Assembly: GCA_041665725.1 (NCBI GenBank)
Contig: JBAYIG010000002.1
Location: forward strand, 31,085 to 95,084
Length of the DNA stretch: 64,000 nucleotides
Reading direction: 5' to 3'
Source: Sideroxydans sp.
Lineage (GTDB): Bacteria > Pseudomonadota > Gammaproteobacteria > Burkholderiales > Gallionellaceae
Shown: piece after piece, positions 1-64,000 of the stretch
Layout of the letters: every line of letters begins with the position of its first letter
How positions within the stretch are numbered: the first letter of the stretch is position 1
Translations under genes and position numbers: made by a program
Notes under the pieces: generated by a model
What the model was told of the DNA's origin: nothing
Databases searched by the model: none
Seen by the model: the letters and a program-made list of their open reading frames with translations, nothing else

Positions 1-1473
1 TTCGGTGGTTTCGCACCGCCTGAATTGGCACAGCGTATCGACGATTCCACTCCTAAGGTCATCCTCACCGCTTCATGCGGCATCGAGATCAAGCGCGTCA
101 TCGAGTACATGCCTTTGCTCAACAAAGCCATCGACTTGTCGAAACATAAACCGCAAAGCTGCGTGGTGTTCCAACGTCCGCAATGCAACGCACCGCTCGT
201 TGCAGGACGCGACCATGATTGGGCGACCTTGCTGGCAAAATCAAAAGCGGTGGGTTGCACACCGGTGAAAGGCAGCGACCCGCTGTACATCCTCTACACA
301 TCAGGCACGACGGGAAAACCCAAAGGCGTGGTGCGCGAGAACGGCGGCCATGCAGTCGCATTGAAGTACAGCATGAAGGCGATCTACAACGTGGATGCAG
401 GCGATGTGTTCTGGGCTGCGTCGGACGTGGGTTGGGTGGTCGGCCACTCTTACATCGTGTATGGCCCGCTGCTGCAAGGCTGCACGACCATCGTGTATGA
501 AGGCAAACCCATCATGACGCCGGATGCCGGCGCGTTGTGGCGTCTCATCTCAGAATACAAAGTGAAATCGTTCTTCACCGCCCCCACCGCGTTCCGCGCA
601 GTGAAGAAAGAAGACCCCGATGCTTTGCTGATGAAGCCATATGACTTGAGCAAGTTGCAAGTCATCTTCTCCGCAGGCGAACGTCTCGATCCACCGACAC
701 AAGAATGGCTCACCGAGAAGAGTGGCAAAACAGTTGTAGATCACTGGTGGCAGACCGAAACGGGTTGGGGCATCACCGCCAACTTGTGGGGTGTGGAACC
801 CAAGCCAGTGAAGCTTGGCTCCTCTACCCTGCCCACTCCCGGCTTCGATGTGCGCATCTTGGATGAGAACGGCAAACAGATGGCTGCCAATGAACAAGGC
901 TACATCGCCATCAAGTTGCCGCTGCCTCCTTCATGTATGAATCGCGTGTGGGGCGACGACGACAAATTCCGTGAGGGATATCTGCAATTCTTGCCCGGCT
1001 ACTACACCACCGGTGACGGCGGCTACATCGACGATGAAGGCTATGTGTTCGTGATGGGCCGCGTGGACGATGTCATCAACGTGGCAGGTCACCGCCTCTC
1101 CACGGGTGAGATCGAAGAAGTGGTGGCAGGCCATCCCGCCGTTGCGGAATGTGCCGTCATCGCGCGCGACGACGACCTGAAAGGACAAGTGCCGATGGGC
1201 TTGGTGGTGCTGAAGTCCGGCGCAACGATAGACGATGCCGTGCTGCAAAAGGAACTGGTTGCCCGCGTACGCGAAGCCATCGGTGCCATCACCTGCTACA
1301 AAGACACCGTCATCTTGAAGCGCTTGCCCAAGACTCGCTCCGGCAAGACCTTGCGCAAGACACTGAACAAGATCGTCAACGGCCAAGAGTACCAAGTGCC
1401 CTCCACCATCGACGATCCGGGTGTCATTCCTGAGATCATCGAGATTCTGAAACAACAGGGTTTCGTGAAGTAA
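1..1473 (+). CDS. AMP-forming acyl-CoA synthetase (propionate/acetate-CoA ligase family), 5' end cut by window edge
   Basis: Frame +1 is open from nt 1 (FGGFAPPELAQRIDD...), so the TTG at 25 is not the true start. AMP-binding signature YTSGTTGKPKG; GYYTTGDGGYIDDEGY..GRVDDVINVAGHRL hinge; C-terminal PKTRSGKTLRK lysine motif. Stop TAA 1471-1473. Confidence 0.85.
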   Translation, partial: FGGFAPPELAQRIDDSTPKVILTASCGIEIKRVIEYMPLLNKAIDLSKHKPQSCVVFQRPQCNAPLVAGRDHDWATLLAKSKAVGCTPVKGSDPLYILYTSGTTGKPKGVVRENGGHAVALKYSMKAIYNVDAGDVFWAASDVGWVVGHSYIVYGPLLQGCTTIVYEGKPIMTPDAGALWRLISEYKVKSFFTAPTAFRAVKKEDPDALLMKPYDLSKLQVIFSAGERLDPPTQEWLTEKSGKTVVDHWWQTETGWGITANLWGVEPKPVKLGSSTLPTPGFDVRILDENGKQMAANEQGYIAIKLPLPPSCMNRVWGDDDKFREGYLQFLPGYYTTGDGGYIDDEGYVFVMGRVDDVINVAGHRLSTGEIEEVVAGHPAVAECAVIARDDDLKGQVPMGLVVLKSGATIDDAVLQKELVARVREAIGAITCYKDTVILKRLPKTRSGKTLRKTLNKIVNGQEYQVPSTIDDPGVIPEIIEILKQQGFVK

Positions 1474-1498
1474 TGTTTAGCGCTTCAAAATGAAAAAG

Positions 1499-1522
1499 GC
1501 TCACAGTGATGTGAGCTTTTTT
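1499..1522 (+). terminator. Rho-independent terminator after the acyl-CoA synthetase gene
   Basis: Stem gctcac (1499-1504) / gtgagc (1511-1516), 6-nt loop, then TTTTTT; preceded by an A-run. Confidence 0.7.
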
Positions 1523-1767
1523 CTTTGGGACTTATGAAGCTGCTTGTCGACCATAACTGCCGTTGATTTATCACGATGCCACCGTCCGTATTGGCCGAGC
1601 TTGTGCCGTTCAGCAAGCTGAATATTGGTTTCAATTTTCGGCCTATCCATCTCATCACACAAAACCTATTCCTCGCAATATATTTACGGTTCTTCGTATA
1701 TACGTTAAAGTAATGAAAGCAGTCACAGAGTGTTCTTGAAACACCATGTAATACCTAGGAGAGAGTT

Positions 1768-2217
1768 ATGTCAAATATCGCAACCTTGTTTAAGGAGGAG
1801 ATCTCGCGCCTATCTCGTAAAGAGGTGCGCAGCGAGACAGACAACTTAAAGAAATCATCATCACAATACAGAACAGATATCGCTTCATTAAAACGCAGAG
1901 TCGATGCAAATGAGAAACAACTTTCACGCCTAACCAAACAAATCTCAACGCAGATCGATGTGTCATCAAACTCGGATGTGAAAACCCGAGCTCGTTTTAC
2001 TGCGAAGGGATTCAAGACGCTCAGGCTACGTTTGGGGCTGACTGCTGATGTATTGGCAGGCTTGCTAGGTGTGTCATCGGTAACCATCTATGGTTGGGAA
2101 GCAGGTAAGTCGAAACCTCGTGAGGCGCAGTTGGTAAAGATTGTCGCCCTTAGAGAGATGGGCAAGAAGGATGTTGCAGCAATCCTGCAAAGACTTAGTG
2201 ACAAGTACAAGGTATAG
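1768..2217 (+). CDS. Coiled-coil plus XRE/Cro-type helix-turn-helix protein (hypothetical regulator)
   Basis: 149-aa ORF with SD-like AGGAGAG just upstream of the ATG. Charged, heptad-like N-terminal half. C-terminal GLTADVLAGLLGVSSVTIYGWEAGKSKP matches the XRE HTH pattern. Lies in a low-GC stretch (22/60 G+C at 1861-1920). Confidence 0.65.
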   Translation: MSNIATLFKEEISRLSRKEVRSETDNLKKSSSQYRTDIASLKRRVDANEKQLSRLTKQISTQIDVSSNSDVKTRARFTAKGFKTLRLRLGLTADVLAGLLGVSSVTIYGWEAGKSKPREAQLVKIVALREMGKKDVAAILQRLSDKYKV

Positions 2218-2268
2218 GTTGGTATAGATTCGATATAGACCGAGGTCTATATATTCCGGCATATAGAC
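2211..2268. repeat. Cluster of five TATAG(A) motifs including a perfect 8-bp inverted repeat
   Basis: GGTATAG at 2211 and 2221; ATATAGAC at 2233-2240; its reverse complement GTCTATAT at 2245-2252 (4-nt spacer); ATATAGAC again at 2261-2268. The cluster starts on the stop codon of the HTH gene. Confidence 0.6.
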
Positions 2269-2564
2269 ACTTTTCTGCCCCATGGCGTGCCTGATTAGTG
2301 ATGGCTAGTAAATATTATTTCAGGCTGATGATTTCTATCCATTGCCCAGATTTATCTTTTTCGGCGCACCAATTTTGCATTAATATCAATCAGTTACAGC
2401 GATAGCTGTGGCCGCTTTTTATTTTAAGCGTGAGCCTTGCGTGACTTTTTCCAAACTTTCATTGAAAGTTGACGATTGTTCCTCTGAAATGGTTTCCCAA
2501 CCAACCTTCCAATCCATTGTTTTTATTAGATACCACTTCGCGCCAGATGTAAAATTTCTGGATG

Positions 2565-2870
2565 CTAGAAGGGTGTTATACCACCACACCAAGTACTCAA
2601 CAGTTTGTCAGCTGATTTTCCAAAAATAATATTTTGCGTTTCCTTCTCGGCCACAAGAGATAGTGGCGATTTGTTGATGTGAGGAAAATTCCAGATCGCG
2701 GTAATGTCCGCTTCACAACTAACTACGGTCATTGATCGACACTGATGAGTTGATGCTCGGGTGACGTTTCCTAACCCTAAGCGGTCATTGATGAGACCAA
2801 TTGCATGCTGCACCCTATTAGCTGAAATGTTGAGTTCCATGCGACGCAATACCAGTTGGTTATTCCACAC
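2565..2870 (-). CDS. Hypothetical protein (weak call, GTG start, possibly gene debris)
   Basis: 101-codon ORF from the track, 12 nt downstream of the secreted-protein gene. No recognisable motif and a weak SD. All three minus frames downstream (2400-2565) hold short open segments. Confidence 0.25.
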   Translation of the reverse strand: MWNNQLVLRRMELNISANRVQHAIGLINDRLGLGNVTRASTHQCRSMTVVSCEADITAIWNFPHINKSPLSLVAEKETQNIIFGKSADKLLSTWCGGITPF

Positions 2871-2881
2871 CCCACGTTATT

Positions 2882-3532
2882 TCATCTGGTGTAGGGATTA
2901 CGGCAATTATTTTTATCTTCATCACAAATAACCGCAGAGATTATGGATTGCAGGTAAGCCGTTGCAGTGTTTTCTTCAATAGCCCATGGAGATGCTTTCA
3001 CTTCTACCTCACTTTGAGGTCGCCAACTGTACTGAATAAGGTGTATGAAGTCCTTACCCTCGATCAAAGCTACATATGCCCCCTCGCCATAGGGGATGTT
3101 CGGCCCAACTAGGCCGCAATACCAACCGCCAACAGAAAAATACAGCCCACCAAATGTGTTTACTCGCTGAGCAGTTGGGACATATTGCCCTTTGCAAATT
3201 TCCCTTGTTTGATTTGCTAATTGAATCAACCCAACATCGGCTACTTTGGCTTTCAATTTAGATATCTGTTCTCTAATATCGGCTGATGGATATGGAGCCC
3301 TGCGAATTAACAGAAGGCCACTTTTCCAAGACAACACATCCTCACCATCCTTAATATATTCAGCAAAATATTCACCATCTGGCTTGCCTATCATCCATGC
3401 CAGTTTCCAACCAGCAGGAGGAGTGATGTCAATCCTTTCTCCCTTAACAGAAAAAGGTTCGCCACCAGTTTCGGCGTAGGAGTTGGAAGTAATTAGATAG
3501 ATAGCAACGGTTAGGAACAATAGATGTTTCAT
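2882..3532 (-). CDS. Secreted protein of unknown function
   Basis: 216-aa ORF with a signal-peptide-like N-terminus MKHLLFLTVAIYLITSNSYA/ETGG. No domain recognised. Low-GC like its neighbours. Confidence 0.6.
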   Translation of the reverse strand: MKHLLFLTVAIYLITSNSYAETGGEPFSVKGERIDITPPAGWKLAWMIGKPDGEYFAEYIKDGEDVLSWKSGLLLIRRAPYPSADIREQISKLKAKVADVGLIQLANQTREICKGQYVPTAQRVNTFGGLYFSVGGWYCGLVGPNIPYGEGAYVALIEGKDFIHLIQYSWRPQSEVEVKASPWAIEENTATAYLQSIISAVICDEDKNNCRNPYTR

Positions 3533-3697
3533 TAAGTCTGCTCCAGAAGTTCAAGAGGTCAGCGACGAAGTTGTATTGGATAGTTGTTGAGCTTATTCGA
3601 AACCTAACCCGCCATTGCAGCTTGGGCAATATGCAAAATTATCTATGCCCGGCCCATATATCGAAAGGCCGCTTCTGGCAGATTGCCGCCACCCACC

Positions 3698-4633
3698 TCA
3701 CCCCAGCAGATTAGCCACCGTCAACATCATCAGCACGATGAGTTGGAACACCAGCGCCCGCCAGACTAGGCCGATGGCGCTTTGCATGTAGTCGGCATCG
3801 GCATCGTCTCCTGTGCCGATCTCAGGGCGAAACACGGGCGCTTCATCGAGCACGATGGTCTGCCCTAGCTTCACGCCGAGTGCGCCAGCACCGCTGGTGA
3901 GCAAGATGCCCTCTTCGGCATCGAGCCAAGTGGATGCTTGATTGCGCCAGCAGTAGGCGGTGTCTTCAAAGTTGCCCACGATGGCGAAGGTGGATGCGGT
4001 GAGACGTAGCGGTAACCATTCCATGATGTGATGCGCTTGTCGTGCGAACACGCCGAAGTCACCGAACTCTGCCTTGTCCTTGCCACCCCACTCCGCCCCC
4101 AAGAACAAGGCGATGCGGTAGATGATGGCGCCGATGGGACCTAGCCCCAACATCATGAAGATGACGAACCAGAATACGACGCCGAACACGTTACGGTGCG
4201 AGGCGAGCAAGGCTTGTTCGATGGTGACGCGCGCCACTTCTTCGCTGCTCAATTCGCTGCATGACTTGCCACTCCATGCCGTCAGCAGGGCGCGTGCTTT
4301 ATCCAGCTCGTTGTCGCGCAGTGCTTTGTGGATGTCGGTGAAGTAATGGCTGAACTTGCGGAAGCCCATGGTGAGGTAAAGCACCAACACGCTGAACGCC
4401 CAAGCGAAGATGGGATTAGCCCCAAGCAATATCCAATGGATGGTGCTGACCACCACGAGCGGAACCGCGATGGCGAGTATCCAAGCGATGCGGCCATGCT
4501 TGTGTTCGCCTGCATTGAAGTTGCGTTGAAAGAAGTCCACATAGGCAGCGAGCCACGTGTAGAGATACTTGCGTGAAGAGATGGGTTGTAGCTGTTCCAG
4601 CAGGAAGGCGGTGATCAAAGAGAGCAGGCTCAT
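3698..4633 (-). CDS. CobD/CbiB-family (AmpE-like) integral membrane protein
   Basis: 311 aa, N-terminus MSLLSLITAFLLEQLQP, several hydrophobic segments. Overall pattern resembles the CobD/CbiB-AmpE family as I remember it. Confidence 0.7.
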   Translation of the reverse strand: MSLLSLITAFLLEQLQPISSRKYLYTWLAAYVDFFQRNFNAGEHKHGRIAWILAIAVPLVVVSTIHWILLGANPIFAWAFSVLVLYLTMGFRKFSHYFTDIHKALRDNELDKARALLTAWSGKSCSELSSEEVARVTIEQALLASHRNVFGVVFWFVIFMMLGLGPIGAIIYRIALFLGAEWGGKDKAEFGDFGVFARQAHHIMEWLPLRLTASTFAIVGNFEDTAYCWRNQASTWLDAEEGILLTSGAGALGVKLGQTIVLDEAPVFRPEIGTGDDADADYMQSAIGLVWRALVFQLIVLMMLTVANLLG

Positions 4634-4714
4634 GGCATCAATAGGGCATCAGACTCGGATGGGAGAAAGATACCACAAGCTTAACTCACAGATGATGTCG
4701 AAGAACCTCCCTCA

Positions 4715-4737
4715 CCCCTCTCCCACGGGGAGAGGGG
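4715..4737 (-). terminator. GC-rich stem-loop 11 nt downstream of cysN (REP-like or terminator)
   Basis: cccctctccc (4715-4724) pairs with gggagagggg (4728-4737) over a 3-nt loop. No clean U-tract follows on the minus strand. Confidence 0.45.
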
Positions 4738-4747
4738 ATAGAAGTTG

Positions 4748-6001
4748 CTAAGCGATCATGCCTGCGGCAACGGTGTTATTCGTCGCCTCGTCGATGACGA
4801 TGAAACTACCGGTAGCACGGTCGATCTCGTAGCTATCGAATACCAACGGTTGTTGCACCTTGATACCGACGCGCACGATGTCGTTCATATTGACGATCGG
4901 ATTGGCATGTTGTTCCAAGGTGTTCACATCCACGCGGTAGTCGATGCTGGAGAACAAGCACTTCGCCGTGCGGGTGGTGTGCTTGACCAGATACTTGCGG
5001 TTCTTATCCAACGATGCCTCGGACAACCAGCACAACATCGCATCGAAGCTCTTCTCCACCTTGGGTGGGTGCGCGCTTGTCTTGACGAACATGTCGCCGC
5101 GCGAGATGTCGATCTCGTCCGCCAGCGTCAGCGTGACTGATTGCGGAGCGAACGCGGTGAGCAGGCCGCCGTCGTAGGTGGAGATCTCTTTGACGGTGGT
5201 CGTGCGTCCGGATGGCAGCACGGTGATCTCGTCACCGACCGATATCTCGCCCGCTTCGATGCGCCCGGCGAACCCACGGAAATCGTGATGCTCCTCGGTC
5301 TGTGGACGGCATACCCACTGCACAGGGAAGCGGAAATCGCTGGTGTTCACATCGTGGTCTATCTCGATCTTTTCCAACAGTTCGAGTAAGGCTGGACCTT
5401 TATACCAATCCAGATTATCTCCACGATCCACCACCATATCCCCGTTCAGCGCGGACAGCGGGATGCAATGCACGTCGTGCAGATTCAGTTGCGTCGCAAA
5501 TGCCTTGTACTCGGCGACGATCTCGTCGAATCGCGCTTGCGAGTAGTCCACCATGTCCATCTTGTTCACCGCCAACACCACATGCGGTACGCCGACCAGA
5601 CTGGCGAGATAGGTATGGCGGCGCGTCTGCGTCAACACGCCTTTGCGCGCGTCGATGAGGATGACGACGAGGTTGGCCGTGCTTGCAGCCGTCACCATGT
5701 TGCGCGTGTACTGCTCATGCCCCGGCGTGTCGCCGATGATGAACTTACGCTTGGGCGTGGCGAAGTAACGATACGCCACGTCGATAGTGATGCCCTGCTC
5801 GCGCTCGGCTTGCAGGCCATCCGTCAACAAAGACAGATCGACCGCCGCCATGCCGCGCTTCTCGCTAGTCTTCGAGATGGCAGAGAACTGGTCTTCAAAG
5901 ATAGATTTGGAATCGTGCAGCAAGCGGCCGATGAGCGTGCTCTTGCCGTCGTCCACAGAGCCGGCAGTGATGAAACGAAGTAGTTGTGTAGTGTTGCTCA
6001 T
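4748..6001 (-). CDS. cysN: Sulfate adenylyltransferase subunit 1 (GTPase), no APS-kinase domain
   Basis: GSVDDGKSTLIGRLL P-loop, DTPGHEQY, NKMD G-motifs. Start taken at MSNTTQLL (ATG 6001), 1 nt after the cysD stop. The 14-codon upstream extension in the track is rejected. Confidence 0.93.
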   Translation of the reverse strand: MSNTTQLLRFITAGSVDDGKSTLIGRLLHDSKSIFEDQFSAISKTSEKRGMAAVDLSLLTDGLQAEREQGITIDVAYRYFATPKRKFIIGDTPGHEQYTRNMVTAASTANLVVILIDARKGVLTQTRRHTYLASLVGVPHVVLAVNKMDMVDYSQARFDEIVAEYKAFATQLNLHDVHCIPLSALNGDMVVDRGDNLDWYKGPALLELLEKIEIDHDVNTSDFRFPVQWVCRPQTEEHHDFRGFAGRIEAGEISVGDEITVLPSGRTTTVKEISTYDGGLLTAFAPQSVTLTLADEIDISRGDMFVKTSAHPPKVEKSFDAMLCWLSEASLDKNRKYLVKHTTRTAKCLFSSIDYRVDVNTLEQHANPIVNMNDIVRVGIKVQQPLVFDSYEIDRATGSFIVIDEATNNTVAAGMIA

Positions 6002-6002
6002 T

Positions 6003-6935
6003 TTAGAAATATCCTTCTTTTTTACGCAGTTCCATCGATGCATCCGAGGTCTGGTCGTCCATACGGGTCGCGCCGCGTTCGGTGATACGCGAGGTCGCGG
6101 TCTCTTCGATGATCTCGTCCACTGTGCTTGCCGTGGATTCGACAGGAGCGGTACAGGTCATGTCACCCACCGTGCGGAAACGCACCGAGACGACTTCCAC
6201 TTTCTCGCCCGGCTTGGGCTGCACCAGATGCGACACAGGGATCACGTTGCCACCGCGACGGATCACCTCCCGCTCATGCGCGAAGTAGATGTTCGGGATG
6301 AACAGCTTCTCGCGTCCGATATATTCCCAGATGTCCATCTCCGTCCAGTTGCTGATGGGGAACACACGGATGTTCTCGCCGTTATGCACGCGCGTGTTGT
6401 AGGTGTCCCACAACTCTGGACGCTGGTTCTTCGGATCCCACTGACCAAACTCGTCGCGGAAAGAGAAGATGCGCTCCTTGGCACGTGCCTTCTCTTCATC
6501 GCGGCGTGCACCGCCCATGCAAGCGTCGAAGCCGAACTCAGCGATGGTCTCCAACAGCGTCACCGATTGGAACGGGTTGCGTGGTTTACTCTCGTCCTTG
6601 ATGACGATGCTGCCGCGCTTGATGGAGTCTTCCAACGAACGCACGATGAGGCGCTCACCCAAGTCTGCCGCCAATTTGTCGCGGCAGGCGATGACTTCGG
6701 GGAAGTTGTGCTCGGTGTCGATGTGCACCAGCGGGAACGGGAATTTCGCTGGGCGGAACGCCTTCTCGGCCAAACGCAACATGACGATGGAATCTTTTCC
6801 GCCCGAGAACAGCAAGGCAGGGTTTTTGCACTCAGCTGCGACCTCGCGCATGATGTGGATGGATTCGCTCTCCAGCGTATCCAGATGTGACAGTGTGTGT
6901 GCGCTCATATTCTTCTCTACTAGTTTCATTGTCAT
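6003..6935 (-). CDS. cysD: Sulfate adenylyltransferase subunit 2
   Basis: LESESIHIMREVAAE, FSGGKDS PP-loop, GGARRDEEKARAKERIFSFRD, C-terminal ELRKKEGYF. These align by eye with E. coli CysD. Alternative ATGs at 6929 and 6908. Confidence 0.93.
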   Translation of the reverse strand: MTMKLVEKNMSAHTLSHLDTLESESIHIMREVAAECKNPALLFSGGKDSIVMLRLAEKAFRPAKFPFPLVHIDTEHNFPEVIACRDKLAADLGERLIVRSLEDSIKRGSIVIKDESKPRNPFQSVTLLETIAEFGFDACMGGARRDEEKARAKERIFSFRDEFGQWDPKNQRPELWDTYNTRVHNGENIRVFPISNWTEMDIWEYIGREKLFIPNIYFAHEREVIRRGGNVIPVSHLVQPKPGEKVEVVSVRFRTVGDMTCTAPVESTASTVDEIIEETATSRITERGATRMDDQTSDASMELRKKEGYF

Positions 6936-6964
6936 TCCTTTGCTGTTTCTGCCACGACCATCGG

Positions 6965-7696
6965 TCAGATCGCCGCGCCTTCGGTCAGCACCAGTTGCTC
7001 GTTACGTTTATTGCGATGGCTGTGCAGACCACATTCCTTGTGCACTGGGTCTTCCCACCACCAGCGTCCGGCACGAATATCCTCTCCCGGTGTGACGGCG
7101 CGTGTGCATGGTGCGCAACCCAGACTGGGGTAGAACTCATCGTGCAACTTGTTATACGGCACGTCGTATTGGCGGATGTAAGCCCATACGTCTTTGTTCG
7201 ACCAATCCAGCAAGGGGTTGAACTTCTGCAAGCCGTTGTCTGCATCAAAGGAGGAGGCCTCCAATGTGCCGCGCGTCACCGCTTGGTCACGGCGCATGCC
7301 GGTGATCCAGGCGTCTTTACCCTTCAGCGCGCGACGCAACGGCTCTACCTTGCGTACGAAGCAGCAACCCTTGCGACTCTCCACGCTGTCGTAGAAACCG
7401 TTGATACCTTGTTGCGCAACGTATTCCTCCACCAATTTGCTATCTGGAAAATAGACGTGCAAGGGAAGTGTGTACTGCTGACTCACTTCCTGTATCAGGT
7501 CGTAGGTCTCTTTCGGCAAGCGGCCCGTATCTAGACTGAACATGGCGATGCCGAGTTGGTTCTTGGCGATGATGTCGGTCAGCACCATGTCTTCTGCGCC
7601 AAGGCTGTTGGCGAAAACGACTTGCTGGAATTCGCTCGTTGCCTGTTTCAGCACAGCCACGGTGGCGTCTATCTTTTCTTGCAATGTACTCATCAT
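6965..7696 (-). CDS. cysH: Adenylyl-sulfate (APS)/PAPS reductase, Fe-S type
   Basis: C-terminal ECGLH motif, plus the CC pair (RKGCCFVRK) and CxxC (GCAPCT) typical of 4Fe-4S assimilatory APS reductases. ATGA overlap with the DUF934 gene. Confidence 0.9.
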   Translation of the reverse strand: MMSTLQEKIDATVAVLKQATSEFQQVVFANSLGAEDMVLTDIIAKNQLGIAMFSLDTGRLPKETYDLIQEVSQQYTLPLHVYFPDSKLVEEYVAQQGINGFYDSVESRKGCCFVRKVEPLRRALKGKDAWITGMRRDQAVTRGTLEASSFDADNGLQKFNPLLDWSNKDVWAYIRQYDVPYNKLHDEFYPSLGCAPCTRAVTPGEDIRAGRWWWEDPVHKECGLHSHRNKRNEQLVLTEGAAI

Positions 7697-8205
7697 GCGA
7701 CTCCTCTTGCTACGCGATTGAACAAAGGCGCTACGACATCCACCGATGCTTGGTATTTCACTGAGAACGTATCGAAACCTGACAGCGCCCTCTGCAGGTT
7801 TTGATCCGCGCGCATTGCGAAACTGTCGAAGCCCACGCGTTTCAGGTAGGACAACTGGTCCAGCAACACATCTCCCATCGCACGCAGTTCGCCGCGATAG
7901 TCGTATTGCTTGCGCAGTCGGTAGGCCAACGTGTAGCCGCGTCCATCGGTGTATTTATGGATATCGATGGCGATCACCGGGAAGCGGTTCACGTCATCCG
8001 GAATATCCTCTGCACGCTCCAACCCGCCCAGCCACAGTCCCAGCTCGCGGCGTTCGCACAGGGCGTCCCACTGGCAGTTCCACACCGGCAGCGGCACCAG
8101 ATATTTGCCTTGGGGCACCGCGATGCTGTCGGCCGCATCACCTTCGTGCAGGCGCAACACCTGCCATGTATCGTTCACCACTTGTTTGTCTTTGATGATC
8201 TCCAT
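7693..8205 (-). CDS. DUF934-family protein associated with sulfite reductase
   Basis: 170 aa, positioned between cysI and cysH as DUF934 usually is. Stop overlaps the cysH start (ATGA) and its start abuts the cysI stop. Confidence 0.75.
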   Translation of the reverse strand: MEIIKDKQVVNDTWQVLRLHEGDAADSIAVPQGKYLVPLPVWNCQWDALCERRELGLWLGGLERAEDIPDDVNRFPVIAIDIHKYTDGRGYTLAYRLRKQYDYRGELRAMGDVLLDQLSYLKRVGFDSFAMRADQNLQRALSGFDTFSVKYQASVDVVAPLFNRVARGVA

Positions 8206-9951
8206 TTAGAACCTCGGCGAAAAGTAAGGTAGTTCGTATGGCACACCCACTTGCAGTGCCTCGTAGTCCGGCAACAGCAGCTTCGCTTCTTCCGCCACCT
8301 GTTCGGCATAGACGAAAGTCTTGAACGGTTCGTGGCCGATGCGGCGTAGCGTATCGATGAAGCGCTCACCCTCGTCCCGCTCGTTCACATATACCTGCAA
8401 CAGGCGCGAGATCACTTCAGGGATCTGCGCGAACGAGAACGAACGGCCGATGATCTTGCCGATGGCGGCGGGCGTGCCCTTGTTGCCGCCTATGGTCACC
8501 TGGTACCACTCCTCACCCGACTTATCCACGCCAAGGATGCCGATGTGCGCCACATGATGATGGCCGCAGGCGTTCACACAACCCGAGATGTTGAGGTCGA
8601 TGTCGCCGATGTCGTGCAGATAGTCGTAATCCTCGAAGCGCTCGTTGATCGCCTTGGCCAGCGAGATAGACCGCGCGTTGGCCAACGTGCAGAAATCCGC
8701 GCCGGGGCAGCACACGATGTCGGTCAGCAGACCGATGTTCGGTGTCGCCAGTCCCGCCGCTTTCACTTCCTGCCACAGCGCATATAGCTCGGACTGCTTT
8801 ACGTCGGCCAGCACCAGATTCTGCAAGTGCGAGATACGCAACTCGCCAAAACTGTAGTGATCGGCCAGTGCTGCCACCACATCGAGCTGGTCGGCGCTGA
8901 TGTCGCCGGGTGCCTGGCCAGGATGCTTGAGTGACAGCCACACGGCGGCGTAACCATTCACCTTGTGTGCGGTGACGTTGCGCCGCACCCAGTTGGCGAA
9001 TGCCTTGTCGTCACGCTGTGCCGCCTCGAAAGAAGCATCGAGCTGCGGCAAGATCTCGTAGGCAGGTGTGCTGAACGCTGCCGCCACGCGTGCCACTTCG
9101 GCTGCTGTCAGCGTCGAAGGACCGTCCTTGTGCAGCTGCCATTCCGCTTCCACCTGACGGCGGAATTCATCGATGCCGATGGCCTGCACCAAGATCTTGA
9201 TGCGCGCCTTGTACAGATTGTCGCGACGTCCGAATTCGTTATACACACGCACGATGGCTTCCATATAGGTCAGCAAATGCTGCCAAGGCAGGAAGGCGAC
9301 AAGTTCCTGACCGATGATGGGGGTGCGCCCCAATCCGCCGCCAACCAAGATGCGGAAGCCCAGTTCGCCCTGTGCGTTCTTCAGCACTTGCACACCGACA
9401 TCGTTGATCTCGGTTGCGGCTCTGTCTTCGCTCGCGCCGCTGACCGATACCTTGAACTTGCGCGGCAGGAAGGCGAACTCCGGATGGAAGGTGCTCCACT
9501 GGCGCAATATCTCGGCGAAGGGACGCGGGTCGGTTATCTCATCGCGCGCGACACCGGCCAGCTCGTCCGAAGTGATGCTGCGGATGCAACTACCGGAAGT
9601 CTGGTTGGCGTGCATCTCGACCGTGGCGAGTTCAGCCAGGATCTCGGGCGTGTCTTCCAGACGCAGCCAGTTGAACTGGATGTTCTGGCGCGTGCTGAGA
9701 TGGCCGTAGCCGCGATCATAGGTACGCGCGATGTGCGCCAGCTTATGCACCTGTGCGCTGCTTGCCAGACCATAAGGGATGGCGATGCGCATCATGTAGC
9801 CATGCACTTGCATGTAGATGCCGTTCTGCAAACGCAACACGCGGAAGTCATCTTCCTTCAGTTCGCCACTCAGGCGACGACGCACCTGGTCGCGGAACTG
9901 GTCGACGCGCTCGGCGGTCAGTTGGTGATCGAAATCGTCGTAGTGATACAT
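8206..9951 (-). CDS. cysI: Sulfite reductase hemoprotein (nitrite/sulfite reductase family)
   Basis: About 581 aa. Siroheme/4Fe-4S cysteine cluster CCPGADFC ... SGCVNACGHH. ATG at 9951 (GTG at 9954 also possible) overlaps the stop of the upstream small ORF. Confidence 0.9.
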   Translation of the reverse strand: MYHYDDFDHQLTAERVDQFRDQVRRRLSGELKEDDFRVLRLQNGIYMQVHGYMMRIAIPYGLASSAQVHKLAHIARTYDRGYGHLSTRQNIQFNWLRLEDTPEILAELATVEMHANQTSGSCIRSITSDELAGVARDEITDPRPFAEILRQWSTFHPEFAFLPRKFKVSVSGASEDRAATEINDVGVQVLKNAQGELGFRILVGGGLGRTPIIGQELVAFLPWQHLLTYMEAIVRVYNEFGRRDNLYKARIKILVQAIGIDEFRRQVEAEWQLHKDGPSTLTAAEVARVAAAFSTPAYEILPQLDASFEAAQRDDKAFANWVRRNVTAHKVNGYAAVWLSLKHPGQAPGDISADQLDVVAALADHYSFGELRISHLQNLVLADVKQSELYALWQEVKAAGLATPNIGLLTDIVCCPGADFCTLANARSISLAKAINERFEDYDYLHDIGDIDLNISGCVNACGHHHVAHIGILGVDKSGEEWYQVTIGGNKGTPAAIGKIIGRSFSFAQIPEVISRLLQVYVNERDEGERFIDTLRRIGHEPFKTFVYAEQVAEEAKLLLPDYEALQVGVPYELPYFSPRF

Positions 9952-10184
9952 CACTGCACCTCCGCTTCCACAAAGGATCTGGACACCGGCAGCAGCAGCG
10001 CCGCTGCCAGCGGGAACTTCGCACCGTAGGCGAGGATGTGCGCCACATCGGCCTCTTCATCGTGGCGCAGTGCCGCGCCGATGTAGGCATGCTCGCCCTC
10101 TAGGCCGACCACCACGCCGATGCGCCCGCCGCAGCTGTTGAACCAGCTCACTTGTTTGGGTTTGTTGGGGTTGTTCGCGCTCAT
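9951..10184 (-). CDS. Small conserved-looking hypothetical protein translationally coupled to cysI
   Basis: 77-aa ORF with host-like GC-rich third positions. SD GAAGGA lies 6 nt before the ATG at 10184. Its TGA (9953-9951) overlaps the cysI ATG. Confidence 0.55.
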   Translation of the reverse strand: MSANNPNKPKQVSWFNSCGGRIGVVVGLEGEHAYIGAALRHDEEADVAHILAYGAKFPLAAALLLPVSRSFVEAEVQ

Positions 10185-10204
10185 TTCTTTTCCTTCACTT
10201 CAAA

Positions 10205-10987
10205 TCAATTAAAAGCCAGACGAGTGCCGATGATGAGCAACATCACCGCCAAGATCGGGCGCAAAACTTTTTCGGGGACTTTGGCGCTCAGATGGCTGCC
10301 GATGTAGATGCCCGGCAATGAACCCAGCAACAAGCTGCCCAACAACACCAGATCGACCGTGCCAAGTGCCAGATGTCCCAATCCCGCCACAGCAGTGAGC
10401 GGTACGGCATGGGCGATGTCGGTACCCACTACTTTGACCGCAGACAAGCGTGGGTAGAGGAACAGCAAGGCCACGGTGCCTAGCACACCGGCACCGATGG
10501 ATGAGATGGTCACCAACACGCCGACGATGGCACCCGTGACGATGGTCGCGACAGTCAGGTGACGGTGGTGTAACTCATAGATGGTGCCGTCCTCGCGCTG
10601 CGCCAGTTTCTTTATCCAGTCTTTCAGCAACAAGGCGGCGGCAGTCAACAATAGGGCGACGCTCAATACGCCGGTGACCAAGCCTTTCAGCGATTTTTCA
10701 TCCAGTCCCAGATATTTGAAGAGCGCGATGGTGAAGAGCGCTGCCGGCAGACTGCCCAGACTCAACAGGCCGACGATCTTCCAATCCACCGTTCCGTTGT
10801 TGTTATGCACCCAGCCGCCCAGTGCCTTGGTGATTGAGGCATACAACAGGTCCGTGCCGACGGCGGTCGCGGGGGATATTCCGAAAAATAGCACCAGTAA
10901 CGGTGTCATCAACGAACCGCCGCCCACGCCGGTCACGCCGACGATCAAACCAACCAAAAATCCCGATAGGGTGTAGAGCCAATCCAT
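10205..10987 (-). CDS. TauE/SafE (TSUP) family sulfite/anion exporter-like membrane protein
   Basis: 260 aa, polytopic. GLIVGVTGVGGGSLMTPLLVLFFG motif near the N-terminus, repeated in the second half (GAGVLGTVALLFLY). Confidence 0.85.
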   Translation of the reverse strand: MDWLYTLSGFLVGLIVGVTGVGGGSLMTPLLVLFFGISPATAVGTDLLYASITKALGGWVHNNNGTVDWKIVGLLSLGSLPAALFTIALFKYLGLDEKSLKGLVTGVLSVALLLTAAALLLKDWIKKLAQREDGTIYELHHRHLTVATIVTGAIVGVLVTISSIGAGVLGTVALLFLYPRLSAVKVVGTDIAHAVPLTAVAGLGHLALGTVDLVLLGSLLLGSLPGIYIGSHLSAKVPEKVLRPILAVMLLIIGTRLAFN

Positions 10988-11088
10988 GTTTCTCTCCTTA
11001 GATGGGAGCGCATGGTATGGGATGGGCTTATCTTTACTAAATGGTCATATGTTAGGATGATATAACCATACGTTATTAGGAGGCAGCC

Positions 11089-12027
11089 ATGAACTTGCAG
11101 CAACTGCGTTATCTGAACGAGATCGTGAAGAACGATCTGAGCATCTCGGCCGCCGCCGCCACGCTCTACACCTCGCAACCCGGCATCAGCAAACAGATAC
11201 GCTTGCTGGAAGAGGAATTGGGGGTGGATATCTTCGTGCGCAACGGCAAGCGTCTGGCCGCACTGACCGATCCCGGCAAGGTGATCGCCGAAGTGGCAGC
11301 ACGTATGCTGTTGGATGCAGCCAATCTGAAACAGGTGGGGAATGAGTTCAAGGATCAGCAGACAGGAGAACTGACCATCGCCACCACCCACACGCAGGCA
11401 CGCTACGCCCTGCCACCGGTGGTCAAACAGTTCATCCGGCAGTACCCCGAAGTGAAACTTGGTCTGCACCAAGGCAACCCGACCCAGATCGCGGAACAAG
11501 TATTGAGTGGCGAAGCGGACATCGGCATCGCCACTGAAAGCCTGGCCTTGTATGACGAACTCGTGACCCTGCCTTGCTATGAATGGCATCACTGCGTGGT
11601 CGTCCCGCCCAAACATCCGCTGTTACTAGAGAAACGTCTGACACTGAAGAAGTTGGCGCAATATCCCATCATCACTTATGACTTCGCCTTCACCGGACGT
11701 AACAAGATCAATCAGGCCTTCAACGAGGCGGGCATCACTCCCAACATCGCGCTCACCGCCATCGATGCCGATGTCATAAAGACGTATGTGGAATTGGGAA
11801 TGGGCGTGGGTATCGTGGCGCAGATGGCTTTTGTGCCGGAACGCGACAAACACTTGAAGATGATTGATGCCGGCCATTTATTTGAAGCCAGCACGACTCG
11901 CATCGCCATCCGTAAGAACCAATATCTGCGTGGCTTCGGCTATCATTTCATCGAACTGTTCGCGCCCCATCTCACACGCGAGATCGTAAGTAAAGTACTC
12001 CACCAGAACCCACAGGACGAAGCATGA
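11089..12027 (+). CDS. cysB: LysR-family transcriptional regulator CysB
   Basis: MNLQQLRYLNEIVKNDLSISAAAATLYTSQPGISKQIRLLEEELG matches the CysB/Cbl N-terminal HTH by eye. Divergent from the cys operon. Confidence 0.85.
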   Translation: MNLQQLRYLNEIVKNDLSISAAAATLYTSQPGISKQIRLLEEELGVDIFVRNGKRLAALTDPGKVIAEVAARMLLDAANLKQVGNEFKDQQTGELTIATTHTQARYALPPVVKQFIRQYPEVKLGLHQGNPTQIAEQVLSGEADIGIATESLALYDELVTLPCYEWHHCVVVPPKHPLLLEKRLTLKKLAQYPIITYDFAFTGRNKINQAFNEAGITPNIALTAIDADVIKTYVELGMGVGIVAQMAFVPERDKHLKMIDAGHLFEASTTRIAIRKNQYLRGFGYHFIELFAPHLTREIVSKVLHQNPQDEA

Positions 12028-12761
12028 ACGAGACCATCAAACTCCAACACACCCACCGTAGCATCCGTAGCTACAAGGCTGATCCCATCAGCGATGAGAT
12101 GTTGCAAGCCATCATCGAAGCGGGACATCGCGCCCCTAGCTCAATGAACGCACAAGAGATATCCACCATCGTCATCCGCGATACGGAACGCAAAGCCAAG
12201 GTCGCGGAACTGGCGGGTAATCAAGCTTGGATCGCGCAGGCACCTGTGTTCATCGTGCTGGTCGCCGACTTCAACAAAACCGACATCGGGGTGCGCAAAG
12301 CTGGGCATACCCAAGTCATCCACGAGAGCATGGAAGGACTGATCGTGGCGAGCGTGGATGCGGGCATCGCCCTAGGCAACATGATGGTTGCCGCGCGCTC
12401 ACTTGGCCTGGGTATCGTGCCAATCGGTGGCGTACGCCGCAACCCTCAAGGCATCATTGATGCACTCGGATTGCCAACCCTCACCTTCCCGCTTGTTGGC
12501 CTTTGCATCGGTCATATCGCAAAAGATGCCCCCGTCAAACCGCGCTTAGACATCGCCACCTTCCGCCATGACGAGCGTTATGACGCCAGCGGATATGCCG
12601 CCGCCATCGATGCCTACGACGCAACGATGATGTCTCACTGGCAACTATTAGGCCACAATGATGGCCTTCCTTGGTCAGCCAATCTCGCCCCTCTCAAGAG
12701 CGTGTACTACTCTCAAGTCAAACCCGTAGCGGCGATGCAAGGGTTGTTGAACGATAAGTGA
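12024..12761 (+). CDS. NfsA/FRP-type NADPH-dependent nitroreductase-family oxidoreductase
   Basis: HRSIRSY near the N-terminus, LGLGIVPIGGVR, KPRL motif. Collinear by eye with E. coli NfsA. ATGA overlap with the cysB stop. Confidence 0.8.
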   Translation: MNETIKLQHTHRSIRSYKADPISDEMLQAIIEAGHRAPSSMNAQEISTIVIRDTERKAKVAELAGNQAWIAQAPVFIVLVADFNKTDIGVRKAGHTQVIHESMEGLIVASVDAGIALGNMMVAARSLGLGIVPIGGVRRNPQGIIDALGLPTLTFPLVGLCIGHIAKDAPVKPRLDIATFRHDERYDASGYAAAIDAYDATMMSHWQLLGHNDGLPWSANLAPLKSVYYSQVKPVAAMQGLLNDK

Positions 12762-12808
12762 AGGGCTTGTGACGCCCTTGCATCGCATCGCCCCCTTCTT
12801 CATCAGCG

Positions 12809-14245
12809 TCACGGGGCATAGAACTGGGTGCCATAGCTTGCTGTGACCATCGCATCCTCTCTACTCACGACTCGGAAGGAAAGCGGAGTCACTTCCTGAG
12901 TGATGTTCGCGCTCGGTGCTTTCACAAAGAGTGTGACGGATGCGCCATGCTGATGCGGAACGAGAATCGGATTTTCCGCACCGATCACGGTTTGCCCTTC
13001 GATGCCTTCCTGCGTCGTCACGTTGAAATACAGATCGCTGTCGGTCTTGTTCAATATCTTCATCTCGTATTTGTTTTGTATCGAACCGTCACTCATCCGC
13101 ACGAACAATGGCTGGCGTTCCGGCCTGACGCTCAGCGTGACCGATGTCATGTGGGTCAGGCCGTACACCATCCCCGCGACCGAGGCTAGCAAGATGGATG
13201 AATAGACCCAAAGCCACGGATTCTGATAACGTTTCTTGAGCGGCTTGCCTTGTATCTCATCCGGCGCGGCATAACGAATCAGGCCACGCGGCTTACCGAT
13301 CTTGTCCATGACGGAATCACAGGCATCGATACACAACCCGCAGGTGATACAACTCAATTGATGGCCTCGACGTATATCCACCCCTGTCGGGCAAACCTGC
13401 ACGCATTGGTAACAATCGATGCAGTCACCTTCTTGCGCGCCCCCTTCACTGCCTTTGCGCAACTTGCCACGAGGCTCACCCCGTTTGATGTCGTAACTTG
13501 GCATGAGAGTGTTTGAATCCGCCATCACGGACTGAAAGCGCGAGTATGGACATATCCATGAACACAGTTGTTCACGCATCAGCCCCGCATACAGGTAGGT
13601 TCCGGTAACGATCAGTACCAGCGTCACCCAAGCGACCTTGGGTAACTGTAGATGGATCAACTTATCCCAGAACTCGAACGCATCGACGAACCAGATGGTG
13701 AAACTAATGGCCGTGACCAGCCCGATGCCCAACCAGATGAGGTGTTTGAGGACTTTCTTGATGATCTTGTCGGCATCCCATGAAGCTGCCTCCAATCTGC
13801 GGCGGGCGCTAGGATTTCCTTCGACCTTGTTTTCAACCCAGGTGAACCAATCGGTCCACGCCGTCTGAAAACACAGATAGCCACACCAGGCACGAGAAAC
13901 GACATTGGTCACCACGAACATCAGCATGGATGCGGCGATGAAGACCAGCATCATCATCCACATCTCGTCTGGTCTGACGGTCAGATTGAAACAGTGGAAC
14001 TGGCTATGGTCGATATCGAACATGACAGCTTGCTTGCCATTCCATCGCAGATACGGCAACAGGCATAAGGGCAACCACAATCCGATCTGCGTCCAAGTTT
14101 TCAGTGAGCGGAAGAAACCCGGCATGCGTTTGGCATGAATGGTCTTCTCCCCGATATTGACCGGATAGGACTCCAGTTCTCGGTATATCTCTGTGACCGA
14201 GCCAACACTGTCAGTGCCCAATTCTCTTTTGTTGAATGCGTTCAT
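12809..14245 (-). CDS. ccoG: Cytochrome c oxidase accessory protein CcoG/FixG (polyferredoxin)
   Basis: Two ferredoxin motifs, CIDCYQCVQVCP and CITCGLCIDACD; N-terminal TM segments; C-terminal Ig-like part. Start set at ATG 14245 (SD GGTGGAG); the track starts at 14281. Confidence 0.85.
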   Translation of the reverse strand: MNAFNKRELGTDSVGSVTEIYRELESYPVNIGEKTIHAKRMPGFFRSLKTWTQIGLWLPLCLLPYLRWNGKQAVMFDIDHSQFHCFNLTVRPDEMWMMMLVFIAASMLMFVVTNVVSRAWCGYLCFQTAWTDWFTWVENKVEGNPSARRRLEAASWDADKIIKKVLKHLIWLGIGLVTAISFTIWFVDAFEFWDKLIHLQLPKVAWVTLVLIVTGTYLYAGLMREQLCSWICPYSRFQSVMADSNTLMPSYDIKRGEPRGKLRKGSEGGAQEGDCIDCYQCVQVCPTGVDIRRGHQLSCITCGLCIDACDSVMDKIGKPRGLIRYAAPDEIQGKPLKKRYQNPWLWVYSSILLASVAGMVYGLTHMTSVTLSVRPERQPLFVRMSDGSIQNKYEMKILNKTDSDLYFNVTTQEGIEGQTVIGAENPILVPHQHGASVTLFVKAPSANITQEVTPLSFRVVSREDAMVTASYGTQFYAP

Positions 14246-14381
14246 CTCGACTCCACCCTGTTTTATTTGGACAGTGCGCATGCTAGAGAGTCCGCCAAAA
14301 TTGTTACAGAATCAGATTCGCGCAAATAAACCATATCAGATACGATGATGGCATCGAATCTAAAGGGGTGTATCCGGGCCG

Positions 14382-15809
14382 ATGAAACGCTACGAACAGC
14401 TTGCCGACGACATTGCGCGCTCCATCCGAGAGGGTCTGTTGACGCGGGGCGCGCGCTTGCCCTCGGTACGCGAGGCCAGCGCCAAGCGCAAGGTCAGCCC
14501 CTCGACCGTGTTTCAAGCCTATTACCTGCTGGAGGCTCGCGGACTGATCTCTGCACGCGAACGTTCGGGATATTTCGTCACGGGGGGCGCACAAGGTTTG
14601 CCGCCCTTGCCCGAGCCCGACATCGAAAGCAAAACAAAGGCGACAGAGGTAGATGTGAGTGAGTTGGTGTTCGAAGTACTGGAATCGACCCGCGCACGCA
14701 AGGTCGTACCGCTCGGCTCGGCCTTCCCCAGCCCGCTGCTGTTTCCCATGGCACGGCTGGCAAAGATCATGGCATCCAGTGTGCAGGGGATGGACCCGTG
14801 GCGCAGCGTAGAAGACATCAGCCCCGGCGATACCGAACTACGCCGTCAGATCGCCTTGCGCTATATGATCGACGGCCTGAAAGTACCGGTCGACGAGATC
14901 GTGATCACGAATGGGGCGTTGGAAGGATTGAACCTCTGCCTGCATGCTGTCACCCAGCCGGGCGACAAAGTGCTGATCGGCTCTCCCACGTTCTATGCGG
15001 CATTGCAGTCGATCGAACGCAATGGACTGAAGGCGGTGGATGTGCCATGCCATCCGCGCGAAGGCATAGACCTTGCCGCAATGGAGCGTGCCATCAAACA
15101 ACACAAGCCGAGTGCTTGTTGGCTGATGACGAACTTCCAAAATCCGCTGGGCAGTTTGATGCCGGACGAAAAGAAAAAAGCACTGGTCGAGTTACTCACG
15201 CGCTATGACGTGCCGCTGATCGAGGACGATGTCTATGGCGAACTTTACTTTGACGCCAAACGCCCCAAGCCAGCCAAAGCCTTTGATAGCAAGGGGTTGG
15301 TGATGCACTGTTCATCTTTTTCAAAATGCCTTGCACCGGGATATCGCGTCGGATGGGCGGCACCGGGACGTTATGCCAAGACGGTGGAACGAATCAAACT
15401 GACCACCACACTAGCAACTTCCGTGCCTGCGCAGATCGCCTTAGCCAGCTATCTGCAAAAGGGCGGATATGACCGTCATCTGCGTAGCCTGCGTCATACC
15501 TTGCAGTTGCAACAGATCAAATTCATCGAAGCCGTGGAACGTCACTTCCCCACAGGTACGCGCCTGACCGCCCCCAGCGGCGGCTATTTCCTATGGGTGA
15601 AGCTGCCAGACGGGGTGAACGCTTTGGAGTTGCATCGTGCCGCCCTTGAGCTTGGCATCAGCATCGCACCGGGACCGATCTTCTCGGCACAAAGAGGTTT
15701 TGAGGATTATGTGCGCCTGAACTATGGGCATCTCTGGAACGAAGAGATGGAATCATCGATTGCCGTGTTGGGTAAGATCATTCACAGACTCGCCCAGCGT
15801 GCCGCCTGA
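14382..15809 (+). CDS. MocR-type regulator (GntR HTH fused to a PLP aminotransferase-like domain)
   Basis: N-terminal GARLPSVREASAKRKVSPSTVFQAYYLLEARGLI (GntR wHTH). Class I/II aminotransferase fold with SFSKCLAPGYRVGW (PLP lysine). Confidence 0.85.
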   Translation: MKRYEQLADDIARSIREGLLTRGARLPSVREASAKRKVSPSTVFQAYYLLEARGLISARERSGYFVTGGAQGLPPLPEPDIESKTKATEVDVSELVFEVLESTRARKVVPLGSAFPSPLLFPMARLAKIMASSVQGMDPWRSVEDISPGDTELRRQIALRYMIDGLKVPVDEIVITNGALEGLNLCLHAVTQPGDKVLIGSPTFYAALQSIERNGLKAVDVPCHPREGIDLAAMERAIKQHKPSACWLMTNFQNPLGSLMPDEKKKALVELLTRYDVPLIEDDVYGELYFDAKRPKPAKAFDSKGLVMHCSSFSKCLAPGYRVGWAAPGRYAKTVERIKLTTTLATSVPAQIALASYLQKGGYDRHLRSLRHTLQLQQIKFIEAVERHFPTGTRLTAPSGGYFLWVKLPDGVNALELHRAALELGISIAPGPIFSAQRGFEDYVRLNYGHLWNEEMESSIAVLGKIIHRLAQRAA

Positions 15810-15892
15810 ATGACAACACAGACGGAACAGCGTCAACTCTTAGCCGCTCTGAAATTTACGTTCCAGTTCTGAGCCGCAAAACCCAGTCAGAA

Positions 15893-17218
15893 TCACACCA
15901 CCAGTCGCACCCACTCTTCCGCAATCTCGCTGAACAAGGGACGCGCTTCGCTGTGTGATCGCATGCAACGCTGCTGCAAGCCATATAAAACTGCAGCGCT
16001 GGATCGACCGTCAGACGGCACATCACAGCGTGCCAACAACTCTTCTAATAAGCAACCAAAGGCGCGCACTTCGATGCGCTGCAATCCTTGCCTGAATTTT
16101 TCGTCGTGCGTCGGCAAGAATGAGGCAGCACCGAAATCACCGAGCAGGCATTCCCCCTTGGCATTCCACAAGATGTTGTGTGCGTACAAGTCGCCGTGCA
16201 TCACACCTTTCGCATGCAGATGTGCAGCGGCTGAAGCAATGCCACGTGCAAGATTCAACATCTGTTCGAGCGAGAATCTAACGTCTGGTGCATAGACATC
16301 TCGCGTGCATGATTCCAAACTCGGTGGCCCTGCAAGGTTGATGAAGCTGGGGGCGATGAGCGGCATCACCATGCCGATGGCATCTTCAGGATGTGCGTGC
16401 AAGCGGCCATGAACAGGAATGAGATTGGGATGTTCACCCGCCACCAAACATGCCGATTTCTCACTACGCGGCAAGCCATCACTCGTCACGGCACCTTTGA
16501 ACACTTTGACCGCGACAGGATGCACTCCTCGCTCCGACGCATGATGCGCTCGATAGATGATGCCTGATGCGCCTTCGCCCAAGGCGTGTTGAACATCGAG
16601 CGAACGCCAGTCGATATGCTGGACGCTAAGCCCCGCCATCGCTTCTTTCTCGATAGCGTCACTGAACGGATTGCCCGCGTAAGCCAGCCACGCTAACCGT
16701 GGCATTCTCAGCAGCCAATCTGGCAAGCGTTCAAAACGATTCGCCGCGATACGTAACAATTCCAGGTTGGTACAAGCTGCCATCTCTTCTGGTAATTCCT
16801 GCAAACTATTCCCCGACAACATGAGTTTTTGCAGATCGCCACACGAGCCGATCTCAACAGGTAACTGTTGCAAACGATTGTCCGTGAGAATCAACCAACG
16901 CAACTTTGGTGGTAATGCCTTGGCGGAAAGATGAGAAATCTGATTCGCTTTAAAACCGACCATCTCCAGATTCGCACACTGCCCCAACACTTCCGGTACA
17001 TGCGTGAATCGATTATCGGAACAGAAGATGATGCGCAACTTGTATAGGCGAGCGAGGTCGTTAGGAAGGCCACTCAGCCGGTTGCCCGATAGATTGAGCA
17101 CTTCCAATGTGTCAGCGAGCTCGAATATCTCTGCGGGGAATTCCGTCAGGTCTGCGGCAAGATCGAGGCGTTTGATTCCAGCCAACTCACCGGCTTTCAA
17201 GGCATCAAGGGTGTGCAT
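15893..17218 (-). CDS. Leucine-rich-repeat protein fused to a eukaryote-like protein kinase domain
   Basis: About eight LxxLxLxxNxLxxLP repeats (residues ~35-195), then GEGASGIIY (Gly loop), VAVKVFK (VAIK Lys), HGDLYAHNIL (catalytic loop) and GDFG (DFG). Starts 23 nt after the murJ stop. Confidence 0.85.
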   Translation of the reverse strand: MHTLDALKAGELAGIKRLDLAADLTEFPAEIFELADTLEVLNLSGNRLSGLPNDLARLYKLRIIFCSDNRFTHVPEVLGQCANLEMVGFKANQISHLSAKALPPKLRWLILTDNRLQQLPVEIGSCGDLQKLMLSGNSLQELPEEMAACTNLELLRIAANRFERLPDWLLRMPRLAWLAYAGNPFSDAIEKEAMAGLSVQHIDWRSLDVQHALGEGASGIIYRAHHASERGVHPVAVKVFKGAVTSDGLPRSEKSACLVAGEHPNLIPVHGRLHAHPEDAIGMVMPLIAPSFINLAGPPSLESCTRDVYAPDVRFSLEQMLNLARGIASAAAHLHAKGVMHGDLYAHNILWNAKGECLLGDFGAASFLPTHDEKFRQGLQRIEVRAFGCLLEELLARCDVPSDGRSSAAVLYGLQQRCMRSHSEARPLFSEIAEEWVRLVV

Positions 17219-17241
17219 AGATCAACAATTCGAACGCAGAC

Positions 17242-18786
17242 TCAACTCGCGCCGCGTTTGGAAAAGTCTTTGAGCCTGAATCCAAGTGCGAACAGCACCG
17301 CGAAATACACTGCCACGCCAGCAACCACCAACCAAGTCAGATGGATGATGCGCGACCACCCCGATGTGGTGAGCCAATGCTGCTCGCTACCCATGCCGAA
17401 CCAGAGCGTGATACCCAGTGCGCTGACAGCCAGCATGATCTTGAGGAAGAACTTCATCCACCCCGCTTCTGCTTGGTAGATACCGTTCTTGCGCAGGAAG
17501 TGGAACAGGATGGCCGAGTTGAGGCAGGCACCCAGACCGATAGACAGCGCCAAGCCCGCATGCGCCATGTGGAATCCGAAGACGAACAACACGTTCATCG
17601 CCTGTGTCGCGATCAAAGTCACGATGCCAATCTTCACCGGTGTCTTGATGTCTTGGCGCGCGTAGAAACCGGGAGCGAGAATCTTTACGAGTATCAGCCC
17701 GATCAAGCCGACGCTATACCCCACCAATGCGGCGCGCGACATCATCACGTCGTTCGCCGTGAATGCGCCATGCTGAAAGAAAGTCGCCAGCAAGGGAACC
17801 GCGATCATTCCGAGAGCCAGTGCGGCAGGCAAGGTCAGCATGATGGTGAGGCGCAAACCCCAATCTAGCAATTTTGAATATTCAGCCGTGTCGTTGGTCG
17901 CGTGCGACTTGGAGAGGGATGGCAGTAGGATGGTGCTGATAGCGACACCCAAGATGCCTGTGGGAAATTCCATCAATCGGTCTGCGTAATACAACCACGA
18001 CACACTTCCCGCCACGAGCAGCGAAGCAAAGATGGTATTGATGATGAGGCTGAGCTGCGCGATGGACACACCAAATATCGCGGGCCCCATCTGTTTGATG
18101 ACGCGCCACATCCCTTCATCCGTCCGGCTGAAGCGGATGGTCGGCAGCATACCGATCTTCTTGAGGAACGGGATCTGGAAGGCGAGTTGCACAAAACCTG
18201 CCACGAACACCGCCCAAGCGAGCGCCATGATGGGCTGCTCAAAATAAGGTGCGCCCCATAGCGCCCCGCCGATGAAACATAGATTCAGCAAGATGGGGGC
18301 AAAAGCCGGCACCCAGAACTTGTTATAGGTATTGAGGATGCCCGCAGCGACAGCGACCAGCGAGATGAAAAAGATGTATGGGGAGGTGATGCGCAGCAGT
18401 TGCACCGTGAGATCGAACTGCTCGGGATTCTTCACGAAACCAGGCGCGCTGATGTAGACGAGGATGGGTGCTGCAACGATACCAATAGCGGTCACCACGA
18501 AGAGGATCAAAGCCAGCATGGTGGTGACGTGATCGACCAGTAACTTGGTCTCTTCCTGCCCCCTGCGATTCTTGTATTCGCCAAAGATGGGCACGAACGC
18601 CTGAGAGAAAGCACCTTCCGCGAACATGCGGCGCAACAGATTCGGGAGCTTGAAAGCGACGAAGAAAGCATCCGTCGCCATGCCCGCACCAAAGATGCGC
18701 GCAATCAACACGTCTCTGGTGAAGGCCAAGATACGCGAGACCAGAGTCAGTCCGCTGATCGTGGCGAGGGCTTTAAGAAGGTTCAT
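17242..18786 (-). CDS. murJ: Lipid II flippase MurJ
   Basis: MNLLKALATISGLTLVSRILAFTRDVLIARIFGAGMATDAFFVAFKLPNLLRR is the canonical MurJ N-terminus. About 14 TM segments. ATG at 18786 preferred over the GTG at 18795. Confidence 0.92.
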   Translation of the reverse strand: MNLLKALATISGLTLVSRILAFTRDVLIARIFGAGMATDAFFVAFKLPNLLRRMFAEGAFSQAFVPIFGEYKNRRGQEETKLLVDHVTTMLALILFVVTAIGIVAAPILVYISAPGFVKNPEQFDLTVQLLRITSPYIFFISLVAVAAGILNTYNKFWVPAFAPILLNLCFIGGALWGAPYFEQPIMALAWAVFVAGFVQLAFQIPFLKKIGMLPTIRFSRTDEGMWRVIKQMGPAIFGVSIAQLSLIINTIFASLLVAGSVSWLYYADRLMEFPTGILGVAISTILLPSLSKSHATNDTAEYSKLLDWGLRLTIMLTLPAALALGMIAVPLLATFFQHGAFTANDVMMSRAALVGYSVGLIGLILVKILAPGFYARQDIKTPVKIGIVTLIATQAMNVLFVFGFHMAHAGLALSIGLGACLNSAILFHFLRKNGIYQAEAGWMKFFLKIMLAVSALGITLWFGMGSEQHWLTTSGWSRIIHLTWLVVAGVAVYFAVLFALGFRLKDFSKRGAS

Positions 18787-18823
18787 TGAGGACACTCAGT
18801 GGGCGTGCCAAGTGAAGGAGGCA

Positions 18824-19195
18824 TCACCAACCATTCTTTTGAGAGTGGCGACGTTCCATACTGATGGTCGGGAATATTCCCGTTGCGCCCGCATCCAACC
18901 TGTTGCGACCCGCACGCACCGTCAGGTGATTATTGACCACGAACTGCCTGATCAACTCGAAAGCATGAGGATCGGCCTGCTCCAAAGAAAAACGCACGAC
19001 AACGGAGGGAGTGCCTTGGATGACGATAGGACGGATATAGGAAGAGTAGACGATACGACCATCCTTGCCTGGCGTACCCAGCATGTCGCTCAAACGCTCT
19101 CCCCAATTGGATGGACGAAAGGCTTGCCCATCTTTTGTGATGCCTTGGATGACGAACTCGGCGAGTTCCGGATGACGGTCTTTTTTATCTAACAA
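18824..19195 (-). CDS. DUF3579-family protein (copy 1)
   Basis: 123 aa, EFVIQGITKDGQAFRPSNW...VVVRFSLEQADPHAFELIRQFVVNNHL. Only a TTG start is available. Confidence 0.7.
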   Translation of the reverse strand: MLDKKDRHPELAEFVIQGITKDGQAFRPSNWGERLSDMLGTPGKDGRIVYSSYIRPIVIQGTPSVVVRFSLEQADPHAFELIRQFVVNNHLTVRAGRNRLDAGATGIFPTISMERRHSQKNGW

Positions 19196-19269
19196 TTTGA
19201 GGCTCTCTAAAGGTCAAAACGGGCGCGGATTGTAACATCGCCGTTCCATCCGCCTTGGTAGATAGGCAA

Positions 19270-19623
19270 CTACCAACCCTCTTTTGCCCCGTCGCGACGC
19301 TCCACTCCAAGAACCGGATGAGGGCCTGTGACTTCAGCATCTCGGCTTCCACGCCCTGATCGGACTTTTAAGTGGTTCTCAGTAACGAACTGTTTCACCA
19401 TCTCAAAGGCTTTGGGATCGATATGCTGCCAAGAGACACGTATCACGACAGCCGCGACCCCAGCGATCATGACGGGGCGAGCATAGGGAGAATAGAGCAT
19501 GCGCCCATCCTGTCCTGCCGAGCCCATCATATTGCACAAATTAGTCGCCCAATCAGACTGTTGGAACAAATGACCACCTTCGGTGATGCCTTGGATCACG
19601 AATTCCGAGACGCTCGACAACAT
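19270..19623 (-). CDS. DUF3579-family protein (copy 2, tandem paralog)
   Basis: EFVIQGITEGGHLFQQSDW...VVIRVSWQHIDPKAFEMVKQFVTENHL is collinear with copy 1. Start set at ATG 19623 (SD GAAGGTGGAAG) rather than the track start at 19716. Confidence 0.65.
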   Translation of the reverse strand: MLSSVSEFVIQGITEGGHLFQQSDWATNLCNMMGSAGQDGRMLYSPYARPVMIAGVAAVVIRVSWQHIDPKAFEMVKQFVTENHLKVRSGRGSRDAEVTGPHPVLGVERRDGAKEGW

Positions 19624-19703
19624 GACTTCCACCTTCTCGCCTAGTTGACCGGCGGTATCATAGCACCGCCCCGACGCACAAACCGCCCACCCCAAACTAC
19701 GGG

Positions 19704-19732
19704 TTGCCAAATCCAAAGAGCCTCCCTATAAT
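19704..19732 (+). promoter_or_regulatory. Sigma70-type promoter of rpsT
   Basis: TTGCCA (19704-19709), 17-nt spacer, TATAAT (19727-19732), followed by the GC-rich discriminator GCGCGCC. 41 nt upstream of the ATG. Confidence 0.6.
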
Positions 19733-19772
19733 GCGCGCCTTTTAACGCAAGCCGAATTCCCAAGGAGTCACC

Positions 19773-20036
19773 ATGGCAAACACAGCACAAGCCAGAAAAC
19801 GCGCAAAACAAGCAGACAAACAGCACGCTCACAACACCACATTGCGTTCCGAATTGCGCACAGCGATCAAGAAGGTAGTGAAGGCGATCGAAGCGGGCGA
19901 CAAGGCTGCCGCACAGTCCGTGTTCACTGCATCGACTAGCGTGGTTGACTCCATCGCAGACAAGAAGATCATCCATAAGAACAAAGCAGCTCGCCATAAG
20001 AGCCGCTTGTCCGCCGCTATCAAGGCGATGGCCTGA
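19773..20036 (+). CDS. rpsT: 30S ribosomal protein S20
   Basis: [35 protein letters not shown]... matches S20. SD AAGGAG. Confidence 0.95.
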
Positions 20037-20069
20037 TTTATCGCAGACGAAAGCCTGCGAAATAATAAA

Positions 20070-20097
20070 GGCCGACGATGTTGTCGGCCTTTTTTGT
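20070..20097 (+). terminator. Rho-independent terminator of rpsT
   Basis: ggccgac (20070-20076) / gtcggcc (20083-20089), 6-nt loop, then TTTTTTGTTT. Confidence 0.8.
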
Positions 20098-20142
20098 TTA
20101 TAGTTCCAGCCTCAGCGTTACAACAAGACCAGAAAGCTTGCT

Positions 20143-21315
20143 ATGTCTCATTTGATGAACACGTATGCTAGACAACCTGTTTCTTTCACTCACGGTGAAG
20201 GTGCTTGGCTATTCGATGCCGCAGGCAATCGTTATCTAGATGGCTTAGCTGGTGTCGCCGTCAACACACTGGGGCATGCCCACCCTCGCTTCACCGCTGC
20301 ACTTAAGTCGCAGATCGACAGCCTGATCCATTGCTCCAACATCTATCAAGTAGCAGGGCAAGAAGCTTTGTCTGACAAGCTGTGTGCGTTGTCTGGCATG
20401 CAGGAGGTCTTCTTCTGTAATTCCGGCTGCGAGGCCAATGAAGCCGCCATCAAGTTAGCGCGCATGCACGGCCACAATCGCGGCATAGACAATCCTTCCA
20501 TCATCGTAATGGAAAAAGCGTTCCACGGACGGACGTTAGCCACCCTCTCCGCCACTGGCAACCGCAAGGTACAAGCGGGCTTCGAGCCACTGGTGAGTGG
20601 TTTCGTACGCGTTCCTTACAACGATATGGAAGCCGTGCGCCAAGTCGCACAGCACAACCGTGACGTGGTCGCCGTATTGGTCGAGCCGATCCAAGGCGAA
20701 GGAGGCATCCGCACGTTGGACGTCGCCTATCTGCAGCAGCTTCGCAAGCTGTGCGATGAGAACAACTGGTTGCTGATGTTGGACGAGGTGCAATGCGGCA
20801 TCGGACGCACGGGAAAATGGTTCGGCTTCCAACATACCGACATCTTGCCGGACGTGATGACGCTAGCCAAAGGATTGGGATCTGGCGTGCCGATTGGCGC
20901 ATGTCTCACGGCGGGCAACGCAGTAGGAACATTCAAGCCTGGCAACCACGGCTCCACCTTCGGCGGCAATCCTTTGGCCTGTGCTGCGGGCCTGAACACT
21001 CTGAACATCGTCGAACAAGATGGCTTGCTCGCTCACGCAGATCAGGTCGGCAGATTCATACGCGACGGTTTGAATACATCCTTGAAAGGTGTCACGGGTG
21101 TCAAAGAGATTCGCGGGCAAGGCTTGATGATCGGCATCGAACTGGATAAGCCATGTGGTGATCTGGTTAAACAGGCGTTGGTTAAAGGCTTACTCATCAA
21201 TGTGACGGCTGATACCGTGGTACGTCTGTTGCCACCACTCATCTTGTCGAAAGCAGAAGCACAGCAAATGATCGACATCCTGAGTCCACTCATCAAAGAC
21301 TTCTTGCAAGCCTAA
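20143..21315 (+). CDS. argD: Acetylornithine aminotransferase
   Basis: Class III aminotransferase. MNTYARQPVSFTHGEGAWLFD, LMLDEVQCGIGRTGKWF, TLAKGLGSG (PLP Lys). Followed by argF. Confidence 0.9.
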   Translation: MSHLMNTYARQPVSFTHGEGAWLFDAAGNRYLDGLAGVAVNTLGHAHPRFTAALKSQIDSLIHCSNIYQVAGQEALSDKLCALSGMQEVFFCNSGCEANEAAIKLARMHGHNRGIDNPSIIVMEKAFHGRTLATLSATGNRKVQAGFEPLVSGFVRVPYNDMEAVRQVAQHNRDVVAVLVEPIQGEGGIRTLDVAYLQQLRKLCDENNWLLMLDEVQCGIGRTGKWFGFQHTDILPDVMTLAKGLGSGVPIGACLTAGNAVGTFKPGNHGSTFGGNPLACAAGLNTLNIVEQDGLLAHADQVGRFIRDGLNTSLKGVTGVKEIRGQGLMIGIELDKPCGDLVKQALVKGLLINVTADTVVRLLPPLILSKAEAQQMIDILSPLIKDFLQA

Positions 21316-21330
21316 ATTTGGAAACGCACC

Positions 21331-22254
21331 ATGTCCGCGCCCATCAAACACTTTTTGCAATTCAAAGACCTCACCCGCGAAGAGCTTGAATATCTGTTCG
21401 AGCGCACTCGCCGCATCAAACAAAAATTCAAGTCTTACCAACAATACTGGCCTTTGACTGACCGCACCTTGGTGATGATCTTCGAAAAAGCCAGCACGCG
21501 CACACGCTTGTCTTTTGAGGCCGGTATTCAACAACTGGGCGGTTCTGCCATCTATCTGAACACACGCGATTCACAACTCGGTCGCGGCGAACCTGTGGAA
21601 GACGCAGGTCAAGTCATCTCGCGCATGAGTGACATCGTGATGATCCGTACCTTCGAGCAGAGCATCATCGAGCGTTTCGCTGCGCATTCGCGCGTGCCCG
21701 TCATCAACGGTCTGACCAACGAATACCACCCCTGCCAGATCCTCGCTGACATCTACACCTACATCGAACATCGCGGCAGCATCCAAGGTAAGACTGTGGC
21801 GTGGATCGGCGATTCAAACAATATGTGCAATACGTGGTTACAAGCCGCAGAGATATTGGACTTCAATGTCCACGTCTCCACTCCACCAGGCTACGAAGTT
21901 GAGCCTGAACGCGCCGGCTTGTACGGACATGAGCACTACGAAGAATTCAAAGACCCGATGGAAGCCGCAAAAGGTGCCGATCTGGTGACCACCGACGTGT
22001 GGACTTCGATGGGATGGGAAGCTGAGAACGAAGAACGTCTGAAGGACTTTGCCGATTGGCAAGTGGATGCGGACATGATGGGCGTTGCCGCTAAAGATGC
22101 GTTGTTCATGCACTGCCTACCCGCACATCGCGGCGAAGAAGTATCGGCAGAAGTCATCGACGGCACGCAATCTGTGGTGTGGGACGAAGCAGAGAATCGT
22201 TTGCATGTGCAGAAGGCGCTGATGGAATACCTATTGCTCGGAAAGATCGCTTGA
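21331..22254 (+). CDS. argF: Ornithine carbamoyltransferase
   Basis: STRTR carbamoyl-phosphate motif, HPCQ, DVWTSMG, HCLPAHRGEE. Confidence 0.93.
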   Translation: MSAPIKHFLQFKDLTREELEYLFERTRRIKQKFKSYQQYWPLTDRTLVMIFEKASTRTRLSFEAGIQQLGGSAIYLNTRDSQLGRGEPVEDAGQVISRMSDIVMIRTFEQSIIERFAAHSRVPVINGLTNEYHPCQILADIYTYIEHRGSIQGKTVAWIGDSNNMCNTWLQAAEILDFNVHVSTPPGYEVEPERAGLYGHEHYEEFKDPMEAAKGADLVTTDVWTSMGWEAENEERLKDFADWQVDADMMGVAAKDALFMHCLPAHRGEEVSAEVIDGTQSVVWDEAENRLHVQKALMEYLLLGKIA

Positions 22255-22255
22255 A

Positions 22256-22483
22256 ATGAAGATCCCACCTCGCCTCACACCGCTCTTGTTCCCCTTCTTC
22301 ATGTCGCTGGTGATGGCCTTCATCATGACCGCCTTCATCACTTGGATCAACACAGGCTTGGCCGATGGTTATGTAGGACGCTGGATGTATTCCTTCGTCT
22401 TCGCTTGGCCGCTCGCCATGGCCTGCATCGTCGTGTTCGCCAATCGTATTCGCGGCCTCATCGGAAAACTCACCGCTCAATAA
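22256..22483 (+). CDS. DUF2798-family small membrane protein
   Basis: 75 aa, two hydrophobic helices (LLFPFFMSLVMAFIMTAFITWINTG ...). ATG lies 1 nt after the argF stop. Confidence 0.6.
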   Translation: MKIPPRLTPLLFPFFMSLVMAFIMTAFITWINTGLADGYVGRWMYSFVFAWPLAMACIVVFANRIRGLIGKLTAQ

Positions 22484-22505
22484 ATCTAGCTCATAGGAAA
22501 TCAAC

Positions 22506-23732
22506 ATGTCTGACATCAAAAAAGCCGTTCTCGCCTACTCTGGTGGACTCGATACCTCCGTTATTCTGAAATGGTTGCAAGACACCTATCAATGTGAAGT
22601 GGTCACCTTCACCGCCGACGTGGGTCAAGGCGAAGAGCTAGAACCAGCACGTGCCAAAGCATTAAAGATGGGCATCGCAGCAGACAATATCTTCATCGAT
22701 GACCTGCGCGAAGAATTCGTACGCGATTTCGTATTCCCCATGTTCCGCGCCAACACCGTGTATGAAGGCGAATACCTGCTGGGTACGTCCATCGCGCGCC
22801 CACTGATCGCAAAACGCCTGATCGAGATCGCGGCCATGACAAAGTCCCAAGCCATCTCGCACGGTGCGACGGGCAAGGGTAATGACCAAGTGCGTTTTGA
22901 GTTAGGTGCGTATGCGCTCAACCCCAACATCAAAGTGATCGCGCCTTGGCGTGAATGGGATCTGTTGTCGCGTGAGAAACTGATGGCCTATGCCGAAAAA
23001 CACGGCATCCCCGTCGAGATGAAACACAAACAAGGCGGCTCGCCTTACTCCATGGACGCGAACCTCCTGCACATCTCCTACGAAGGTCGCCATCTGGAAG
23101 ACCCCGCAGCCGAAGCCGAAGAGAGCATGTGGCGTTGGACCGTGTCACCGGAAAAGGCTCCTGATGCAGCCGAGTATCTCGACATCGAGTACGTGAAGGG
23201 CGACATCGTTGCGCTGAACGGAACCAAACTATCTCCCGCTCAAGTGTTGGCTAAGCTGAACGAGCTCGGTGGCAAGCACGGCATCGGTCGTCTGGACTTG
23301 GTGGAGAACCGCTACGTCGGCATGAAGTCGCGCGGCTGCTACGAGACACCTGGCGGAACCATCATGTTGAAGGCACACCGCGCCATCGAATCCATCACCT
23401 TGGATCGTGAAGTCGCTCACTTGAAAGACGACCTGATGCCACGTTACGCATCGATGATCTACAACGGTTACTGGTGGAGCCCTGAGCGCCTCGCGATCCA
23501 AACACTGATCGACCACACCCAAGCCAGCGTGAACGGCTGGGTACGCGTCAAATTGTACAAGGGCAATGTCATCGTCGTTGGCCGCGATTCCAAGACGGAT
23601 TCGCTGTTCGATTCCAGCATCGCCACCTTCGAGGACGACAAAGGCGCATACGACCAGAAGGATGCGGCAGGCTTCATCAAACTGAATGCTTTGCGCATGC
23701 GCATCGCGGCGAACCTGAAGAGCCGCAAATAA
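22506..23732 (+). CDS. argG: Argininosuccinate synthase
   Basis: [11 protein letters not shown]-loop, [31 protein letters not shown]. Confidence 0.95.
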
Positions 23733-23756
23733 GTTTTTGTTTCAAAGGAGGCTGTG

Positions 23757-24248
23757 ATGATTCACGAACTAAGTGGTGACATCCTGTTAAGCAGCGCCAA
23801 AGCCATTGCCCAAGGCGTTGCTCCCAATGACGACTTCCATCACGGGCTTGCGTTGCAACTGCGCGAACGTATGCCAGCGATGTACAAAGACTTTCGACAC
23901 TACTGCCAGACCAAGCATCCCAAGTCAGGCGAGTTGTGGACTTGGATGAGCAGTGATGGACGTTACATCGTCAATCTGTTCACACAAGATGGCGCATACG
24001 ACCACGGAAGCAAGCCTGGACACGCGACGGTCAGTCATGTGAATCACGCTTTGCATGCACTGCGCTCTTTTGCACAAAAAGAAAAACTCTCCAGCCTCGC
24101 CCTGCCGCGCCTAGCCTGCGGCGTGAATGGTCTGGATTGGAACGACGTGAAGCCACTCATCGAAAAACATCTCGGCGACCTCGGCATCCCCGTGTATGTG
24201 TATGCCAATTATCAAAAAGGCAGCAAAGCAAACGAACCCTCGAAATAA
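23757..24248 (+). CDS. Macro-domain (ADP-ribose binding/hydrolase-like) protein
   Basis: GDILLSSAKAIAQGV...NLFTQ...LALPRLACGVNGLDW resembles the stand-alone macro family as I remember it. AGGAGG lies 5 nt before ATG 23757. Confidence 0.6.
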   Translation: MIHELSGDILLSSAKAIAQGVAPNDDFHHGLALQLRERMPAMYKDFRHYCQTKHPKSGELWTWMSSDGRYIVNLFTQDGAYDHGSKPGHATVSHVNHALHALRSFAQKEKLSSLALPRLACGVNGLDWNDVKPLIEKHLGDLGIPVYVYANYQKGSKANEPSK

Positions 24249-24266
24249 TCAAAAGGAAACCTCAGC

Positions 24267-24593
24267 ATGTCAGACAAGATCGATAACGTCAGCGTCGGTA
24301 AAAAATCCAATGTGTTCTTCGACGGAAAATGTGTCTCGCATTCCGTATTCTTCCCCGATGGTTCACGCAAGACCGTTGGTGTCGTATTGCCTAATAGCCA
24401 ATTGACCTTCAACGTCGGCGTACCCGAATTGATGGAGATCAGTGCAGGCACCTGCCAAGTGAAGATCGCGGGCGAATCCAGCTTTAAGACCTACGCTGCG
24501 GGCAGCAGCTTTAACGTGGCCGCCAACAGCAGCTTCGACATCCATACCGGTGCTGAGGCAGTCGATTACGTGTGTTCGTTTGGTTCCAACTAA
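24267..24593 (+). CDS. ppnP: Pyrimidine/purine nucleoside phosphorylase PpnP (DUF1255)
   Basis: NVFFDGKCVSHSV.FPDGSRKTVGV..P....F....PE.MEI.AG.C.VK matches the YaiE/PpnP cupin. Confidence 0.85.
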   Translation: MSDKIDNVSVGKKSNVFFDGKCVSHSVFFPDGSRKTVGVVLPNSQLTFNVGVPELMEISAGTCQVKIAGESSFKTYAAGSSFNVAANSSFDIHTGAEAVDYVCSFGSN

Positions 24594-24664
24594 CCTAAAG
24601 GTAAGTTTCCACCGCAACAAGCCGCTACGCGGCGTGTTGTGGTTAAGATATTAAGGAGAAGACA

Positions 24665-25153
24665 ATGCCCTCATTCGACATCGTTTCAGAAGTAGACAAA
24701 CCCGAAGTCAAGAATGCAATCGAGCAGACAAACAAAGAAGTCAGCACACGTTTCGACTTCAAGGGGTCGGATGCGCGCGTAGAACAAGCCGAGCTGAAAC
24801 TCACAGTGTGGGCTGACAACGAGTTCCAGTTGAATCAAGTACAGGACATCCTCAACGGCAAATTGACCAAGCGCGGTGTAGACATCAAATGTCTTGAGAT
24901 CAGCGACAAGATCGAGAAGGTCAGCGGCAACAAAGTCAAGCGTGGCTGCGAAGTAAAGACAGGCGTCGAGATCGAGCTGGCCAAGAAGATCGTCAAACAC
25001 ATCAAAGATAGCAAGATGAAGGTGCAAGCCAGCATCCAAGGCGACACCGTGCGTGTGACTGGCAAGAACCGCGATGACCTGCAAGACGCTATAGCCTTCG
25101 TCAAAAAGACCATCACCGATTTCCCATTGCAATATCAGAACTTCCGCGACTAA
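24665..25153 (+). CDS. yajQ: YajQ-family nucleotide / c-di-GMP binding protein
   Basis: [35 protein letters not shown] is the canonical YajQ N-terminus. SD AAGGAG. Confidence 0.9.
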
Positions 25154-25156
25154 ATC

Positions 25157-25939
25157 ATGAAACTGCCGATCCAATCACTTCTTGCTGTCCTGCTGATCTC
25201 TGCTTCCAGCAGTGCTTGTGCCGAGGATTCGATCTCGTACCCAGCGATGGTATGGGATGACGTCACGCATACCCTCACAGCCCCTGCTCGATGGGAAAAG
25301 AATGATTGGCAACAAGTGGGATGGGAAAGCCTCGCGGTTCTAGGAACGGTCGCCATCATCGACAAACCTGTACGTGATTACATGGTGAAGCAAGATCAGA
25401 ACAGCCAAGCTTGGTTGCAAGTCGAAAAGTTCGGCCGTGAGTATGCGGTCGGCATCACTGGGGCATTCTTTGTCGCAGGTTTGGTCGGTGACGAGACTTC
25501 GATGCACGTCGCGCAGGACGTGGTCGCTGCCAGTCTTATCTCCAGTGGCATCATCGGTGTCGCCACCAAGACCGTCGTCGGACGTAGCCGGCCTTTGCAG
25601 GAAAAAGGCACGACCAACTTCGCCCCGTTCACCGACATGAACAGTTCATTTTTTTCCGGCCACACCACGCAAGCATTCACTTTGGCTGCTGTGATCTCAG
25701 AAACCTATGACGAGACATGGATAGACGTGACTGCATACAGCCTCGCCACCTTGGTGGGTGTGGCACGCACCTATCACGACAAGCACTTCGCCTCTGATGT
25801 ACTGACTGGCGCAATAGTGGGTACATTGGTCGGTAAGAGCGTGGTCGCGCACAACAAAGCCCTGCGTGGCAACAAACTGTTCGTCACGCCAGCCGTCTCC
25901 CAAGGCATGGTCGGCATCCAAATCGCTGGGAAGTTCTGA
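25157..25939 (+). CDS. PAP2-family phosphatase (signal peptide)
   Basis: Acid-phosphatase motifs KTVVGRSRP, FFSGHT, and YHDKHFASDV. Confidence 0.8.
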   Translation: MKLPIQSLLAVLLISASSSACAEDSISYPAMVWDDVTHTLTAPARWEKNDWQQVGWESLAVLGTVAIIDKPVRDYMVKQDQNSQAWLQVEKFGREYAVGITGAFFVAGLVGDETSMHVAQDVVAASLISSGIIGVATKTVVGRSRPLQEKGTTNFAPFTDMNSSFFSGHTTQAFTLAAVISETYDETWIDVTAYSLATLVGVARTYHDKHFASDVLTGAIVGTLVGKSVVAHNKALRGNKLFVTPAVSQGMVGIQIAGKF

Positions 25940-26481
25940 TGCCTAGCGTCCTCCTACCGCTTGCGAATGGTAGCGAGGACCTAGAAGCCATCACCGTGCT
26001 GAACATCCTGCGTCGCGCAGGTATCGAGGCAGTCAGCGCCAGCCTTGATGGACAAGCCATACGCGGCAGTCGCGGCACGGTCATCGTGCCCGACACCTCA
26101 CTAGACGAAGCACTCAAGCGAGACTTCGATATGGTGGTACTACCAGGTGGTCAGCCTGGCACCAAGAACCTCAAGGCCGATGCTCGCATCATCAAACTCG
26201 TGCAAGTGATGCATGCGAAGGATAGATATGTCTGCGCGATCTGTGCCGCCCCCTCGATTTTGGCAACGGCGGGACTGCTGAACGGAAAACGCGCCACTAG
26301 CTTTCCAACATGCCTCGATGATTTTCCTCAAGTGTCTTTGCAACCTCAAGCAGTGGTCGAAGACGGCAAGATCATCACGTCACGCGGGCCGGGCACAGCG
26401 ATGGATTTCGCACTGACCTTGGTGGAGCGCCTATCAGGCAGATCCAAACGTGACGAAGTCGAAGCAAGCTTGGTGCGTTGA
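25939..26481 (+). CDS. yajL: DJ-1/YajL-family protein (glyoxalase III / deglycase-like)
   Basis: GSEDLEAITVLNILRRAG, VLPGG, nucleophile-elbow AICAAP, SRGPGTAMDF. Collinear with E. coli YajL by eye. Confidence 0.8.
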   Translation: MPSVLLPLANGSEDLEAITVLNILRRAGIEAVSASLDGQAIRGSRGTVIVPDTSLDEALKRDFDMVVLPGGQPGTKNLKADARIIKLVQVMHAKDRYVCAICAAPSILATAGLLNGKRATSFPTCLDDFPQVSLQPQAVVEDGKIITSRGPGTAMDFALTLVERLSGRSKRDEVEASLVR

Positions 26482-27243
26482 GTGCCCTCTGCACTAATAA
26501 AACTTCCCCCCGCCATCATCGCACTGCTGTTGCAGACGTTCGCGTTCATGTTCGTCACGCTCGTCGTACGTTCGTTCCAACTTCAACTCGCACCCATTGT
26601 GTTCGTCCTTCTCTGCGGGCTACTGGCTGCGACGTTCAGCCACCTCGCCAAGCAAGCACGCTGGTGGCTCTATATCCAATCCACCTTCCTGCCCCTGATA
26701 TTGCTGGTGTATTCGCTCGACATTCCCCCCGCATTATTCCTCGCGGCGTTCCTCATCATGCTGCTCGTATATTGGAGCGCCTTCCGCACCCAAGTACCCC
26801 TCTATCTCTCCAGCAACAAAGTGTGGCAAGCACTCGAAACCCAACTACCCAGTGACCGTCCATTCACCTTCATCGATCTAGGCTCAGGCATCGGTGGCGT
26901 GTTGACTCACCTCTCTCGAACCCATCAACAGGGCCACTTCCATGGTGTGGAATATGCGCCTCTACCCTTCGCCTGGAGTTGGCTACGCATCAAATTAGGC
27001 AAACACAGAAACTGCTCCGCTCAATGGGGAAGCATGTGGGATAGCGATCTGTCCCAATATGACGTCGTTTTTGCGTATCTCTCACCGGTGCCGATGGAAC
27101 GACTCTGGCACAAGGCGCGAGCCGAGATGAAGTCGGGCAGTCTGTTCATCAGCAATACTTTCGCCGTACCAGACCATCCGCCCCAATCGACACTAACTGT
27201 GGATGACTTGCATACATCCACCCTATTCATCTGGAAGATGTAA
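26482..27243 (+). CDS. Membrane-anchored class I SAM-dependent methyltransferase
   Basis: Three N-terminal hydrophobic segments, then motif I FIDLGSGIGGVL. GTG start directly after the DJ-1 TGA. Confidence 0.65.
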   Translation: MPSALIKLPPAIIALLLQTFAFMFVTLVVRSFQLQLAPIVFVLLCGLLAATFSHLAKQARWWLYIQSTFLPLILLVYSLDIPPALFLAAFLIMLLVYWSAFRTQVPLYLSSNKVWQALETQLPSDRPFTFIDLGSGIGGVLTHLSRTHQQGHFHGVEYAPLPFAWSWLRIKLGKHRNCSAQWGSMWDSDLSQYDVVFAYLSPVPMERLWHKARAEMKSGSLFISNTFAVPDHPPQSTLTVDDLHTSTLFIWKM

Positions 27244-27400
27244 GGTTTACCCTCATTCTTTTCAAAGGGTTACAGGCACACCACCGAAACACTTCCCAAT
27301 GCAGAATATTTTGGTTAGGATGCCGACCTAGTTCAGTTGCACATCTACGCGGCATCAACCGCACGAACACAAAACCCAACAACCTAAACGAGAACCAAAC

Positions 27401-27727
27401 ATGAGCGAACACATCCGTTATGTCACCGATGACACCTTCACTGCTGAAGTATTGCAATCACCAGTGCCTGTACTGGTCGATTACTGGGCTGAATGGTGTG
27501 GTCCTTGCCGCATGATTGCCCCCATCTTGGATGAAGTCTCCAAGGAATACGCAGGCCGCTTGAATGTCGCCAAGTTGAATGTGGACGAGAACCAAGAGAC
27601 ACCACAAAAATACGGTGTGCGTGGCATCCCGACATTGATGCTGTTCAAGAACGGCAACATCGAAGCAACCAAGGTCGGCGCGTTGTCCAAATCACAATTG
27701 ACCGCGTTCATCGACAGCCACATCTAA
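27401..27727 (+). CDS. trxA: Thioredoxin
   Basis: WAEWCGPC active site, 108 aa, [14 protein letters not shown]. Confidence 0.95.
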
Positions 27728-27893
27728 ATTTTTCAACACCCTGCCCTTCACTGCATCGTTTCTTTCAGAGACACTCAAAACAAAATAAACACGATGCGAT
27801 GATGGGCGGAAATTCCCGCAAAACCCCAAACCAAACTGTCTCACATCCCTAGCAACTCTCAATAACTTAGCGCTCACGCGCCCCATCCTGACT

Positions 27894-29150
27894 ATGCATC
27901 TATCCGACCTCAAGACCAAACACATCACCGAATTAGTGGAAATGGCGACCACCAATCAGATCGACAACGCCAACCGCATGCGCAAGCAAGACTTGATCTT
28001 CGCATTGCTGAAGAACCAAGCCAAGAAAGGCGAGAGCATCTTCGGTGAAGGTACGTTGGAGGTGCTACCGGATGGTTTCGGGTTCTTGCGATCACCCGAC
28101 ACGTCGTACCTCGCAGGCCCTGACGACATCTACGTCAGTCCCAGCCAGGTGCGCCGCTTCAACCTGCATACCGGCGATTCGATCGAGGGCGAGATCCGCA
28201 CCCCGAAAGAGGGCGAACGCTATGTGGCGCTGGTCAAGGTGGACAAGGTCAACGGCGAGCCACCGGAGAACGCCAAGAACAAGATCCTGTTCGAGAACCT
28301 GACGCCGTTGTTCCCGACACAACAACTGACGCTTGAGCGCGACATCCGCGCTGAAGAGAACATCACAGGCCGCATCATCGACATCGTCGCCCCCATCGGT
28401 AAAGGTCAGCGCGGCTTGTTGGTCGCTTCTCCGAAATCCGGTAAGACGGTGATGTTGCAACACATCGCCCACTCCATCTCCGCCAACCATCCTGATGCCA
28501 CCCTGATCGTATTGCTGATCGATGAGCGTCCAGAAGAAGTGACTGAGATGAGCCGCACCGTGCGCGGCGAGGTGGTTGCCTCGACTTTCGATGAACCAGC
28601 CACACGTCACGTGCAGGTCGCCGAAATGGTGCTGGAAAAGGCTAAACGCCTAGTTGAACACAAGAAGGATGTCGTCATCCTGCTCGACTCCATCACACGT
28701 CTGGCACGGGCTTACAACACCGTCATCCCATCTTCCGGCAAGGTGCTGACCGGTGGCGTGGATGCAAACGCTCTGCAACGCCCTAAGCGTTTCTTTGGTG
28801 CGGCACGTAACATCGAAGAAGGCGGTTCACTCACTATCATCGCCACCGCACTGGTCGACACCGGTAGCCGCATGGACGACGTGATCTACGAAGAATTCAA
28901 GGGCACCGGCAATATGGAGATCCATTTGGATCGCCGCATGGCCGAGAAGCGCATTTACCCTGCCATCAACGTCAACCGTTCTGGCACCCGCAAGGAAGAG
29001 TTACTCATCAAGCAAGATTTGCTGCAGCGCATCTGGGTTCTTCGTAAGCTGTTGTATCCAATGGACGAATTGGAAGCAATGGAGTTCTTGCTGGACAAAG
29101 TGAAAGCCACCAAGAACAACGCCGAATTCTTTGATTCAATGAAGCGCTAA
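27894..29150 (+). CDS. rho: Transcription termination factor Rho
   Basis: [42 protein letters not shown] (Walker A), [10 protein letters not shown]. Confidence 0.97.
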
Positions 29151-29179
29151 GCCCTGAAAAGGAAAACCAAAAAAGGCTT

Positions 29180-29207
29180 TTGACGGATGGTGCCCTTTAT
29201 GTATAAT
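29180..29207 (+). promoter_or_regulatory. Sigma70-type promoter of rplU-rpmA
   Basis: TTGACG (29180-29185), 16-nt spacer, TATAAT (29202-29207), then the same GCGCGCCTTT discriminator as at rpsT. Confidence 0.6.
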
Positions 29208-29290
29208 GCGCGCCTTTCGGAAAACGCAGTTTCAGTGAAGGCATAACCATTCGGTTATGCCGTAACTAAAACGCATCAAGCGAGGTCGTT

Positions 29291-29602
29291 ATGTACGCAG
29301 TAATCAAAACCGGCGGTAAGCAACACCGCGTGATCTTGGGCGAAACACTCAAGGTCGAATCTATCGTTGGCGAAGTCGGCACATCCTTGGTATTGGACAA
29401 AGTGTTGATGGTTGGCAATGGTGACAAAATTTCCGTTGGTCAGCCTCTGCTGGCTGGCGCGACAGTCAAAGCGACCATCGTCGCTAATGGCCGTCACGAC
29501 AAAGTGACCATCTTCAAGATGCGTCGTCGTAAGCACTACCAAAAGCATCAGGGTCATCGTCAAAACTACACAGAGATCCGTATCGACGGCATCTCTGCTT
29601 AA
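29291..29602 (+). CDS. rplU: 50S ribosomal protein L21
   Basis: [14 protein letters not shown]... canonical L21. Confidence 0.96.
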
Positions 29603-29620
29603 TTGCTAAGGAGCTAGAAA

Positions 29621-29878
29621 ATGGCATCGAAAAAAGGCGGAGGTAGTACCAGTAACGGCCGCGACTCGCACTCGAAACGATTGGGTGTTAAGAGTTACGG
29701 TGGCGAATTGATCAGCGCAGGTAGCATCATCGTGCGTCAACGCGGCACTCAAGTTCACGCAGGCGACAATGTCGGCATGGGCAAGGATCACACACTGTTC
29801 GCCAAGATGACGGGCAAGGTCGTGTTCGCAATCAAAGGCGCGGCTAAACGCAAAACGGTTAGCATCGTCGCTGCTTAA
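29621..29878 (+). CDS. rpmA: 50S ribosomal protein L27
   Basis: [24 protein letters not shown]...IIVRQRGT canonical L27. Confidence 0.96.
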
Positions 29879-29894
29879 GTAATTGAGCAGTTAA

Positions 29895-32122
<2,228 letters not shown>

Positions 32123-32137
<15 letters not shown>

Positions 32138-32160
32138 AACAGCAGAACTAGGTTGCGGCG
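32123..32160. repeat. REP-like hairpin unit A (contains the proB stop codon in its loop)
   Basis: ctagttctgctg (32123-32134), loop taaaa, cagcagaactag (32140-32151), tail gttgcggcg. Confidence 0.7.
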
Positions 32161-32220
32161 TAGGCTAACGAGAGCAAAGCGAACGTTAAGACACGGAGTG
32201 GCGGCCAGAGCCACAATTCG

Positions 32221-32255
32221 GTATTGCTGTAACACAGCAATACTAAGTTGCGGTG
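32221..32255. repeat. REP-like hairpin unit B
   Basis: gtattgctg (32221-32229), loop taaca, cagcaatac (32235-32243), tail taagttgcggtg. Same architecture as unit A, with compensatory stem changes. Confidence 0.7.
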
Positions 32256-32317
32256 AAGACTCTCGTACCCGCAGGGTGAACCTTTAGGTTATGTCGGAGC
32301 CACAACCCCATCACTGA

Positions 32318-33334
32318 TTACGCGTCGTACCAGCCCTGACTGCGCTTCACCAGATACACCACACTCAACATCACCGGCACTTCGATCAACACGCCGACCA
32401 CCGTCGCAAGTGCCGCACCAGATTCGAATCCAAACAGACTGATCGCCGCAGCAACGGCCAATTCGAAGAAATTGGATGCGCCGATCAATGCCGAGGGCCC
32501 CGCTACGCAATGTGCCTCTCCCACTCTGCGATTCAGCCAGTAGGCAAGACCTGATGTGAAGTACACCTGGATGGTGATGGGCACAGCCAGCATCAGAATG
32601 ATGAGTGGCTGTTCAACGATGGCTTTACCTTGGAAGGCGAACAGCAACACCAGTGTCAGCAACAGCGCTGAGATGGAGATCGGCCCCAGTTTTTCCAATG
32701 TTACTTGCAACGTTTGTTCGCTGCGCAACAACAACCACTTACGCCACGCTTGCGCAATGAAGACGGGTAGCACGATGTAGAGCCCCACGGATACCAGCAA
32801 GGTATCCCACGGCACGATGATGGCAGACATACCGAGCAGCAACGCCACTAACGGTGCGAAGGCGAACACCATGATGGCGTCGTTGAGTGCCACCTGACTA
32901 AGGGTGAACAACGGCTCGCCATTCACCAATCTGCTCCATACGAACACCATCGCCGTGCAAGGTGCTGCCGCAAGCAAGATCAATCCAGCGATGTAGCTAT
33001 CGAGTTGTTCGGCCGGTAGATAGGGTGCGAACAGATGGCGGATGAACAGCCATCCCAGCAAAGCCATCGAGAACGGCTTGACTGCCCAATTGATGAATAG
33101 CGTGACGCCGATGCCACGCCAATGCTTCTTCACTTCATGCAGTGCACCAAAGTCGATACGCAATAACATGGGAATGATCATCACCCAGATGAGCAGGCCA
33201 ACAGGAAGGTTGACCTTGGCGAGTTCCAATGTGCCCAGCCAATGGAATGGTGCAGGGATGAACTGCCCCAGCACCACGCCAACGATGATGCACAGGAAGA
33301 CCCACAGAGTCAGGTAGCGTTCGAAGATGCTCAT
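32318..33334 (-). CDS. acr3: ACR3-family arsenite efflux transporter
   Basis: MSIFERYLTLWVFLCIIVGVVLGQ...LLIWVMIIPMLLRIDF canonical Acr3. 10 TM segments. Confidence 0.92.
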   Translation of the reverse strand: MSIFERYLTLWVFLCIIVGVVLGQFIPAPFHWLGTLELAKVNLPVGLLIWVMIIPMLLRIDFGALHEVKKHWRGIGVTLFINWAVKPFSMALLGWLFIRHLFAPYLPAEQLDSYIAGLILLAAAPCTAMVFVWSRLVNGEPLFTLSQVALNDAIMVFAFAPLVALLLGMSAIIVPWDTLLVSVGLYIVLPVFIAQAWRKWLLLRSEQTLQVTLEKLGPISISALLLTLVLLFAFQGKAIVEQPLIILMLAVPITIQVYFTSGLAYWLNRRVGEAHCVAGPSALIGASNFFELAVAAAISLFGFESGAALATVVGVLIEVPVMLSVVYLVKRSQGWYDA

Positions 33335-33338
33335 ACCA

Positions 33339-33836
33339 TCAATCCTGGATACGACCGATCTCGTTGAGTTTGTCTTTCAACACCAGCTTGTCCAACTTGT
33401 CGATCGGCAACGCCATGAACAATTGGATACGACGTGCCAACTGCTCCGCAGCTTTATTGAACGCAGCACGACGAGCCTCCTCGCCTTCGATATGAGCAGG
33501 ATCAGGGATACCCCAATGTGCAGTCGCCGGATGGCCTAACCAAATCGGGCAGGCCTCACCGGCTGCGTTGTCGCACACAGTGAAGATGAAGTCGAACACG
33601 GGCGCATCGGGGCGAGAGAATTCATCCCAGCTCTTGCTACGCAGACCTTCTGTACTGTGTCCATGAGTCTGCAACCACTCGATAGCGCCGGGATTGACCT
33701 TGCCTGCAGGTTTACTCCCTGCGCTGTAGGCTTTGAACCTACCTTTACCCAACACATTGAATAGCACTTCGCCCAACACGCTACGTGCCGAATTCCCCGT
33801 GCACAAGATCAATACGTTATATTGTTTCTCGCTCAT
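33339..33836 (-). CDS. arsC: Arsenate reductase (LMW-PTPase / thioredoxin-coupled type)
   Basis: VLILCTGNSARS P-loop. Start at MSEKQYN (ATG 33836) with SD AAAGGAAAG. The longer track ORF would overlap arsR and is rejected. Confidence 0.9.
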   Translation of the reverse strand: MSEKQYNVLILCTGNSARSVLGEVLFNVLGKGRFKAYSAGSKPAGKVNPGAIEWLQTHGHSTEGLRSKSWDEFSRPDAPVFDFIFTVCDNAAGEACPIWLGHPATAHWGIPDPAHIEGEEARRAAFNKAAEQLARRIQLFMALPIDKLDKLVLKDKLNEIGRIQD

Positions 33837-33852
33837 TTCATCTTTCCTTTTA

Positions 33853-34176
33853 TCAACATTTCTTAGTTGGCGTCTTGCATGTCGCATCGTCACCACCACA
33901 ACAGTTCTCGGTGAGGTAATCCACCATGCCATTCATCACTGCGAAGTTCGCCGCGTAGTACACGAAGCGTCCATCCTGCCGACTCTCGACCAACCCTGCA
34001 TGGCTTAGCGTCTTAAAGTGGAAGGACATATTGGCTGGCGACACCTTCAGTTTTTCAGCGATCTGCCCTGCCGCCATTCCTTCTGGGCCACTCGTCACCA
34101 ACAGGCGGTAGATAGCCAAGCGAGTCGGCTGTGCGAGCGCCGATAAAGCTTTCACAACTTGAGCGGGTTTCATCAT
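33853..34176 (-). CDS. arsR: ArsR/SmtB-family arsenic-responsive repressor
   Basis: LSALAQPTRLAIYRLL wHTH and C-terminal cysteine cluster ENCCGGDDATC. ATG at 34176 preferred over the TTG at 34188. Confidence 0.88.
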   Translation of the reverse strand: MMKPAQVVKALSALAQPTRLAIYRLLVTSGPEGMAAGQIAEKLKVSPANMSFHFKTLSHAGLVESRQDGRFVYYAANFAVMNGMVDYLTENCCGGDDATCKTPTKKC

Positions 34177-34246
34177 CTTACGATTCAATTATTAAACGAT
34201 TATTAAAATAATAAATGGGATGCAGGATCAGGTCAAGCGCGGTGAC

Positions 34247-37200
34247 TCAGCGATAGCGGAAGGAATAGAAGATATCGACCGCATCCTCGACACCAGTGCG
34301 CGTCACGAGGGTGATGCGTGGTGTGAGGGTGTAGGTGAACTTAGTGATACCCGTGTTGGAAGATAGGCCTTGCTCATAGCTCAGATAGGCGCGCGGGTTG
34401 AGGCGCTTACCGACTGTCACCACTTGGCTTTGCAAGGGATCGACTGCTCCCGCTTTCTGGTTCAGCGACAACTCATCCACACCGACCGCGCGTCCGATCT
34501 TGGAGGCTGACTGGCCGCCCATGATGTTGGTCGCCGCAGATAGTAGCAACGACGAATCCACACCGCTGCTATCAGGCACACGTCCCAGTACCAGCCACGA
34601 GAGTTTCTCCGCATCAGGCACATTCGGGTTGGAGACCAAGCGAATGACCGGTTTGCGTGCCGTACCCAATACTTCGACCCCGGCTTCCACGCTCAATCCT
34701 TTGCGATACGCGAGGATGTTCAACCCCGGATCATCCATGCGTCCTTGGAAGTTCACCATTCCGCGTTCAACTTGCAGACGTTGTCCATAGGCATCGAACA
34801 CAGCATCTTGTGCGTTGATGATGCCCGTCACGCGAAGTTGTTCGCCCGGCTCTCCGTGTACATCCAGCTTACCGGCAAGGCGCGCTTCCAAACCCGAGGC
34901 GCGGATGAAGAACTTGTCACCCAGATCGAGCGTAGCGCTGACCTTGTTCTGTTGCTTGACGCTCTCATCCACTTCCTGTCCGACGATCTGCACATCCTCG
35001 TCGAGTTGCGGGCGCGTGCTCACAGGTTGATCGATGAGACCGGCATCGGCACGAATATCGCCATCCAAGATGAGCGTCTTGCCGGAGAAGCGCGCATGGC
35101 CCGTACCAGAGGCGACGACCCAACGGTCAGCGCGCTGCAACAAGGGGAATTGTTGCGCAGTGATCTGCACACCGCCGCTATCACCCTTGAGGTCGAGTGT
35201 GCCGCTCGCGCTCAATTTACCAGCAGCGCGACTCAACCTAAAATCGCCCAGCAATTTGTCTTGAGGCTGTGGCAAATAAGGTGCATCAAAATCGAATAGG
35301 TCGAGATGCACCATATCTTGCTCAAAACGTGCACTCACCCGCCCGTTCTCAAGCCGCACACCTTGGTCGAGCATACCGAAACTCAAGCCTTCTCCCTGCA
35401 CCATGCCGCGCAGTCGCGGCGTGTGCATGTCCCCGACAAGGTCGGCATCCAACTTCAATTTCCCGCCACTTTGAAAGTTGCTATCCAAGGTCGGCCCCAA
35501 CCACGACAACTCATTCGAGTCGAGATACAGATGGCCTGTCAGCGGCGCATCGGAAGCCACGCCCCATCCTTCCTCTGTCTGAGTGAGCGGCAAAGTAGCA
35601 GTGGCGCTCAACTCGCCCAAGCGTTCGCCACTGGCGGCGAGTGCGGTCTGTAGTTGGTCATTGACGACCTGTGCCGACAGGCTCAATTCGTTCAGACCGA
35701 ACAACGCCCCCGTCTTGGCATCCACCACCCAATCGCCACTTTCGCGCCGCATATTCAAGGTCGCGTTCCAATGTGTGTCCTGCTTCACATCCCATGAACC
35801 ACCAAAACGTAGTGTGCCGAAGTTATCCATCGTTGGCGGAATGTCATCCACATTCACGGCGCGAATGCCCAAGCCACTGAAGCTGCCGCTACTCTGCCAA
35901 TAGTCAGGTGTCCAACGAGTGGTCTCCAAATGCGTACGGCCGCCGCCCAGCGCGATGTCGGCCGCACCGAGCTCCACCTCCTCCGCACCCAGCGTCAGCG
36001 CAGTGGTACTGAGCAATCGCAAAGGCACCGTACCCAAACCGATGAAATCATCCAAAGCACCTTGCCAGCGTAGTGCCCGCCAACCTTGATCGAGATCGAT
36101 CAGACCGCCGTGTGCTTGAAGTTGCAGATCTTCTTTCACTTGTGCGCCCTGCTCTACTTTGGCGAGTAGTTTCACGGTGTGGTCTGCGGGTGCGCCTTGC
36201 AGTTCAAAACTCGCCTCGGGAATGCGCAAGGCATTCCCTTGTTTCAAATCTTGCAACACGAGGTTGAGCGTCATCGACTGTGCAGAGACATCACCCGCTG
36301 CGTCTACACTGGTGATCGTCTGCCCAGCTGGCAACTTCAACTCTCTTCCGCTGAAAGAGAAATCGAATTTCGGTTCACCGATGCTTCCCGTGAGGGCGGC
36401 GCGCCCGCTCAGCTCACCGCCCAAGTTGGCTTCGACTTGTGACAGATCGGATGCCGCCAGATCAAAGCGCAGCTCGTCCGCACCCAGACCGTAGCTCCCC
36501 TTCACCGAGAGACGGTTATCCCCCAGATGCAAAGCCATCTCTCCTTTGCCATGCTTGCCATTGATGACCGCTGCCCATCCGGCTCCGCCGATCTCATATT
36601 GCGCGAAACGACTGTTGGCGAGCGTGAAGCGCATCTCAGCGGTCACCTCGGGTGATAGCTCTCCTTTGAGTGTCATCTCTGCGTTCAGGTCGGTCGGCGG
36701 GGTCGCAGCGAATTCAGCCAGATCCAACTTGCGCACTTGGCTGGTGAAATCGAACGCCCGGTTCTTATCCAGTGCCAACTTCCCATGCCCCTCGATACTC
36801 GTCTCACCACGCACCAGACGCAGGCTATGCAAAGCGACTTGTGTGCCTTGCCGAGTCAGATTTCCAGTAAGTTTTGATTCTCCATCGGTCAAGGCCAGCA
36901 CGGCATGTTGAGATTTTCCCGCACCATCCAGCGCGATTTTGCCATTCGTCGTCGTCGATGGCAGACGGCTATCCAAGCCTTTGAGGCTCACATCGCGCAC
37001 CGTCAATTGCGCCTCACCGGAGCGTTTCCGTGAATCCCAATCGAGATCACCTGCGAGTTGCCCATCCAGCAATGTCTTCGCTTCGAGGCGGCTGATCTGC
37101 CAATGCTCGGCAGATAGATTCAAGTGCGCGCGCGCATCGACGATCGGGATGCCATCCAGATCAAGCGTTTCCGCCAACTCGTTGTGCAACTGCAGATCAC

Positions 37201-38092
37201 CTTCCAAGCGATCGCCCTTCTGGCCACGAGCCTCCAAACGACCCGATAGACGCGTGTGCGGCGCCTTCTCCAACCAACGCGCGACATCGATGCCTTTGAA
37301 CTGCATCTGGATGCGCTGCAATGGCACCGCATCCAACGGCGTGATCACGAACGTTCCATCAGCGCGTGCCCCTGCTCCTTCGGCCTTGAGCTTGACCTGC
37401 ATATCGCGCAACTCGCCCTGCACATCTGCTTGCACCTTCAATCTCTCGGCACGCGGCGTAGAAGTGTCCAAAGTAATGTGCGAATTTACGGCAAATGGAC
37501 TGGCACTCGCCAAGGTCAGATCACCCGCCATCTCACCGAAGGGTAAGTGCGCATTGAGTAACCTCAGGTGATGCTGTTGAGGGTCGCTGTTCAAGCTGGC
37601 ATCCACCTCACTCACCACAAGATCAGGCTGGGTCGAACCTGCGGCGAACCAGCGGAACACGCCCACATGTATCTGTGCGGCCGTCACATCCAAAGGAAGT
37701 TGCAAAGTTGTTGGCAAAGTAGGCGCAGTCGTCGTCACAGCGACCTGTTCAGCATGCACGTCGAGTTGTTGCACGCTCACCCGCAACAGATGCAACTCCT
37801 GACTCAACAATGCCCGCGGCTGCCAATCCACTTGCACATCACTCACGTCGATACGTTGTGAATCAGAATCGAAAGCAAGATGCTGCGCCGTGAATCCTCC
37901 GAACAAAGAACCCGTCAGCCCATCCACCTTGAGCGCGCCACGCGTGTGCCTATCCATCACCCCCGCCATCCACACCATGCCGGAAGTCGTGCCCAGAAGG
38001 TAGTAACCCACCCCGGCGACCAAGAAGCACGGTGTGAGCAGACCGAGGACGATCTTGCTGCGCAGCGACAAAGTAGAATTATCTTTCGCCAT
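34247..38092 (-). CDS. tamB: Translocation and assembly module subunit TamB (DUF490)
   Basis: 1281 aa. N-terminal signal anchor, long beta-rich body, C-terminal DUF490-like ...LSYEQGL...TKFTYTLTPRITLVTRTG..DIFYSFRYR. Downstream of tamA. Confidence 0.88.
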   Translation of the reverse strand: MAKDNSTLSLRSKIVLGLLTPCFLVAGVGYYLLGTTSGMVWMAGVMDRHTRGALKVDGLTGSLFGGFTAQHLAFDSDSQRIDVSDVQVDWQPRALLSQELHLLRVSVQQLDVHAEQVAVTTTAPTLPTTLQLPLDVTAAQIHVGVFRWFAAGSTQPDLVVSEVDASLNSDPQQHHLRLLNAHLPFGEMAGDLTLASASPFAVNSHITLDTSTPRAERLKVQADVQGELRDMQVKLKAEGAGARADGTFVITPLDAVPLQRIQMQFKGIDVARWLEKAPHTRLSGRLEARGQKGDRLEGDLQLHNELAETLDLDGIPIVDARAHLNLSAEHWQISRLEAKTLLDGQLAGDLDWDSRKRSGEAQLTVRDVSLKGLDSRLPSTTTNGKIALDGAGKSQHAVLALTDGESKLTGNLTRQGTQVALHSLRLVRGETSIEGHGKLALDKNRAFDFTSQVRKLDLAEFAATPPTDLNAEMTLKGELSPEVTAEMRFTLANSRFAQYEIGGAGWAAVINGKHGKGEMALHLGDNRLSVKGSYGLGADELRFDLAASDLSQVEANLGGELSGRAALTGSIGEPKFDFSFSGRELKLPAGQTITSVDAAGDVSAQSMTLNLVLQDLKQGNALRIPEASFELQGAPADHTVKLLAKVEQGAQVKEDLQLQAHGGLIDLDQGWRALRWQGALDDFIGLGTVPLRLLSTTALTLGAEEVELGAADIALGGGRTHLETTRWTPDYWQSSGSFSGLGIRAVNVDDIPPTMDNFGTLRFGGSWDVKQDTHWNATLNMRRESGDWVVDAKTGALFGLNELSLSAQVVNDQLQTALAASGERLGELSATATLPLTQTEEGWGVASDAPLTGHLYLDSNELSWLGPTLDSNFQSGGKLKLDADLVGDMHTPRLRGMVQGEGLSFGMLDQGVRLENGRVSARFEQDMVHLDLFDFDAPYLPQPQDKLLGDFRLSRAAGKLSASGTLDLKGDSGGVQITAQQFPLLQRADRWVVASGTGHARFSGKTLILDGDIRADAGLIDQPVSTRPQLDEDVQIVGQEVDESVKQQNKVSATLDLGDKFFIRASGLEARLAGKLDVHGEPGEQLRVTGIINAQDAVFDAYGQRLQVERGMVNFQGRMDDPGLNILAYRKGLSVEAGVEVLGTARKPVIRLVSNPNVPDAEKLSWLVLGRVPDSSGVDSSLLLSAATNIMGGQSASKIGRAVGVDELSLNQKAGAVDPLQSQVVTVGKRLNPRAYLSYEQGLSSNTGITKFTYTLTPRITLVTRTGVEDAVDIFYSFRYR

Positions 38093-38236
38093 ATGGGCAT
38101 CTCAAATAATTCAAAGTTCTAAGCAAGACAAGGCGCGAACGAAAAATCGCGACGCGGCATATATGAAATATGTAAGGAGTGATTTTTCGTGAGCAACGCA
38201 GTATTGCGACGAAATTTGGATTAGTTGAGATGTCCA

Positions 38237-39985
38237 TCAGAAAGCCACCGCAATAGAGAAGTGATAGACAAGATCGGACACCGTCTTGCTACGCGCCACG
38301 TCCAGCGCCAAAGGACCCACCGGACTACGCCAGCGTGCACCGAAGCCATAGCCGATCACTGGTTTCAACGCTTCCGGACTATCCGCTGCATCACCCGCAT
38401 CGGCAAAGGCCGCCACGCCCAACGAATTGAACCAATGGGTGTACTCGGCACTCGCCGTCACCATCGCGCGACCACCGACCACCGCATCGCCTTCATGCAC
38501 ACCCAGACTTTGGTAGGCATAGCCGCGCACCGTCTGCGTACCACCGACACGGAACAGATATTCTTGCGGGATGTTCACGCGTGTCGGCGACTTGGTATAA
38601 CCCGCCTCGCCGCGCAAGGTGATGACATCGTCCTCGCTCAGCGATATCCACTGCTGACGCCGCAGATAAGTCCTGACGAAATCCTCATCCGAAAAAGCTA
38701 CCTTACCTGCACCACCAAGACGAAATTCTGTCAGCGATCCCGACATCGGCATCAATGGGTCATCCACTGCACGTTGCATCCAACGCCAGTCGAGCACCAG
38801 CGCTTGGTTGGTCTCGCGTATACCACCCTCAGGTATACGATGTTCCTGTTGCCAGTTCAGCCCGATGTTGAACTCGTTGCCATACACGGTGTGGCTGCGC
38901 GTCACGCCGAACTTGTCGCGCAAGGTCTCCAACCCTTGGATGGTGGTGCGCTCCCCACTGGCCAACCATTGCAAACGGAAACCCTGCGGATTGGGCAAAG
39001 TGTCGACACCCGCCGATAGTGTCTGTCGGTTGTTCTCCAACACCAATGCCGTGTTGAAAGCCCAAGCACGACTGACGAAATTGTTATCGAGATAACTCAA
39101 CTCGCTGCGCAGACCATTGTTGGTGCTATAGCCCAATCCGGTGGATACCTTGCGCGATTGTGCCTCGACGATCTGCACTTTCACCGGTGCGGTGACGACT
39201 GCCCCACTCGATACCTCTTCAAGGGCAGGCATGTCCAAACTGACGATGATGGAACTGAACTGGGACAGGTTCTGTAAACGTGTCTGCAATATCAATAGTT
39301 GGTTCCGGTCATAGGGCTCACCTTGTTTGAAGGAGGCATAGCGAGTCACCATCTCTTCCGTGTAGCGCTCCAATCCGCTGACTTGCATCGCGCCGAAACG
39401 ATAGCGCGGCCCCGAATCCAGCACGACACGCAAGCGCGCCGTAGCGGAAGGAATGTCGACCTTGGCAGCACTCTCTAGGATGCGCGCTGCCGCATATTCT
39501 TTGCGCGCCAATTGCGTGAGCAAGTCTGTCTTGGCCTGATCCCATGCAGTCGCACTGAATCCTTTTCCCAGTGGCAATGACCATTCCTTGCGCAGTTGTT
39601 TCGCTCGCTCTGCGTCCACCTGCTCGATGTCGCCGCGAAACTCGATGTCCACCGCACTGACGGTTGTGAGCGCACCAGGTTGGACCAGCAATTCCAGCGT
39701 CCCGCCTACCATGACAGAACGCAGAGACACCTTGCTGGCGAAATAGCCTTCGGTCATCAATAGCTCTGGGATCTCGTGCTGAGCGCGGCGCATGAAGACA
39801 GCACGCTCACTCTCCGTGTCCAACAACTCATCGGGCAGTTGAAAGTGCTGGGCCAGCACTGGTCGCACAGCTTCGGGAGCGATGAAGATCACGGCCGGGA
39901 TGCTGCCAGACTTGGCATGTGCGCTCGCCACCAGTCCTAGGGTGAGCAAGCCGATCAAGGACCAAGCTATCGTCAGACGATTCAT
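38237..39985 (-). CDS. tamA: TamA (Omp85/BamA-family outer membrane assembly protein)
   Basis: Signal peptide MNRLTIAWSLIGLLTLGLVASAHA, POTRA-like region, C-terminal beta-barrel ending ...YHFSIAVAF (terminal Phe). The track starts at GTG 40009. Confidence 0.85.
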   Translation of the reverse strand: MNRLTIAWSLIGLLTLGLVASAHAKSGSIPAVIFIAPEAVRPVLAQHFQLPDELLDTESERAVFMRRAQHEIPELLMTEGYFASKVSLRSVMVGGTLELLVQPGALTTVSAVDIEFRGDIEQVDAERAKQLRKEWSLPLGKGFSATAWDQAKTDLLTQLARKEYAAARILESAAKVDIPSATARLRVVLDSGPRYRFGAMQVSGLERYTEEMVTRYASFKQGEPYDRNQLLILQTRLQNLSQFSSIIVSLDMPALEEVSSGAVVTAPVKVQIVEAQSRKVSTGLGYSTNNGLRSELSYLDNNFVSRAWAFNTALVLENNRQTLSAGVDTLPNPQGFRLQWLASGERTTIQGLETLRDKFGVTRSHTVYGNEFNIGLNWQQEHRIPEGGIRETNQALVLDWRWMQRAVDDPLMPMSGSLTEFRLGGAGKVAFSDEDFVRTYLRRQQWISLSEDDVITLRGEAGYTKSPTRVNIPQEYLFRVGGTQTVRGYAYQSLGVHEGDAVVGGRAMVTASAEYTHWFNSLGVAAFADAGDAADSPEALKPVIGYGFGARWRSPVGPLALDVARSKTVSDLVYHFSIAVAF

Positions 39986-40185
39986 CGAGTATTCGGACAA
40001 AGAAAGCACACTAGAGGCATTACTGTGAAGGTTCGGATTGTAACTTAGGCATCGAGTTCCCTTAGCGTAGCGGCAAGGTAGAATGGGCGCTCACTCAACT
40101 CCTCCGCGCCCATGTTCATCGAACTCATCATCCTTGTGGTCGTCGTCGCTGTCGTCGTCATCGCACTACGTCCGCCGCGCCAATG

Positions 40186-40207
40186 AAAAAGGGGGCCGGC
40201 TGCCCCC
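40186..40207 (-). terminator. Rho-independent terminator of pbpG
   Basis: On the minus strand: gggggc agccg gccccc, followed by TTTTT (plus-strand A-run 40186-40190). 24 nt after the pbpG stop. Confidence 0.75.
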
Positions 40208-40230
40208 TCATCATTCCACCATCCTTAGGT

Positions 40231-41133
40231 TCATCCGCGTCGGATACGGCGGCGAACTTTGCGAACTGGTTCGGGTGTCCCTTCCATCCAACGCTTGATG
40301 CGATTCGCATCGCCCACACGGGTATGTCGCCCCCACGAGTCGAGCAACACGATCACAACGGGACGATTGGATATCTTTGCTTGCATCACCAGACATTTAC
40401 CCGCTTCGCTGATATAGCCCGTCTTACTCACACCGATATCCCAAGATGAATTCCTCACCAGAGGGTTGGTGTTATTGAAGCGCAACGAGCGGCGTCCCGA
40501 AACTTGGACGGTGTGTGAACTTGTCGTAGAGAAACGCTCGATCTCCTCATACTCACTCGCCGCCGATACCATCTTGACCAGATCGTGTGCAGTCGAGACA
40601 TTGGTGCTGTGCAAACCAGTCGGGTCATCGAAGCGGGTGGAAGCCATCCCCAATTCGCGCGCCTTGGCGTTCATCATGGATAGCATCACTTGTGTACCAC
40701 CCGGATAGGTGCGAGCCAATGCGGCGGCGGCAACGTTCTCCGATGCCATCAACGCCAACTTCAACAACTCACCGCGCGACAACGTCATGCCATTGCGCAT
40801 GCGAGAACGCGTGCCTTTGAAGCGATCTCGATCCAAAGAACTGATGGTGATCTGCTCATCCAGCGGCAATCGTGCATCCAACACCACCATCGCCGTCATC
40901 AGTTTAGTGATAGACGCAATAGGAACGACCTCATTGGAATTCTTGGAGAAGAGGGGGCGTTGTGTCTGCTCGTCGTAGATCATCGCGATGGCAGAAGCCA
41001 GCTTAGGCGCAGACGTTTTCTTGAAGGCGGCACGCTGATCATCCTGCGCCATGGAGCCCACCTGACGATGGTCAACCGCCTGCGCGATCAGCGCATAGCT
41101 CAACAACATCAGTGTAAAAATAGTGTTACGCAT
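40231..41133 (-). CDS. pbpG: D-alanyl-D-alanine endopeptidase (peptidase S11, PBP7-like)
   Basis: IASITKLMTAMVVLDARLPLDE (SxxK), SEN motif (LMASENVAA), KTG motif (VSKTGYI). Collinear with E. coli PbpG by eye. ATG 41133 with SD AGGAG. Confidence 0.88.
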   Translation of the reverse strand: MRNTIFTLMLLSYALIAQAVDHRQVGSMAQDDQRAAFKKTSAPKLASAIAMIYDEQTQRPLFSKNSNEVVPIASITKLMTAMVVLDARLPLDEQITISSLDRDRFKGTRSRMRNGMTLSRGELLKLALMASENVAAAALARTYPGGTQVMLSMMNAKARELGMASTRFDDPTGLHSTNVSTAHDLVKMVSAASEYEEIERFSTTSSHTVQVSGRRSLRFNNTNPLVRNSSWDIGVSKTGYISEAGKCLVMQAKISNRPVVIVLLDSWGRHTRVGDANRIKRWMEGTPEPVRKVRRRIRRG

Positions 41134-41214
41134 GAATTCTCCTGTCCGAATCAACGGAACGGCGCGGAGGATAACCTGAAAAACCTAAAATAATCAATGA
41201 GTATTTGGAGATAC

Positions 41215-42996
41215 TTATTGCTCTTCCTGTTGTTGCAGCGCCCACATCTGTGCGTACACCCCTTGTTGGGACAACAATTCGCGATGCGTACCACGTTCGA
41301 TGATGCGACCTTTGTCCATGACGAGGATCTGATGCGCATCCACCACGGTGGACAAACGGTGTGCGATGACGAGTGTCGTGCGGTTCTGTGCGATGCTACG
41401 CAGCTCGTCTTGGATGGCCTTCTCGGACTTGGAATCCAGTGCCGAAGTCGCTTCGTCGAAGATGAGGATGGCAGGATTCTTCAGGACTGCGCGCGCGATG
41501 GCGACGCGTTGCTTCTCACCACCGGAAAGTTTCAGACCACGTTCCCCCACCATGCTGTCGTAACCCTGCGGCAGCGATTCGATGAAGTGATGGATATGCG
41601 CCGACTGCGCCGCACGGATGACTTCGTCTCGGTTCGCGTTAGGATTGCCGTATGCGATGTTGTAGTAGATGGTGTCGTTGAACAGCACGGTATCCTGCGG
41701 CACGATGCCGATGGAGGCACGCAGACTGCTCTGCGTCACGTTGCGGATATCCTGCCCATCAATGGAGATACTGCCGCTGTCTACATCATAAAAACGGAAC
41801 AGCAAGCGCGACAATGTGGACTTGCCCGCCCCGCTCGCACCGACCACCGCGACCGTATTCCCACTAGGGATCTCGAAATCAACTTCGTGCAATATCTGAC
41901 GCGAAGGGTCATAAGAGAATGCCACTCCCTCGAAACGAACTGTGGCTTTATCCAGCTGCAGTGAAGGTGCATCCGGCGCATCTTCGATCTCGCGGTTCGC
42001 ATCCAACAAGCGGAACATCTTTTCCATATCTGCCAACGCGTTCTTGATCTCGCGATAGACGAAGCCCAAGAAGTGCAACGGCATATAGAGTTGTAACATG
42101 AACACGTTGACCAGCACCAAGTCGCCGACGGTCATGTTGCCCTTCACCACTTCATCCGCCGCCAACAGCATGAGCAAGGTGACGCCGATCGCGATGATGA
42201 TGCTCTGCCCCGCATTGAGTGCTGCCAGCGAGGTCTGGTTCTTCACCGCAGAGGTCTCCCAGTCTTTCATCTGCTCGTCGTAACGCGATACTTCGTACTT
42301 TTCGTTGCCGAAATATTTCACCGTCTCGTAATTGATGAGACTGTCGATAGCGCGCGTATTGGCTTTGGAATCCTTGTCGTTCATGGTGCGGCGGAACACC
42401 ATGCGCCACTCGGTGATGATCAACGTGAAGGCGATGTACAGCACCAGTGTAGCGAAGGTGATGATGGCGAACCATGGGTTGTACTTGACGAACAAGATGG
42501 CCGCCACCAAGCCGATCTCCAGCAAGGTCGGCAGGATGTTGAACAGCAGGAAAGTGAGCAGGAAGCTGATACCGCGCGTGCCACGTTCGATGTCGCGCGA
42601 CACCCCGCCCGTCTGACGCTCCAAATGAAAACGTAGACTCAAACTGTGCAGATGTTCAAATACTTGTATCGCGACACGGCGGATGGCGCGTTGCGTCACC
42701 TTGGCGAACAAGGCATCGCGCAATTCGCCAAATAGCGTGCTGAACAGACGCAGCAAGCCATAGCCCGCAATGAGGAACACGGGGATCGCCAACATCGCCT
42801 GCGGCTTGCTCATCGCATCCACGATCTCTTTCAGCGCTAACGGTACGACCACGTTCGCCAGTTTGGAGGCGACCAGCAAGATGATGACGAAAGTCACGCG
42901 CCACTTGAACTCAAGCAGGTACGGAACGAGGCTGCGGATGACTTTCCAATCGGTGCGAGTCGGCGTGGCGGAAGAATGGGATGAATGTGAGCGCAT
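41215..42996 (-). CDS. ABCB-type (ATM1/HMT-like) fused permease-ATPase exporter
   Basis: Six-TM N-terminal half. GASGAGKST Walker A, LSGGEKQR signature, ILIFDEATSALD Walker B. Confidence 0.9.
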   Translation of the reverse strand: MRSHSSHSSATPTRTDWKVIRSLVPYLLEFKWRVTFVIILLVASKLANVVVPLALKEIVDAMSKPQAMLAIPVFLIAGYGLLRLFSTLFGELRDALFAKVTQRAIRRVAIQVFEHLHSLSLRFHLERQTGGVSRDIERGTRGISFLLTFLLFNILPTLLEIGLVAAILFVKYNPWFAIITFATLVLYIAFTLIITEWRMVFRRTMNDKDSKANTRAIDSLINYETVKYFGNEKYEVSRYDEQMKDWETSAVKNQTSLAALNAGQSIIIAIGVTLLMLLAADEVVKGNMTVGDLVLVNVFMLQLYMPLHFLGFVYREIKNALADMEKMFRLLDANREIEDAPDAPSLQLDKATVRFEGVAFSYDPSRQILHEVDFEIPSGNTVAVVGASGAGKSTLSRLLFRFYDVDSGSISIDGQDIRNVTQSSLRASIGIVPQDTVLFNDTIYYNIAYGNPNANRDEVIRAAQSAHIHHFIESLPQGYDSMVGERGLKLSGGEKQRVAIARAVLKNPAILIFDEATSALDSKSEKAIQDELRSIAQNRTTLVIAHRLSTVVDAHQILVMDKGRIIERGTHRELLSQQGVYAQMWALQQQEEQ

Positions 42997-43041
42997 GTGA
43001 GACCAAACAGTGAATCAAGGACTACATTATAAAGGCGAACG

Positions 43042-44202
43042 TCAGTGTTCCTTGGACAAGCCTAACAAGTTGACCGCCCAGCGGATAAGGCCATAGCTGA
43101 TCCGCGCAAAGAGCAATGAGACAGTACGCAGATGACTGCGCTCGACGCGCACCGCAGAAGTGCGGATCGCACGCATCAAACTGGCTTGCGGGGCCTTGGA
43201 GAATGCCTCATCACGCACCACCACATTCGCCTCTCGCGCCAACATCAAACTTAGCGGATCAAGATTGGAAGACCCCACGGTCGCCCAGCCGCGATCCACC
43301 ACCCCGACCTTGGCATGCAGAAAACTGTCGCGATATTCGTAGATCTCGATCCCGACATCCATCAAGCGCTGATAGAGGAACATCGTGGCGTAATGCTGCA
43401 AACGATATTCGACGCGACCTTGCAGCAGCAACACCACGCGCACCCCACGTTGCGCCGCCTCCAACAACGCCTTGCGGATGCGACGTCCAGGCAGGAAATA
43501 GGCATTGGCCAACACCACCTCATGCTTCGCCCCCGCAATGGCTTGCAGATAGGCGTGTTCGATGTCACGACGATGCCCGACGTTGTCGCGCAACTTCAAT
43601 TCAACGAAGGATGGCGTTGGTGATCGCGTCAGCCTGCGCAAGCGCGATCCGATCTGGCCGATACGTTTTCTCAAAGTTGCGCGCTGTATCACCGACCACA
43701 GCGTGCGCATCTCCTCATGCACTTGCTGCGCCAAAGCACCATGGATACGCACCGCGTAATCCAATCGTGGCGCATCGAAATCCTCGCCCTCGGGGATGTC
43801 GTTCAAGATATTGATGCCGCCCACATAGGCCGTCTCACTATCAATGACAGAAAGTTTGCGATGCAGGCGGCGCAGACGGAAACGGTTGAAGTTGAACATC
43901 CCTGTCTCGCGGCGGAACCACTGCACCTCGACGCCTGCCGTGCGCAAGTCATCCACCCACGCCTGCGGGAACGCTGCCGACCCGATGCCATCCAGCAACA
44001 AGCGTACCGTCACATGGCGTAGCGCGGCACGCTGCAATGCTTGCGACACCTGCCGCCCAGTCTCGTCTGCCGCAAAGATATAGGTCTCCAGATAGACATG
44101 GTGTTGCGCCGCATCGATGTCCGCACACAACTGCGGAAAGAAGCGCGTGCCGTTCTGCAACAGCATCAACTTGTTGCGCCCGATCTGGAAGGTGCGATTC
44201 AT
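43042..44202 (-). CDS. clsB: Cardiolipin synthase ClsB (phospholipase D family)
   Basis: Two HKD motifs, HRKLSVIDSETAYVGGINI and LHAKVGVVDRGWATVGSSNLD. No N-terminal TM segment. ATGA overlap with the upstream EEP gene, as in E. coli ybhP-clsB. Confidence 0.88.
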   Translation of the reverse strand: MNRTFQIGRNKLMLLQNGTRFFPQLCADIDAAQHHVYLETYIFAADETGRQVSQALQRAALRHVTVRLLLDGIGSAAFPQAWVDDLRTAGVEVQWFRRETGMFNFNRFRLRRLHRKLSVIDSETAYVGGINILNDIPEGEDFDAPRLDYAVRIHGALAQQVHEEMRTLWSVIQRATLRKRIGQIGSRLRRLTRSPTPSFVELKLRDNVGHRRDIEHAYLQAIAGAKHEVVLANAYFLPGRRIRKALLEAAQRGVRVVLLLQGRVEYRLQHYATMFLYQRLMDVGIEIYEYRDSFLHAKVGVVDRGWATVGSSNLDPLSLMLAREANVVVRDEAFSKAPQASLMRAIRTSAVRVERSHLRTVSLLFARISYGLIRWAVNLLGLSKEH

Positions 44203-44942
44203 CGTATCTTCAACTCAGCCAGTAAGGCGGCATGGTCGGACAAACGACGACCACCATGTACTTGGCAGTGCCCCACATCGAAACCACGCACGTAGATGCG
44301 GTCAAGCTTGAACAAAGGGAACGCAGCGGGAAAACTGCGCGCGAGCCTGCCATGCCCGATCTGGAAGGCGTCACGCACATGCAACTCGCTCTCGAACTCT
44401 CGGCTCAACTGATTGCGCCAATCATTGAAATCTCCAGCAACAACCAATGGTGACTCGACACCCACCTCACCATTCACATGCTCGATCAAAGCGTTCATCT
44501 GCACTCGACGCCCCTTGCCGAACAATCCAAAGTGCGCGCAGAAGCAATGTACCGATCTGCCCTTGAAGTCGATTTCGCAGTGCAACAATCCGCGCTGTTC
44601 GAAGCGATGTGCCGACACGTCTTTGTTGAAGGTTCTAATGATCGGATAGCGACTCAGGATGGCGTTGCCGTGGTGACCTGCCTCATACACCGCATTCATA
44701 CCATAAGCGCGATGCGTCCAGACATCATCGGCCAGAAACTCGTGCTGGGGGGCAGCGGGATAGTTGGCATGCTTGTCCGCATGAGTTCCATGCTCGCCTT
44801 GCACCTCTTGCAAGAACACGATGTCTGCATCCAACTCGCGCAACTTCTCGCGTAGCTCGTGCATCACCACGCGGCGATTGAACTGCGAGAAACCTTTGTG
44901 GATGTTGTAGGTGGCGATCTTGAGGTTGGGCATGGATGACAT
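44199..44942 (-). CDS. Endonuclease/exonuclease/phosphatase family protein (YbhP-like)
   Basis: KIATYNIHKGFSQFNRR, IVFLQEV, AGDFNDW, LSDHA. Start ambiguous (ATG at 44963, 44942 or 44933). Confidence 0.85.
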   Translation of the reverse strand: MSSMPNLKIATYNIHKGFSQFNRRVVMHELREKLRELDADIVFLQEVQGEHGTHADKHANYPAAPQHEFLADDVWTHRAYGMNAVYEAGHHGNAILSRYPIIRTFNKDVSAHRFEQRGLLHCEIDFKGRSVHCFCAHFGLFGKGRRVQMNALIEHVNGEVGVESPLVVAGDFNDWRNQLSREFESELHVRDAFQIGHGRLARSFPAAFPLFKLDRIYVRGFDVGHCQVHGGRRLSDHAALLAELKIR

Positions 44943-45102
44943 TCTACCCAAACACGACAGCATGGACTTCGGCTATGCCCTTTTGCCTCATGAATCTGGT
45001 AGTCGACCAAGGACTAAACCGCTTCGCGGTTATTGGCGCTCCGAACGTAAAGCAGTGTTTGATTGAAAGGATTGAAACAGCGGTAAATCCAACATGCTTA
45101 AA

Positions 45103-47595
45103 TCATGTGTCTACGATGGCTATTTGAGTCATTGCTGTGAGCGCAGCCAGAGCGCGTTCGAAGTCGATGTCTTCAATGGCCGCCTTGATTTCCTCGAAGG
45201 CCTGAGGTGATGCCGCCCGAAGCAACTCAGCATGGTCGTCGAGTGTGTGCTTTGCTCGCAATTCGTTTCCTGCCAGTTGTTGCGCCAGCGCTTGGCATAC
45301 CCGCGCCAGCTCCTGGGTATCGACCACTGATGTGGGTGGGTTGAAGTGGGGGCGTGGCGCTATCCAGCGCAACAGCGTCGGGTACAAGGCGGTCTGTGTG
45401 ACAGGCCTATCAATTACCTCGTTCATGCCGGCTTGTAAGCCAGCCGTGCGTACGGCAGGGGCGACGTTGGCCGTAATGCCGACGATGGGCCGGTCGGTCC
45501 AGCTGGGCAAGCGGCGGATGGCAGCGCAGGCTGTAGCACCGTCCATTTCCGGCATGTGCATTTCCATCATGATCAGCGCATAGTCGTCCGGCCCTCTGCC
45601 TTCCAGATGTTGCAACGCCGTCGCGCCATCGCCGACAACATCAACCGCTAGGCCGAGCTGTTCGATGAGAAGCCGCAACGTTTCCTGGTTGAGCGGGTCG
45701 TCGTCCACCACTAGGACACGAGCGCCGGCGATATCGGTCAGGCGTTCCCGATCTACGACCGGCTCGTTGGCTATGACCCATGGAGGCATTTGGGCAATGC
45801 CGCTATCCCGCTCTAGGGGTACCGTAAACCAGAACGTACTACCCCGTCCTAGTTCGCTGGATACGTCGATTGCGCCTCCCATCAATTCGACCAGCCGTTT
45901 GGAGATGGCGAGGCCCAGACCGGTACCACCATACTTGCGCGTGGTGGAACTATCCGCCTGCTGAAAGCTCTGGAACAGCCGGCTGATCTGCTCTTGACTG
46001 ATGCCGAGACCGGTATCGCTCACCGCAAAACGCAGGCGCAGACCATCGGCCGTGTCAGATTCCAAGCGCACACCCACATTAATCTCACCTTGCGGAGTGA
46101 ATTTGATGGCGTTGGATAGTAGATTGATCAATATCTGCTTCAGTTTGGTGAAGTCGCCTATCAAGTGATGCGGCACATCTGGCTCGACAATGAACGACAA
46201 GGTTAGCTGTTTGTTGACGGTTTTATCGGGGTACAGTGCCGCCACGTCGTTAAGCAGGTGGTCCAACACGAAGGGCGCACAGTCAAGATTCATTTTCCCC
46301 GCCTCGATCTTGGAAAAATCCAGCACGTCGTTGACCATGTCTAGCAGATGCTGCGAAGATTTTTGGATCTTCATTAGATAGCCGTGTTGGCGTGGACTTA
46401 GATTGGTATCGATGAGCAGGTGTGACATGCCGATGATGGCGTTCATCGGCGTGCGCAGTTCATGCGACATGTTGGCGATAAAGTCTGACTTGACGCGGCT
46501 GGCAGATTCGGCGAGATCTCTTGCGCGCAGGATTTCAGCTTCCGCTTTTTTTCTGTCAGAGATGTCGCGCAATATGCCTTGTAGGCGGCCGTCAGGCAGC
46601 TGTCGCGCGACAAGTTCGCCGACAAAGGTGGATCCGTCCTTGCGTTTGAATACCCACTCCGAGGTCACGACACTGCCTTCGGCGTAACGGGCTATCGTTG
46701 CCGGAATATGAGGTATTTCTTCCTCAACGTGGATATCGTGAATCGAGAGGTTCAATATCTCTTCACAGGTGTAGCCCAGCATGGCGGCACCGACGGAATT
46801 CACATCCACAAAGCGGCCGCTACTGTCGGACAAGAAAATACCGTCTGGCGATTGTTCGACCAGCAGGCGAAAGTGCGCTTCGCTGGCAGCCAGCGCGGCG
46901 GTGCGTTCGTCAACACGCCGTTCCAATTCCAGATTGTTTTCCTTCAACAAGCCCAACTGATCGTCGATCTTCCTACCCATCGCCTCAAGTAGCTGAGTGA
47001 GCGGTTTAAACTCAAGGTAGCGTGTGTCGGCCGTGATCTCGTAATCTCCCCGTCCATAAGCATCCACCATCCGAGTCAGTTCCGCGAACGGGTAGCGCAG
47101 GAAGAGTCTGATCATGGCATTCGCCGAGAGCGCCAAAACGAAGGTGATGATGACGATGATTGCCAAGAGAGACCAGAGCAGCTCGGTCAGCCGCTCCTCG
47201 AAGGGGTGTCGACTCAGACTGATACGCACCTCACCCACCGGGAACCCTTGATGCGTGATGCTTTCGGATATTTGCAGGGCTCCTGCGTCCTGCGTACGCT
47301 GAAAGAAAAAGATCCTCTTGCTCCGGCTACTGTCGAGAACTTCAATCGAACTGATATCAGGATCCTGTGCCACCGTGTCGCCGATCTGCTTGATGATGGC
47401 CTCGTTCAGCGCCCAGAGTGGCTCGGCAAGACTGCCCGTCAGGTAATCGAGCGTTACCTGCGCCTTGTCGTTGAGTTCCCGGTCGATCTGCCGCTTGGAG
47501 AACAGGTAGAACCCGCTACCGGTAGCCAACGAGATCGTGATGATCGTCGCGATGAGGAAAAAGGTCAGGCGCTTGGCAAGGGATTGCTGGGTCAT
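45103..47595 (-). CDS. Hybrid sensor histidine kinase / response regulator (TM-HAMP-PAS-HisKA-HATPase-REC)
   Basis: Two TM segments flank a periplasmic region. A PAS domain, H-box [17 protein letters not shown]-boxes DTGLGI and GGTGLGLAI, then REC ([10 protein letters not shown]...[10 protein letters not shown]). Confidence 0.9.
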
Positions 47596-48548
47596 GGCCG
47601 GAAGGACTCTCGTGGCTGCTTCAGGGGATCGACCAGAAACCTGTCGAAAAACTTCGATAGGCGGCGCTGATCCTCTGGCTGATACCAGCGCAGGGTCGCC
47701 GCGCGGTAGGCCGGGGTGGGTATGTAGTGCCTCAACACATCATTGACTTGCCCGATCACCTGCTGTCCCCAAGGATTGCGCACGCAGGTGACGTAGGTGA
47801 TGTTGTGGGGAGCGGCTTCGTCGATGGCAATGTTGACCAAGTCGGGGTGGAGGGCGAGATCCTGTTCAAAGAATGCCCGGACGGCCGGAAACTCAAGGAT
47901 GTAGTCGGTACGTCCGAGGCTGATAAATTCAAACAGACTTTGGTTGCTCGTCACGTTGGCGTGAAGGTAGGCTTGCCCCTTGAGTCTGCGGATGATCTGG
48001 TCAACCTGGCTGCCGTATGAGCGGCCCTCGATGAAACTGCCATCGAAGCGAGGATCCTGCATGAGGCGCGCAAGTGAAATGCTGGAGGGGTTGCCCAGCA
48101 ATTTGGCCTTGTCTCGGCGCATCACGACATAATTGGAAAGGAATACGGTCGCGGGGCTGGAGAAGTACAAAATACGCTCCCGCTCTGGGGTCTTGAAATA
48201 GTAGACCTTGCACACCTTTTGCCCCTCTGTGGCCAATTGCTCGTAGCGCGCGTTGTTCATCTCGATGAATTTGTGGTCGTACTCGGGTAGCTGGGTGACC
48301 AGTTCCTGCTGTAATAGATTCCAGACGCCTTGGCCTTTGCTACTCCCCTCGAGGATCATCCATGGCGGGAAATGCAGGTTAGCCCAGATGATGGTTTCCC
48401 TAGCCTGTACCCCTGTGCTGCAAAGCAGCAAAGTGCCGAACATCATGGCCGCACTCAAGGCGGTACGCACGTATGCGAATACGCCCTTCCACAACGGGTT
48501 GTTTGGCAAAGGAATCAACATAGGTGGATCATCATCCGTACGTATCAA
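47592..48548 (-). CDS. Periplasmic solute-binding-protein-like protein coupled to the hybrid kinase
   Basis: Signal-peptide-like ...AAMMFGTLLLCSTGVQA. The body resembles family-3 SBP / TIGR02285-type proteins as I remember them. ATGA overlap with the kinase gene. Start uncertain. Confidence 0.65.
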   Translation of the reverse strand: MIRTDDDPPMLIPLPNNPLWKGVFAYVRTALSAAMMFGTLLLCSTGVQARETIIWANLHFPPWMILEGSSKGQGVWNLLQQELVTQLPEYDHKFIEMNNARYEQLATEGQKVCKVYYFKTPERERILYFSSPATVFLSNYVVMRRDKAKLLGNPSSISLARLMQDPRFDGSFIEGRSYGSQVDQIIRRLKGQAYLHANVTSNQSLFEFISLGRTDYILEFPAVRAFFEQDLALHPDLVNIAIDEAAPHNITYVTCVRNPWGQQVIGQVNDVLRHYIPTPAYRAATLRWYQPEDQRRLSKFFDRFLVDPLKQPRESFRP

Positions 48549-48740
48549 GATAGGTATTCGATCATTATATGGAAAAACTCATATTGTCCTAGCCGATGAC
48601 CAGTTGCTGGAGCAGCAAGGAATGCTTACGTTGATTGCCATACTGCCGCAATATGAAGCCATCGTTGGGTGCGCTAAGGGAAGAGCGCCGCGAAATCAGC
48701 ATAGGAGGCTAGCGCAAAATCTCGCGGTGATATCTAGAAG

Positions 48741-49001
48741 TTAAGCGGCCTGTTCTGCACCCGGTTGGGGGAATACAATCGTCTTTGCGATATCATTCCT
48801 GCAAATCGAACATTTTCCGACCAAAAGCAAATCTCCACATCTGATCGCACCAGAATAAGCGGTGATACGCACATCATCGCAACATCTAGCACACCATATG
48901 GTCGAGAGTATTCGATCTCGAGTGCTGTCCGATAGTTGCGTCCATTTCCTAGCGGCTGGCGCAGAAAAGTCGCTTATATTCTCTACCTCTAGATTAGTCA
49001 C
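48741..49001 (-). CDS. Small Cys4 (zinc-ribbon-like) hypothetical protein
   Basis: 86 codons, GTG start inside GTGACTAA, which overlaps the stop of the IHF-like gene. Two CxxC pairs (WCARCC and KCSICR). Confidence 0.45.
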   Translation of the reverse strand: MTNLEVENISDFSAPAARKWTQLSDSTRDRILSTIWCARCCDDVRITAYSGAIRCGDLLLVGKCSICRNDIAKTIVFPQPGAEQAA

Positions 49002-49287
49002 GGTCTACCCTCTCTTTTAGCCCGAGTCCCGCTTTAAAGCGAGGTACATACTTGGCAGGCGTAATGACTTTCTCCCCCGTCTTGGGATTACGAGCAACAC
49101 GCTGTGCGTGATAGTTCAAATCAAAGCTACCAAAATTGCGAATCTCTACCCTACGCCCTTTAGATAATGAATCAGCGATACTTTCAAGGATGATGCGCAC
49201 TGAAACATCCACGTCAACAGAATAAAGAGATGAGAATTTTTCTGCCAATCGCCTGATGATGTCTGAACGTTGATGAACGTTATTCAT
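48994..49287 (-). CDS. IHF-beta / HU-family DNA-bending protein
   Basis: IIRRLAEKF...VEIRNFGSFDLNYHAQRVARNPKTGEKVITPAKYVPRFKAG aligns by eye with IHF-beta (RGFGSF...GRNPKTG...VPHFKPG). Confidence 0.85.
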   Translation of the reverse strand: MNNVHQRSDIIRRLAEKFSSLYSVDVDVSVRIILESIADSLSKGRRVEIRNFGSFDLNYHAQRVARNPKTGEKVITPAKYVPRFKAGLGLKERVDRD

Positions 49288-49323
49288 TATGTAAACTATT
49301 TTTTTGATTGATCTGAAGAACGA

Positions 49324-50190
49324 TCATTGAGAAAGAGAAAAGATCTTATGCGCATAGCGACTACGAGCTTCGATACGGGCAAACATAGGTGTCATGTCCG
49401 CATCCCACGTCATACCAAGCTTTCGACACGCTGGCGAAGAGAGTTTGGTAATGTGGTTTTCGATTCCCCCTGAGAGGTCAAGTGCATTAGCAAGTATCTC
49501 GGCAAGATAGACCAAAGGCACCAATGGGTTGTTCAGTGCCAACTCAGGAGAATGGTGATGACCAATCGCATTCCCGATGTTCTTTGGCAATCCCCAATGC
49601 TCAGCCAACCAATAGCCGATGGTCGAATGGTCGACACCGAACATATCTAATTCAGCTTGCTCGATACAGATGTCCTCTTGAAACACCCTGTGCCATAGAT
49701 GATGGAGCTCGCTAGGAAAGGCACAGCACAGCCATAGCTGACCAATATCGTGAAGCAAGCCGGCAATCAGGGTTGTCTCTGCCAGTTCATGATAGACGTT
49801 CTTACGAGCAAGTTCCTCGCTACAGATTCCCACCGAAACACTGTGCTCCCAATAGGTCACGGGCAGATTTGACAATCGAGCCGCTCTTGAGAAATCAGCA
49901 AAACTATGAATGATGGCTATCTCACGCACTCGCCCCATACCGATTAGGATGATTGCTGTACGTATGTCCACAATGGTAGTGCGCTGCCGCTTTATCGCAG
50001 CAGAATTGGCCACCGAAAGCACACGAGCCGTCAAGACAGGATCGTGCTTAACATAAGTGACTAATACGCTTAGATTCGAATCGGCATCGTCTATCGTTTT
50101 CAGTATTTGCGTGATGATGGCAGGTAGAGCGGGAAGAATGTTTCTAGTGCCAACGACCTCGTCTCTTGATAAGGCATAAGCAACCATCAT
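49324..50190 (-). CDS. HDOD-domain signalling protein
   Basis: LPALPAIITQILKTIDDADSNLSVLVTYVKHDPVLTARVLSVANSA is the HDOD signature, with LLHDIGQL and GHHH further on. ATGA overlap with the upstream 108-aa ORF. Confidence 0.85.
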   Translation of the reverse strand: MMVAYALSRDEVVGTRNILPALPAIITQILKTIDDADSNLSVLVTYVKHDPVLTARVLSVANSAAIKRQRTTIVDIRTAIILIGMGRVREIAIIHSFADFSRAARLSNLPVTYWEHSVSVGICSEELARKNVYHELAETTLIAGLLHDIGQLWLCCAFPSELHHLWHRVFQEDICIEQAELDMFGVDHSTIGYWLAEHWGLPKNIGNAIGHHHSPELALNNPLVPLVYLAEILANALDLSGGIENHITKLSSPACRKLGMTWDADMTPMFARIEARSRYAHKIFSLSQ

Positions 50191-50513
50191 GCACTCCTGT
50201 ACAGAATCACTTGATTGAACAACTTTGCCAACATTGGATCAGTTAGGTCGGCACCAGAAAATATCTCCATGACACGATTGGCCACCTTAGCCACATCGAC
50301 TGCCACTTGTTCTGGCACTCGCGAATCAGGTTCAACGATAAAGATGTATTCGGCTTGATATGTGCTGAGTTGTCGGATGTCTAGCTCAGTCAGAATAGCG
50401 CCCTCTTTTAAAGATAAGCGTAGGATTCCGTGATTCACGACATTCACATCTGCCCCTAAGGTCATGCCGGGCTCTGCTTCAATAATGGTAATGAAACGAG
50501 TTCTGTTTCTCAT
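50187..50513 (-). CDS. Stand-alone small domain resembling the N-terminal module of HD-GYP/HDOD proteins
   Basis: 108 aa, AGGAGG SD. EAEPGMTLGADVNVVNHGILRLSLKEGAILTELDIRQL fits the L-x-PGM-x-L-x-x-DV ... G-x-x-LT-x-x-x-I-x-x-L pattern I recall from N-termini of HD-GYP proteins. Confidence 0.6.
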   Translation of the reverse strand: MRNRTRFITIIEAEPGMTLGADVNVVNHGILRLSLKEGAILTELDIRQLSTYQAEYIFIVEPDSRVPEQVAVDVAKVANRVMEIFSGADLTDPMLAKLFNQVILYRSA

Positions 50514-50530
50514 TATTCCATCCTCCTGTT

Positions 50531-51025
50531 CTAGCTCAGCGAGCTGCCATCTTGAGAGGCAGTTGATGAAGACTGAGCGTTCAAGTCTAATTTTTCGTTA
50601 ATGACGAAGGCCATCACTTCCACTTGTTCTATGATTGCGGAGGTCAGATTGCTTCTAGTTCCATCATCATATTGTTGCGTCAGCAGTAATTCGGTGAAGC
50701 CATAGATACTCGCAAGCGGAGCTCGAAGTTTTTCAGCAATCTGCTTCATGTCATATTCCTGACGTGTCACTCTTCTCCGAACATAGTGAATCGCTCGGAT
50801 GCAACCACTGGCAACATCAACCCGAAGATGATCAATCACTGGGAGATCAAGCTGAAAGATAAAGTCTGCTTCGCTCATACCGATAAAACTAGATCTCGAC
50901 ATTCCAATGCATCGCTCGAATGACGGACTCACTGAACATACATTGCCTTCTCTATCGATGGCCACTATGCCCCAAGGGGAATGATTCCACGCCATCTCCA
51001 TCGCTAACGTATCAGTCGTTTTCAC
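50531..51025 (-). CDS. PAS plus DHp (HisKA-like) stub lacking the phospho-acceptor His and the ATPase domain
   Basis: PAS-like N-terminal half (GIVAIDREGNVCSVSPSFERCIGMS), then QIAEKLRAPLASIYGFTELLLTQ. The neighbouring kinase has AAHELRTPMASIYGFSELLLNQ at this position, so His is replaced by Glu. The protein ends about 60 aa later. A GTGA overlap with the REC gene is the likely start (TTG 51037 and ATG 51001 are also possible). Confidence 0.7.
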   Translation of the reverse strand: MKTTDTLAMEMAWNHSPWGIVAIDREGNVCSVSPSFERCIGMSRSSFIGMSEADFIFQLDLPVIDHLRVDVASGCIRAIHYVRRRVTRQEYDMKQIAEKLRAPLASIYGFTELLLTQQYDDGTRSNLTSAIIEQVEVMAFVINEKLDLNAQSSSTASQDGSSLS

Positions 51026-51396
51026 GCTTCTCTCCAAAGTAATGCATCATGCAAATGCTTTTCAAGTGCCGCCGGGCTAAAGGGTTTAACGAAATATGCG
51101 TCCGCTCCAAGCGCTCTTCCTTGTTCCTGATCTGATACCTGACCACAAGCAGTCACTAGAATCACATAGATACCTGACAGCCGGTCGCTTTGCTTGATGT
51201 GTTCACATAGCTGGAATCCAGACATACTCCCGGACATCATCACATCCAATATGATGGCGTCCGGAAGCGAGTTATTAATAGATTTCAATGCGGAATTCGC
51301 ATCCTTAGCCTCTGAGACTTCAAATCGATCTCTCAATGCCAAACGCACCACCGTGCGGATATTCTCTTGATCATCTACAACAAGGACTTTCTTCAT
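51022..51396 (-). CDS. Single-domain response regulator (CheY-like), copy 1
   Basis: MKKVLVVDDQ..., LDVMMSGSMSG (acceptor Asp), VTACGQ, YFVKPFSP. Confidence 0.9.
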   Translation of the reverse strand: MKKVLVVDDQENIRTVVRLALRDRFEVSEAKDANSALKSINNSLPDAIILDVMMSGSMSGFQLCEHIKQSDRLSGIYVILVTACGQVSDQEQGRALGADAYFVKPFSPAALEKHLHDALLWREA

Positions 51397-51706
51397 TTGC
51401 GTATCTTTACAATTAAGGTTGAGCGACTACTGGAAATCCATCTTTGAATTGAGCGGCGACTTCATAGAACTTGTGTTGAAATGAGACTTGCTCCTCATCG
51501 TGGTTGAATCACCACCACCTTTCACCACGAGCTCTCCTAGTGTCGTTCCATAGAGTGCCGTCTGTGCTCGATTCCACAACAAGAACTTACCGTTCCAATC
51601 CTTACATCAGGATGACGCTCTAATTTTCATCAATCACGGTTCTTAAAAGGGCGCTCCCTCTTGTCAATTCCACTTTGATATCGACGTTTTGATTGCTCAT
51701 TCTTTC

Positions 51707-53758
51707 TCAAATTTGTTCAGCCAATAACGAGGCTGTTCCCGAAACAAGCAAACTATCGTTAGCAACTGCCGTATCAATGGGTATCCAGATTGTCACCGCT
51801 GTTCCTTTACCTATTTCACTTTCAATCCCTATGCTGCCGCCATGAAGTTCGACGATCTCCTTCACGATGCACATTCCCAAACCTGTCCCGCTAATCTTTC
51901 CTGAGGTGTCGGCACGATAGAACCGATCAAAGACATGAGACAGTTGCTCAGAAGTCATGCCGATTCCCGCATCAACGATTTTGACCCCCACCATCTCACT
52001 TGCTTGAGTACTTTGTGATTGAACCAGTTCAATGGTTACCTCACCGCCCATAGGAGAATATTTGTATGCGTTTGAGACGATATTGTTCAATACCTGAATG
52101 AGCTTGCTCCTGTCCGCTCGTGCCAAGACAGGTTGATTACCCTGCAGTAATTTTGGAGGTGTACGCCCATCTGGGGGCACATAACCTCTCATGACATCCC
52201 GAATCAGATCGATGATATTGATTGATGTGATCTCGAAGTCTTGGCCTCTTTTTGATTCGATGCGTGCAAGATCCAAGAGCTCATTGATGATTGAAATCAT
52301 CAGAACCGACTGTTTATATATCGTTTCAACCAGCTCCTGCTGCTCTTCCGCACTGAATGATTGGTTCAGTAAAAGTTCAGAGAATCCATAGATGGAGGCC
52401 ATCGGAGTTCGCAATTCATGTGCTGCTGTAGACAGGAACTCGCTCTTCATGCGATCCACTTCATTTTCATGTGTGATATCGCGAAAGTACAAAAGGACTG
52501 AAATCGTCTCTGAATCTGACTCACGAATCCCGACTTCTACTACTTTCCTTGAGGTGAGAATTTCGAACTTTTGGCACGGATTCTTTGGTTTGTTTTCTTC
52601 TACATTTTGCATCGCTCTAAGAGCTGCGATACCACAGAATCTGGATTGGGGGGTACACAGGCCGGATATTAGTTGTGTGAATTCTGATTCACCAAGACCG
52701 ATGACCGAATGAGCATCCAATCCTGTGATAATTTCAAATGTAGGATTCACGTATTTAACATAACCGTCCTTGCAAAAGGAAACGACAGCGTCCGGGCTCA
52801 GCGAACAGATGGCCCTCAATTGTTCTGTTTTGTGCATTTCAGACAAGTCTGAAAATACGCCGATATAACTCAACACACTCCCAGTCTCATCCTTCACTGA
52901 AGTAACACAAAGCCACTGCGGGTAGTCTCTACCCGTTTTGGTTTTGTTGTGGATCATGCCTACCCAAGTGCCCGTGTCTTCCAATGACTTCCAAAAGTTG
53001 TGGTAGAAGTCAATGGATTGCATGCCTGATTGCAGGAATCGTGGATTGCGTCCTATTGCTTCTTCTGCACTGTAACCTGTGATATTTGTAAAGGCGGGGT
53101 TGACCGCCCTAATCTCTCCATCAACATCTGTGATCATCACCCCCTCACTCACATTATTGAGTACTTCTGATGAGATCCGACTTTCAAATTCCCTTTCTCG
53201 GAGATGCGTGATGTCTTGGATGAGCCAATAGAAGGTCAAATCCTTGGTATCTCCAACACGGATGACCTGCCCAGAAGCAATCATCATCCCCGCCTTGCTA
53301 CGCTGGCTCACAAAATGAAGTTCGCACGCAGGCTCTATGGCCCCGTCCGCCATATTCATTCTCGCGACCTCCAGCATCTGCAAGAGTTTCCCGCGATGAG
53401 ATTGCAGGACAAAATCGACCAGCCTTCCGCCAACTAGCCGGTCAATTTTGTCAATTGCCTCTGATGATGAACTGACCTGTAGGATGCCCCCATCCCGGTC
53501 CGTCAAGATGTGGATATCTCTGGATATTCGCATCAAAGAATTTAGTTCTTCTCTGCTTTGCAAGAGCTGCTCACTAGACGCTAGCAATTCCTGATAATTC
53601 GTGGTCAGCTTTTCATTACGCTCGATCATTTGTTGCAAATCTTCTGCATACCTAAAAAGTTGATTGTGTAGCTCGACGCCACGATCCCCCCCTGGTATTC
53701 GCAATGACTGTCCATTCGCTAAGATAGGCTTCATACCTTTGTCTGCGAAATAATTCAT
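51707..53758 (-). CDS. Cytoplasmic multi-PAS sensor histidine kinase
   Basis: 683 aa with no TM segment. Coiled-coil N-terminus, about three PAS domains (e.g. GVMITDVDGEIRAVNPAFTNITGYSAEEAIGRNPRFLQSG), H-box TAAHELRTPMASIYGF, N-box NNIVSNAYKYS, G-boxes DAGIGM and GTGLGM. Confidence 0.92.
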   Translation of the reverse strand: MNYFADKGMKPILANGQSLRIPGGDRGVELHNQLFRYAEDLQQMIERNEKLTTNYQELLASSEQLLQSREELNSLMRISRDIHILTDRDGGILQVSSSSEAIDKIDRLVGGRLVDFVLQSHRGKLLQMLEVARMNMADGAIEPACELHFVSQRSKAGMMIASGQVIRVGDTKDLTFYWLIQDITHLREREFESRISSEVLNNVSEGVMITDVDGEIRAVNPAFTNITGYSAEEAIGRNPRFLQSGMQSIDFYHNFWKSLEDTGTWVGMIHNKTKTGRDYPQWLCVTSVKDETGSVLSYIGVFSDLSEMHKTEQLRAICSLSPDAVVSFCKDGYVKYVNPTFEIITGLDAHSVIGLGESEFTQLISGLCTPQSRFCGIAALRAMQNVEENKPKNPCQKFEILTSRKVVEVGIRESDSETISVLLYFRDITHENEVDRMKSEFLSTAAHELRTPMASIYGFSELLLNQSFSAEEQQELVETIYKQSVLMISIINELLDLARIESKRGQDFEITSINIIDLIRDVMRGYVPPDGRTPPKLLQGNQPVLARADRSKLIQVLNNIVSNAYKYSPMGGEVTIELVQSQSTQASEMVGVKIVDAGIGMTSEQLSHVFDRFYRADTSGKISGTGLGMCIVKEIVELHGGSIGIESEIGKGTAVTIWIPIDTAVANDSLLVSGTASLLAEQI

Positions 53759-53765
53759 ATGGACC

Positions 53766-54131
53766 TCACTCAGCCAATGTTTCTTTAATCGCTGTTACAA
53801 GTTGAAGTGGGCTGAACGGCTTGATGAAATACTCCTCGGCCCCTCGATTCAAGCCATTCTCATAGTCGCTCACCTGCCCTCTTGCAGTAACCATAATTAC
53901 GTGGATATGCTTTAGCTCAGCATCGCTCATGATGCTATCCAAGACTTTGAGCCCATCCATATTCCCTGGCATCATGACGTCTAGGACTACCAGATCCGGC
54001 TTCTCGCTCCGAATTATTTTCAGACTGGTTTCTCCATCCTCGGCTTCCAACACTTCGAATCCATTACCCAAGGTGATACGTATCAGCCTGCGAATATCTG
54101 AATGATCATCAACGATTAACACCTTCTTCAT
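53766..54131 (-). CDS. Single-domain response regulator (CheY-like), copy 2
   Basis: MKKVLIVDDH..., LDVMMPGNMDG, VTARGQ, YFIKPFSP. ATGA overlap with the upstream HTH-REC gene. Confidence 0.9.
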   Translation of the reverse strand: MKKVLIVDDHSDIRRLIRITLGNGFEVLEAEDGETSLKIIRSEKPDLVVLDVMMPGNMDGLKVLDSIMSDAELKHIHVIMVTARGQVSDYENGLNRGAEEYFIKPFSPLQLVTAIKETLAE

Positions 54132-54793
54132 ACAACCTCCCGAGAGCGCAACTTCCTACGATTTTCAACCAGCCCATCCGCAATCATTCGCAACTGATCA
54201 AATTGAACAGGCTTGTGGAATAAAGGGATACCCCAAGGTATGCCTCCGCGCCTTGCAATCTCCTCCGCATCAAGACCGCTTACGACAACAATGCTGATCT
54301 CAGCCAACTCAGGCATTCGCCTGATCGTGTAGAGCATACGAAACCCATCCATGCCGGGCAGATTCAAGTCAGCCACCAACATATCCGGCTTAATGCTTCC
54401 GATTCGAATAAGTGCTTCGTATCCATCAGTAGCAGTCGCAACATTGATTGGTGGTTGCCATTCGCTAAACTTGATCTCATAGAGTCGACATAACGCAGAG
54501 TCATCCTCCACAACGAGAATATCTAATGGCTCGATTTGAACGTCCGCCCTATGACTATCCTTGATGCGATGAATCTGAGGTACAACCGAGGAATCAGCGA
54601 CAAGCGATTTTGCAAGCAATTGATCCACCGATCCCCTATCGATCCTTCTATGCCCACCTTTTGTCTTCCATGCATATAACAGTCCGCTATCAACCCATAA
54701 CTGCGCGGTTCTAAGCGATACTGAAAGTGCTTTTGCTGCTTCTCTAGTGGTACAAAATGTCTTACGAGCTTGTTGGTTATGTTTCAGTTTCAC
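54128..54793 (-). CDS. Response regulator with N-terminal excisionase/MerR-type HTH (HTH_17) and C-terminal REC
   Basis: TTREAAKALSVSLRTAQLWVDSGLLYAWKTKGGHRRIDRGSVDQLL (HTH_17 pattern), then ILVVEDDSALCRL...VADLNLPGMDG. No ATG near the 5' end, so GTG 54793 behind GGAAGGGGGAGGA is preferred over TTG 54808. Confidence 0.8.
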   Translation of the reverse strand: MKLKHNQQARKTFCTTREAAKALSVSLRTAQLWVDSGLLYAWKTKGGHRRIDRGSVDQLLAKSLVADSSVVPQIHRIKDSHRADVQIEPLDILVVEDDSALCRLYEIKFSEWQPPINVATATDGYEALIRIGSIKPDMLVADLNLPGMDGFRMLYTIRRMPELAEISIVVVSGLDAEEIARRGGIPWGIPLFHKPVQFDQLRMIADGLVENRRKLRSREVV

Positions 54794-54905
54794 TCCTCCC
54801 CCTTCCAAAAGAGAAACCTAATTTATTACAAAGAATATCATTTATTATCTTTTTGTGTCATTTAATTCTTTTTTAAATCAGTTTTATAGGGATTATTAGA
54901 CTGGA

Positions 54906-54932
54906 TATGAGATATCAGATTGATATCTCATA
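54906..54932. promoter_or_regulatory. Perfect 12-bp inverted repeat upstream of the signalling operon
   Basis: tatgagatatca (54906-54917), gat, tgatatctcata (54921-54932). About 110 nt upstream of the HTH-REC start, in very AT-rich DNA. Confidence 0.4.
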
Positions 54933-54994
54933 GATCGTGTTTCATTTTTTGCTCTGTCTTGGGTTGCACTTCCCAATTTGTCGGATGACGTCGA

Positions 54995-55210
54995 GATGGA
55001 TATGTATGAAGTTGCCGAAGGAGGAAACATAGGAACGTTAGCGCAACACCAAAGATGGTGTCGATGTAAATGAAGTGAGTCGTGATGGCGATACAGCCCT
55101 TCACTATGCAAGCAAGACAAGCGAGGTGAGCCTGTCAAGCATCAAGTACTCATTGAGGTGGAGGCAGGTGTTAATCCCATCGGCAGAAAAGGCAACTCTC
55201 AAATGCCATG
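54995..55210 (+). pseudogene. Ankyrin-repeat gene fragment with frameshifts
   Basis: Plus-strand frames read ...EVAEGGNIGTLAQHQ / DGVDVNEVSRDGDTALHYASK (GDTALHYA at 55087-55110) / GEPVKHQVLIEVEAGVNPIGRKGNS. These are ankyrin consensus pieces (G-TALH-A, GA-VN) spread over three frames, with stops and no start. Confidence 0.45.
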
Positions 55211-55370
55211 AAATGCTTCTCTCCGAGTTGCTTTGACTGATGCAATGTGAACGCTCAGCAAAGCTGAAATAAAATCAGAATGGTTGTATTACCTACAGGC
55301 ATGCCCTTGACGTATGTAGGTACCACCAGCAGTTCAGGCCAAGCGGATGTCGTTCAAATTGTTTGCGTAG

Positions 55371-55988
55371 CTACGTTTTATTGTTCAGTTCTTGGAGTGA
55401 ATCTTTTACAACTTGTACAGATGAGCGCAGGAAGAGTACGGCGAGTGCCAAGCCCACCAAGATGTCCGGCCATCCTGAATGAGTGAGCCATACACCGAAA
55501 GCAGCGAACAACACTGAGACGTTCGCAACAATGTCATTGCGCGAACACAGCCAGACAGAACTCATGTTGATGTCATCCGCGCGGTGTCGCCATAGCAAGT
55601 AAATACACAAGCTGTTCGCGGCCAGTGCCATCAGGCCGATCAATCCGATAGTCTCGAACACTGGGATTTGTGGATAGACGATGCGGTAGATCGCTTGGCA
55701 CAGTACGAAGAACCCGAATCCCGCCATGATGATTCCCTTGAGCAGCGCAGCCTTGGCTTTCATGGTGACGCCGCGCGCTACGACATACAGACTGAAGCCG
55801 TACACCAACGCATCGCCAAGCATGTCCAGCGAATCCGCTACCAGTGAGACCGAGTTTCCGAGCAGCCCCGCCGTGAGTTCGACGATGAACATGACCGCAT
55901 TGATCGCCAGCACGATCTTGAGCGTTGCGCTTTGACGACTGCGCAGCGCGTCAATCTCACAGGCTTTGTCGTTGCAACAATCGGACAT
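55371..55988 (-). CDS. Cation diffusion facilitator (CzcD/ZitB-like) metal exporter
   Basis: Cys-rich N-terminus MSDCCNDKACE, TM2 motif SLVADSLDMLGDA. About 205 aa with six TM segments and no long C-terminal domain. ATG 55988 with SD GGAGGA. The 44-codon extension in the track would overlap the desulfurase gene and is rejected. Confidence 0.8.
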   Translation of the reverse strand: MSDCCNDKACEIDALRSRQSATLKIVLAINAVMFIVELTAGLLGNSVSLVADSLDMLGDALVYGFSLYVVARGVTMKAKAALLKGIIMAGFGFFVLCQAIYRIVYPQIPVFETIGLIGLMALAANSLCIYLLWRHRADDINMSSVWLCSRNDIVANVSVLFAAFGVWLTHSGWPDILVGLALAVLFLRSSVQVVKDSLQELNNKT

Positions 55989-55999
55989 AAAGTCCTCCG

Positions 56000-57139
56000 C
56001 TAGTGACGCAAAATTTTGACACTCTTTGATATCTCCGCCGCGGCGACTTCGATCTCTTCCTGTGTCGTCATAATTCCCACCGAAAATCTGACAGCTCCGC
56101 GCGCACGCCCCGCATCGCATCCCATCGCCGCCAAGACGCCACTCACTGAGTCTGCCTCGGAATGGCAGGCCGATCCCACTGAGGCAACAACTTGGTCGGC
56201 GACGCGGGACAGCAGTTCGCGCCCTGAGATGTCCGGAAAGGAGATGTGCAAGGTGTTGGGTAGGCGCTCGACCGGATGGCCGTTGAGCACTAGACCGGGA
56301 ACGGTTGCGGTGAGTCGTTCATGCAGAGTGTCCCGTAGCTTCTGCAATTTCTGCGTCGTGGCGGGAAGCTGTTTTCGTGCAAGTTTTGCAGCTTCACCCA
56401 GGCCTACGATCAGCGGAACGTTCTCGGTGCCCGGCCGCAAACCATGCTCCTGATCAGCTCCATACAGAATCGGTTTGATCGGTGTTCCTGATCTGACATA
56501 CAGCGCGCCCACGCCTTTGGTGGCATAGAACTTGTGGCCTGCCAAGGTCAGCAGATCAACATCCAGCGCATCGACATCGATCTCGATCTTGCCAGCCGAC
56601 TGCGCTGCATCGGTGTGAAACAGTACACCCATCGGCTTGATGAGGCGCGCAATCTCGGTGATGGGTTGAAGCGTTCCGACTTCGTTGTTGGCGTGCATGA
56701 TCGACACCAGCGCCGTATCGGGTCGCACAGCTGCGGCAACAGCATGGGGATCGACGCGGCCGTAGCTATCCACCGGTACCACGGTCAAATCCCAACCCGT
56801 CTCGCGCAGGTACAACGCCGGTTGCATGACTGCCGGGTGTTCAATCGCGCTAATGACAAGATGCCGCTTGGTGAGACCTAGCGCCCTTGCCACGCCGAGA
56901 AGGGCAAGATTGTTGGCCTCGGTCGCGCTTCCGGTGAAAACGATCTCGTCTGACTTGGCATGGATAAGCGCAGCGACCAATGCCCGTGCTTCGACGACGG
57001 CCTGTCGTGCAGACAAACCATACACATGTGACGATGAAGGATTGCCGAAGTACACGTCCAGAAACGGCTGGATCGCATCGGCCACATCCAGTGCGACGGG
57101 TGTGGTGGCGTTGTAATCGAGATAGATTGGCTTGTTCAT
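56000..57139 (-). CDS. Class V aminotransferase: cysteine desulfurase (NifS/IscS-like) or C-S lyase
   Basis: MNKPIYLDYNATTPV, SGATEANNLA, HANNEVGT, LAGHKFYATKGVGALYV (PLP Lys), and a C-terminal SVGSACHS loop carrying the catalytic-Cys-like residue. Confidence 0.85.
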   Translation of the reverse strand: MNKPIYLDYNATTPVALDVADAIQPFLDVYFGNPSSSHVYGLSARQAVVEARALVAALIHAKSDEIVFTGSATEANNLALLGVARALGLTKRHLVISAIEHPAVMQPALYLRETGWDLTVVPVDSYGRVDPHAVAAAVRPDTALVSIMHANNEVGTLQPITEIARLIKPMGVLFHTDAAQSAGKIEIDVDALDVDLLTLAGHKFYATKGVGALYVRSGTPIKPILYGADQEHGLRPGTENVPLIVGLGEAAKLARKQLPATTQKLQKLRDTLHERLTATVPGLVLNGHPVERLPNTLHISFPDISGRELLSRVADQVVASVGSACHSEADSVSGVLAAMGCDAGRARGAVRFSVGIMTTQEEIEVAAAEISKSVKILRH

Positions 57140-57146
57140 TTCAGCG

Positions 57147-57929
57147 CTAATCAGAATCGGCAGGGGGCATAGTCTGAGTCATCACTCGCCCTATCAATTT
57201 TCCAGAGTGGTAAACACGCAACTCCCCCGCTTCGAAGGCCGTCCACTTTCCATTTTTATCCAGAGATTCGGTTGCGATCAGAACGTTATTGCTAGTATCA
57301 AGTGAACCATCTGGGCGGTCTGAGCTTGAGTGTTCCAGATAATGCAATCGGTCATGTCCGTAGGCGATCAGGTGCTCCCCGTCCGACATCAGGAAATTGA
57401 ACTTGCCGAGCGAGGCAACCAAGCCGCTCACCACCGCCAGATTTTCAAACCAGGTGGAGGGTGCAGCGGAAGGCAAGCTATGAAAATGCTGAGCGATACT
57501 ATCGAGGAGATGGCAGAAGGCATATTCAGAGTCCGTTCTGCCGGCAGGGCAGCAGACCAAGTTGTTGCTGGATAATTCTATTTCCACGATGTCCGGCACC
57601 ATGCCGTTGTGGGCGAACACCCATTCCTTGCCGCAGCACACGCGCTGGAACGGATGGGTATTACTCATATCGATGACAGGAGGAAAGCTCGCCTTGCGCA
57701 CATGCGCGATAACCAAACTTGAGCGTGTGCTTCCGCATAGCTGTGCAAATAGCGTGCTCTGGTGCGCAGGCGTCGGCTCCTTGGCAAGGCGAAACGTGCC
57801 GTTCTCCTGCCAAGCGAGTCCCCAACCGTCAGGGTTATCTGCGGCATGGCCGCCATGCATGCGAAACTCGTTGAGCTCTTGGCTGACATCTACAGGGTAG
57901 TCGGACGATATTCCAAAGAGCTCACACAT
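57147..57929 (-). CDS. Class II (Ntn) glutamine amidotransferase, YafJ/EgtC-like
   Basis: Starts MCELFG (Cys2 nucleophile after Met removal), then NPDGWGLAW, AHVRKAS, PFQR, FAHNG. The 14-codon upstream extension is rejected. Confidence 0.8.
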   Translation of the reverse strand: MCELFGISSDYPVDVSQELNEFRMHGGHAADNPDGWGLAWQENGTFRLAKEPTPAHQSTLFAQLCGSTRSSLVIAHVRKASFPPVIDMSNTHPFQRVCCGKEWVFAHNGMVPDIVEIELSSNNLVCCPAGRTDSEYAFCHLLDSIAQHFHSLPSAAPSTWFENLAVVSGLVASLGKFNFLMSDGEHLIAYGHDRLHYLEHSSSDRPDGSLDTSNNVLIATESLDKNGKWTAFEAGELRVYHSGKLIGRVMTQTMPPADSD

Positions 57930-57939
57930 CGGTCTTCCC

Positions 57940-59067
57940 CTATCGATATTTACGCAGATACCAAGACTCAAAGAACGATTTAGCGTGATGCATCAGACTG
58001 AGCGGAGGTAAAGATAACTCTCCATCAAGCGTGCGTCGCACCATCATGCCAGCATCAAGGCTATCGACGATGCACAGCAACTCCACTTTGAAAGTCTGTT
58101 GTGGTTTTCCGCCAGCCAATTCTGTCAGCAGATTGGCTGCGGCCGTCTCGCCTTGCAGATCGGCCATGTGTGCCTGTTTGGGCATCCAGTCCGGGCCGGG
58201 AAAACTGCCGGAGTCACCGACGACATAGGTCGCTGCAAAACCTTCGACACAACACTTGGCATCGGCCTTGATGAGTCCTCCCGCTGAACGCGGCAGGCTG
58301 GTCTGGTCGAACCATGCATTGCCGGTCAGGCCGGGCATGAAGATGATGAGGTCAGCGGCGAACTCGCCGCCTTCGGTCTTCACTTTATCTGCCTCGAAGC
58401 CGACCAGTTTATTGCCGAGTTGTTTCTTGATACCGCGCTTGTCCATCTCCGCCATCAGGCGTTGTACCGCACGCTCACCGAGGCGATTGCCGGGATTGGG
58501 CATGGGGTTGAAGAAGGTGAGACCGATCTTGTCGCGGCGCCCTTCGCGGCGCAATTGTGTATCCAGTCCGAACAGGAATTCAAAGATGGGGCCTCCGCGC
58601 ATGGCGGTCGGCTCGTTTGGATTGCCCGCGAACCCCAGTGCGATGTTGCCTTGCTTGAGTGCTGCCACGCGCTCACGGATCTGCTCTGCGGCAGCGATGC
58701 CTTCGCACGGCAGGATGGCATGCTCGATGCCGGGCAACTTCTTGATGAAGCGCCCACCGCTGGCGATGATGAGACCGTCGTTCTCCACCTTGCCGTTGTT
58801 GGTCAGCACGCTACGTCCGCAGTTCTCCAAGCCGGTCGCTTCGCCCGCAAAGAAGCGGATGCGTTGTTCGTTCAGGAAGCGGTCGAGCGGGATACGCAAG
58901 TCCTCCGCCTTACGTTTGCCGGAAGGTATCCAGATCAAGCTGGGTAGAAAGATGTGTTCCGCTTTGGGCGCGATGAGGGTGATCTCGACACCCGCATCGA
59001 GTTGGCGCAATTTACGCGCCGCAGACAGCGCGGCAAAACCCGCACCGATGATGGAAATCTGTTTCAT
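57940..59067 (-). CDS. FAD-dependent pyridine-nucleotide-disulfide oxidoreductase, sulfide:quinone oxidoreductase/NDH-2-like
   Basis: MKQISIIGAGFAALSAARKL (GxGxxA dinucleotide fold), second Rossmann segment IALGFAG, GDSG near the C-terminus. 375 aa. ATGA overlap with the MFS gene. Confidence 0.75.
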   Translation of the reverse strand: MKQISIIGAGFAALSAARKLRQLDAGVEITLIAPKAEHIFLPSLIWIPSGKRKAEDLRIPLDRFLNEQRIRFFAGEATGLENCGRSVLTNNGKVENDGLIIASGGRFIKKLPGIEHAILPCEGIAAAEQIRERVAALKQGNIALGFAGNPNEPTAMRGGPIFEFLFGLDTQLRREGRRDKIGLTFFNPMPNPGNRLGERAVQRLMAEMDKRGIKKQLGNKLVGFEADKVKTEGGEFAADLIIFMPGLTGNAWFDQTSLPRSAGGLIKADAKCCVEGFAATYVVGDSGSFPGPDWMPKQAHMADLQGETAAANLLTELAGGKPQQTFKVELLCIVDSLDAGMMVRRTLDGELSLPPLSLMHHAKSFFESWYLRKYR

Positions 59068-60371
59068 GCTTTAACTCCTGATGATTGCGGATTGATACGC
59101 GGATGCGTCTCAGCACCGAACAGCCAAAGTATAGCCCCCGATATGAACATCGAGATCGCCACGAACCAGAACGCCGCATCGACCGAGCCGCTGAAATGCG
59201 CGGCGATACCCAGTCCGAGTGCGCCGATGCCGTAGCCGAGGTCACGCCAAAAGCGGTAGATACCGATGGCCGAGCCACGCCAGTTGGGGTGAGAGATGTC
59301 GGCGATCGCTGCCGAAAGGTTCGGATACAGCAGCGCCATGCCAAAACCAGAAACGGCAGCGGACAGCGACCACCATGCCATGCCTTCACCCATCAACATC
59401 AGCGCCACGCCCGCACCACAGACCCACATGCCAAGCACGTTTGGGATGTGGCGGCCGATGTGGTCGGAGAGTTTGCCGGTGAAAAATTGCGAACCTCCCC
59501 ACACGAATCCATACACACCAACGATCCAGCCGATGTCGGGCAGGCTGATGCCTCGCTGGTAAAGAAACACAGGATAGAACACCCACACCAGTGCATCGAC
59601 GAACTTCTCCACCAGTCCGGCCTGGCTGATGGCGGCGAGACGTTTGTCGCGCCACGACACCAGCGTGAACACTTCCCACGTCGTTGGCTGTGCACTGATG
59701 TTGGTCGGGTAGCGCGCCAGCGGCCCCGTGTTGATGCCCGCTTTATGTTTTGCAGCCTCACTCTTCGCCCACGGCAGCGTGTCCTTGACCCACAACAGGG
59801 TGAGCAACATGGCCAGCAAGATCGTCGTCATACCGAACAGCAGCAGCCCACTGCGCGGCCCAAGCATGGTCGCTAGGTAAGCGGTGATGATGCCCGCCAG
59901 CGCCAGCCCGACATAGCCGGAGAATTCATTGAGGCCGATGGTGAGGCCGCGCTGGTCGGCGCGCGTGATGTCCAGCTTTGAGGTCTGCGTCATCGACCAG
60001 GTCAGTCCCTGATTGATACCGAGCAGCACCGTCGCCGCCACGATCCAACTCCACGAAGGCGCAAAATAGACCAGCAAGGGAATGGGCAGTGCCGCAGCCC
60101 AACCTAGCAGTAATACCTTCTTGCGACCGATGCGCTCAGACAAGCGTCCTGCCACGAAATTGAGCGTGCCTTTGACCAAGCCGAACGCCACCACGAACGC
60201 GGTGAGCAACATGAAGGAGTTCTTCGGCACACCGAATTCAGATTCGGAAAGTGCGGGCACCACGGTGCGCATCATGCCGATGGTGAAACCCACCAGCATG
60301 ACTTGCAGCAGTTGATGCAGGAACTGGGCTAGGTTAGCGCGGATGCCGTGGGTCAAATCGCCCTGCATCAT
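59064..60371 (-). CDS. MFS transporter
   Basis: About 12 TM segments. GRLSERIGRKKVLL-type motif A between TM2 and TM3. The ATG overlaps the MBL TGA by 1 nt. Confidence 0.85.
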   Translation of the reverse strand: MMQGDLTHGIRANLAQFLHQLLQVMLVGFTIGMMRTVVPALSESEFGVPKNSFMLLTAFVVAFGLVKGTLNFVAGRLSERIGRKKVLLLGWAAALPIPLLVYFAPSWSWIVAATVLLGINQGLTWSMTQTSKLDITRADQRGLTIGLNEFSGYVGLALAGIITAYLATMLGPRSGLLLFGMTTILLAMLLTLLWVKDTLPWAKSEAAKHKAGINTGPLARYPTNISAQPTTWEVFTLVSWRDKRLAAISQAGLVEKFVDALVWVFYPVFLYQRGISLPDIGWIVGVYGFVWGGSQFFTGKLSDHIGRHIPNVLGMWVCGAGVALMLMGEGMAWWSLSAAVSGFGMALLYPNLSAAIADISHPNWRGSAIGIYRFWRDLGYGIGALGLGIAAHFSGSVDAAFWFVAISMFISGAILWLFGAETHPRINPQSSGVKA

Positions 60372-61102
60372 CAACCTGCCAAGTTCGCAGCGACCATCTT
60401 GTCCATCTCAGCTGGGCGCGGCGGGATTTCCTTTAGCAGATTTTCCACGAAGGCATCCTTGCTCATAGACAGTGCCTGATTCCAATGCTTCTCGAATCCG
60501 ATGGTCGAACTGGGTTTGCCGGACAATCCCGCACCGCAAACGCTACCTGCCTGATGTCCCGGGAATATCTCAACCTCATTGGACAGATGCAACAGCTTGG
60601 AATGGATGCTGTCGTAGAGTTGTGCGGACATTTCCTTCTCGCGCCCCAGCAGGTCGGGACGACCGATCGATCCAACGAATAAGGTATCACCGGTAAGAAC
60701 GAACCAAGGCAACTCCCCGCGACGCATGTCGGTCACCAACAGACAGATGCTGTCAGGCGTATGGCCGGGGGTGTGTAATACCTCGACATTGACGTTGCCT
60801 AGATTGAGCGATTGACCGTCGACCAAAGATTCAAAGTCGAATTTCACGCGACCTTTATTCGATTCGTGCAAGCAATAAGGCGCTCCAACCATCTGCGCCA
60901 GCTTTCTGCCGCCGGAATAATGGTCGGCATGAACGTGGGTGTCGATGACGTAATTGATGGTGACACCCGCTTTATTCGCTTCCTCGATGTACCACACCTC
61001 ATCACCCGCGACCACATCCACCGCCATGGATTTGCCCTTGGTGCCACAGCCGAAGAAATACGAAAGTGAAGACTCTTTTGTGGGTAGTTGTTTGAAGAAC
61101 AT
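60371..61102 (-). CDS. MBL-fold metallo-hydrolase (persulfide dioxygenase / Blh-like)
   Basis: VIDTHVHADHYSGG (HxHxDH), HTPGHTPDS, TGDTLF. Start at MFFKQL (ATG 61102, SD GGGAG). The longer track ORF is rejected. Confidence 0.85.
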   Translation of the reverse strand: MFFKQLPTKESSLSYFFGCGTKGKSMAVDVVAGDEVWYIEEANKAGVTINYVIDTHVHADHYSGGRKLAQMVGAPYCLHESNKGRVKFDFESLVDGQSLNLGNVNVEVLHTPGHTPDSICLLVTDMRRGELPWFVLTGDTLFVGSIGRPDLLGREKEMSAQLYDSIHSKLLHLSNEVEIFPGHQAGSVCGAGLSGKPSSTIGFEKHWNQALSMSKDAFVENLLKEIPPRPAEMDKMVAANLAG

Positions 61103-61130
61103 TGCTCGCTCCCTAGTTATCAGTTGATTG

Positions 61131-61481
61131 TTAAAACACCAGAACCTTGTCAGCCCACACCGTCCACTCCGCCAATTCGGCCAAGGTGCTGCGGTGCGTC
61201 TTGTCGGCAATATCGCTTTCACCCATACCACGCGCATCCATGCAGGTGCCGCAGATGCCGACCTCTCCACCGTGGCGAACCACATTGCCGATCATCGTTT
61301 CGACGTTGTAGAAACCCGGTGGCACTTTTTGGTTGCGGTGTGCCGACGAAGCTCCGTCGCCAATCAAAAATATGCGTACTGCATTGCCTTCCATTTTGGA
61401 AACGGCACCCGCCAAACGTAGGCCGTTATAGGTGCGCTCGCTTCCGTATGGGCCATCGTTGAGGATATAAAGGTGATTCAT
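61131..61481 (-). CDS. DsrE/TusD-family sulfur-carrier-like protein
   Basis: 116 aa. MNHLYILNDGPYGSER..., VRIFLIGDG, conserved Cys loop ICGTCMDARG. SD AAGGAGG. Confidence 0.8.
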   Translation of the reverse strand: MNHLYILNDGPYGSERTYNGLRLAGAVSKMEGNAVRIFLIGDGASSAHRNQKVPPGFYNVETMIGNVVRHGGEVGICGTCMDARGMGESDIADKTHRSTLAELAEWTVWADKVLVF

Positions 61482-61498
61482 GGCGACCTCCTTGGTTG

Positions 61499-61530
61499 TT
61501 ATTCATTCTAGTATTTGCTGGAATGATTAA
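61499..61530. promoter_or_regulatory. Candidate ArsR-type operator in the divergent promoter region
   Basis: TTATTCATTC (61499-61508), 12-nt spacer, GAATGATTAA (61521-61530). The arms are 9/10 complementary. Located 18 nt upstream of the dsrE-like ATG. Confidence 0.4.
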
Positions 61531-61603
61531 GCCCCATCTGTCATTTCATGTCAAGATAATCTATAGTGCATGGCATACGCTCCAGCCAATGATGGATTAA
61601 CAA

Positions 61604-62254
61604 ATGAAAGACGCGCGCAAGATCAAAGACCTGTTGTATGAGCAGGTGTCACGGATAGGCAAAGTATTCTCCAGCCCCAAGCGGTTGGAACTGATCGAAC
61701 TGCTTTGTCAGGGAGAGAAGACAGTTGAGATGTTGGCGAGCGAAGCCTCGATCAGTGTGAAACTGACCAGTTCGCATTTGCGCGAGTTGCGCATGGCACA
61801 TCTAGTAGAGACCGAGCGACAGGGCAAGAACATCTATTACCGCCTTGCCAATAAATCGGTGGCCGACTTATGGGTGCAGATCCATACTCTAGCCGAAGAC
61901 CGATTGATCGAGCTGCAACTGGCATTACAGAAGATCGCCACACGACCCGATGATCTGGTGCCGAGTGACCGCGAGAACCTGATGAAGGCTGCGCGCAAAG
62001 GAGAGGTGGTGGTTCTCGATGTCAGACCCAGCGAGGAATATTTGAATACGCATCTGCCGTTCGCTCGCTCCATCCCTCTAGATGAACTACGCCAGCGATT
62101 ATCGGAATTGCCGAAAGACCGTGCGATCGTCGCCTACTGTCGCGGACCATACTGCCTGATGGCCATCGATGCTGTGACGCTGCTCAAGCAAGAGGGGTAT
62201 TCAGCCGTTCATTTGCGGGACGGTGTGGCTGAATGGGCTAGCACGCGCACCTAA
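61604..62254 (+). CDS. ArsR/SmtB-family regulator fused to a rhodanese domain
   Basis: N-terminal SSPKRLELIELLCQGEKTVEMLA...AHLVETERQGKNIYYRL (ArsR wHTH). C-terminal VLDVRPSEEY...AYCRGPYC (rhodanese active-site loop). Confidence 0.85.
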   Translation: MKDARKIKDLLYEQVSRIGKVFSSPKRLELIELLCQGEKTVEMLASEASISVKLTSSHLRELRMAHLVETERQGKNIYYRLANKSVADLWVQIHTLAEDRLIELQLALQKIATRPDDLVPSDRENLMKAARKGEVVVLDVRPSEEYLNTHLPFARSIPLDELRQRLSELPKDRAIVAYCRGPYCLMAIDAVTLLKQEGYSAVHLRDGVAEWASTRT

Positions 62255-62302
62255 CTTTCAAGCGATATTTTTCACTCGCCCATCAAGAAGCTGACCTGAC
62301 AC

Positions 62303-63400
62303 TCACGCATTCCCGATCCCGCGCGTCGGCAGATTGATCTGCTTGGCAAAGTCGAGCATGCGTTGTATGGGCTTCACTGCGCGCGGGATGATGTTCGCGT
62401 CGATGTGTATCTCGTTGTGTCCGCGCTCTAACACTTCCGCCAGATTGATCAATCCATTCATCGCCATCCACGGGCAGTGACTGCAACTCTTGCAGTTCGC
62501 ACCATTGCCCGCTGTGGGCGCTTCGATGAAGGTTTTGTGCGGACACAGCGTACGCATCTTGTGCAGGATGCCATTGTCGGTAGCGACGATGAACACGTTG
62601 GCATCCAAGGTCTGTGCCGCCTTGATGAGCTGCGATGTGGAACCCACGACATCCGCCAGCTTGACGATGGCGCGTGGCGATTCTGGATGCACCAATACTT
62701 TGGCGAGTGGATGCTGCGCCTTCAACTCGATCAATTCTTTGGATTTGTATTCGTCATGCACGATGCATGAGCCTTGCCATAGCAACATGTCGGCCCCCGT
62801 CTGCTCTTGGATGTAATTACCTAGATGACGATCAGGCGCCCACAATATCTTCTCACCGCGTTCCTTCAGATGCTTGACGATGGGTAAAGCGATGGAACTG
62901 GTCACCATCCAATCGGCGCGAGCCTTCACGGCGGCGCTAGTGTTGGCATACACGACGACGGTGCGATCAGGATGTGCGTCGCAGAAAGCAGTGAACTCGT
63001 CATCTGGACACCCCAAGTCGAGCGAACATTCCGCCTCAAGGTCGGGCATCAGCACGCGCTTCTCAGGGTTCAATATCTTCGCGGTCTCGCCCATGAAGCG
63101 CACACCGGCGACGACGATGGTCTTAGCAGGATGACGATGGCCGAAGTTGGCCATATCGAGTGAGTCTGAAACGATGCCGCCTGTTTCTTCTGCGAGGTCT
63201 TGCAGGTCAGGATGTACGTAGTAATGCGACACCAGCACTGCGTCCTGCTCTTTCAGCATGCGCTTGATACGTTCGATCAACTCGGCCTTCTCACCAGCCT
63301 CGGGTTCGCGCGGCTTCTTCGCCCAGGCATGGGCGGTGCTGCAACTCGCTTGCGCAGTGTCGGGGTGGTCGTAGTCGATGGTGATGATGATGTTAGACAT
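62303..63400 (-). CDS. nadA: Quinolinate synthase
   Basis: [39 protein letters not shown], and a C-terminal [11 protein letters not shown] motif. Start at MSNIII (ATG 63400). Confidence 0.92.
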
Positions 63401-63842
63401 GCTGGATTCTTTCTGGCAGTTGCAGTATCGCCTCACGATTGCTGGGCGAGAAGACTTTATCTGCTGCCTCTAGGTAAGGCAACCATTGATAGTTCAGATG
63501 TTCGCGCGGAGAGATTCGGATAGGCATCGGCTGCGGTAGTTGCAGGCCAAACACATGCTCTGTGTTCTGAGTGACGCCTTCAGGGTAACGATGGCGCCAG
63601 TGCGGATAGATCTCGTAACTATTTTGCCACTGCCAATCGGTGAGATCGAACTGCGTTGCATCCAAGCCAGTCTCTTCTGATGCCTCGCGGATGGCAGTCT
63701 CGCGTAAGATCTCGACACCATCACGACTACCCGTCACTGATTGCCAATAATCGGGATGGTCGGCACGTTCCAGCAGGAGCACTTCAAGTGCGGAGGTGTA
63801 AATGACAACCAGTACGGAGATTGGCTGTTTGTCTCTTGGCAT
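63393..63842 (-). CDS. nudB: NUDIX hydrolase (dihydroneopterin triphosphate pyrophosphatase-like)
   Basis: Nudix box [23 protein letters not shown]. Start at [13 protein letters not shown] (ATG 63842) overlaps the upstream TGA. 8-nt overlap with nadA. Confidence 0.75.
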
Positions 63843-64000
63843 CAAGCGAAGAAGACCCAGAAAGGTTTGCCTTGCATCCGCCAAAAATCGACGGTGGCAT
63901 TGAGGATATCGTCCAAGATGGCTTCGCCCGTATGCTCACCGCGTAGCAGTAAGACATAACCCGGTGCCTTGTTCCAGGAGAGGTCGCCGAGCGCATCGGC
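63842..64000 (-). CDS. 3' end of an unidentified gene running off the window
   Basis: The minus frame is open from nt 64000 (ADALGDLSWNKAPGYVLLLRGEHTGEAILDDILNATVDFWRMQGKPFWVFFA*), with TGA at 63844-63842 overlapping the NUDIX ATG. Not in the ORF track because it has no start in the window. Confidence 0.5.
   Translation of the reverse strand, partial: ADALGDLSWNKAPGYVLLLRGEHTGEAILDDILNATVDFWRMQGKPFWVFFA

Follow-up and report, generated by a model that had tools for sequence, protein, structure and literature searches.

Two-component systems with an output that branches to a regulator and to a modulator of cyclic-di-GMP (c-di-GMP) turnover have a precedent in the Hno network of Shewanella, in which one kinase serves a MerR-type regulator and an inactive HD-family modulator, while DivL offers the case of a pseudokinase that reads a phosphorylated receiver, DivK~P. 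The functions of the HDOD proteins, with their HD-type domains, are varied and not well understood; SadB, for instance, serves as an adaptor for proteolysis and requires no ligand, and the structure 3HC1 holds two iron ions bound via five His and one Asp (PMC12075610). DVU0330, whose HDOD domain keeps the HD residues, has weak phosphodiesterase activity (PMC4114195), and the HDOD domains of EAL-HDOD enzymes were reported to be metal-regulated (PMC12607878). Here, we analysed a locus of Sideroxydans sp. (contig JBAYIG010000002.1) within a stretch of 64,000 nucleotides, hereafter the window. We favour, with roughly even confidence, a reading in which this locus is a horizontally acquired, trimmed form of a branched two-component system that is associated with c-di-GMP and has a p108-HDOD terminal pair.

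Gene Content, Composition and Borders of the Locus

The locus contains nine minus-strand ORFs, all where an earlier note on this DNA had placed them, and the overlaps that the note had listed between them (ATGA twice, GTGA and GTGACTAA) are all exact. The features, in the order of transcription, are as follows.

54906 to 54932, no strand: perfect 12+3+12 inverted repeat TATGAGATATCA-atc-TGATATCTCATA, 5′ of the first gene
54128 to 54808, minus strand: HTH-REC, response regulator with HTH_17 (MerR/excisionase-type) and a C-terminal receiver (Pfam HTH_17 4.4e-10, Response_reg 3.8e-14)
53766 to 54131, minus strand: REC121, single-domain CheY-like receiver (Response_reg 1.9e-27)
51707 to 53758, minus strand: HK683, cytoplasmic PAS histidine kinase of 683 aa (PAS, HisKA and HATPase_c matches)
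51479 to 51700, minus strand: degraded 5′ part of another PAS-kinase gene (tblastn, in-frame stop and frameshift)
51022 to 51396, minus strand: REC124, second CheY-like receiver (Response_reg 2.2e-23)
50531 to 51025, minus strand: partial-PAS and DHp stub of 164 aa (HisKA 3.5e-6 and partial PAS)
50187 to 50513, minus strand: p108, unnamed small family (conserved gene, no domain-database match)
49324 to 50190, minus strand: HDOD288, HDOD protein of 288 aa (HDOD 1.1e-48)
48994 to 49287, minus strand: IHF97, IHF-beta-like DNA-bending protein (Bac_DNA_binding 8.6e-24)
48741 to 49001, minus strand: Cys86, Cys-rich protein of 86 aa, last island gene (predicted zinc ribbon)
48691 to 48740, no strand: right-hand island junction interval (from the L053 homology start and the L050/L052 homology end)

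Pfam and NCBIfam scans agreed with the domain calls made earlier from the translations (HTH_17 plus REC, REC, PAS-HisKA-HATPase, REC, stub, HDOD and Bac_DNA_binding). The same scans found no CheA, CheW or MCP, no GGDEF, EAL or HD-GYP and no integrase or transposase in the block, again as previously described. There is no tRNA within the window, direct repeats flanking the block were not found, and neither was a plasmid match for the block.

The GC content of the block (48741-54808) is 46.4%, compared with 55.1 ± 1.3% for the rest of the window, where the baseline is given by 451 other 6068-bp windows (sd 1.3, minimum 51.9); the block thus lies about 6.5 sd below their mean. GC3 is 0.42-0.53 in all nine block genes, as against 0.61-0.72 in six flanking genes, and changes in a sharp step on both sides, at the Cys86/SBP318 and HTH-REC/CDF borders. 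The hand counts from which the AT-richness was first noticed (23/60, 17/60 and 35/60 G+C) are all exact when recomputed. In a sister lineage (L050/L052), the same stub-p108-HDOD-IHF-Cys86 end, also of low GC, lies among other flanking genes, and this sister island is homologous to the window only as far as the stop codon of Cys86 (48741). In the relative L053, whose SBP318 is 89% identical, the block is missing beside the SBP318/kinase pair and homology to the window starts at 48690. Because of the shift in GC and GC3 at the borders, the other site in the sister lineage and the absence in L053, the block is probably a foreign-composition signalling island of roughly 6.1-6.6 kb that was horizontally acquired, as the earlier note had supposed. 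A native hybrid kinase lies directly downstream of the island and could also feed the receivers.

The inverted repeat at 54906-54932 is a candidate operator. A 12+3+12 repeat of the same geometry and different sequence lies 5′ of the HTH-REC orthologue in L048, and none was found upstream of this orthologue in the other 14 loci examined.

Recurrence of the Module beside GGDEF and HD-GYP Genes

The comparison covered 36 other module copies in 35 betaproteobacterial genome loci, with all data from uncultivated MAGs; the hosts are freshwater Nitrosomonadales and Rhodocyclales, including iron oxidisers and freshwater relatives. Seven of the nine island genes recur as modules that adjoin PAS-GGDEF and REC-HD-GYP genes, which makes the cluster a c-di-GMP-associated two-component cluster and not, as had been thought, one that matches no named pathway. 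REC-HD_5 proteins lie beside the module in 11 loci, the GGDEF domains of the adjoining PAS-GGDEF proteins were confirmed, and in L009 and L015 two HD-GYP genes are found directly upstream of p108. The kinases of these clusters bear PAS, CHASE or HAMP sensor domains. Module GC is host-like in the other hosts (range 0.46 to 0.68), and low-GC Gallionellaceae (0.46-0.49) carry the module natively. Judged against the related clusters, the Sideroxydans copy has lost the GGDEF and REC-HD-GYP genes, and its own link to c-di-GMP is inferred from the neighbouring genes in other genomes. The conservation of the gene neighbourhood is only partial: p108-HDOD (the HDOD gene follows p108 in 29/29 testable loci), the receivers, the stub and HTH-REC recur, but IHF97 and Cys86 do not.

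The Regulator, the Receivers and the Kinase

HTH-REC matches the excisionase-type HTH model TIGR01764 (NCBIfam), and the probable start of its gene is GTG 54793, behind the ribosome-binding site GGAGGA, for a product of 221 aa. On inspection of the sequence, its receiver keeps the acidic pocket, the phospho-Asp, the Ser and the Lys. Of the 16 loci that extend 5 kb or more upstream, 11 contain an orthologue, and in 10 of the 16 a REC121 orthologue (60-73% identity) comes after the HTH-REC gene; here, the two genes overlap by 4 bp (ATGA at 54128-54131). REC124 is 48% identical to REC121, its gene overlaps that of the stub by 4 bp (GTGA at 51022-51025), and its orthologues (51-64% identity) are found at most 800 bp upstream of p108 in 20/33 loci.

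HK683 had been described as a three-PAS kinase. One PAS is robust by Pfam (residues 198-308) and a second PAS-like region (about 315-430) is visible only via PhoR/PnpS-type alignments, so that the count of three is not fully confirmed. Residues 1-313 show 39-46% identity to the N-terminal 310 residues of PAS-GGDEF proteins (488-494 aa, from L015, L022, L028, L032, L036 and L047), and residues 290-660 about 50% identity to neighbouring PAS-kinases. As these alignments read, HK683 is the sensor half of a GGDEF protein joined to the transmitter half of a kinase, two different gene types. The 310-bp gap between the kinase and REC124 genes is real and, by tblastn with residues 1-74 of the 635-aa kinase of L015, contains a frameshifted kinase-gene relic (frame -1, 'MSNQNVDIKVELTRGSALLRTVIDEN*'; frame -2, 'KDWNGKFLLWNRAQTALYGTTLGELVVKGGG'; E 3e-11 and 2e-10). 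With a kinase of two types and a relic in the gap, the description of the system as self-contained was overstated.

The Stub Lacks the Phospho-Accepting His

From its start at GTG 51025, the stub has 164 aa; it has no ATPase domain, and its DHp is closely similar to the kinase DHp. In place of the H-box His, this stub has Glu, and 17/17 orthologues carry Glu, Asp or Ala at this position; the Thr/Asn at H+4 is missing as well. The stub is directly upstream of p108 in 13/34 loci, and REC124 accompanies it in all 12 of the 13 stub loci that have enough upstream sequence. Domain scans detected no Hpt domain in the block. In the absence of both an Hpt domain and a stub His there is no His-Asp-His-Asp relay, so that the proposed phosphorelay gives way to a branched two-component system.

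p108 Is Paired with an HDOD Protein

No Pfam, NCBIfam or PHROG entry matches p108, and an exhaustive HMM search returned a family of about 110 representative clusters, nearly all of ~108 aa and stand-alone. The predicted fold (AF2 mean pLDDT 80) is beta-rich and has an invariant G-M motif, with two helices after it. Its topology may be likened to that of DUF3391 and of Bd1817 (Foldseek E 0.16-0.44), but sequence homology to DUF3391 was not demonstrable by hhalign (probability only 2.4%, 17-column match) or by a PF11871 search (weak match in 2/78 family members). The p108 and HDOD genes overlap (ATGA at 50187-50190), one natural p108-HDOD fusion exists (P0073), and the HDOD gene is always the last of the module, behind the receiver and the stub. 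An identical p108 sequence occurs in the same gene context on contigs from four independent samples. We infer that p108 is a partner subunit of the HDOD protein in a p108-HDOD complex.

The solved structure nearest to HDOD288 is 3HC1 (3.9e-23). Across 31 orthologues, the ligands H116, H147, H188, H212 and H213 do not vary and 97% have D148; to judge from these residues, HDOD288 keeps the full His5-Asp metal site.

Elsewhere, Only the Sister Lineage Has IHF97 and Cys86 with the Module

The IHF97 gene follows the HDOD gene after 36 bp in the same orientation and overlaps the Cys86 gene by 8 bp (GTGACTAA at 48994-49001). IHF97 scores 109.2 bits against the NCBIfam IHF-beta model (cutoff 115). Cys86 has no Pfam match and is known in only 3 protein clusters; it is Cys-rich as noted before, with five conserved Cys (C37, C40, C41, C64 and C67) and not four, and its model (AF2 mean pLDDT 69) has its best fold matches, which are non-significant, among NrdR-type N-terminal zinc ribbons. 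Against the sister lineage, dN/dS is 0.10-0.22 for p108 (0.10), HDOD, IHF97 and Cys86 (0.13) at dS 0.75-1.6 and, since homologues also exist, the small ORFs are real genes. The block contains, as far as the searches reach, two undescribed small protein families.

Two of the 36 other module copies have an IHF97-like gene, 3-7 kb off the module, and none has Cys86; the two island genes are linked to the module in the sister lineage only, at a different genomic site. In L051, the IHF97-Cys86 pair occurs without the module and adjoins a phage DNA-ejection protein fragment, and in L048 the IHF-like gene adjoins an integrase, which fits a mobile-element accessory role for the IHF-like gene or the pair. 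On this distribution, IHF97 and Cys86 are lineage-specific passengers of the island and not a conserved output, contrary to the claim that the system ends in nucleoid-architecture proteins.

Alternative Readings of the Island

That claim belonged to a model in which a self-contained phosphorelay has IHF97 and Cys86 as outputs that remodel nucleoid or promoter architecture. The two genes run in the direction of the HDOD gene, share an overlap, have the GC3 of the island, keep their place in the sister lineage, are both under purifying selection and encode folds that both look DNA-binding. However, their near absence from the other module copies, the phage and integrase neighbours in L051 and L048 and the lack of an Hpt domain or another His-containing phosphotransferase make this model quite unlikely. 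The flow of the signal might also be reversed, with p108-HDOD as a sensor (e.g., di-iron, responding to Fe(II), O2, NO or redox) that feeds the kinase and receivers via the stub. The conserved His5-Asp site and the two irons of the nearest structure are consistent with this, as are the metal regulation reported for EAL-HDOD enzymes (PMC12607878), the iron oxidisers among the hosts and the near-alike DHp domains, by which the stub could dock on kinases; we still hold it to be unlikely, as the final position of the HDOD gene is that usual for outputs and the cluster kinases already have sensors of their own.

The kinase relic with its stop codon and frameshift, the composite HK683 and the missing GGDEF and REC-HD-GYP genes could be taken as signs that a larger signalling cluster is in decay and that the island is what is left of it, without a function. 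This seems distinctly improbable in the face of nine intact ORFs with their translational coupling, retained catalytic and phospho-acceptor residues, the recurrence of p108 and its context in four samples and the low dN/dS values. Finally, the block could be native and owe its low GC to local selection or mutation bias, and the lack of an integrase, transposase, tRNA, flanking direct repeats or plasmid match would agree with this. The sharp GC3 steps at both borders, the other location of the low-GC block in the sister lineage, the relative without the block beside the conserved SBP318/kinase pair and the host-like GC of the module elsewhere all argue against it, and we regard it as very unlikely.

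Proposed Mechanism and Comparison with Known Systems

In the branched system that we favour, HK683 would autophosphorylate on its His and hand its phosphoryl group on to as many as three receivers. The first branch would be HTH-REC as a transcriptional, probably autoregulatory output. In the second, REC124 would bind the translationally coupled PAS/DHp stub, which can only bind because it has neither an ATPase domain nor a phospho-accepting His; the stub might instead form a heterodimer with kinase DHp domains. This branch may terminate in p108 (beta-rich) and HDOD288 (HD-type, His5-Asp) as a two-subunit element that modulates c-di-GMP turnover or read-out, as suggested by the REC-HD-GYP and PAS-GGDEF genes that the pair adjoins elsewhere. 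It could do so either by protein-protein control of a phosphodiesterase or by metal-dependent nucleotide hydrolysis or binding and, since the GGDEF and REC-HD-GYP genes were lost from the island, the gene for any enzyme target would have to lie in another part of the genome.

The HTH-REC branch would be comparable to the HnoC output of the Hno network. By analogy, p108-HDOD may be likened to HnoD, which controls a phosphodiesterase by protein contact, and the stub, as a putative binder of REC124, to DivL.

Layout and composition of the island

An earlier note had read the low-GC block of nine minus-strand genes at 48741-54808 as a self-standing island encoding an undescribed phosphorelay that ends in nucleoid proteins; the island is supported by our analysis, but this functional reading of it is not. 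All nine ORFs are present (see the list below). The overlaps between them are exact (ATGA at 54128-54131 and 50187-50190, GTGA at 51022-51025 and GTGACTAA at 48994-49001), and kinase and second receiver are indeed 310 bp apart. The probable start of the first gene is GTG 54793, which is preceded by a GGAGGA ribosome-binding site, and the stub gene starts at GTG 51025.

Features of the island
54906-54932, perfect 12+3+12 inverted repeat, TATGAGATATCA-atc-TGATATCTCATA
54128-54808 (-), HTH-REC, regulator with HTH_17 and receiver domains
53766-54131 (-), REC121, receiver
51707-53758 (-), HK683, 683-aa PAS kinase
51479-51700 (-), kinase relic
51022-51396 (-), REC124, receiver
50531-51025 (-), stub, His-less PAS/DHp protein of 164 aa
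50187-50513 (-), p108, small protein
49324-50190 (-), HDOD288, HDOD protein
48994-49287 (-), IHF97, IHF-beta-like protein
48741-49001 (-), Cys86, 86-aa Cys-rich protein

Pfam and NCBIfam scans recovered the domains proposed earlier (HTH_17 with REC, REC, PAS-HisKA-HATPase, REC, partial PAS with HisKA, HDOD and an IHF-beta-like Bac_DNA_binding protein), except that a single PAS, and not three, passes the Pfam threshold in the kinase. Neither p108 nor Cys86 matched a family in the two databases. CheA, CheW and MCP are all missing among the nine proteins (Pfam), as had been remarked; among the comparison loci, MCP genes lie close to the module in L009 only. Rfam gave no match anywhere in the window, and promoter- and terminator-like sites were no more frequent than in shuffled sequence.

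The low GC content was borne out by a computed composition (the three earlier hand counts were also exact). The island has 46.4% GC, compared to a mean of 55.1% (sd 1.3, minimum 51.9) in the 451 other windows of the same length, with a step at both borders. GC3 is 0.42-0.53 in all island genes and 0.61-0.72 in six flanking genes, and this step coincides exactly with the borders between Cys86 and SBP318 and between HTH-REC and the CDF gene. An island reaching 45103, an idea prompted by a Sulfuritalea cluster that contains an SBP and a HAMP-kinase, was rejected, as the downstream flanking pair SBP318 and HK830 has native GC3 (0.67-0.72) and an SBP318 homologue occurs in 0 of 35 loci. This pair (45103-48548, minus strand) consists of a periplasmic-binding-like protein with no Pfam match and, with a 4-bp overlap, a HAMP-PAS hybrid kinase of 830 aa, both of native composition; in the related contig L053, the pair is 86-89% identical and has entirely different neighbours on both sides. 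Elsewhere in the window, a second low-GC patch (1500-3600, 0.41-0.46 against about 0.55) holds two hypothetical genes, at 1768-2217 (+, 149 aa) and 2882-3532 (-, 216 aa), the second of which encodes an N-terminus resembling a signal peptide; the patch may be another acquired segment.

Probable horizontal acquisition

The block shows both compositional deviation and variable presence and location among relatives, as expected of a genomic island. Identical proteins in the same gene order were found on contigs of three further samples besides the MAG of Sideroxydans sp., a member of the Gallionellaceae. In a sister lineage (L050 and L052), the HDOD-IHF-Cys86 end is again of low GC (0.44-0.50 against 0.53-0.58) and gives way to another set of genes (isochorismatase, RlmL and others), the homology to the window stopping at the Cys86 stop codon. 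In L053, whose SBP318/kinase pair is 89% identical, other kinases lie upstream and homology to the window runs from 48690. The right junction therefore lies within 48691-48741. L053, found by scanning metagenome contigs with SBP318, was rejected as a clean empty site, since it is rearranged on both sides, and the right junction is thus bracketed only.

In other hosts, the GC content of the module (p108-HDOD with its upstream partners) is host-like, ranging from 0.46 to 0.68, and Gallionellaceae of low GC (0.46-0.49), which carry it natively, are plausible donors. The nine proteins yielded no integrase or transposase domain in Pfam, and the window no tRNA; repeats at the borders did not exceed chance, and there was no plasmid match. 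The sister copy is deeply diverged (dS 0.75-1.6, near saturation), and we give equal weight to independent acquisitions and to shared ancestry of the two copies. In summary, these data support a transfer of the island between related iron-oxidising bacteria.

The module recurs next to c-di-GMP enzymes

We then examined the conservation of the gene neighbourhood. One genome per species was scanned, which yielded 35 loci, all of them in MAGs, and all comparison loci are MAG or metagenome contigs; their ORFs were called mechanically as the longest ORF and labelled by the best BLAST match to the window proteins. Those classified below phylum are betaproteobacterial (Gallionellaceae, other Nitrosomonadales, Sulfuritalea/Rhodocyclaceae and Azonexaceae).

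Recurrence of the island genes in the compared loci
HDOD gene immediately after p108: 29/29 testable loci
REC124-type receiver at most 800 bp upstream of p108: 20/33 testable loci
His-less stub between receiver and p108: 13/34 testable loci (REC124 present in 12/12 with enough upstream sequence)
HTH_17-REC gene in locus: 11/16 testable loci
REC121-type receiver in locus: 10/16 testable loci
IHF-like gene in locus: 2/36, 3-7 kb from the module
Cys86 in locus: 0/36
SBP318 in locus: 0/36

The module thus recurs elsewhere with an invariant p108-HDOD core, but of the two genes at the end of the island, an IHF-like gene rarely accompanies it and Cys86 never does. HTH-REC and REC121 are usually followed by a gene for a 488-494-aa PAS-GGDEF cyclase. 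A 375-395-aa REC-HD_5 (RpfG-type HD-GYP) protein is encoded before REC124 or p108 in ten Pfam-checked loci; an eleventh has a longer ORF (625 aa) with the same REC-HD_5 domains, and in L009, p108 is immediately preceded by two HD-GYP genes. The conserved company of the module, PAS-GGDEF and REC-HD-GYP genes, is therefore c-di-GMP enzymes and not nucleoid proteins. Tandem duplications also occur, as p108-HDOD-p108 in L026 (1096-2806) and as HDOD-p108-HDOD in L012-L014.

IHF97 and Cys86 as probable lineage-specific passengers

The proposed output through nucleoid proteins was not sustained, as so few copies of the module carry an IHF-like gene and none carries Cys86. IHF97 is a member of Bac_DNA_binding (84 bits, cutoff 22.4) and falls below both IHF-beta equivalogs of NCBIfam (109.2 bits against a cutoff of 115 for NF001222, and 94.3 against 119.95 for TIGR00988). 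The housekeeping IHF-beta gene usually stands in an rpsA-ihfB arrangement; the IHF97 gene lies outside any such arrangement. Cys86 is known from three clusters and has five conserved Cys; searches of Pfam, PHROG and plasmids gave no match for it. The structural model reaches only modest confidence (pLDDT 69), and even its best fold matches lack significance; the top ranks are taken by NrdR-type N-terminal zinc ribbons, many of phage origin. An 89-aa Sulfuritalea protein and a 90-aa Gallionellaceae protein encoded beside HU/HDOD genes were rejected as Cys86 homologues (zero Cys, about 21% identity).

In one sister lineage, IHF97 and Cys86 likewise come after the HDOD gene, and comparison with that lineage indicates purifying selection (dN/dS 0.22 for IHF97 and 0.13 for Cys86, at a dS near saturation). 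We regard both as genuine genes and as passengers of the island that are lineage-specific and may stem from a mobile element, and not as a conserved output. Two other arrangements were observed. In L051 (2-874), the neighbour of the IHF97-Cys86 homologues is not an HDOD gene but part of a gene for a phage "DNA ejection" protein (phrog_598, E 1e-12), and this may reflect a prophage junction or a chimeric assembly. In L048 (11309-14794), from a Gallionella sp. MAG, four genes come after p108-HDOD, coding for an HD-domain protein, a tyrosine integrase (12297-13751, minus strand), a regulator with an XRE-type HTH and, a few kb from the module, an IHF-beta-like protein of 94 aa, which hints that the module can sit on or beside an integrative element.

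HDOD288 and its proposed partner p108

HDOD288 matches the HDOD profile over its full length (PF08668, 165.8 bits, cutoff 22.9) and eight solved HDOD structures, the best being Geobacter 3HC1. Among HD-type profiles, it matches HDOD and generic HD only and not HD_5, the profile of HD-GYP phosphodiesterases that the REC-HD_5 proteins of related loci do match. In 3HC1, two iron ions are bound via five His and one Asp (PMC12075610), and the counterparts in HDOD288 are H116, H147, D148, H188, H212 and H213. None of the five His varies among its 31 orthologues, 97% of which also have D148.

The small protein p108 is rare. A word-indexed search found 8 clusters, and an exhaustive profile search of 1.84 billion representative sequences found 110, nearly all stand-alone and of about 108 aa. 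Nothing was recovered from Pfam at E up to 10, NCBIfam or PHROGs, and a p108 profile search over a set of 3257 ORFs revealed no remote relatives. In a profile search of the PDB, there was only a sub-threshold match to the sandwich-barrel region of RNA polymerase beta' (E 0.07), and Foldseek found nothing in the PDB at E 0.001 or better. The constant adjacency to the HDOD gene and one natural fusion, P0073, in which p108 is N-terminal to HDOD, support p108 as an unnamed family that would be an obligate partner of HDOD. A second protein of the exhaustive search, P0013 (610 aa), is a PAS-PAS-HisKA-HATPase kinase with a C-terminal p108 domain (residues 501-607); this fusion may be genuine or a read-through or frameshift artefact of gene calling.

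We also compared p108 with DUF3391, the domain that precedes HD-GYP in the Bd1817 family (Bd1817, PA4108 and VC2497). The topology predicted for p108 by AF2 (E3-9, E23-27, E30-35, H43-51, E56-62, H67-85, H93-107) appears to fit the published one (bioRxiv 10.1101/2021.11.05.467447), the G-M motif of strand 1 is found in both, and both are accessory N-terminal elements ahead of an HD-superfamily signalling domain. Unlike in the Bd1817 family, the partner of p108 is HDOD and not HD-GYP, and the two are separate genes, fused in one known natural case. Homology could not be shown at the sequence level: p108 of the window lacks a match to PF11871 (DUF3391) at E up to 10, matches occur in 2 of 78 family members (best E 0.012), and hhalign against a genuine DUF3391 from L020 gave a probability of 2.4% over 17 columns. 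With Bd1817, Foldseek gave weak matches only (E 0.16-0.44, TM 0.32). L020, from Gallionellales bacterium GWA2_54_124, carries its DUF3391-HD-GYP (Bd1817-family) gene (12963-14204, minus strand) about 2.6 kb from the p108-HDOD module, and another contig of this MAG, L021, has the module again in nearly identical form.

Kinase, receivers and the His-less stub

HK683 has the HisKA (6e-20) and HATPase_c (3e-28) domains of a two-component kinase (Pfam), with the H-box AAHELRTP. As read from sequence, all three receivers keep the phospho-acceptor residues (DD/D/T/K in REC121 and REC124, ED/D/S/K in HTH-REC). The kinase has a two-part make-up: residues 1-313 resemble the sensor half of PAS-GGDEF proteins (39-46% identity), and residues 290-660 resemble the transmitter half of neighbouring PAS-kinases (about 50% identity). 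The 310-bp gap is not empty: from 7 nt past the HK683 stop codon, it carries a relic of another PAS-histidine-kinase gene, of which the 5' end persists in decayed form, disrupted by a frameshift and an in-frame stop (E 3e-11 and 2e-10). The make-up of HK683 and the relic therefore indicate that this copy of the module was rebuilt and trimmed. It is without the GGDEF domain and the REC-HD-GYP gene of its relatives; no convincing remnant of either was found in the intergenic regions, where the kinase relic turned up instead. The island illustrates the replacement of a domain, a GGDEF output exchanged for a kinase transmitter, together with gene decay.

A candidate operator is the palindrome at 54906-54932, which precedes the HTH_17-REC start by about 115 nt and a weak -35/-10 match by about 45 nt. 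The HTH-REC orthologue of L048 also has an upstream 12+3+12 inverted repeat, of different sequence, and there is no such palindrome in the other 14 loci examined. A conserved operator upstream of the orthologues was rejected, since the long palindrome occurs in the window and L048 only and the sequences differ.

In the stub, the phospho-accepting His is replaced in all 17 orthologues, mostly by Glu, as here, or by Asp or Ala; the Thr/Asn at H+4 is lost too, and the remaining DHp helix is highly conserved. The stub DHp is close in sequence to the DHp of the cluster's kinase. A role of the stub as kinase, canonical phosphatase or Spo0B-type phosphotransferase is excluded. An Hpt match was found in none of the nine island proteins, so that, with a stub that lacks the His, the claim of a phosphorelay falls.

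Proposed mechanism and comparison with known systems

We propose that HK683 would phosphorylate up to three receivers. HTH_17-REC would form a transcriptional branch, probably autoregulatory, with the palindrome as its candidate operator. REC124 and the stub would act as a reader or adaptor of the phosphorylation state and control the p108-HDOD pair, which may either modulate a c-di-GMP phosphodiesterase or itself bind or hydrolyse a nucleotide at its metal site. A bolder reading, which we consider unlikely, is that receiver, stub, p108 and HDOD form an undescribed two-component output, in which the phosphorylated receiver would be read by a kinase-derived pseudo-DHp adaptor that switches p108-HDOD, a two-subunit di-metal HD-type enzyme or sensor with its own substrate or signal (e.g., pGpG, a linear dinucleotide or the Fe/O2 state); this would be a dedicated regulator of the iron-oxidiser lifestyle, on a gene cassette moving between Gallionellaceae.

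No new class of system is revealed, and the link to nucleoid architecture is not supported. What appears to be new is modest but concrete: the p108 family, a likewise unnamed and conserved family of His-less DHp stubs, and the island as a worked example of the remodelling and transfer of a signalling cluster. HDOD is one of the commonest bacterial signalling domains with a mechanism still to be explained, and the present subfamily is tractable: its metal site is intact, p108 appears to be an obligate small partner, and the partners encoded upstream are known, namely a CheY-like receiver and a His-less DHp stub. The four proteins are a compact set that could be reconstituted in vitro to probe HDOD function.

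Among known HDOD proteins, the REC-HDOD protein DVU0330 keeps the HD residues, as HDOD288 does, and has weak phosphodiesterase activity (PMC4114195). SadB, a Lon adaptor acting without a ligand, combines a YbaK-like N-domain with an HDOD that misses three of the His ligands, and GsmR (REC-HDOD) is without the catalytic His. HDOD288 is like SadB in that an accessory N-terminal module accompanies the HDOD, but unlike SadB and GsmR it keeps the His5-Asp ligands, as 3HC1 does. For SadB, 3HC1, DVU0330, GsmR and ZpdA/CdgJ (EAL-HDOD), neither a partner of the p108 type nor a neighbouring His-less DHp protein is reported, and no description of such a module was found in the literature mentioning "HDOD", a string often used in unrelated senses and for which coverage is incomplete.

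In Caulobacter, the pseudokinase DivL reads the state of the single-domain receiver DivK, and RetS and GacS form heterodimers through their DHp domains. The likeness of the stub to either pair would be a functional analogy only. As in DivL-DivK, a DHp protein that is not phosphorylatable on His is paired with a CheY-like single-domain receiver; unlike DivL, the stub has only 164 aa and no ATPase domain, and its His is mostly replaced by Glu, compared to Tyr in DivL.

The closest described architecture is probably the Hno network of Shewanella oneidensis, in which the kinases HnoK and HnoS act on HnoB (REC-EAL), HnoC (a MerR-type regulator) and HnoD (REC with a degenerate HD-GYP); the likeness is architectural only. 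Unlike in Hno, the nine island proteins contain no H-NOX domain (Pfam), a His-less stub lies in between, and this copy has no phosphodiesterase; unlike HnoD, whose degenerate HD-GYP is fused to a receiver, the HD element is an HDOD that retains its metal site and forms a protein of its own, paired with p108. Like Hno, the island would be a branched multi-receiver two-component system with a MerR-type HTH response regulator that controls signalling genes, and the receiver-phosphodiesterase HnoB has its like in the REC-HD-GYP proteins of clusters related to the island. In Hno, the inactive HD-family modulator HnoD acts on a c-di-GMP phosphodiesterase by protein-protein contact, and its counterpart here may be the non-canonical HD-superfamily protein HDOD288.

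Follow-up and report, generated by a model that had tools for sequence, protein, structure and literature searches.

A conserved family of short PAS-DHp pseudo-histidine kinases encoded beside a single-domain response regulator in Betaproteobacteria

A 164-residue protein encoded in a 64,000-nucleotide stretch of the genome of a Sideroxydans sp. (this whole stretch is referred to as the window) is, on balance, probably a functional and conserved pseudo-histidine kinase which consists of a short PAS domain and the docking half of a DHp hairpin, and which acts by binding REC2, the single-domain response regulator encoded immediately upstream. The protein, which we call the stub, has lost the catalytic parts of a kinase but has kept the docking helix, and its REC2 neighbour is constant; taken together, these make receiver binding, rather than catalysis, its most likely role. 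The features on which this reading draws are the following, with stub residues numbered here and throughout in a 168-aa frame.

50531..51025, minus strand: stub gene, encoding a 164-aa pseudo-histidine kinase with a short PAS and a DHp hairpin and without a CA domain
50780..51016, minus strand: shortened PAS-like domain of the stub, with an N-cap helix, two strands, helices and two further strands (AlphaFold2, Foldseek, BLASTP)
50588..50749, minus strand: DHp-type helical hairpin of the stub, alpha1 at residues 97-120 and alpha2 at residues 125-150 (168-aa numbering)
50732..50734, minus strand: GAA codon, Glu replacing the phospho-acceptor His (direct sequence reading and alignments)
51022..51396, minus strand: REC2, a 124-aa single-domain response regulator (Pfam Response_reg at 83 bits, synteny, orthologue alignment)
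51707..53758, minus strand: parent-type PAS histidine kinase of 683 aa, with the H-box AAHELRTPMASIYGFSELLL and an intact HATPase_c (Pfam, BLASTP)

The 168-aa frame is that of the longer open reading frame in the list for this region, which spans 50531-51037 on the minus strand and begins with a TTG at 51037. The true start of the stub is almost certainly the GTG at 51025, since this codon and the TGA stop of the receiver gene before it overlap in the sequence GTGA, the N-terminus read from it (MKTTDTLAMEMAW) agrees with the MKSIDSMAMEMAW of a 70%-identical homologue, P0001, and the NCBI gene call, MFA6119876.1 from a Sideroxydans sp. MAG, is also of 164 aa. The same evidence upholds the coordinates 50531-51025 given in a preliminary description of this DNA, which had been made from the letters alone. 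On the downstream side, 18 nt separate the stub stop from the start of the next gene, p108, and a promoter and terminator scan of 48500-52000 returned sites no more numerous than in shuffled sequence.

BLASTP aligned the stub with the 683-aa neighbouring kinase (E = 3e-15, 31% identity) across kinase residues 321-507, i.e., the DHp-adjacent PAS and the HisKA region. In this alignment the stub segment IAEKLRAPLASIYGF lies against kinase AAHELRTPMASIYGF and stub IAEKLRAPLASIYGFTELLLTQ is placed on kinase AAHELRTPMASIYGFSELLLNQ, with Glu102 opposite the acceptor His of the kinase, Lys103 opposite the Glu next to that His, and Ala106 (H+4) opposite a Thr. An independent alignment, of the stub-family profile on Thermotoga HK853 (PDB 4jas), set the same Glu on the acceptor His. 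The preliminary description had proposed just this exchange of His for Glu and of the next Glu for Lys, and had named a His at the acceptor position in a proper alignment as the outcome that would overturn it; both alignments put Glu there. It had also noted a resemblance between the PAS half of the stub and a PAS domain of the kinase. The two do align, but the strings quoted for them had been swapped, SPWGIVAIDREGNVCSVSPSFERCIG being that of the stub PAS and SPDAVVSF... that of the kinase PAS.

Judging by the gap in the BLASTP alignment, the stub PAS lacks about 45 residues relative to the kinase PAS with which it aligns. PAS models scored slightly below their Pfam thresholds on the stub, and the Pfam HisKA model PF00512 matched at 27.4 bits, just over its cut-off (26.9). 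The AlphaFold2 model of the stub (mean pLDDT 77.8) comprises a PAS domain and a helical hairpin. Its PAS part (pLDDT 80-92) has four strands, not five, and is joined by a low-confidence linker to the hairpin, which is formed by residues 97-120 and 125-150 and has a pLDDT above 90. The best PDB matches of this model in a Foldseek search were PAS-DHp fragments of kinases. The modelled alpha1 begins only 5 residues ahead of the Glu, while below the acceptor position the stretch LRAPLASIYGFTELLLTQ forms the response-regulator docking and dimerisation helix of the stub. As judged from the model and the alignments, stubs retain only the lower half of the DHp four-helix bundle, the half which docks receivers.

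The protein terminates 66 residues past the Glu, and no HATPase_c match to it was found in Pfam, in line with the earlier observation that it has no ATPase domain. Because a frameshift could have hidden such a domain, it had been suggested that other frames be inspected downstream. When the kinase catalytic domain was used as a tblastn query against the whole window in all frames, nothing was found downstream of the stub, and this search found no separate gene coding for a catalytic domain alone near the stub. The only significant matches in the window fell in two full kinases, at 51707-53758 and 45103-47595; a further match at 14289-14555 was not significant (E = 0.31). Since the catalytic-domain matches are confined to these two intact kinases, the stub is not a frameshifted kinase.

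How the stubs depart from kinases, and where they do not, was determined by setting 50 distinct stubs column by column against 132 distinct kinases of the parent type, with positions counted from that of the acceptor His.

Position 0: in stubs Glu 84%, Ala 6%, Asp 4% and never His; in kinases His 100%
Position +1: in stubs variable, with Leu, Ala and Met commonest and Lys in the window; in kinases Glu 100%
Position +4: in stubs Glu 88%, Asp 8% and Ala 4% (Ala in the window); in kinases Thr 98%
Positions +2, +3 and +5 to +17: L-R-x-P-[LM]-A-S-I-Y-G-F-x-E-L-L-L, identical residues in both groups
Positions -6 to -3: in stubs variable; in kinases F-L-S-T conserved

The docking stretch common to stubs and kinases can be written LR-P-[LM]ASIYGFxELLL, and within it G+11, E+14 and L+15 are invariant among the 50 distinct stubs. 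Positions +7, +8, +11, +12 and +15 of alpha1 are those which we take to be the main sites of receiver contact and specificity, as in the HK853-RR468 and EnvZ-OmpR complexes; in stubs they are occupied by A/T/S, S, G, F and L, respectively, as in the parent kinases. At the level of sequence, the regulator-docking surface of the DHp is kept, with +5 to +17 matching the parent kinases and nearly invariant in stubs. The loop that follows, Q-x-[YF]-D-E-x-x-R, is also shared, being of the same length and of similar composition in both groups. Conservation of alpha1 is equally to be expected if dimerisation, of the stub with itself or with a kinase, were the sole selected function. Alpha2 of the stubs has conserved residues of its own and is systematically unlike kinase alpha2 at +30, +34 and +35, from which it follows that the docking specificity of stubs may have drifted from that of the kinases.

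In HisKA proteins an acidic residue at H+1 is needed for kinase activity and a Thr or Asn at H+4 for phosphatase activity (Willett and Kirby, PMC3510030), so that all three catalytic determinants are replaced in the stubs. The stub cannot autophosphorylate, since a catalytic domain, the acceptor His and an acidic residue at H+1 are all missing. Across the wider stub family no His is invariant, and for this reason the stub cannot relay phosphate either. An alternative phosphorylatable residue, His84, was considered and rejected; it is invariant in 9 sequences, but is a Tyr in P0023, P0032, P0034 and P0038. The complete lack of His at the acceptor position among the 50 distinct stubs bears out the description of the stub as non-phosphorylatable. 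Stub proteins at present carry the annotation 'signal transduction histidine kinase' or 'PAS domain S-box protein', and the first of these names is wrong for them, kinase function being impossible.

A phosphatase role demands separate consideration. The suggestion that the stub might be a phosphatase-only partner by the canonical HisKA mechanism did not hold up, as H+4 is Ala here and Glu or Asp in the rest of the family; the alignments indicate that the canonical HisKA phosphatase residue is missing, and such a role is not supported. An alternative is that the stub is a non-canonical phosphatase, in which the carboxylates at 0 and +4 would orient the water molecule that hydrolyses REC2~P. Comparable acid or acid/amide arrangements are found in CheZ (DxxxQ), CheX (ExxN) and Spo0E, and isolated DHp domains have been reported to keep phosphatase activity, which counts in favour of this alternative. 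An acidic residue, Glu or Asp, is found at position 0 in 88% and at +4 in 96% of the 50 distinct stubs, and the two carboxylates are spaced i, i+4 on the helix which faces the receiver active site in kinase-receiver complexes. However, Ala stands at +4 in the window stub and in its nearest relative, which leaves them with one carboxylate of the two, and position 0 tolerates Ala, Gly and Leu, which a catalytic residue would not. The full range of residues seen at the acceptor position besides Glu includes Ala, Gly, Asp, Gln and Leu, and as Glu is not universal there, it cannot be credited with any particular chemistry. Furthermore, the Thr or Asn that HisKA proteins require at H+4 (PMC3510030) is absent from all stubs. 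We therefore consider the non-canonical phosphatase an improbable account overall; the sequences leave a 0/+4 carboxylate mechanism possible for most members and make it unlikely for the window protein.

The stub belongs to a family of its own. A word-index search recovered eight homologues of 164-177 aa that are 37-70% identical to it, and when 1.84 billion cluster representatives were searched with a profile, scores of 150-258 bits went to about 26-30 short proteins, mostly of 150-177 aa, which correspond to about 26-30 clusters at 50% identity; below 134 bits the matches were mainly full-length kinases, often multi-PAS. In a pattern scan of species-representative genomes, stubs were found in the Gallionellaceae and other Nitrosomonadales, the Methylophilaceae (including Methylotenera), the Rhodocyclaceae (Sulfuritalea and Sterolibacterium) and unclassified Burkholderiales MAGs, and most of the carriers are from freshwater or groundwater. 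The same scan separated two classes: proteins that end 54-76 residues past the acceptor position all have Glu there, except for one Gly and one Ala, whereas those that run on for 214-263 residues all have His. Close stub pairs with unsaturated dS gave dN/dS values of 0.035-0.10, and the family is under purifying selection.

These observations bear on the possibility that the stub is what is left, without function, of a kinase gene that was truncated or frameshifted. It is short, it is without any catalytic feature, and the JGI automatic annotation of the same contig shortens it still further, to 115 aa. Against this, its length is constant across several families of Betaproteobacteria, dN/dS is far below 1, tblastn detected no catalytic-domain relic in any frame, and in several genomes stop and start codons overlap with both neighbour genes. 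A mere remnant is extremely improbable, and a frameshifted kinase remnant is refuted by the conservation of the family, by its dN/dS and by the lack of a catalytic domain downstream.

That the stub derives from a kinase, as had been proposed, is supported by the BLASTP match to the PAS and HisKA region of the neighbour given above. It is not, however, a recent offshoot of that neighbour, to which it is 31% identical, compared with 41-70% to the stubs of other genera, whose loci carry kinases unlike that of the window; a recent duplication of the neighbouring kinase is ruled out on these grounds. The nearest relatives of the stub are betaproteobacterial kinases with AAHELRTPM-type H-boxes, and its parent is a kinase subfamily rather than the adjacent gene. 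Because the stub resembles the stubs of other genera far more than it does the kinase next to it, the family must be old. A duplicated ancestral pair of receiver and kinase was also considered as the source of REC2 and the stub, and is not supported as a general account; an adjacent receiver of REC2 type occurs in only a minority of parent-type kinase loci.

The most constant companion of the stub is REC2. In every locus with upstream sequence, an orthologue of REC2 lies immediately upstream of the stub; its stop codon and the start codon of the stub overlap here within GTGA, and in several further loci by 4 nt. The orthologues are 57-64% identical to REC2 of the window and are better conserved than the stub. 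The active site of REC2 is complete (DD, D51, T82 and K104), and the acid pair, phospho-acceptor Asp, Thr/Ser and Lys are kept in all orthologues, which makes REC2 a normal, phosphorylatable single-domain response regulator. In a single metagenomic contig REC2 and the stub are fused into a protein of 290 aa, in otherwise usual surroundings, preceded by an HD-GYP gene and followed by a multi-PAS protein. As this fusion is a singleton from one assembly, it is weak evidence. Docking of the adjacent CheY-like protein was among the roles put forward in the preliminary description, and the conserved gene pair, the docking helix and the one fusion make it the best supported of them.

Under the reading we lean towards, the stub would dimerise and dock REC2 at the canonical kinase-receiver interface, with the carboxylate at the former His position, and in most members a second one at H+4, facing the receiver active site. 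It would act through binding alone, and the phosphoryl groups would be supplied by the real kinase of the same cluster. Such binding could work in two ways. The stub may keep REC2 from the real kinase, with signal buffering or a threshold as the result, or it may read the phosphorylation state of REC2 and convey it to the PAS domain and the dimer, as DivL does with DivK~P in Caulobacter. A preference for REC2 would mark the stub as a threshold-setting decoy and a preference for REC2~P as a signal-passing sensor. We tentatively entertain a bolder proposal, that the stub is an enzyme-free decoy, a DHp dimer in which carboxylates on the face once used for catalysis imitate the phosphorylated kinase, and that it traps the co-translated receiver in a dead-end pre-transfer complex, giving either a titration threshold or a DivL-like reverse flow from the receiver to a PAS output. 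If true, this decoy would represent a minimal form of reverse two-component signalling that arose in Betaproteobacteria independently of DivL, and it would be small enough to serve as an engineering part.

Two further genes lie upstream of the kinase in the cluster.

53766..54131, minus strand: REC1, a 121-aa single-domain receiver, 48% identical to REC2 and upstream of the kinase
54128..54808, minus strand: response regulator with a MerR-like HTH and a receiver, the first gene of the cluster (Pfam HTH_17, Response_reg)

All stub loci that come with at least about 5 kb of flanking sequence contain a kinase with an H-box of the type AAHELRTPMxSIYG[FY], and this constancy, together with the nearly complete sharing of alpha1 and the equal length of the loop, is what speaks for the kinase as the partner of the stub. 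In that case the stub DHp would pair with the DHp of the cluster's parent-type kinase as a dominant-negative heterodimer with one catalytic domain and one His; a mixed dimer of this kind would be dead if the kinase autophosphorylates in trans, by the same logic as the blocking of GacS by RetS. There are precedents, as RetS and GacS form heteromeric DHp-DHp complexes which block trans-autophosphorylation (PMC8498467), and a ChrS variant with a CA domain inactivated by frameshift heterodimerises with HrrS and alters signalling (PMC9491836). However, the conserved and translationally coupled neighbour of the stub is a receiver, while the parent-type kinases nearby vary in architecture, including their sensor domains, and in position and number; at many loci, the genes for a receiver-HD-GYP protein and for a hybrid kinase that has an Hpt domain also separate the kinase from REC2. 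The upper part of alpha1, in which a mixed bundle would need to disturb catalysis, is unconserved and largely absent in stubs, and the conserved residues of stub alpha2 are unlike those of the kinases. A heterodimer with the kinase is for these reasons possible but doubtful, and we favour the receiver as the probable primary partner of the stub, given its constant place beside the gene and the loss of the upper bundle.

Downstream of the stub the cluster continues with two genes.

50187..50513, minus strand: p108, a conserved 108-aa protein with no family assigned (homologues 55-79% identical; synteny)
49324..50190, minus strand: HDOD-domain protein of 288 aa (Pfam HDOD, 1.1e-48; synteny)

These genes overlap by 4 nt. 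The pair follows the stub in about half of the lineages, is missing in the Methylophilaceae and some others, and follows full-length kinases at the loci L043 and L047. It is a separate module and an optional accessory outside the core formed around the stub; an obligatory four-gene cassette of REC2, stub, p108 and HDOD protein is ruled out by its absence from the Methylophilaceae and its position behind kinases in L043 and L047. No Pfam or NCBIfam match to p108 was found, a scan of all 8 homologues at E up to 10 likewise giving no match below E = 0.04, and its model had no Foldseek match at E <= 0.001; the weak matches were to a MoeA/gephyrin domain, RNA polymerase subunits and the HD-GYP protein Bd1817. 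The idea that p108 is a catalytic or other known domain in disguise was rejected on the lack of any Pfam, NCBIfam or significant Foldseek match.

Small DHp-based proteins that dock receivers are known in Spo0B, ChpT and the split kinase HK1/HK2 of Mycobacterium tuberculosis, of which HK2 is a natural DHp-only protein. These retain a phosphorylatable His and relay phosphate, whereas the stub is without such a His and no gene for a catalytic domain alone lies nearby.

The closest functional parallel is DivL, which carries a non-phosphorylatable residue at the His position, has a dispensable catalytic domain and neither kinase nor phosphatase activity, and binds DivK~P through its regulator-docking surface, with a PAS domain aiding phospho-specific recognition (PMC4211667). 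DivL and the stub share the order of PAS then DHp and the replacement of the acceptor His by a residue which is conserved among orthologues with occasional Ala (PMC4211667); in the stubs, too, the non-phosphorylatable acceptor position is conserved across orthologues, at dN/dS of 0.035-0.10. DivL binds a single-domain response regulator at the canonical docking surface, as the stub would bind REC2. However, DivL is a large multi-PAS protein of Alphaproteobacteria which still has a catalytic domain and uses Tyr, not Glu, while the stub has 164 aa, no catalytic domain and an origin in a different kinase subfamily. Given its betaproteobacterial relatives, the stub is not expected to be an orthologue of DivL.

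Other systems resemble the stub in part. In Pseudomonas aeruginosa, RetS is a kinase-family protein which regulates a real kinase, GacS, by DHp-DHp contact without phosphotransfer (PMC8498467), and the laboratory-evolved pseudokinase form of ChrS is biologically active despite its frameshifted and inactivated CA domain (PMC9491836). RetS is a full-length, hybrid kinase-like protein and the ChrS variant a laboratory mutant, not a conserved gene family, and neither is paired with a dedicated single-domain receiver. The photoreceptor of PMC6899989 has a PAS followed by a two-helix module, which replaces the histidine kinase output of type 1 bacteriophytochromes, and signals by forming a complex with a repressor; this module lies inside a large photoreceptor and its partner is the repressor PpsR2 rather than a receiver domain. 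RocA, the accessory pseudokinase of CovS in group A Streptococcus, is a kinase homologue which has a predicted acceptor His that is dispensable and which works by interaction with a real kinase, and when overexpressed without its CA domain it still complements a rocA mutant (PMC7028121). It differs in being a membrane protein, in having kept the putative His and in having no attached gene for a partner receiver.

Pseudo-histidine kinases and interference between kinases are thus already known. In open-access papers and preprints we found no described conserved family which unites a soluble PAS with only a DHp, the replacement of the full catalytic triad and a dedicated single-domain receiver; for a natural protein of PAS and DHp only, or for Glu at the acceptor position, the same literature yielded only the analogues DivL, RetS-GacS, ChrS, RocA and the photoreceptor of PMC6899989. 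The known pseudo-histidine kinases are few and individually studied (among them DivL, RetS and RocA), and most still resemble full kinases. In the stub family, evolution has repeatedly retained just the PAS and the half of the DHp that docks receivers, with all three catalytic residues exchanged and a CheY-like partner of its own attached. This makes it a clean natural system for a docking interface without chemistry, in which the carboxylate at the His position may be a recognition feature, and the stub itself could serve as a small orthogonal receiver-binding module.

The gene at 50531-51025 (-), which encodes the short PAS-DHp protein with Glu at the phospho-acceptor position (the stub) and corresponds to L001:6001-6348, carries conflicting annotations from JGI and NCBI. 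In the JGI call it is a protein of 115 aa, starting at MSEADF and named 'signal transduction histidine kinase', while the NCBI call gives 164 aa and the name 'PAS domain S-box protein'. The stub protein cannot function as a kinase.

Two single-domain receivers lie in the same cluster, one on each side of the parent-type PAS histidine kinase gene:

53766-54131, (-), first single-domain receiver
51022-51396, (-), second single-domain receiver (REC2)

These receivers are paralogues (48% identical) and both belong to a subfamily with VTA[CR]GQVSD and KPFSP motifs. The kinase and the stub could each be a docking partner for either receiver. The kinase and REC2 genes are separated by 310 nt without an ORF (51397-51706), unlike the remaining genes of the cluster, which abut or overlap. 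A simple promoter and terminator scan found no site within this gap, and its sole match nearby lies within the REC2 gene, where 51344-51357 weakly resembles a terminator on the opposite strand.

Downstream of the stub, the same strand carries a conserved small protein (p108), an HDOD protein gene and further genes:

50187-50513, (-), p108, conserved protein of 108 aa (counterparts at L043:928-1272 and L047:9050-9385)
48741-49287, (-), HU/IHF-like DNA-binding protein (97 aa) overlapped by an ORF of 86 aa, after the HDOD gene
45103-48548, (-), second signalling unit

The p108 gene shares 4 nt with the HDOD gene that follows, and this pair is found downstream of the stub in approximately half of the lineages, being present as two tandem copies at the compared locus L012; in L043 and L047, it comes after full-length kinases. 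Pfam and NCBIfam give no family for p108. Its predicted model comprises a small beta-rich domain and two helices and had no significant match in the PDB, the HD-GYP protein Bd1817 being among the weak ones. The 86-aa ORF likewise had no family match, and a tblastn search of stub loci L002-L023 gave no match to its product or to the HU/IHF-like protein. The second signalling unit consists of two genes that overlap by 4 nt: the first encodes a protein of 318 aa for which no family is recorded, and the one after it a hybrid PAS kinase of 830 aa that includes a receiver domain; the H-box of this kinase (17 residues) is of a different type.

Two stub homologues have other architectures. P0031 (L083:310-1182), whose gene has an HD-GYP gene on one side and a multi-PAS gene on the other, joins a REC2-type receiver and a stub with Ala at the acceptor position in one 290-aa protein; known from one assembled contig only, the fusion could be genuine or could have arisen through misassembly. 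P0018, a protein of 244 aa from a 1034-nt ENA contig, contains two tandem DHp hairpins, with Glu at the acceptor position of the first and Leu at that of the second, and these could jointly make up the four-helix bundle inside a single chain.

Follow-up and report, generated by a model that had tools for sequence, protein, structure and literature searches.

In Staphylococcus aureus, the repressor of the CstR-cstA-cstB-sqr regulon, CstR, senses sulfane sulfur and controls a persulfide dioxygenase (PDO), an SQR-type flavoprotein and sulfurtransferase and carrier proteins; CstR is a CsoR-family protein with an inter-subunit Cys pair. In BigR-Blh of Xylella and Agrobacterium and in SqrR of Rhodobacter, the repressor belongs to the ArsR family and a sulfur dioxygenase is under its control (PMC5823870). 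In both BigR and SqrR, the sensing element is a pair of cysteines on helices alpha2 and alpha5 (PMC10054925). SDO1 of Acidithiobacillus caldus (A5904_0421, 'SdoS' subgroup) is a stand-alone MBL protein of ~245 aa with a dsrE-like gene nearby, which acts in vitro as a GSH-dependent sulfur dioxygenase and oxidises GSSH with a Km of 267 uM; autotrophs are its main carriers, and the paper does not name a regulator or mention an MFS transporter (PMC5584763). A PDO-rhodanese/SQR/rhodanese cluster of Rhodococcus is induced in organic thiol catabolism (PMC5157978).

The locus analyzed here lies in a 64,000-nucleotide stretch of DNA (the window) from Sideroxydans, an iron-oxidising bacterium. It comprises eight confirmed genes, seven on the minus strand and one divergent regulator on the plus strand:

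55371..55988, minus strand: short CDF transporter, 205 aa, membrane domain only (Pfam Cation_efflux, 80 bits)
56000..57139, minus strand: class I (IscS/NifS-like) cysteine desulfurase, 379 aa (Pfam Aminotran_5, 258 bits)
57147..57929, minus strand: class II (Ntn) amidotransferase-like hydrolase, GATase_4, 260 aa (Pfam GATase_4, 190 bits)
57940..59067, minus strand: SQR-like FAD flavoprotein, 375 aa (Pyr_redox_2)
59064..60374, minus strand: MFS transporter, 434-436 aa (Pfam MFS_1, 159 bits)
60371..61102, minus strand: MBL-fold protein, 243 aa, no rhodanese domains (HVHADH at residues 56-61; HTPGHT and GDT motifs)
61131..61481, minus strand: DsrE-family protein of the YchN type, 116 aa (PF02635, 77.7 bits)
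61499..61530, no strand: putative operator, an inverted repeat (13-6-13 in the window)
61526..61554, minus strand: putative sigma-70 promoter of the seven-gene operon (-35 TTGACA at 61549-61554; -10-like CTTAAT at 61526-61531)
61538..61567, plus strand: putative regulator promoter (CTGTCA, 18 nt, TATAGT; 9/12 matches in a consensus scan)
61604..62254, plus strand: regulator, 216 aa (Pfam HTH_5 and Rhodanese)

The minus-strand genes are separated, from the DsrE gene to the CDF gene, by 28, -4, -4, 10, 7 and 11 nt, and 122 nt lie between the regulator and the DsrE gene. Open reading frames and measured gaps bear out the seven-gene layout given in a preliminary description of this DNA, and Pfam/NCBIfam profile assignment returned the gene families named there. 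Gene starts match independent calls on identical contigs except for the MFS gene, which is off by one or two codons (TTG at 60374, or ATG one or two codons downstream). No terminator-like site within the intergenic gaps was listed by a promoter/terminator scan whose total is at chance level (9 found, 7.1 expected). The seven genes are probably co-transcribed and would be inducible; because the gaps to the preceding genes are 7-11 nt, the last three would belong to the same transcript.

The DsrE protein carries a C77-G-T-C80 motif and matches E. coli YchN (1jx7) over its full length (E 6.6e-21); with the TusD/TusC equivalog models it scores far under their cut-offs. In the PDB, the MBL protein is closest to the MBL domains at the N-termini of 3r2u (E 3.3e-41), which we take to be S. 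aureus CstB, and of 3tp9 (2.5e-40), with ETHE1 and other PDOs weaker and glyoxalase II weaker again. Judged from these similarities it is probably a PDO of the CstB/SdoS type, although the 3r2u chain has 466 aa, presumably including rhodanese domains, and the window protein is an MBL domain alone. It scores far below the Blh model (57 bits, cut-off 625) and can be likened by description to A. caldus SDO1, which is of similar size, stands alone and has a dsrE-like neighbor. The MFS gene is a constant partner of the MBL gene, which it follows in metagenome and plasmid cassettes; the window protein is 38.6% identical over its full length to the MFS protein of locus L093, whose gene overlaps that of a regulator 42% identical to the window's.

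The predicted repressor sets the locus apart from the cst regulon: the window regulator has an N-terminal ArsR/SmtB winged helix fused to a C-terminal rhodanese with the active-site loop C179-R-G-P-Y-C184 (YCRGPYC), and its PDB matches are an ArsR fragment (2kko/3gw2) and the rhodanese BH2092. With BigR and SqrR it shares the ArsR fold, a sulfur dioxygenase gene (here a predicted one) as the presumed target, a palindromic operator (here putative) and, in relatives, the gain of a sulfite exporter. However, the alpha2/alpha5 Cys pair is absent. Among 112 family members (~35-58% identical to the window regulator), no ArsR-domain Cys is kept in at least 85% and the only one in the window protein, C35, is kept in 15%, whereas Cys179 and Cys184 of the fused rhodanese loop are kept in 94% and 88%. 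The BigR model, moreover, gives 46.2 bits against a cut-off of 155. A BigR/SqrR-type thiol sensor was rejected on these grounds, and of the earlier label 'thiol-sensing ArsR relative' the ArsR fold stands and the BigR/SqrR kind of sensing does not. A literature search for rhodanese-fused ArsR regulators found nothing. The fusion does lie outside the characterized systems, but it is no rarity: the regulator family forms 289 clusters at 50% identity (E <= 1e-30) and has matches on 198 plasmids.

The core of the putative operator is an 8-12-8 palindrome, AATCATTC-N12-GAATGATT, at 61501-61528, which shares bases with the operon's -10 region. In an alignment of 13 related divergent spacers the palindrome is kept, as is the TTGACA -35 box (13/13); spacers with both come from Gallionellaceae and Rhodocyclales. 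This is the single site in the window with at most one mismatch to the motif, and at most two mismatches yield six sites in 480 kb of unrelated metagenome loci, every one of them upstream of a regulator gene, at a distance of 40-105 nt. The -10 CTTAAT is our own reading at a place where the promoter scan made no call. On the other strand, TATAGT (ACTATA as seen from the operon) is partly kept in relatives, and CTGTCA-18 nt-TATAGT may, tentatively, drive the regulator gene.

Across 48 metagenome regulator loci of at least 4 kb, DsrE and MFS genes were each found in 19 and MBL genes in 17, and the regulator-DsrE-MBL-MFS cassette is present on plasmids of Azotobacter, Burkholderia, Hydrogenophaga, Rhodococcus and Acidiphilium, with generic annotation in every case. 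The core of regulator, YchN-like DsrE protein, predicted PDO and MFS transporter is thus common in sequence data, including plasmids of cultured bacteria, and we found no paper on it. The characterized paradigms lack it; a cassette with an uncharacterized putative ArsR-rhodanese repressor is widespread yet unstudied. In related operons, a canonical SQR (both redox Cys present) and the sulfite exporter TauE join in, and related loci also add other SQR-like genes, rhodanese and PLP Cys/Met enzymes. On Lactobacillus plasmids, genes for thioredoxin, TrxB and DsbA accompany the regulator, which likewise points to sulfur. Because the MBL protein is CstB-like and SQR and TauE occur in related operons, a reactive-sulfur regulon is well supported, in keeping with the parallel to persulfide-detoxification regulons drawn before, and the operon probably responds to reactive sulfur species (sulfide, persulfide, polysulfide).

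A metal(loid) signal also has to be weighed, since the regulator passes the NCBIfam HTH_metalloreg model (70.4 bits, cut-off 55), several plasmid cassettes lie within mercury, arsenic or chromate resistance regions, where transposases and mer, ars or chr genes adjoin them, and the last gene of the operon encodes a metal-type transporter. A resistance operon of this kind would sense a thiophilic metal(loid), export it through the CDF and MFS proteins and use the sulfur enzymes to mend thiol damage; the CxxxxC pair of the rhodanese could chelate soft metals and its cysteines could serve as ligands. The CDF protein has a Cys-rich N-terminal motif (C4-C5-x4-C10) and reaches 83.0 bits against TIGR01297 (cut-off 82.35) over profile positions 3-198 of 285; its motifs are kept in four homologues, one of which is encoded directly after the regulator gene in locus L137. 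Against this, the ArsR domain is without the conserved helix-3 CxC, and none of the candidate helix-5 ligands D88, H94 and E98 is kept in at least 85% of the 112 regulators. The constant partners are PDO-like MBL and DsrE proteins and not metal pumps, a CDF occurs in only four other fetched loci (three of Betaproteobacteria type and L137), and it is SQR and TauE that enter the regulon in relatives. We consider a metal resistance operon quite unlikely and prefer a response to reactive sulfur.

The flavoprotein has the same two-dinucleotide-binding-domain fold as the SQRs of Aquifex (3hyv), A. ferrooxidans (3sxi/3t2z) and Acidianus (3h8i), with Foldseek TM 0.63-0.69 and about 21-23% identity to solved SQRs. 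It keeps GP-x-x-E, Lys297, the flavin-side Cys332 (Aquifex Cys347) and the C-terminal-helix Lys363/Phe366 positions, and one of its cysteines aligns in HMMER with Aquifex Cys124 and the Acidianus counterpart, presumably the FAD-linking Cys. It differs in an extra invariant Cys272, in a C-terminus that stops ~35-55 residues short of SQR ends without the SQR C-terminal extension, and in the partner redox Cys. Here RGGPIFEF had been read by eye in place of the redox Cys motif C-x-GP-x-x-E, and rightly so: Arg157 aligns with the redox Cys in HMMER alignments to three solved SQRs and with Aquifex Cys156 in MAFFT, and it is invariant across 81 homologues, as are Cys121, Cys272 and Cys332. The missing Cys is essential in studied SQRs, and the SQR of the S. 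aureus cst regulon differs from the window protein in this respect. A structure model (pLDDT 68, active-site loops <50) is too poor to show where Cys272, Cys332 and Arg157 lie around the flavin. For an SQR-like enzyme with one Cys, a working analogy may be found in CoAPR-type reductases, flavoproteins of the same superfamily such as Enterococcus CoAPR (8a56), presumably part of a persulfide regulon, and Pyrococcus CoA persulfide reductase (4fx9), which combine one flavin-proximal Cys with a persulfide from a second thiol or a rhodanese domain. The fold match is weaker (TM ~0.6), however, their Cys sits toward the N-terminus, and NAD(P)H is their cosubstrate, whereas we read the second nucleotide-binding segment of the window protein in the alignment as SQR-like. 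One Sulfuritalea operon contains both this flavoprotein and a canonical SQR with both redox Cys.

The genes appended to the operon had been placed outside the known paradigms, and the S. aureus cst regulon has no counterparts of the MFS, GATase_4, desulfurase and CDF proteins. Three of the genes, those for the flavoprotein, GATase_4 and CDF proteins, are accessories of particular lineages, here mainly in Betaproteobacteria, and in Gallionellaceae loci the GATase_4 gene comes directly after the flavoprotein gene. The desulfurase is not an isolated gain: NifS-like genes adjoin distantly related regulators (48-56% identical to the window's) in metagenome loci. The GATase_4 protein begins Met-Cys, with Cys2 as nucleophile, and matches PA1307 (1te5) at E 1.4e-28 and EgtC at no better than 8e-06; the EgtC equivalog model gives 66.7 bits (cut-off 218.65). 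In the desulfurase, PLP Lys203 lies in a GHK motif and catalytic Cys325 in a GSAC motif; PDB desulfurases match at E 1e-80 to 1e-93, and the NifS, DndA and IscS models give 423.6, 393.3 and 352 bits, each under its cut-off.

This hydrolase with its Cys2 nucleophile and a class I desulfurase would also suit catabolism of glutathione, gamma-glutamylcysteine or cysteine, rather than stress: the hydrolase would free cysteine, the desulfurase would remove its sulfur, the flavoprotein and dioxygenase would yield sulfite for export or assimilation, and the regulator would sense a persulfide intermediate. The flavoprotein gene adjoins a NifS-like or Cys_Met_Meta_PP (PLP, cystathionine-lyase-like) gene in Rhodocyclales and Nitrosomonadales loci, cysS in Thiothrix and what we read as an L-serine dehydratase gene in Thiolinea, and induction of the Rhodococcus PDO/SQR cluster by organic thiol catabolism (PMC5157978) points the same way. 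However, the core cassette is widespread without hydrolase, desulfurase or flavoprotein, and the operon has no glutathione uptake system or dipeptidase. Sideroxydans is an autotroph with no obvious need for growth on thiols, and we judge a catabolic role unlikely. Because its gene context varies outside Betaproteobacteria, the tie of the flavoprotein to the sulfur pathway may be local.

Two further readings are far less plausible. In selenium/tellurium handling, the desulfurase would work as a selenocysteine lyase, selenium would be carried by the rhodanese and DsrE proteins, the flavoprotein would reduce selenium species, and the SAM methyltransferases that recur across related loci would volatilise selenium or tellurium species. 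Matches to TsoR (56.8 bits), SQR_III_seleno (76.7), Nterm_to_SelD (46.8) and SclA (126) are weak, all far under curated cut-offs; senB and a gene for a GDCCVxC (seleno)protein neighbor plasmid cassettes but are not part of them, selD, selA and selB were not detected in the operon, and the sulfur-specific PDO, SQR and TauE dominate among the partners, which makes this very improbable. Equally improbable is that the tail genes form a separate system next to the operon, for Fe-S assembly, DNA phosphorothioation (DndA/SspA) or an ergothioneine-type thiol cofactor (EgtC and EgtE). PADLOC models for DndA and SspA do give the desulfurase 466 and 460 bits, and the EgtC and EgtE families are GATase_4 and Aminotran_5, respectively. 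Yet EgtC (above) and EgtE (58.9 bits, cut-off 400) fall short, Pfam-labelled genes within 10 kb on each side include no dndBCDE, sspBCD, nifU/iscU, egtB or egtD, the gaps to the preceding genes are short, and NifS-like genes recur within regulator-anchored cassettes.

For the preferred response to reactive sulfur, we propose that an ArsR-rhodanese dimer occupies the palindrome over the operon -10 region and represses transcription. Sulfane sulfur would load catalytic Cys179, which probably bridges to Cys184 of the CRGPYC loop to give a persulfide or tri-/tetrasulfide, and DNA affinity would drop. The derepressed core would form a disposal line in which persulfide sulfur travels on the YchN-type DsrE protein, the CstB-type dioxygenase converts low-molecular-weight persulfide and O2 to sulfite, and the MFS protein, its gene coupled to that of the dioxygenase, exports the product oxyanion. 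Feeder and accessory genes would have been grafted onto this core lineage by lineage. Here the Ntn amidohydrolase probably takes off a gamma-glutamyl group and the class I desulfurase would turn cysteine into an enzyme-bound persulfide. The SQR-derived flavoprotein, with flavin-proximal Cys332 retained and Arg157 in place of its partner, probably acts, by oxidation or reduction, on a persulfide that an external thiol of a protein or small molecule holds, and would not build polysulfide on a Cys pair of its own, and the truncated, thiolate-rich CDF may act as an exporter.

The regulator family as a whole is not uniformly sulfur-linked, because a distant relative (36% identical) has only DUF2938, TetR and MFS genes as neighbors.

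The finding is real: the core of the gene cluster is a widespread, mobile and uncharacterised operon type, its regulator is a candidate for a new class of sulfane-sulfur sensor, and in Sideroxydans the core is joined by an enzyme family derived from SQR. Every gene named in the preliminary description was recovered in the ORF list and the Pfam and NCBIfam scans. Starts agree with gene calls on identical contigs, with the MFS start ambiguous by one or two codons.

Genes of the operon and its divergent regulator (window positions)
61131-61481, minus strand, DsrE-family gene (PF02635, 77.7 bits)
60371-61102, minus strand, MBL-fold gene (HVHADH at residues 56-61)
59064-60374, minus strand, MFS gene (MFS_1, 159 bits)
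57940-59067, minus strand, Pyr_redox_2 flavoprotein gene (375 aa)
57147-57929, minus strand, GATase_4 gene (product starts Met-Cys)
56000-57139, minus strand, Aminotran_5 (desulfurase) gene (258 bits)
55371-55988, minus strand, Cation_efflux (CDF) gene (80 bits)
61604-62254, plus strand, regulator gene with HTH_5 and Rhodanese domains (216 aa)

Neighbouring genes on the minus strand are separated by 28, -4, -4, 10, 7 and 11 nt, and the scan for terminator-like sites, whose total count was at chance level, listed none in any intergenic gap of the operon. We strongly infer from the sequence that all seven genes are co-transcribed. The divergent spacer between the operon and the regulator gene measures 122 nt and contains an inverted repeat at 61499-61530. 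In an alignment of the corresponding spacers of 13 related Gallionellaceae and Rhodocyclales loci, TTGACA was invariant, followed about 17-19 nt downstream by a palindrome core, AATCATTC-N12-GAATGATT, which spans the -10 position of the putative operon promoter. The window has a single-mismatch site at 61501-61528; its only other match, with three mismatches, is at chance level and falls inside the coding sequence of the desulfurase. The metagenome loci that were anchored on homologues of the regulator, 480 kb in total, contained six sites with at most two mismatches, all with the 12-nt spacing and each 40-105 nt upstream of a regulator gene, and no such site occurred elsewhere in those 480 kb. 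The exact pattern had zero perfect matches in the fetched loci, and sites with up to two mismatches were restricted to loci of closer relatives, which indicates divergence of the half-site across the family at large. A palindrome over the -10 position is the signature expected of a promoter-blocking ArsR-type repressor, and the regulator would presumably bind here; in co-directional arrangements it would autoregulate.

The N-terminal half of the regulator is a standard ArsR/SmtB winged helix (Pfam HTH_5, 33.4 bits). Its closest solved structure is a 108-residue ArsR fragment (2kko/3gw2) that we take to be the N-terminal part of a mycobacterial Rv0324-type protein, itself with a rhodanese domain. 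A rhodanese domain (Pfam Rhodanese, 50.2 bits), nearest to 1yt8 and Bacillus BH2092 (loop CWGPAC), makes up the C-terminal half of the window's regulator and has a six-residue active-site loop that places the catalytic Cys first, C179-R-G-P-Y-C184. C179 is invariant in a 45-sequence alignment of regulators. Among 112 family members about 35-58% identical to the window's regulator, the loop Y-C179-R-G-P-[YF]-C184 is the feature that is conserved (C179 in 94%, C184 in 88%), and the sole Cys of the ArsR domain, C35, is kept in 17 (15%). In BigR and SqrR, sensing depends on a pair of reactive Cys, in helices alpha2 and alpha5, which become joined by a polysulfide bridge within the protomer (PMC10054925). 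The regulator had been described at the outset as a thiol-sensing ArsR relative, but it is not one of the BigR/SqrR kind: the pair is absent, the alpha5 region contains no Cys, and the BigR equivalog NF040642 is not reached (46.2 bits against a cut-off of 155). If the regulator senses sulfur, it does so through the rhodanese loop.

Some weight must be given to the reading of the operon as a metal(loid)-sensing system, since the regulator passes a metalloregulator model (NCBIfam HTH_metalloreg, 70.4 bits against a cut-off of 55), a CDF gene belongs to the operon and several plasmid copies of the cassette adjoin metal or metalloid resistance genes. The ArsR domain, however, lacks a conserved ligand set, with none of the candidate helix-5 metal ligands D88, H94 and E98 kept in at least 85% of the 112 members, and the constant partners are sulfur enzymes. 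The sensor that we favour, one for sulfane sulfur, would belong to a large family: 289 clusters matched at E <= 1e-30 in the full scan of 1.84 billion representatives, most of them 210-240 aa long and matching end to end, and the HTH_5 plus Rhodanese architecture is present in all of the best 120 homologues listed. A literature search for rhodanese-fused ArsR regulators, including papers on the ArsR superfamily, found nothing relevant. Representative distant regulators lie mostly on contigs of 1-5 kb; one long set of such loci has DUF2938, TetR and MFS neighbours and no sulfur enzymes. As a separate observation, the giant proteins P0241, P0247, P0280 and P0305 (1197-2327 aa) each have 8-16 separate stretches matching the regulator's rhodanese domain, which look like tandem arrays of this rhodanese subtype.

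The first gene of the operon encodes, to judge from its sequence, a YchN-type protein and not TusD or DsrE proper. It matches E. coli YchN (1jx7) at E 6.6e-21, its C77 and C80 (CGTC) align to the C-K-T-C of YchN, and it fails the TusD and TusC equivalogs (24.6 and 20.2 bits against cut-offs of 89.25 and 94.15). The best matches of the MBL protein are two N-terminal MBL domains, that of 3r2u (144.7 bits), presumably S. aureus CstB, and that of 3tp9 (141.9 bits), an MBL-rhodanese protein from Alicyclobacillus, both at E about 1e-41. Scores fall to 60-67 bits for the persulfide dioxygenases (PDOs) 4ysb, 2gcu and 4chl and to 48 for glyoxalase II (1qh3), placing the protein nearer to known persulfide dioxygenases (3r2u and 3tp9, then ETHE1 and others) than to glyoxalase II. 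The metal-ligand motifs HVHADH (56-61), HTPGHT (110-115) and GDT (138-140) are intact, and all their residues are identical in the aligned 3r2u and 3tp9. The 243-aa protein consists of the MBL domain only, with no C-terminal rhodanese domain of the CstB style. By motifs and similarity it is a probable persulfide dioxygenase of the CstB/SdoS type, predicted to oxidise RSSH to sulfite with O2. A stand-alone MBL protein of similar form is SDO1 of A. caldus (245 aa, 'SdoS' subgroup); it oxidises GSSH, and a dsrE-like gene lies close to its own (PMC5584763).

The 45-sequence regulator alignment was used to obtain 80 metagenome loci, in which partner genes were sought with a tblastn panel; counts refer to the 48 loci of at least 4 kb and are lower bounds, as many loci end short. 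DsrE and the window's MFS type were each present in 19 of the 48 and MBL in 17, followed by a second SQR-like type (383 aa, both redox Cys) and NifS-like genes (6 each), Cys_Met_Meta_PP (2), and TauE and a canonical-type SQR (1 each). The same cassette is annotated on plasmids from cultured bacteria: regulator, DsrE, MBL and MFS in Burkholderia thailandensis, these four with a rhodanese and a methyltransferase in Azotobacter salinestris, and the regulator with MBL, MFS and rhodanese genes in Hydrogenophaga. Divergent MBL-MFS pairs occur on plasmids of Acidiphilium multivorum and Rhodococcus jostii RHA1, the MBL protein of the latter being 454 aa long, with room for a fused extra domain. Product names in the plasmid cassettes are generic throughout, and several of the cassettes adjoin transposases and mercury, arsenic or chromate resistance genes. 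The core is thus a common, mobile operon type with a theme of thiol and sulfane-sulfur chemistry, and no characterised member of this type was found.

The tight coupling of MBL to MFS suggests that the MFS protein may take away the product of the dioxygenase. TauE, of the sulfite exporter family, is present in some relatives of the operon. In Rhodococcus, a cluster of PDO-rhodanese, SQR and rhodanese genes, adjoined by the gene of a putative sulfite exporter, is induced while organic thiols are broken down (PMC5157978).

In function the system would work like the CstR, BigR and SqrR regulons, and to this extent the parallel drawn with known persulfide regulons stands. By membership it belongs to none of them: the regulator is without the Cys pair of those systems, the dioxygenase is without the rhodanese domains that CstB and Blh possess, and the flavoprotein lacks the Cys required of an SQR.

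Two further plasmid contexts were observed. In the Hydrogenophaga sp. BPS33 and Burkholderia thailandensis plasmids (loci L177 and L179), the regulator-(DsrE)-MBL-MFS cassette lies beside an arsenic resistance gene, chrA and merTP, with a SUMF1/EgtB-family gene, senB (selenoneine biosynthesis), a gene for a GDCCVxC (seleno)protein and Tn3/integrase genes as further neighbours; here the cassette appears to move together with islands of metal and metalloid resistance. In Lactiplantibacillus plantarum, the regulator on plasmid CP140147.1 (L180, 4995-9516) heads an operon of thioredoxin, TrxB, DsbA, thioredoxin and FAD oxidoreductase genes, another output of the same candidate sensor family, here in bacteria of food and the gut. 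Regulator matches included 45 Lactiplantibacillus and 32 Leuconostoc plasmids, among others.

The flavoprotein has the FAD-binding two-dinucleotide-domain fold (Pfam Pyr_redox_2, 65.4 bits) and matches solved SQRs at E 1e-16 to 1e-19. The redox Cys of SQRs had seemed by eye to be missing, and the alignment agrees: HMMER puts Arg157 on the Cys of C-x-GP-x-x-E in the Acidianus, Aquifex and A. ferrooxidans SQRs, the position of Aquifex Cys156. Cys332 aligns to the flavin-side redox Cys (Aquifex Cys347). Cys121 is aligned by HMMER to one Cys each in the Acidianus and Aquifex SQRs, presumably the FAD-linking Cys, and MAFFT shifts this match by a few columns. Arg157, Cys121, Cys272 and Cys332 are invariant in 81 distinct sequences of the family. 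SQRs have amphipathic helices at the C-terminus, by which they are anchored in the membrane and which build the quinone site. The first of these helices is present, with the Lys363 and Phe366 equivalents; the last residue, 375, aligns to residues 393-404 of SQRs 409-437 aa long, leaving the protein about 35-55 residues short of the end of true SQRs. No curated SQR cut-off is reached, the sole SQR model matched being SQR_III_seleno (76.7 bits against 525). An AlphaFold2 model from a shallow 23-sequence alignment has a pLDDT of 68, with the active-site loops and C-terminus below 50; Foldseek on this model gave TM values of 0.63-0.69 against SQRs and no more than the SQR/NDH-2 fold class. A literature search for SQR-like proteins without the cysteines gave nothing useful.

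The flavoprotein belongs to a large and strongly conserved family, with relatives encoded in at least 558 stretches in a one-genome-per-species scan. Among the matches listed, 80 loci with 62-93% identity came from Gallionellaceae, Rhodocyclales, Thiothrix, Thiolinea, Marichromatium, Sedimenticola and Solemya symbionts; in neighbourhoods outside Betaproteobacteria, longest-ORF calling gave antisense artefacts in GC-rich loci (cluster C3). A Sulfuritalea operon has the regulator, then DsrE, a canonical 433-aa two-Cys SQR, a NifS-like gene and the flavoprotein, and one Gallionella locus has an additional two-Cys SQR-like gene, which argues that the flavoprotein is not redundant with SQR. In several lineages its immediate neighbour is a PLP sulfur-mobilising gene, NifS-like in Sulfuritalea and other Rhodocyclales and Cys_Met_Meta_PP in L018 and, with a 2-nt gap, in L089/L090. 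Outside Betaproteobacteria the context is variable, and in Gammaproteobacteria no conserved partner came to light beyond cysS and an OsmC-like gene in Thiothrix. Our best guess, and the least secure part of the analysis, is that the flavoprotein is a one-cysteine sulfane-sulfur oxidoreductase needing an external thiol or persulfide donor.

In Thiothrix and relatives (L039, L042, L044, L046, L066 and L078), the flavoprotein gene is directly downstream of the OsmC-like gene and cysS, the latter identified as cysteinyl-tRNA synthetase by reading of the sequence. Cysteinyl-tRNA synthetase has been reported to make cysteine persulfide, and the adjacency could be coincidental. Two small conserved proteins without a Pfam match were also seen, one of 186 aa between DsrE and a TlpA-like redoxin in a Rhodocyclales version of the operon (L089:5709-6269) and one of about 139 aa whose gene directly precedes that of the flavoprotein in several Gammaproteobacteria (L084:7264-7683).

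Only Gallionellaceae and unclassified MAG contigs yielded near-complete copies of the window's gene order. Insertions of SHOCT, second-MFS, methyltransferase or TauE genes, within the tail or close to it, are frequent in these copies, and all eight genes together are not known in any of them. The desulfurase is of class I, with the PLP Lys in GHK (residue 201) and the catalytic loop GSAC (residue 322), both aligning to the desulfurase 9wep. NifS-like genes recur beside distant regulators, which makes the desulfurase a genuine, if optional, member of the regulon. The GATase_4 protein, with the Ntn nucleophile Cys2, is far closer to PA1307 (1te5) than to EgtC, and its gene comes after that of the flavoprotein in most of the Gallionellaceae loci long enough to show it. 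A catabolic route for glutathione or cysteine would be compatible with these tail genes and is unneeded to account for the core. Readings in terms of selenium handling, phosphorothioation, Fe-S assembly or ergothioneine-like biosynthesis draw on sub-threshold or generic matches, and their partner genes are missing. The desulfurase is under the NifS, DndA and IscS equivalog cut-offs (423.6 against 530.75, 393.3 against 480 and 352 against 643.2), with no nifU, iscU or dndBCDE among the labelled genes within 10 kb. The GATase_4 protein does not reach the EgtC equivalog TIGR03442 (66.7 bits against 218.65), EgtC structures match its residues 27-112 only (E 8e-06), and no EgtB or EgtD genes were seen near it. 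Separately, the desulfurase was considered as a DndA/SspA defence gene; PADLOC models matched, but the partner genes are absent and the candidate was rejected.

The CDF protein reaches the superfamily cut-off (TIGR01297, 83.0 bits against 82.35; Pfam Cation_efflux, 80 bits). It ends at profile position 198 of 285 and comprises the membrane domain only, with no C-terminal cytoplasmic dimerisation domain. Its motifs, an N-terminal CC-x4-C, D-S-L-D (residues 52-55) and C148-S-R-N-D152, are all kept in four homologues of 53-84% identity, one of which directly follows a regulator gene (locus L137). The canonical transport site, H/D-xxx-D plus H-xxx-D, is not found in it. We assume that D-S-L-D and C-S-R-N-D occupy the positions of the transport-site residues, C148 being at that of the helix-5 His; a Cys there would suggest a soft-metal or unusual substrate.

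Bacterial persulfide and sulfide sensing is at present explained by three repressor/activator types, CstR, BigR/SqrR and FisR. There may be a fourth, very widespread one, with an enzymatic rhodanese domain as the sensor. The ArsR-rhodanese proteins could use a catalytic sulfurtransferase domain as sensory module, with persulfidation or polysulfide bridging of the CRGPYC loop gating DNA binding, and could control the mobile regulator-DsrE-dioxygenase-MFS cassette across Proteobacteria, Actinobacteria and Firmicutes. The flavoprotein may couple persulfide from PLP desulfurases or lyases to flavin and the quinone pool, using one intrinsic Cys and an external thiol. That both hold, an unrecognised sensor class and a new enzyme class in the Cys-to-Arg SQR-like proteins, is a tentative proposal to which we give somewhat less than an even chance. 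If the sensor is real, 'metalloregulator ArsR/SmtB' annotations would have to be reread in thousands of genomes and mobile plasmids, and a 32-bp operator with two cysteines would offer a simple, testable model. On plasmids the cassette has mercury, arsenic and chromate genes as neighbours, a hint that metal stress and the handling of sulfane sulfur are connected. Proteins of the Cys-to-Arg SQR-like family routinely bear the annotation sulfide:quinone oxidoreductase (JGI source names). If it is not SQR, sulfide-oxidation potential is over-called in metagenomes of sulfur and iron oxidisers, and a new sulfur-trafficking reaction awaits description.

The GC content of the operon (0.53-0.59) matches the surrounding genome (window average about 0.55). 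Directly downstream is a low-GC stretch at 48000-55500 (0.44-0.49 against about 0.55 in the rest of the window), which may be a horizontally acquired island; it contains a PAS histidine kinase gene (51707-53758), response regulator genes (53766-54131 and 54128-54808, the second bearing an HTH_17 domain) and further signalling genes. Between the last operon gene and the response-regulator gene sits a perfect palindrome with a 12-bp stem (54906-54932), TATGAGATATCA-GAT-TGATATCTCATA, followed by a T-rich tail; it may act as a terminator in both directions or as a site of protein binding. Just beyond the right end of the window, on the far side of NUDIX and NadA (62303-63884), a gene for a barnase-type ribonuclease (PF00545) and, directly after it, one for the inhibitor barstar (PF01337) lie between aspS and the NUDIX gene (L001:4364-5226).
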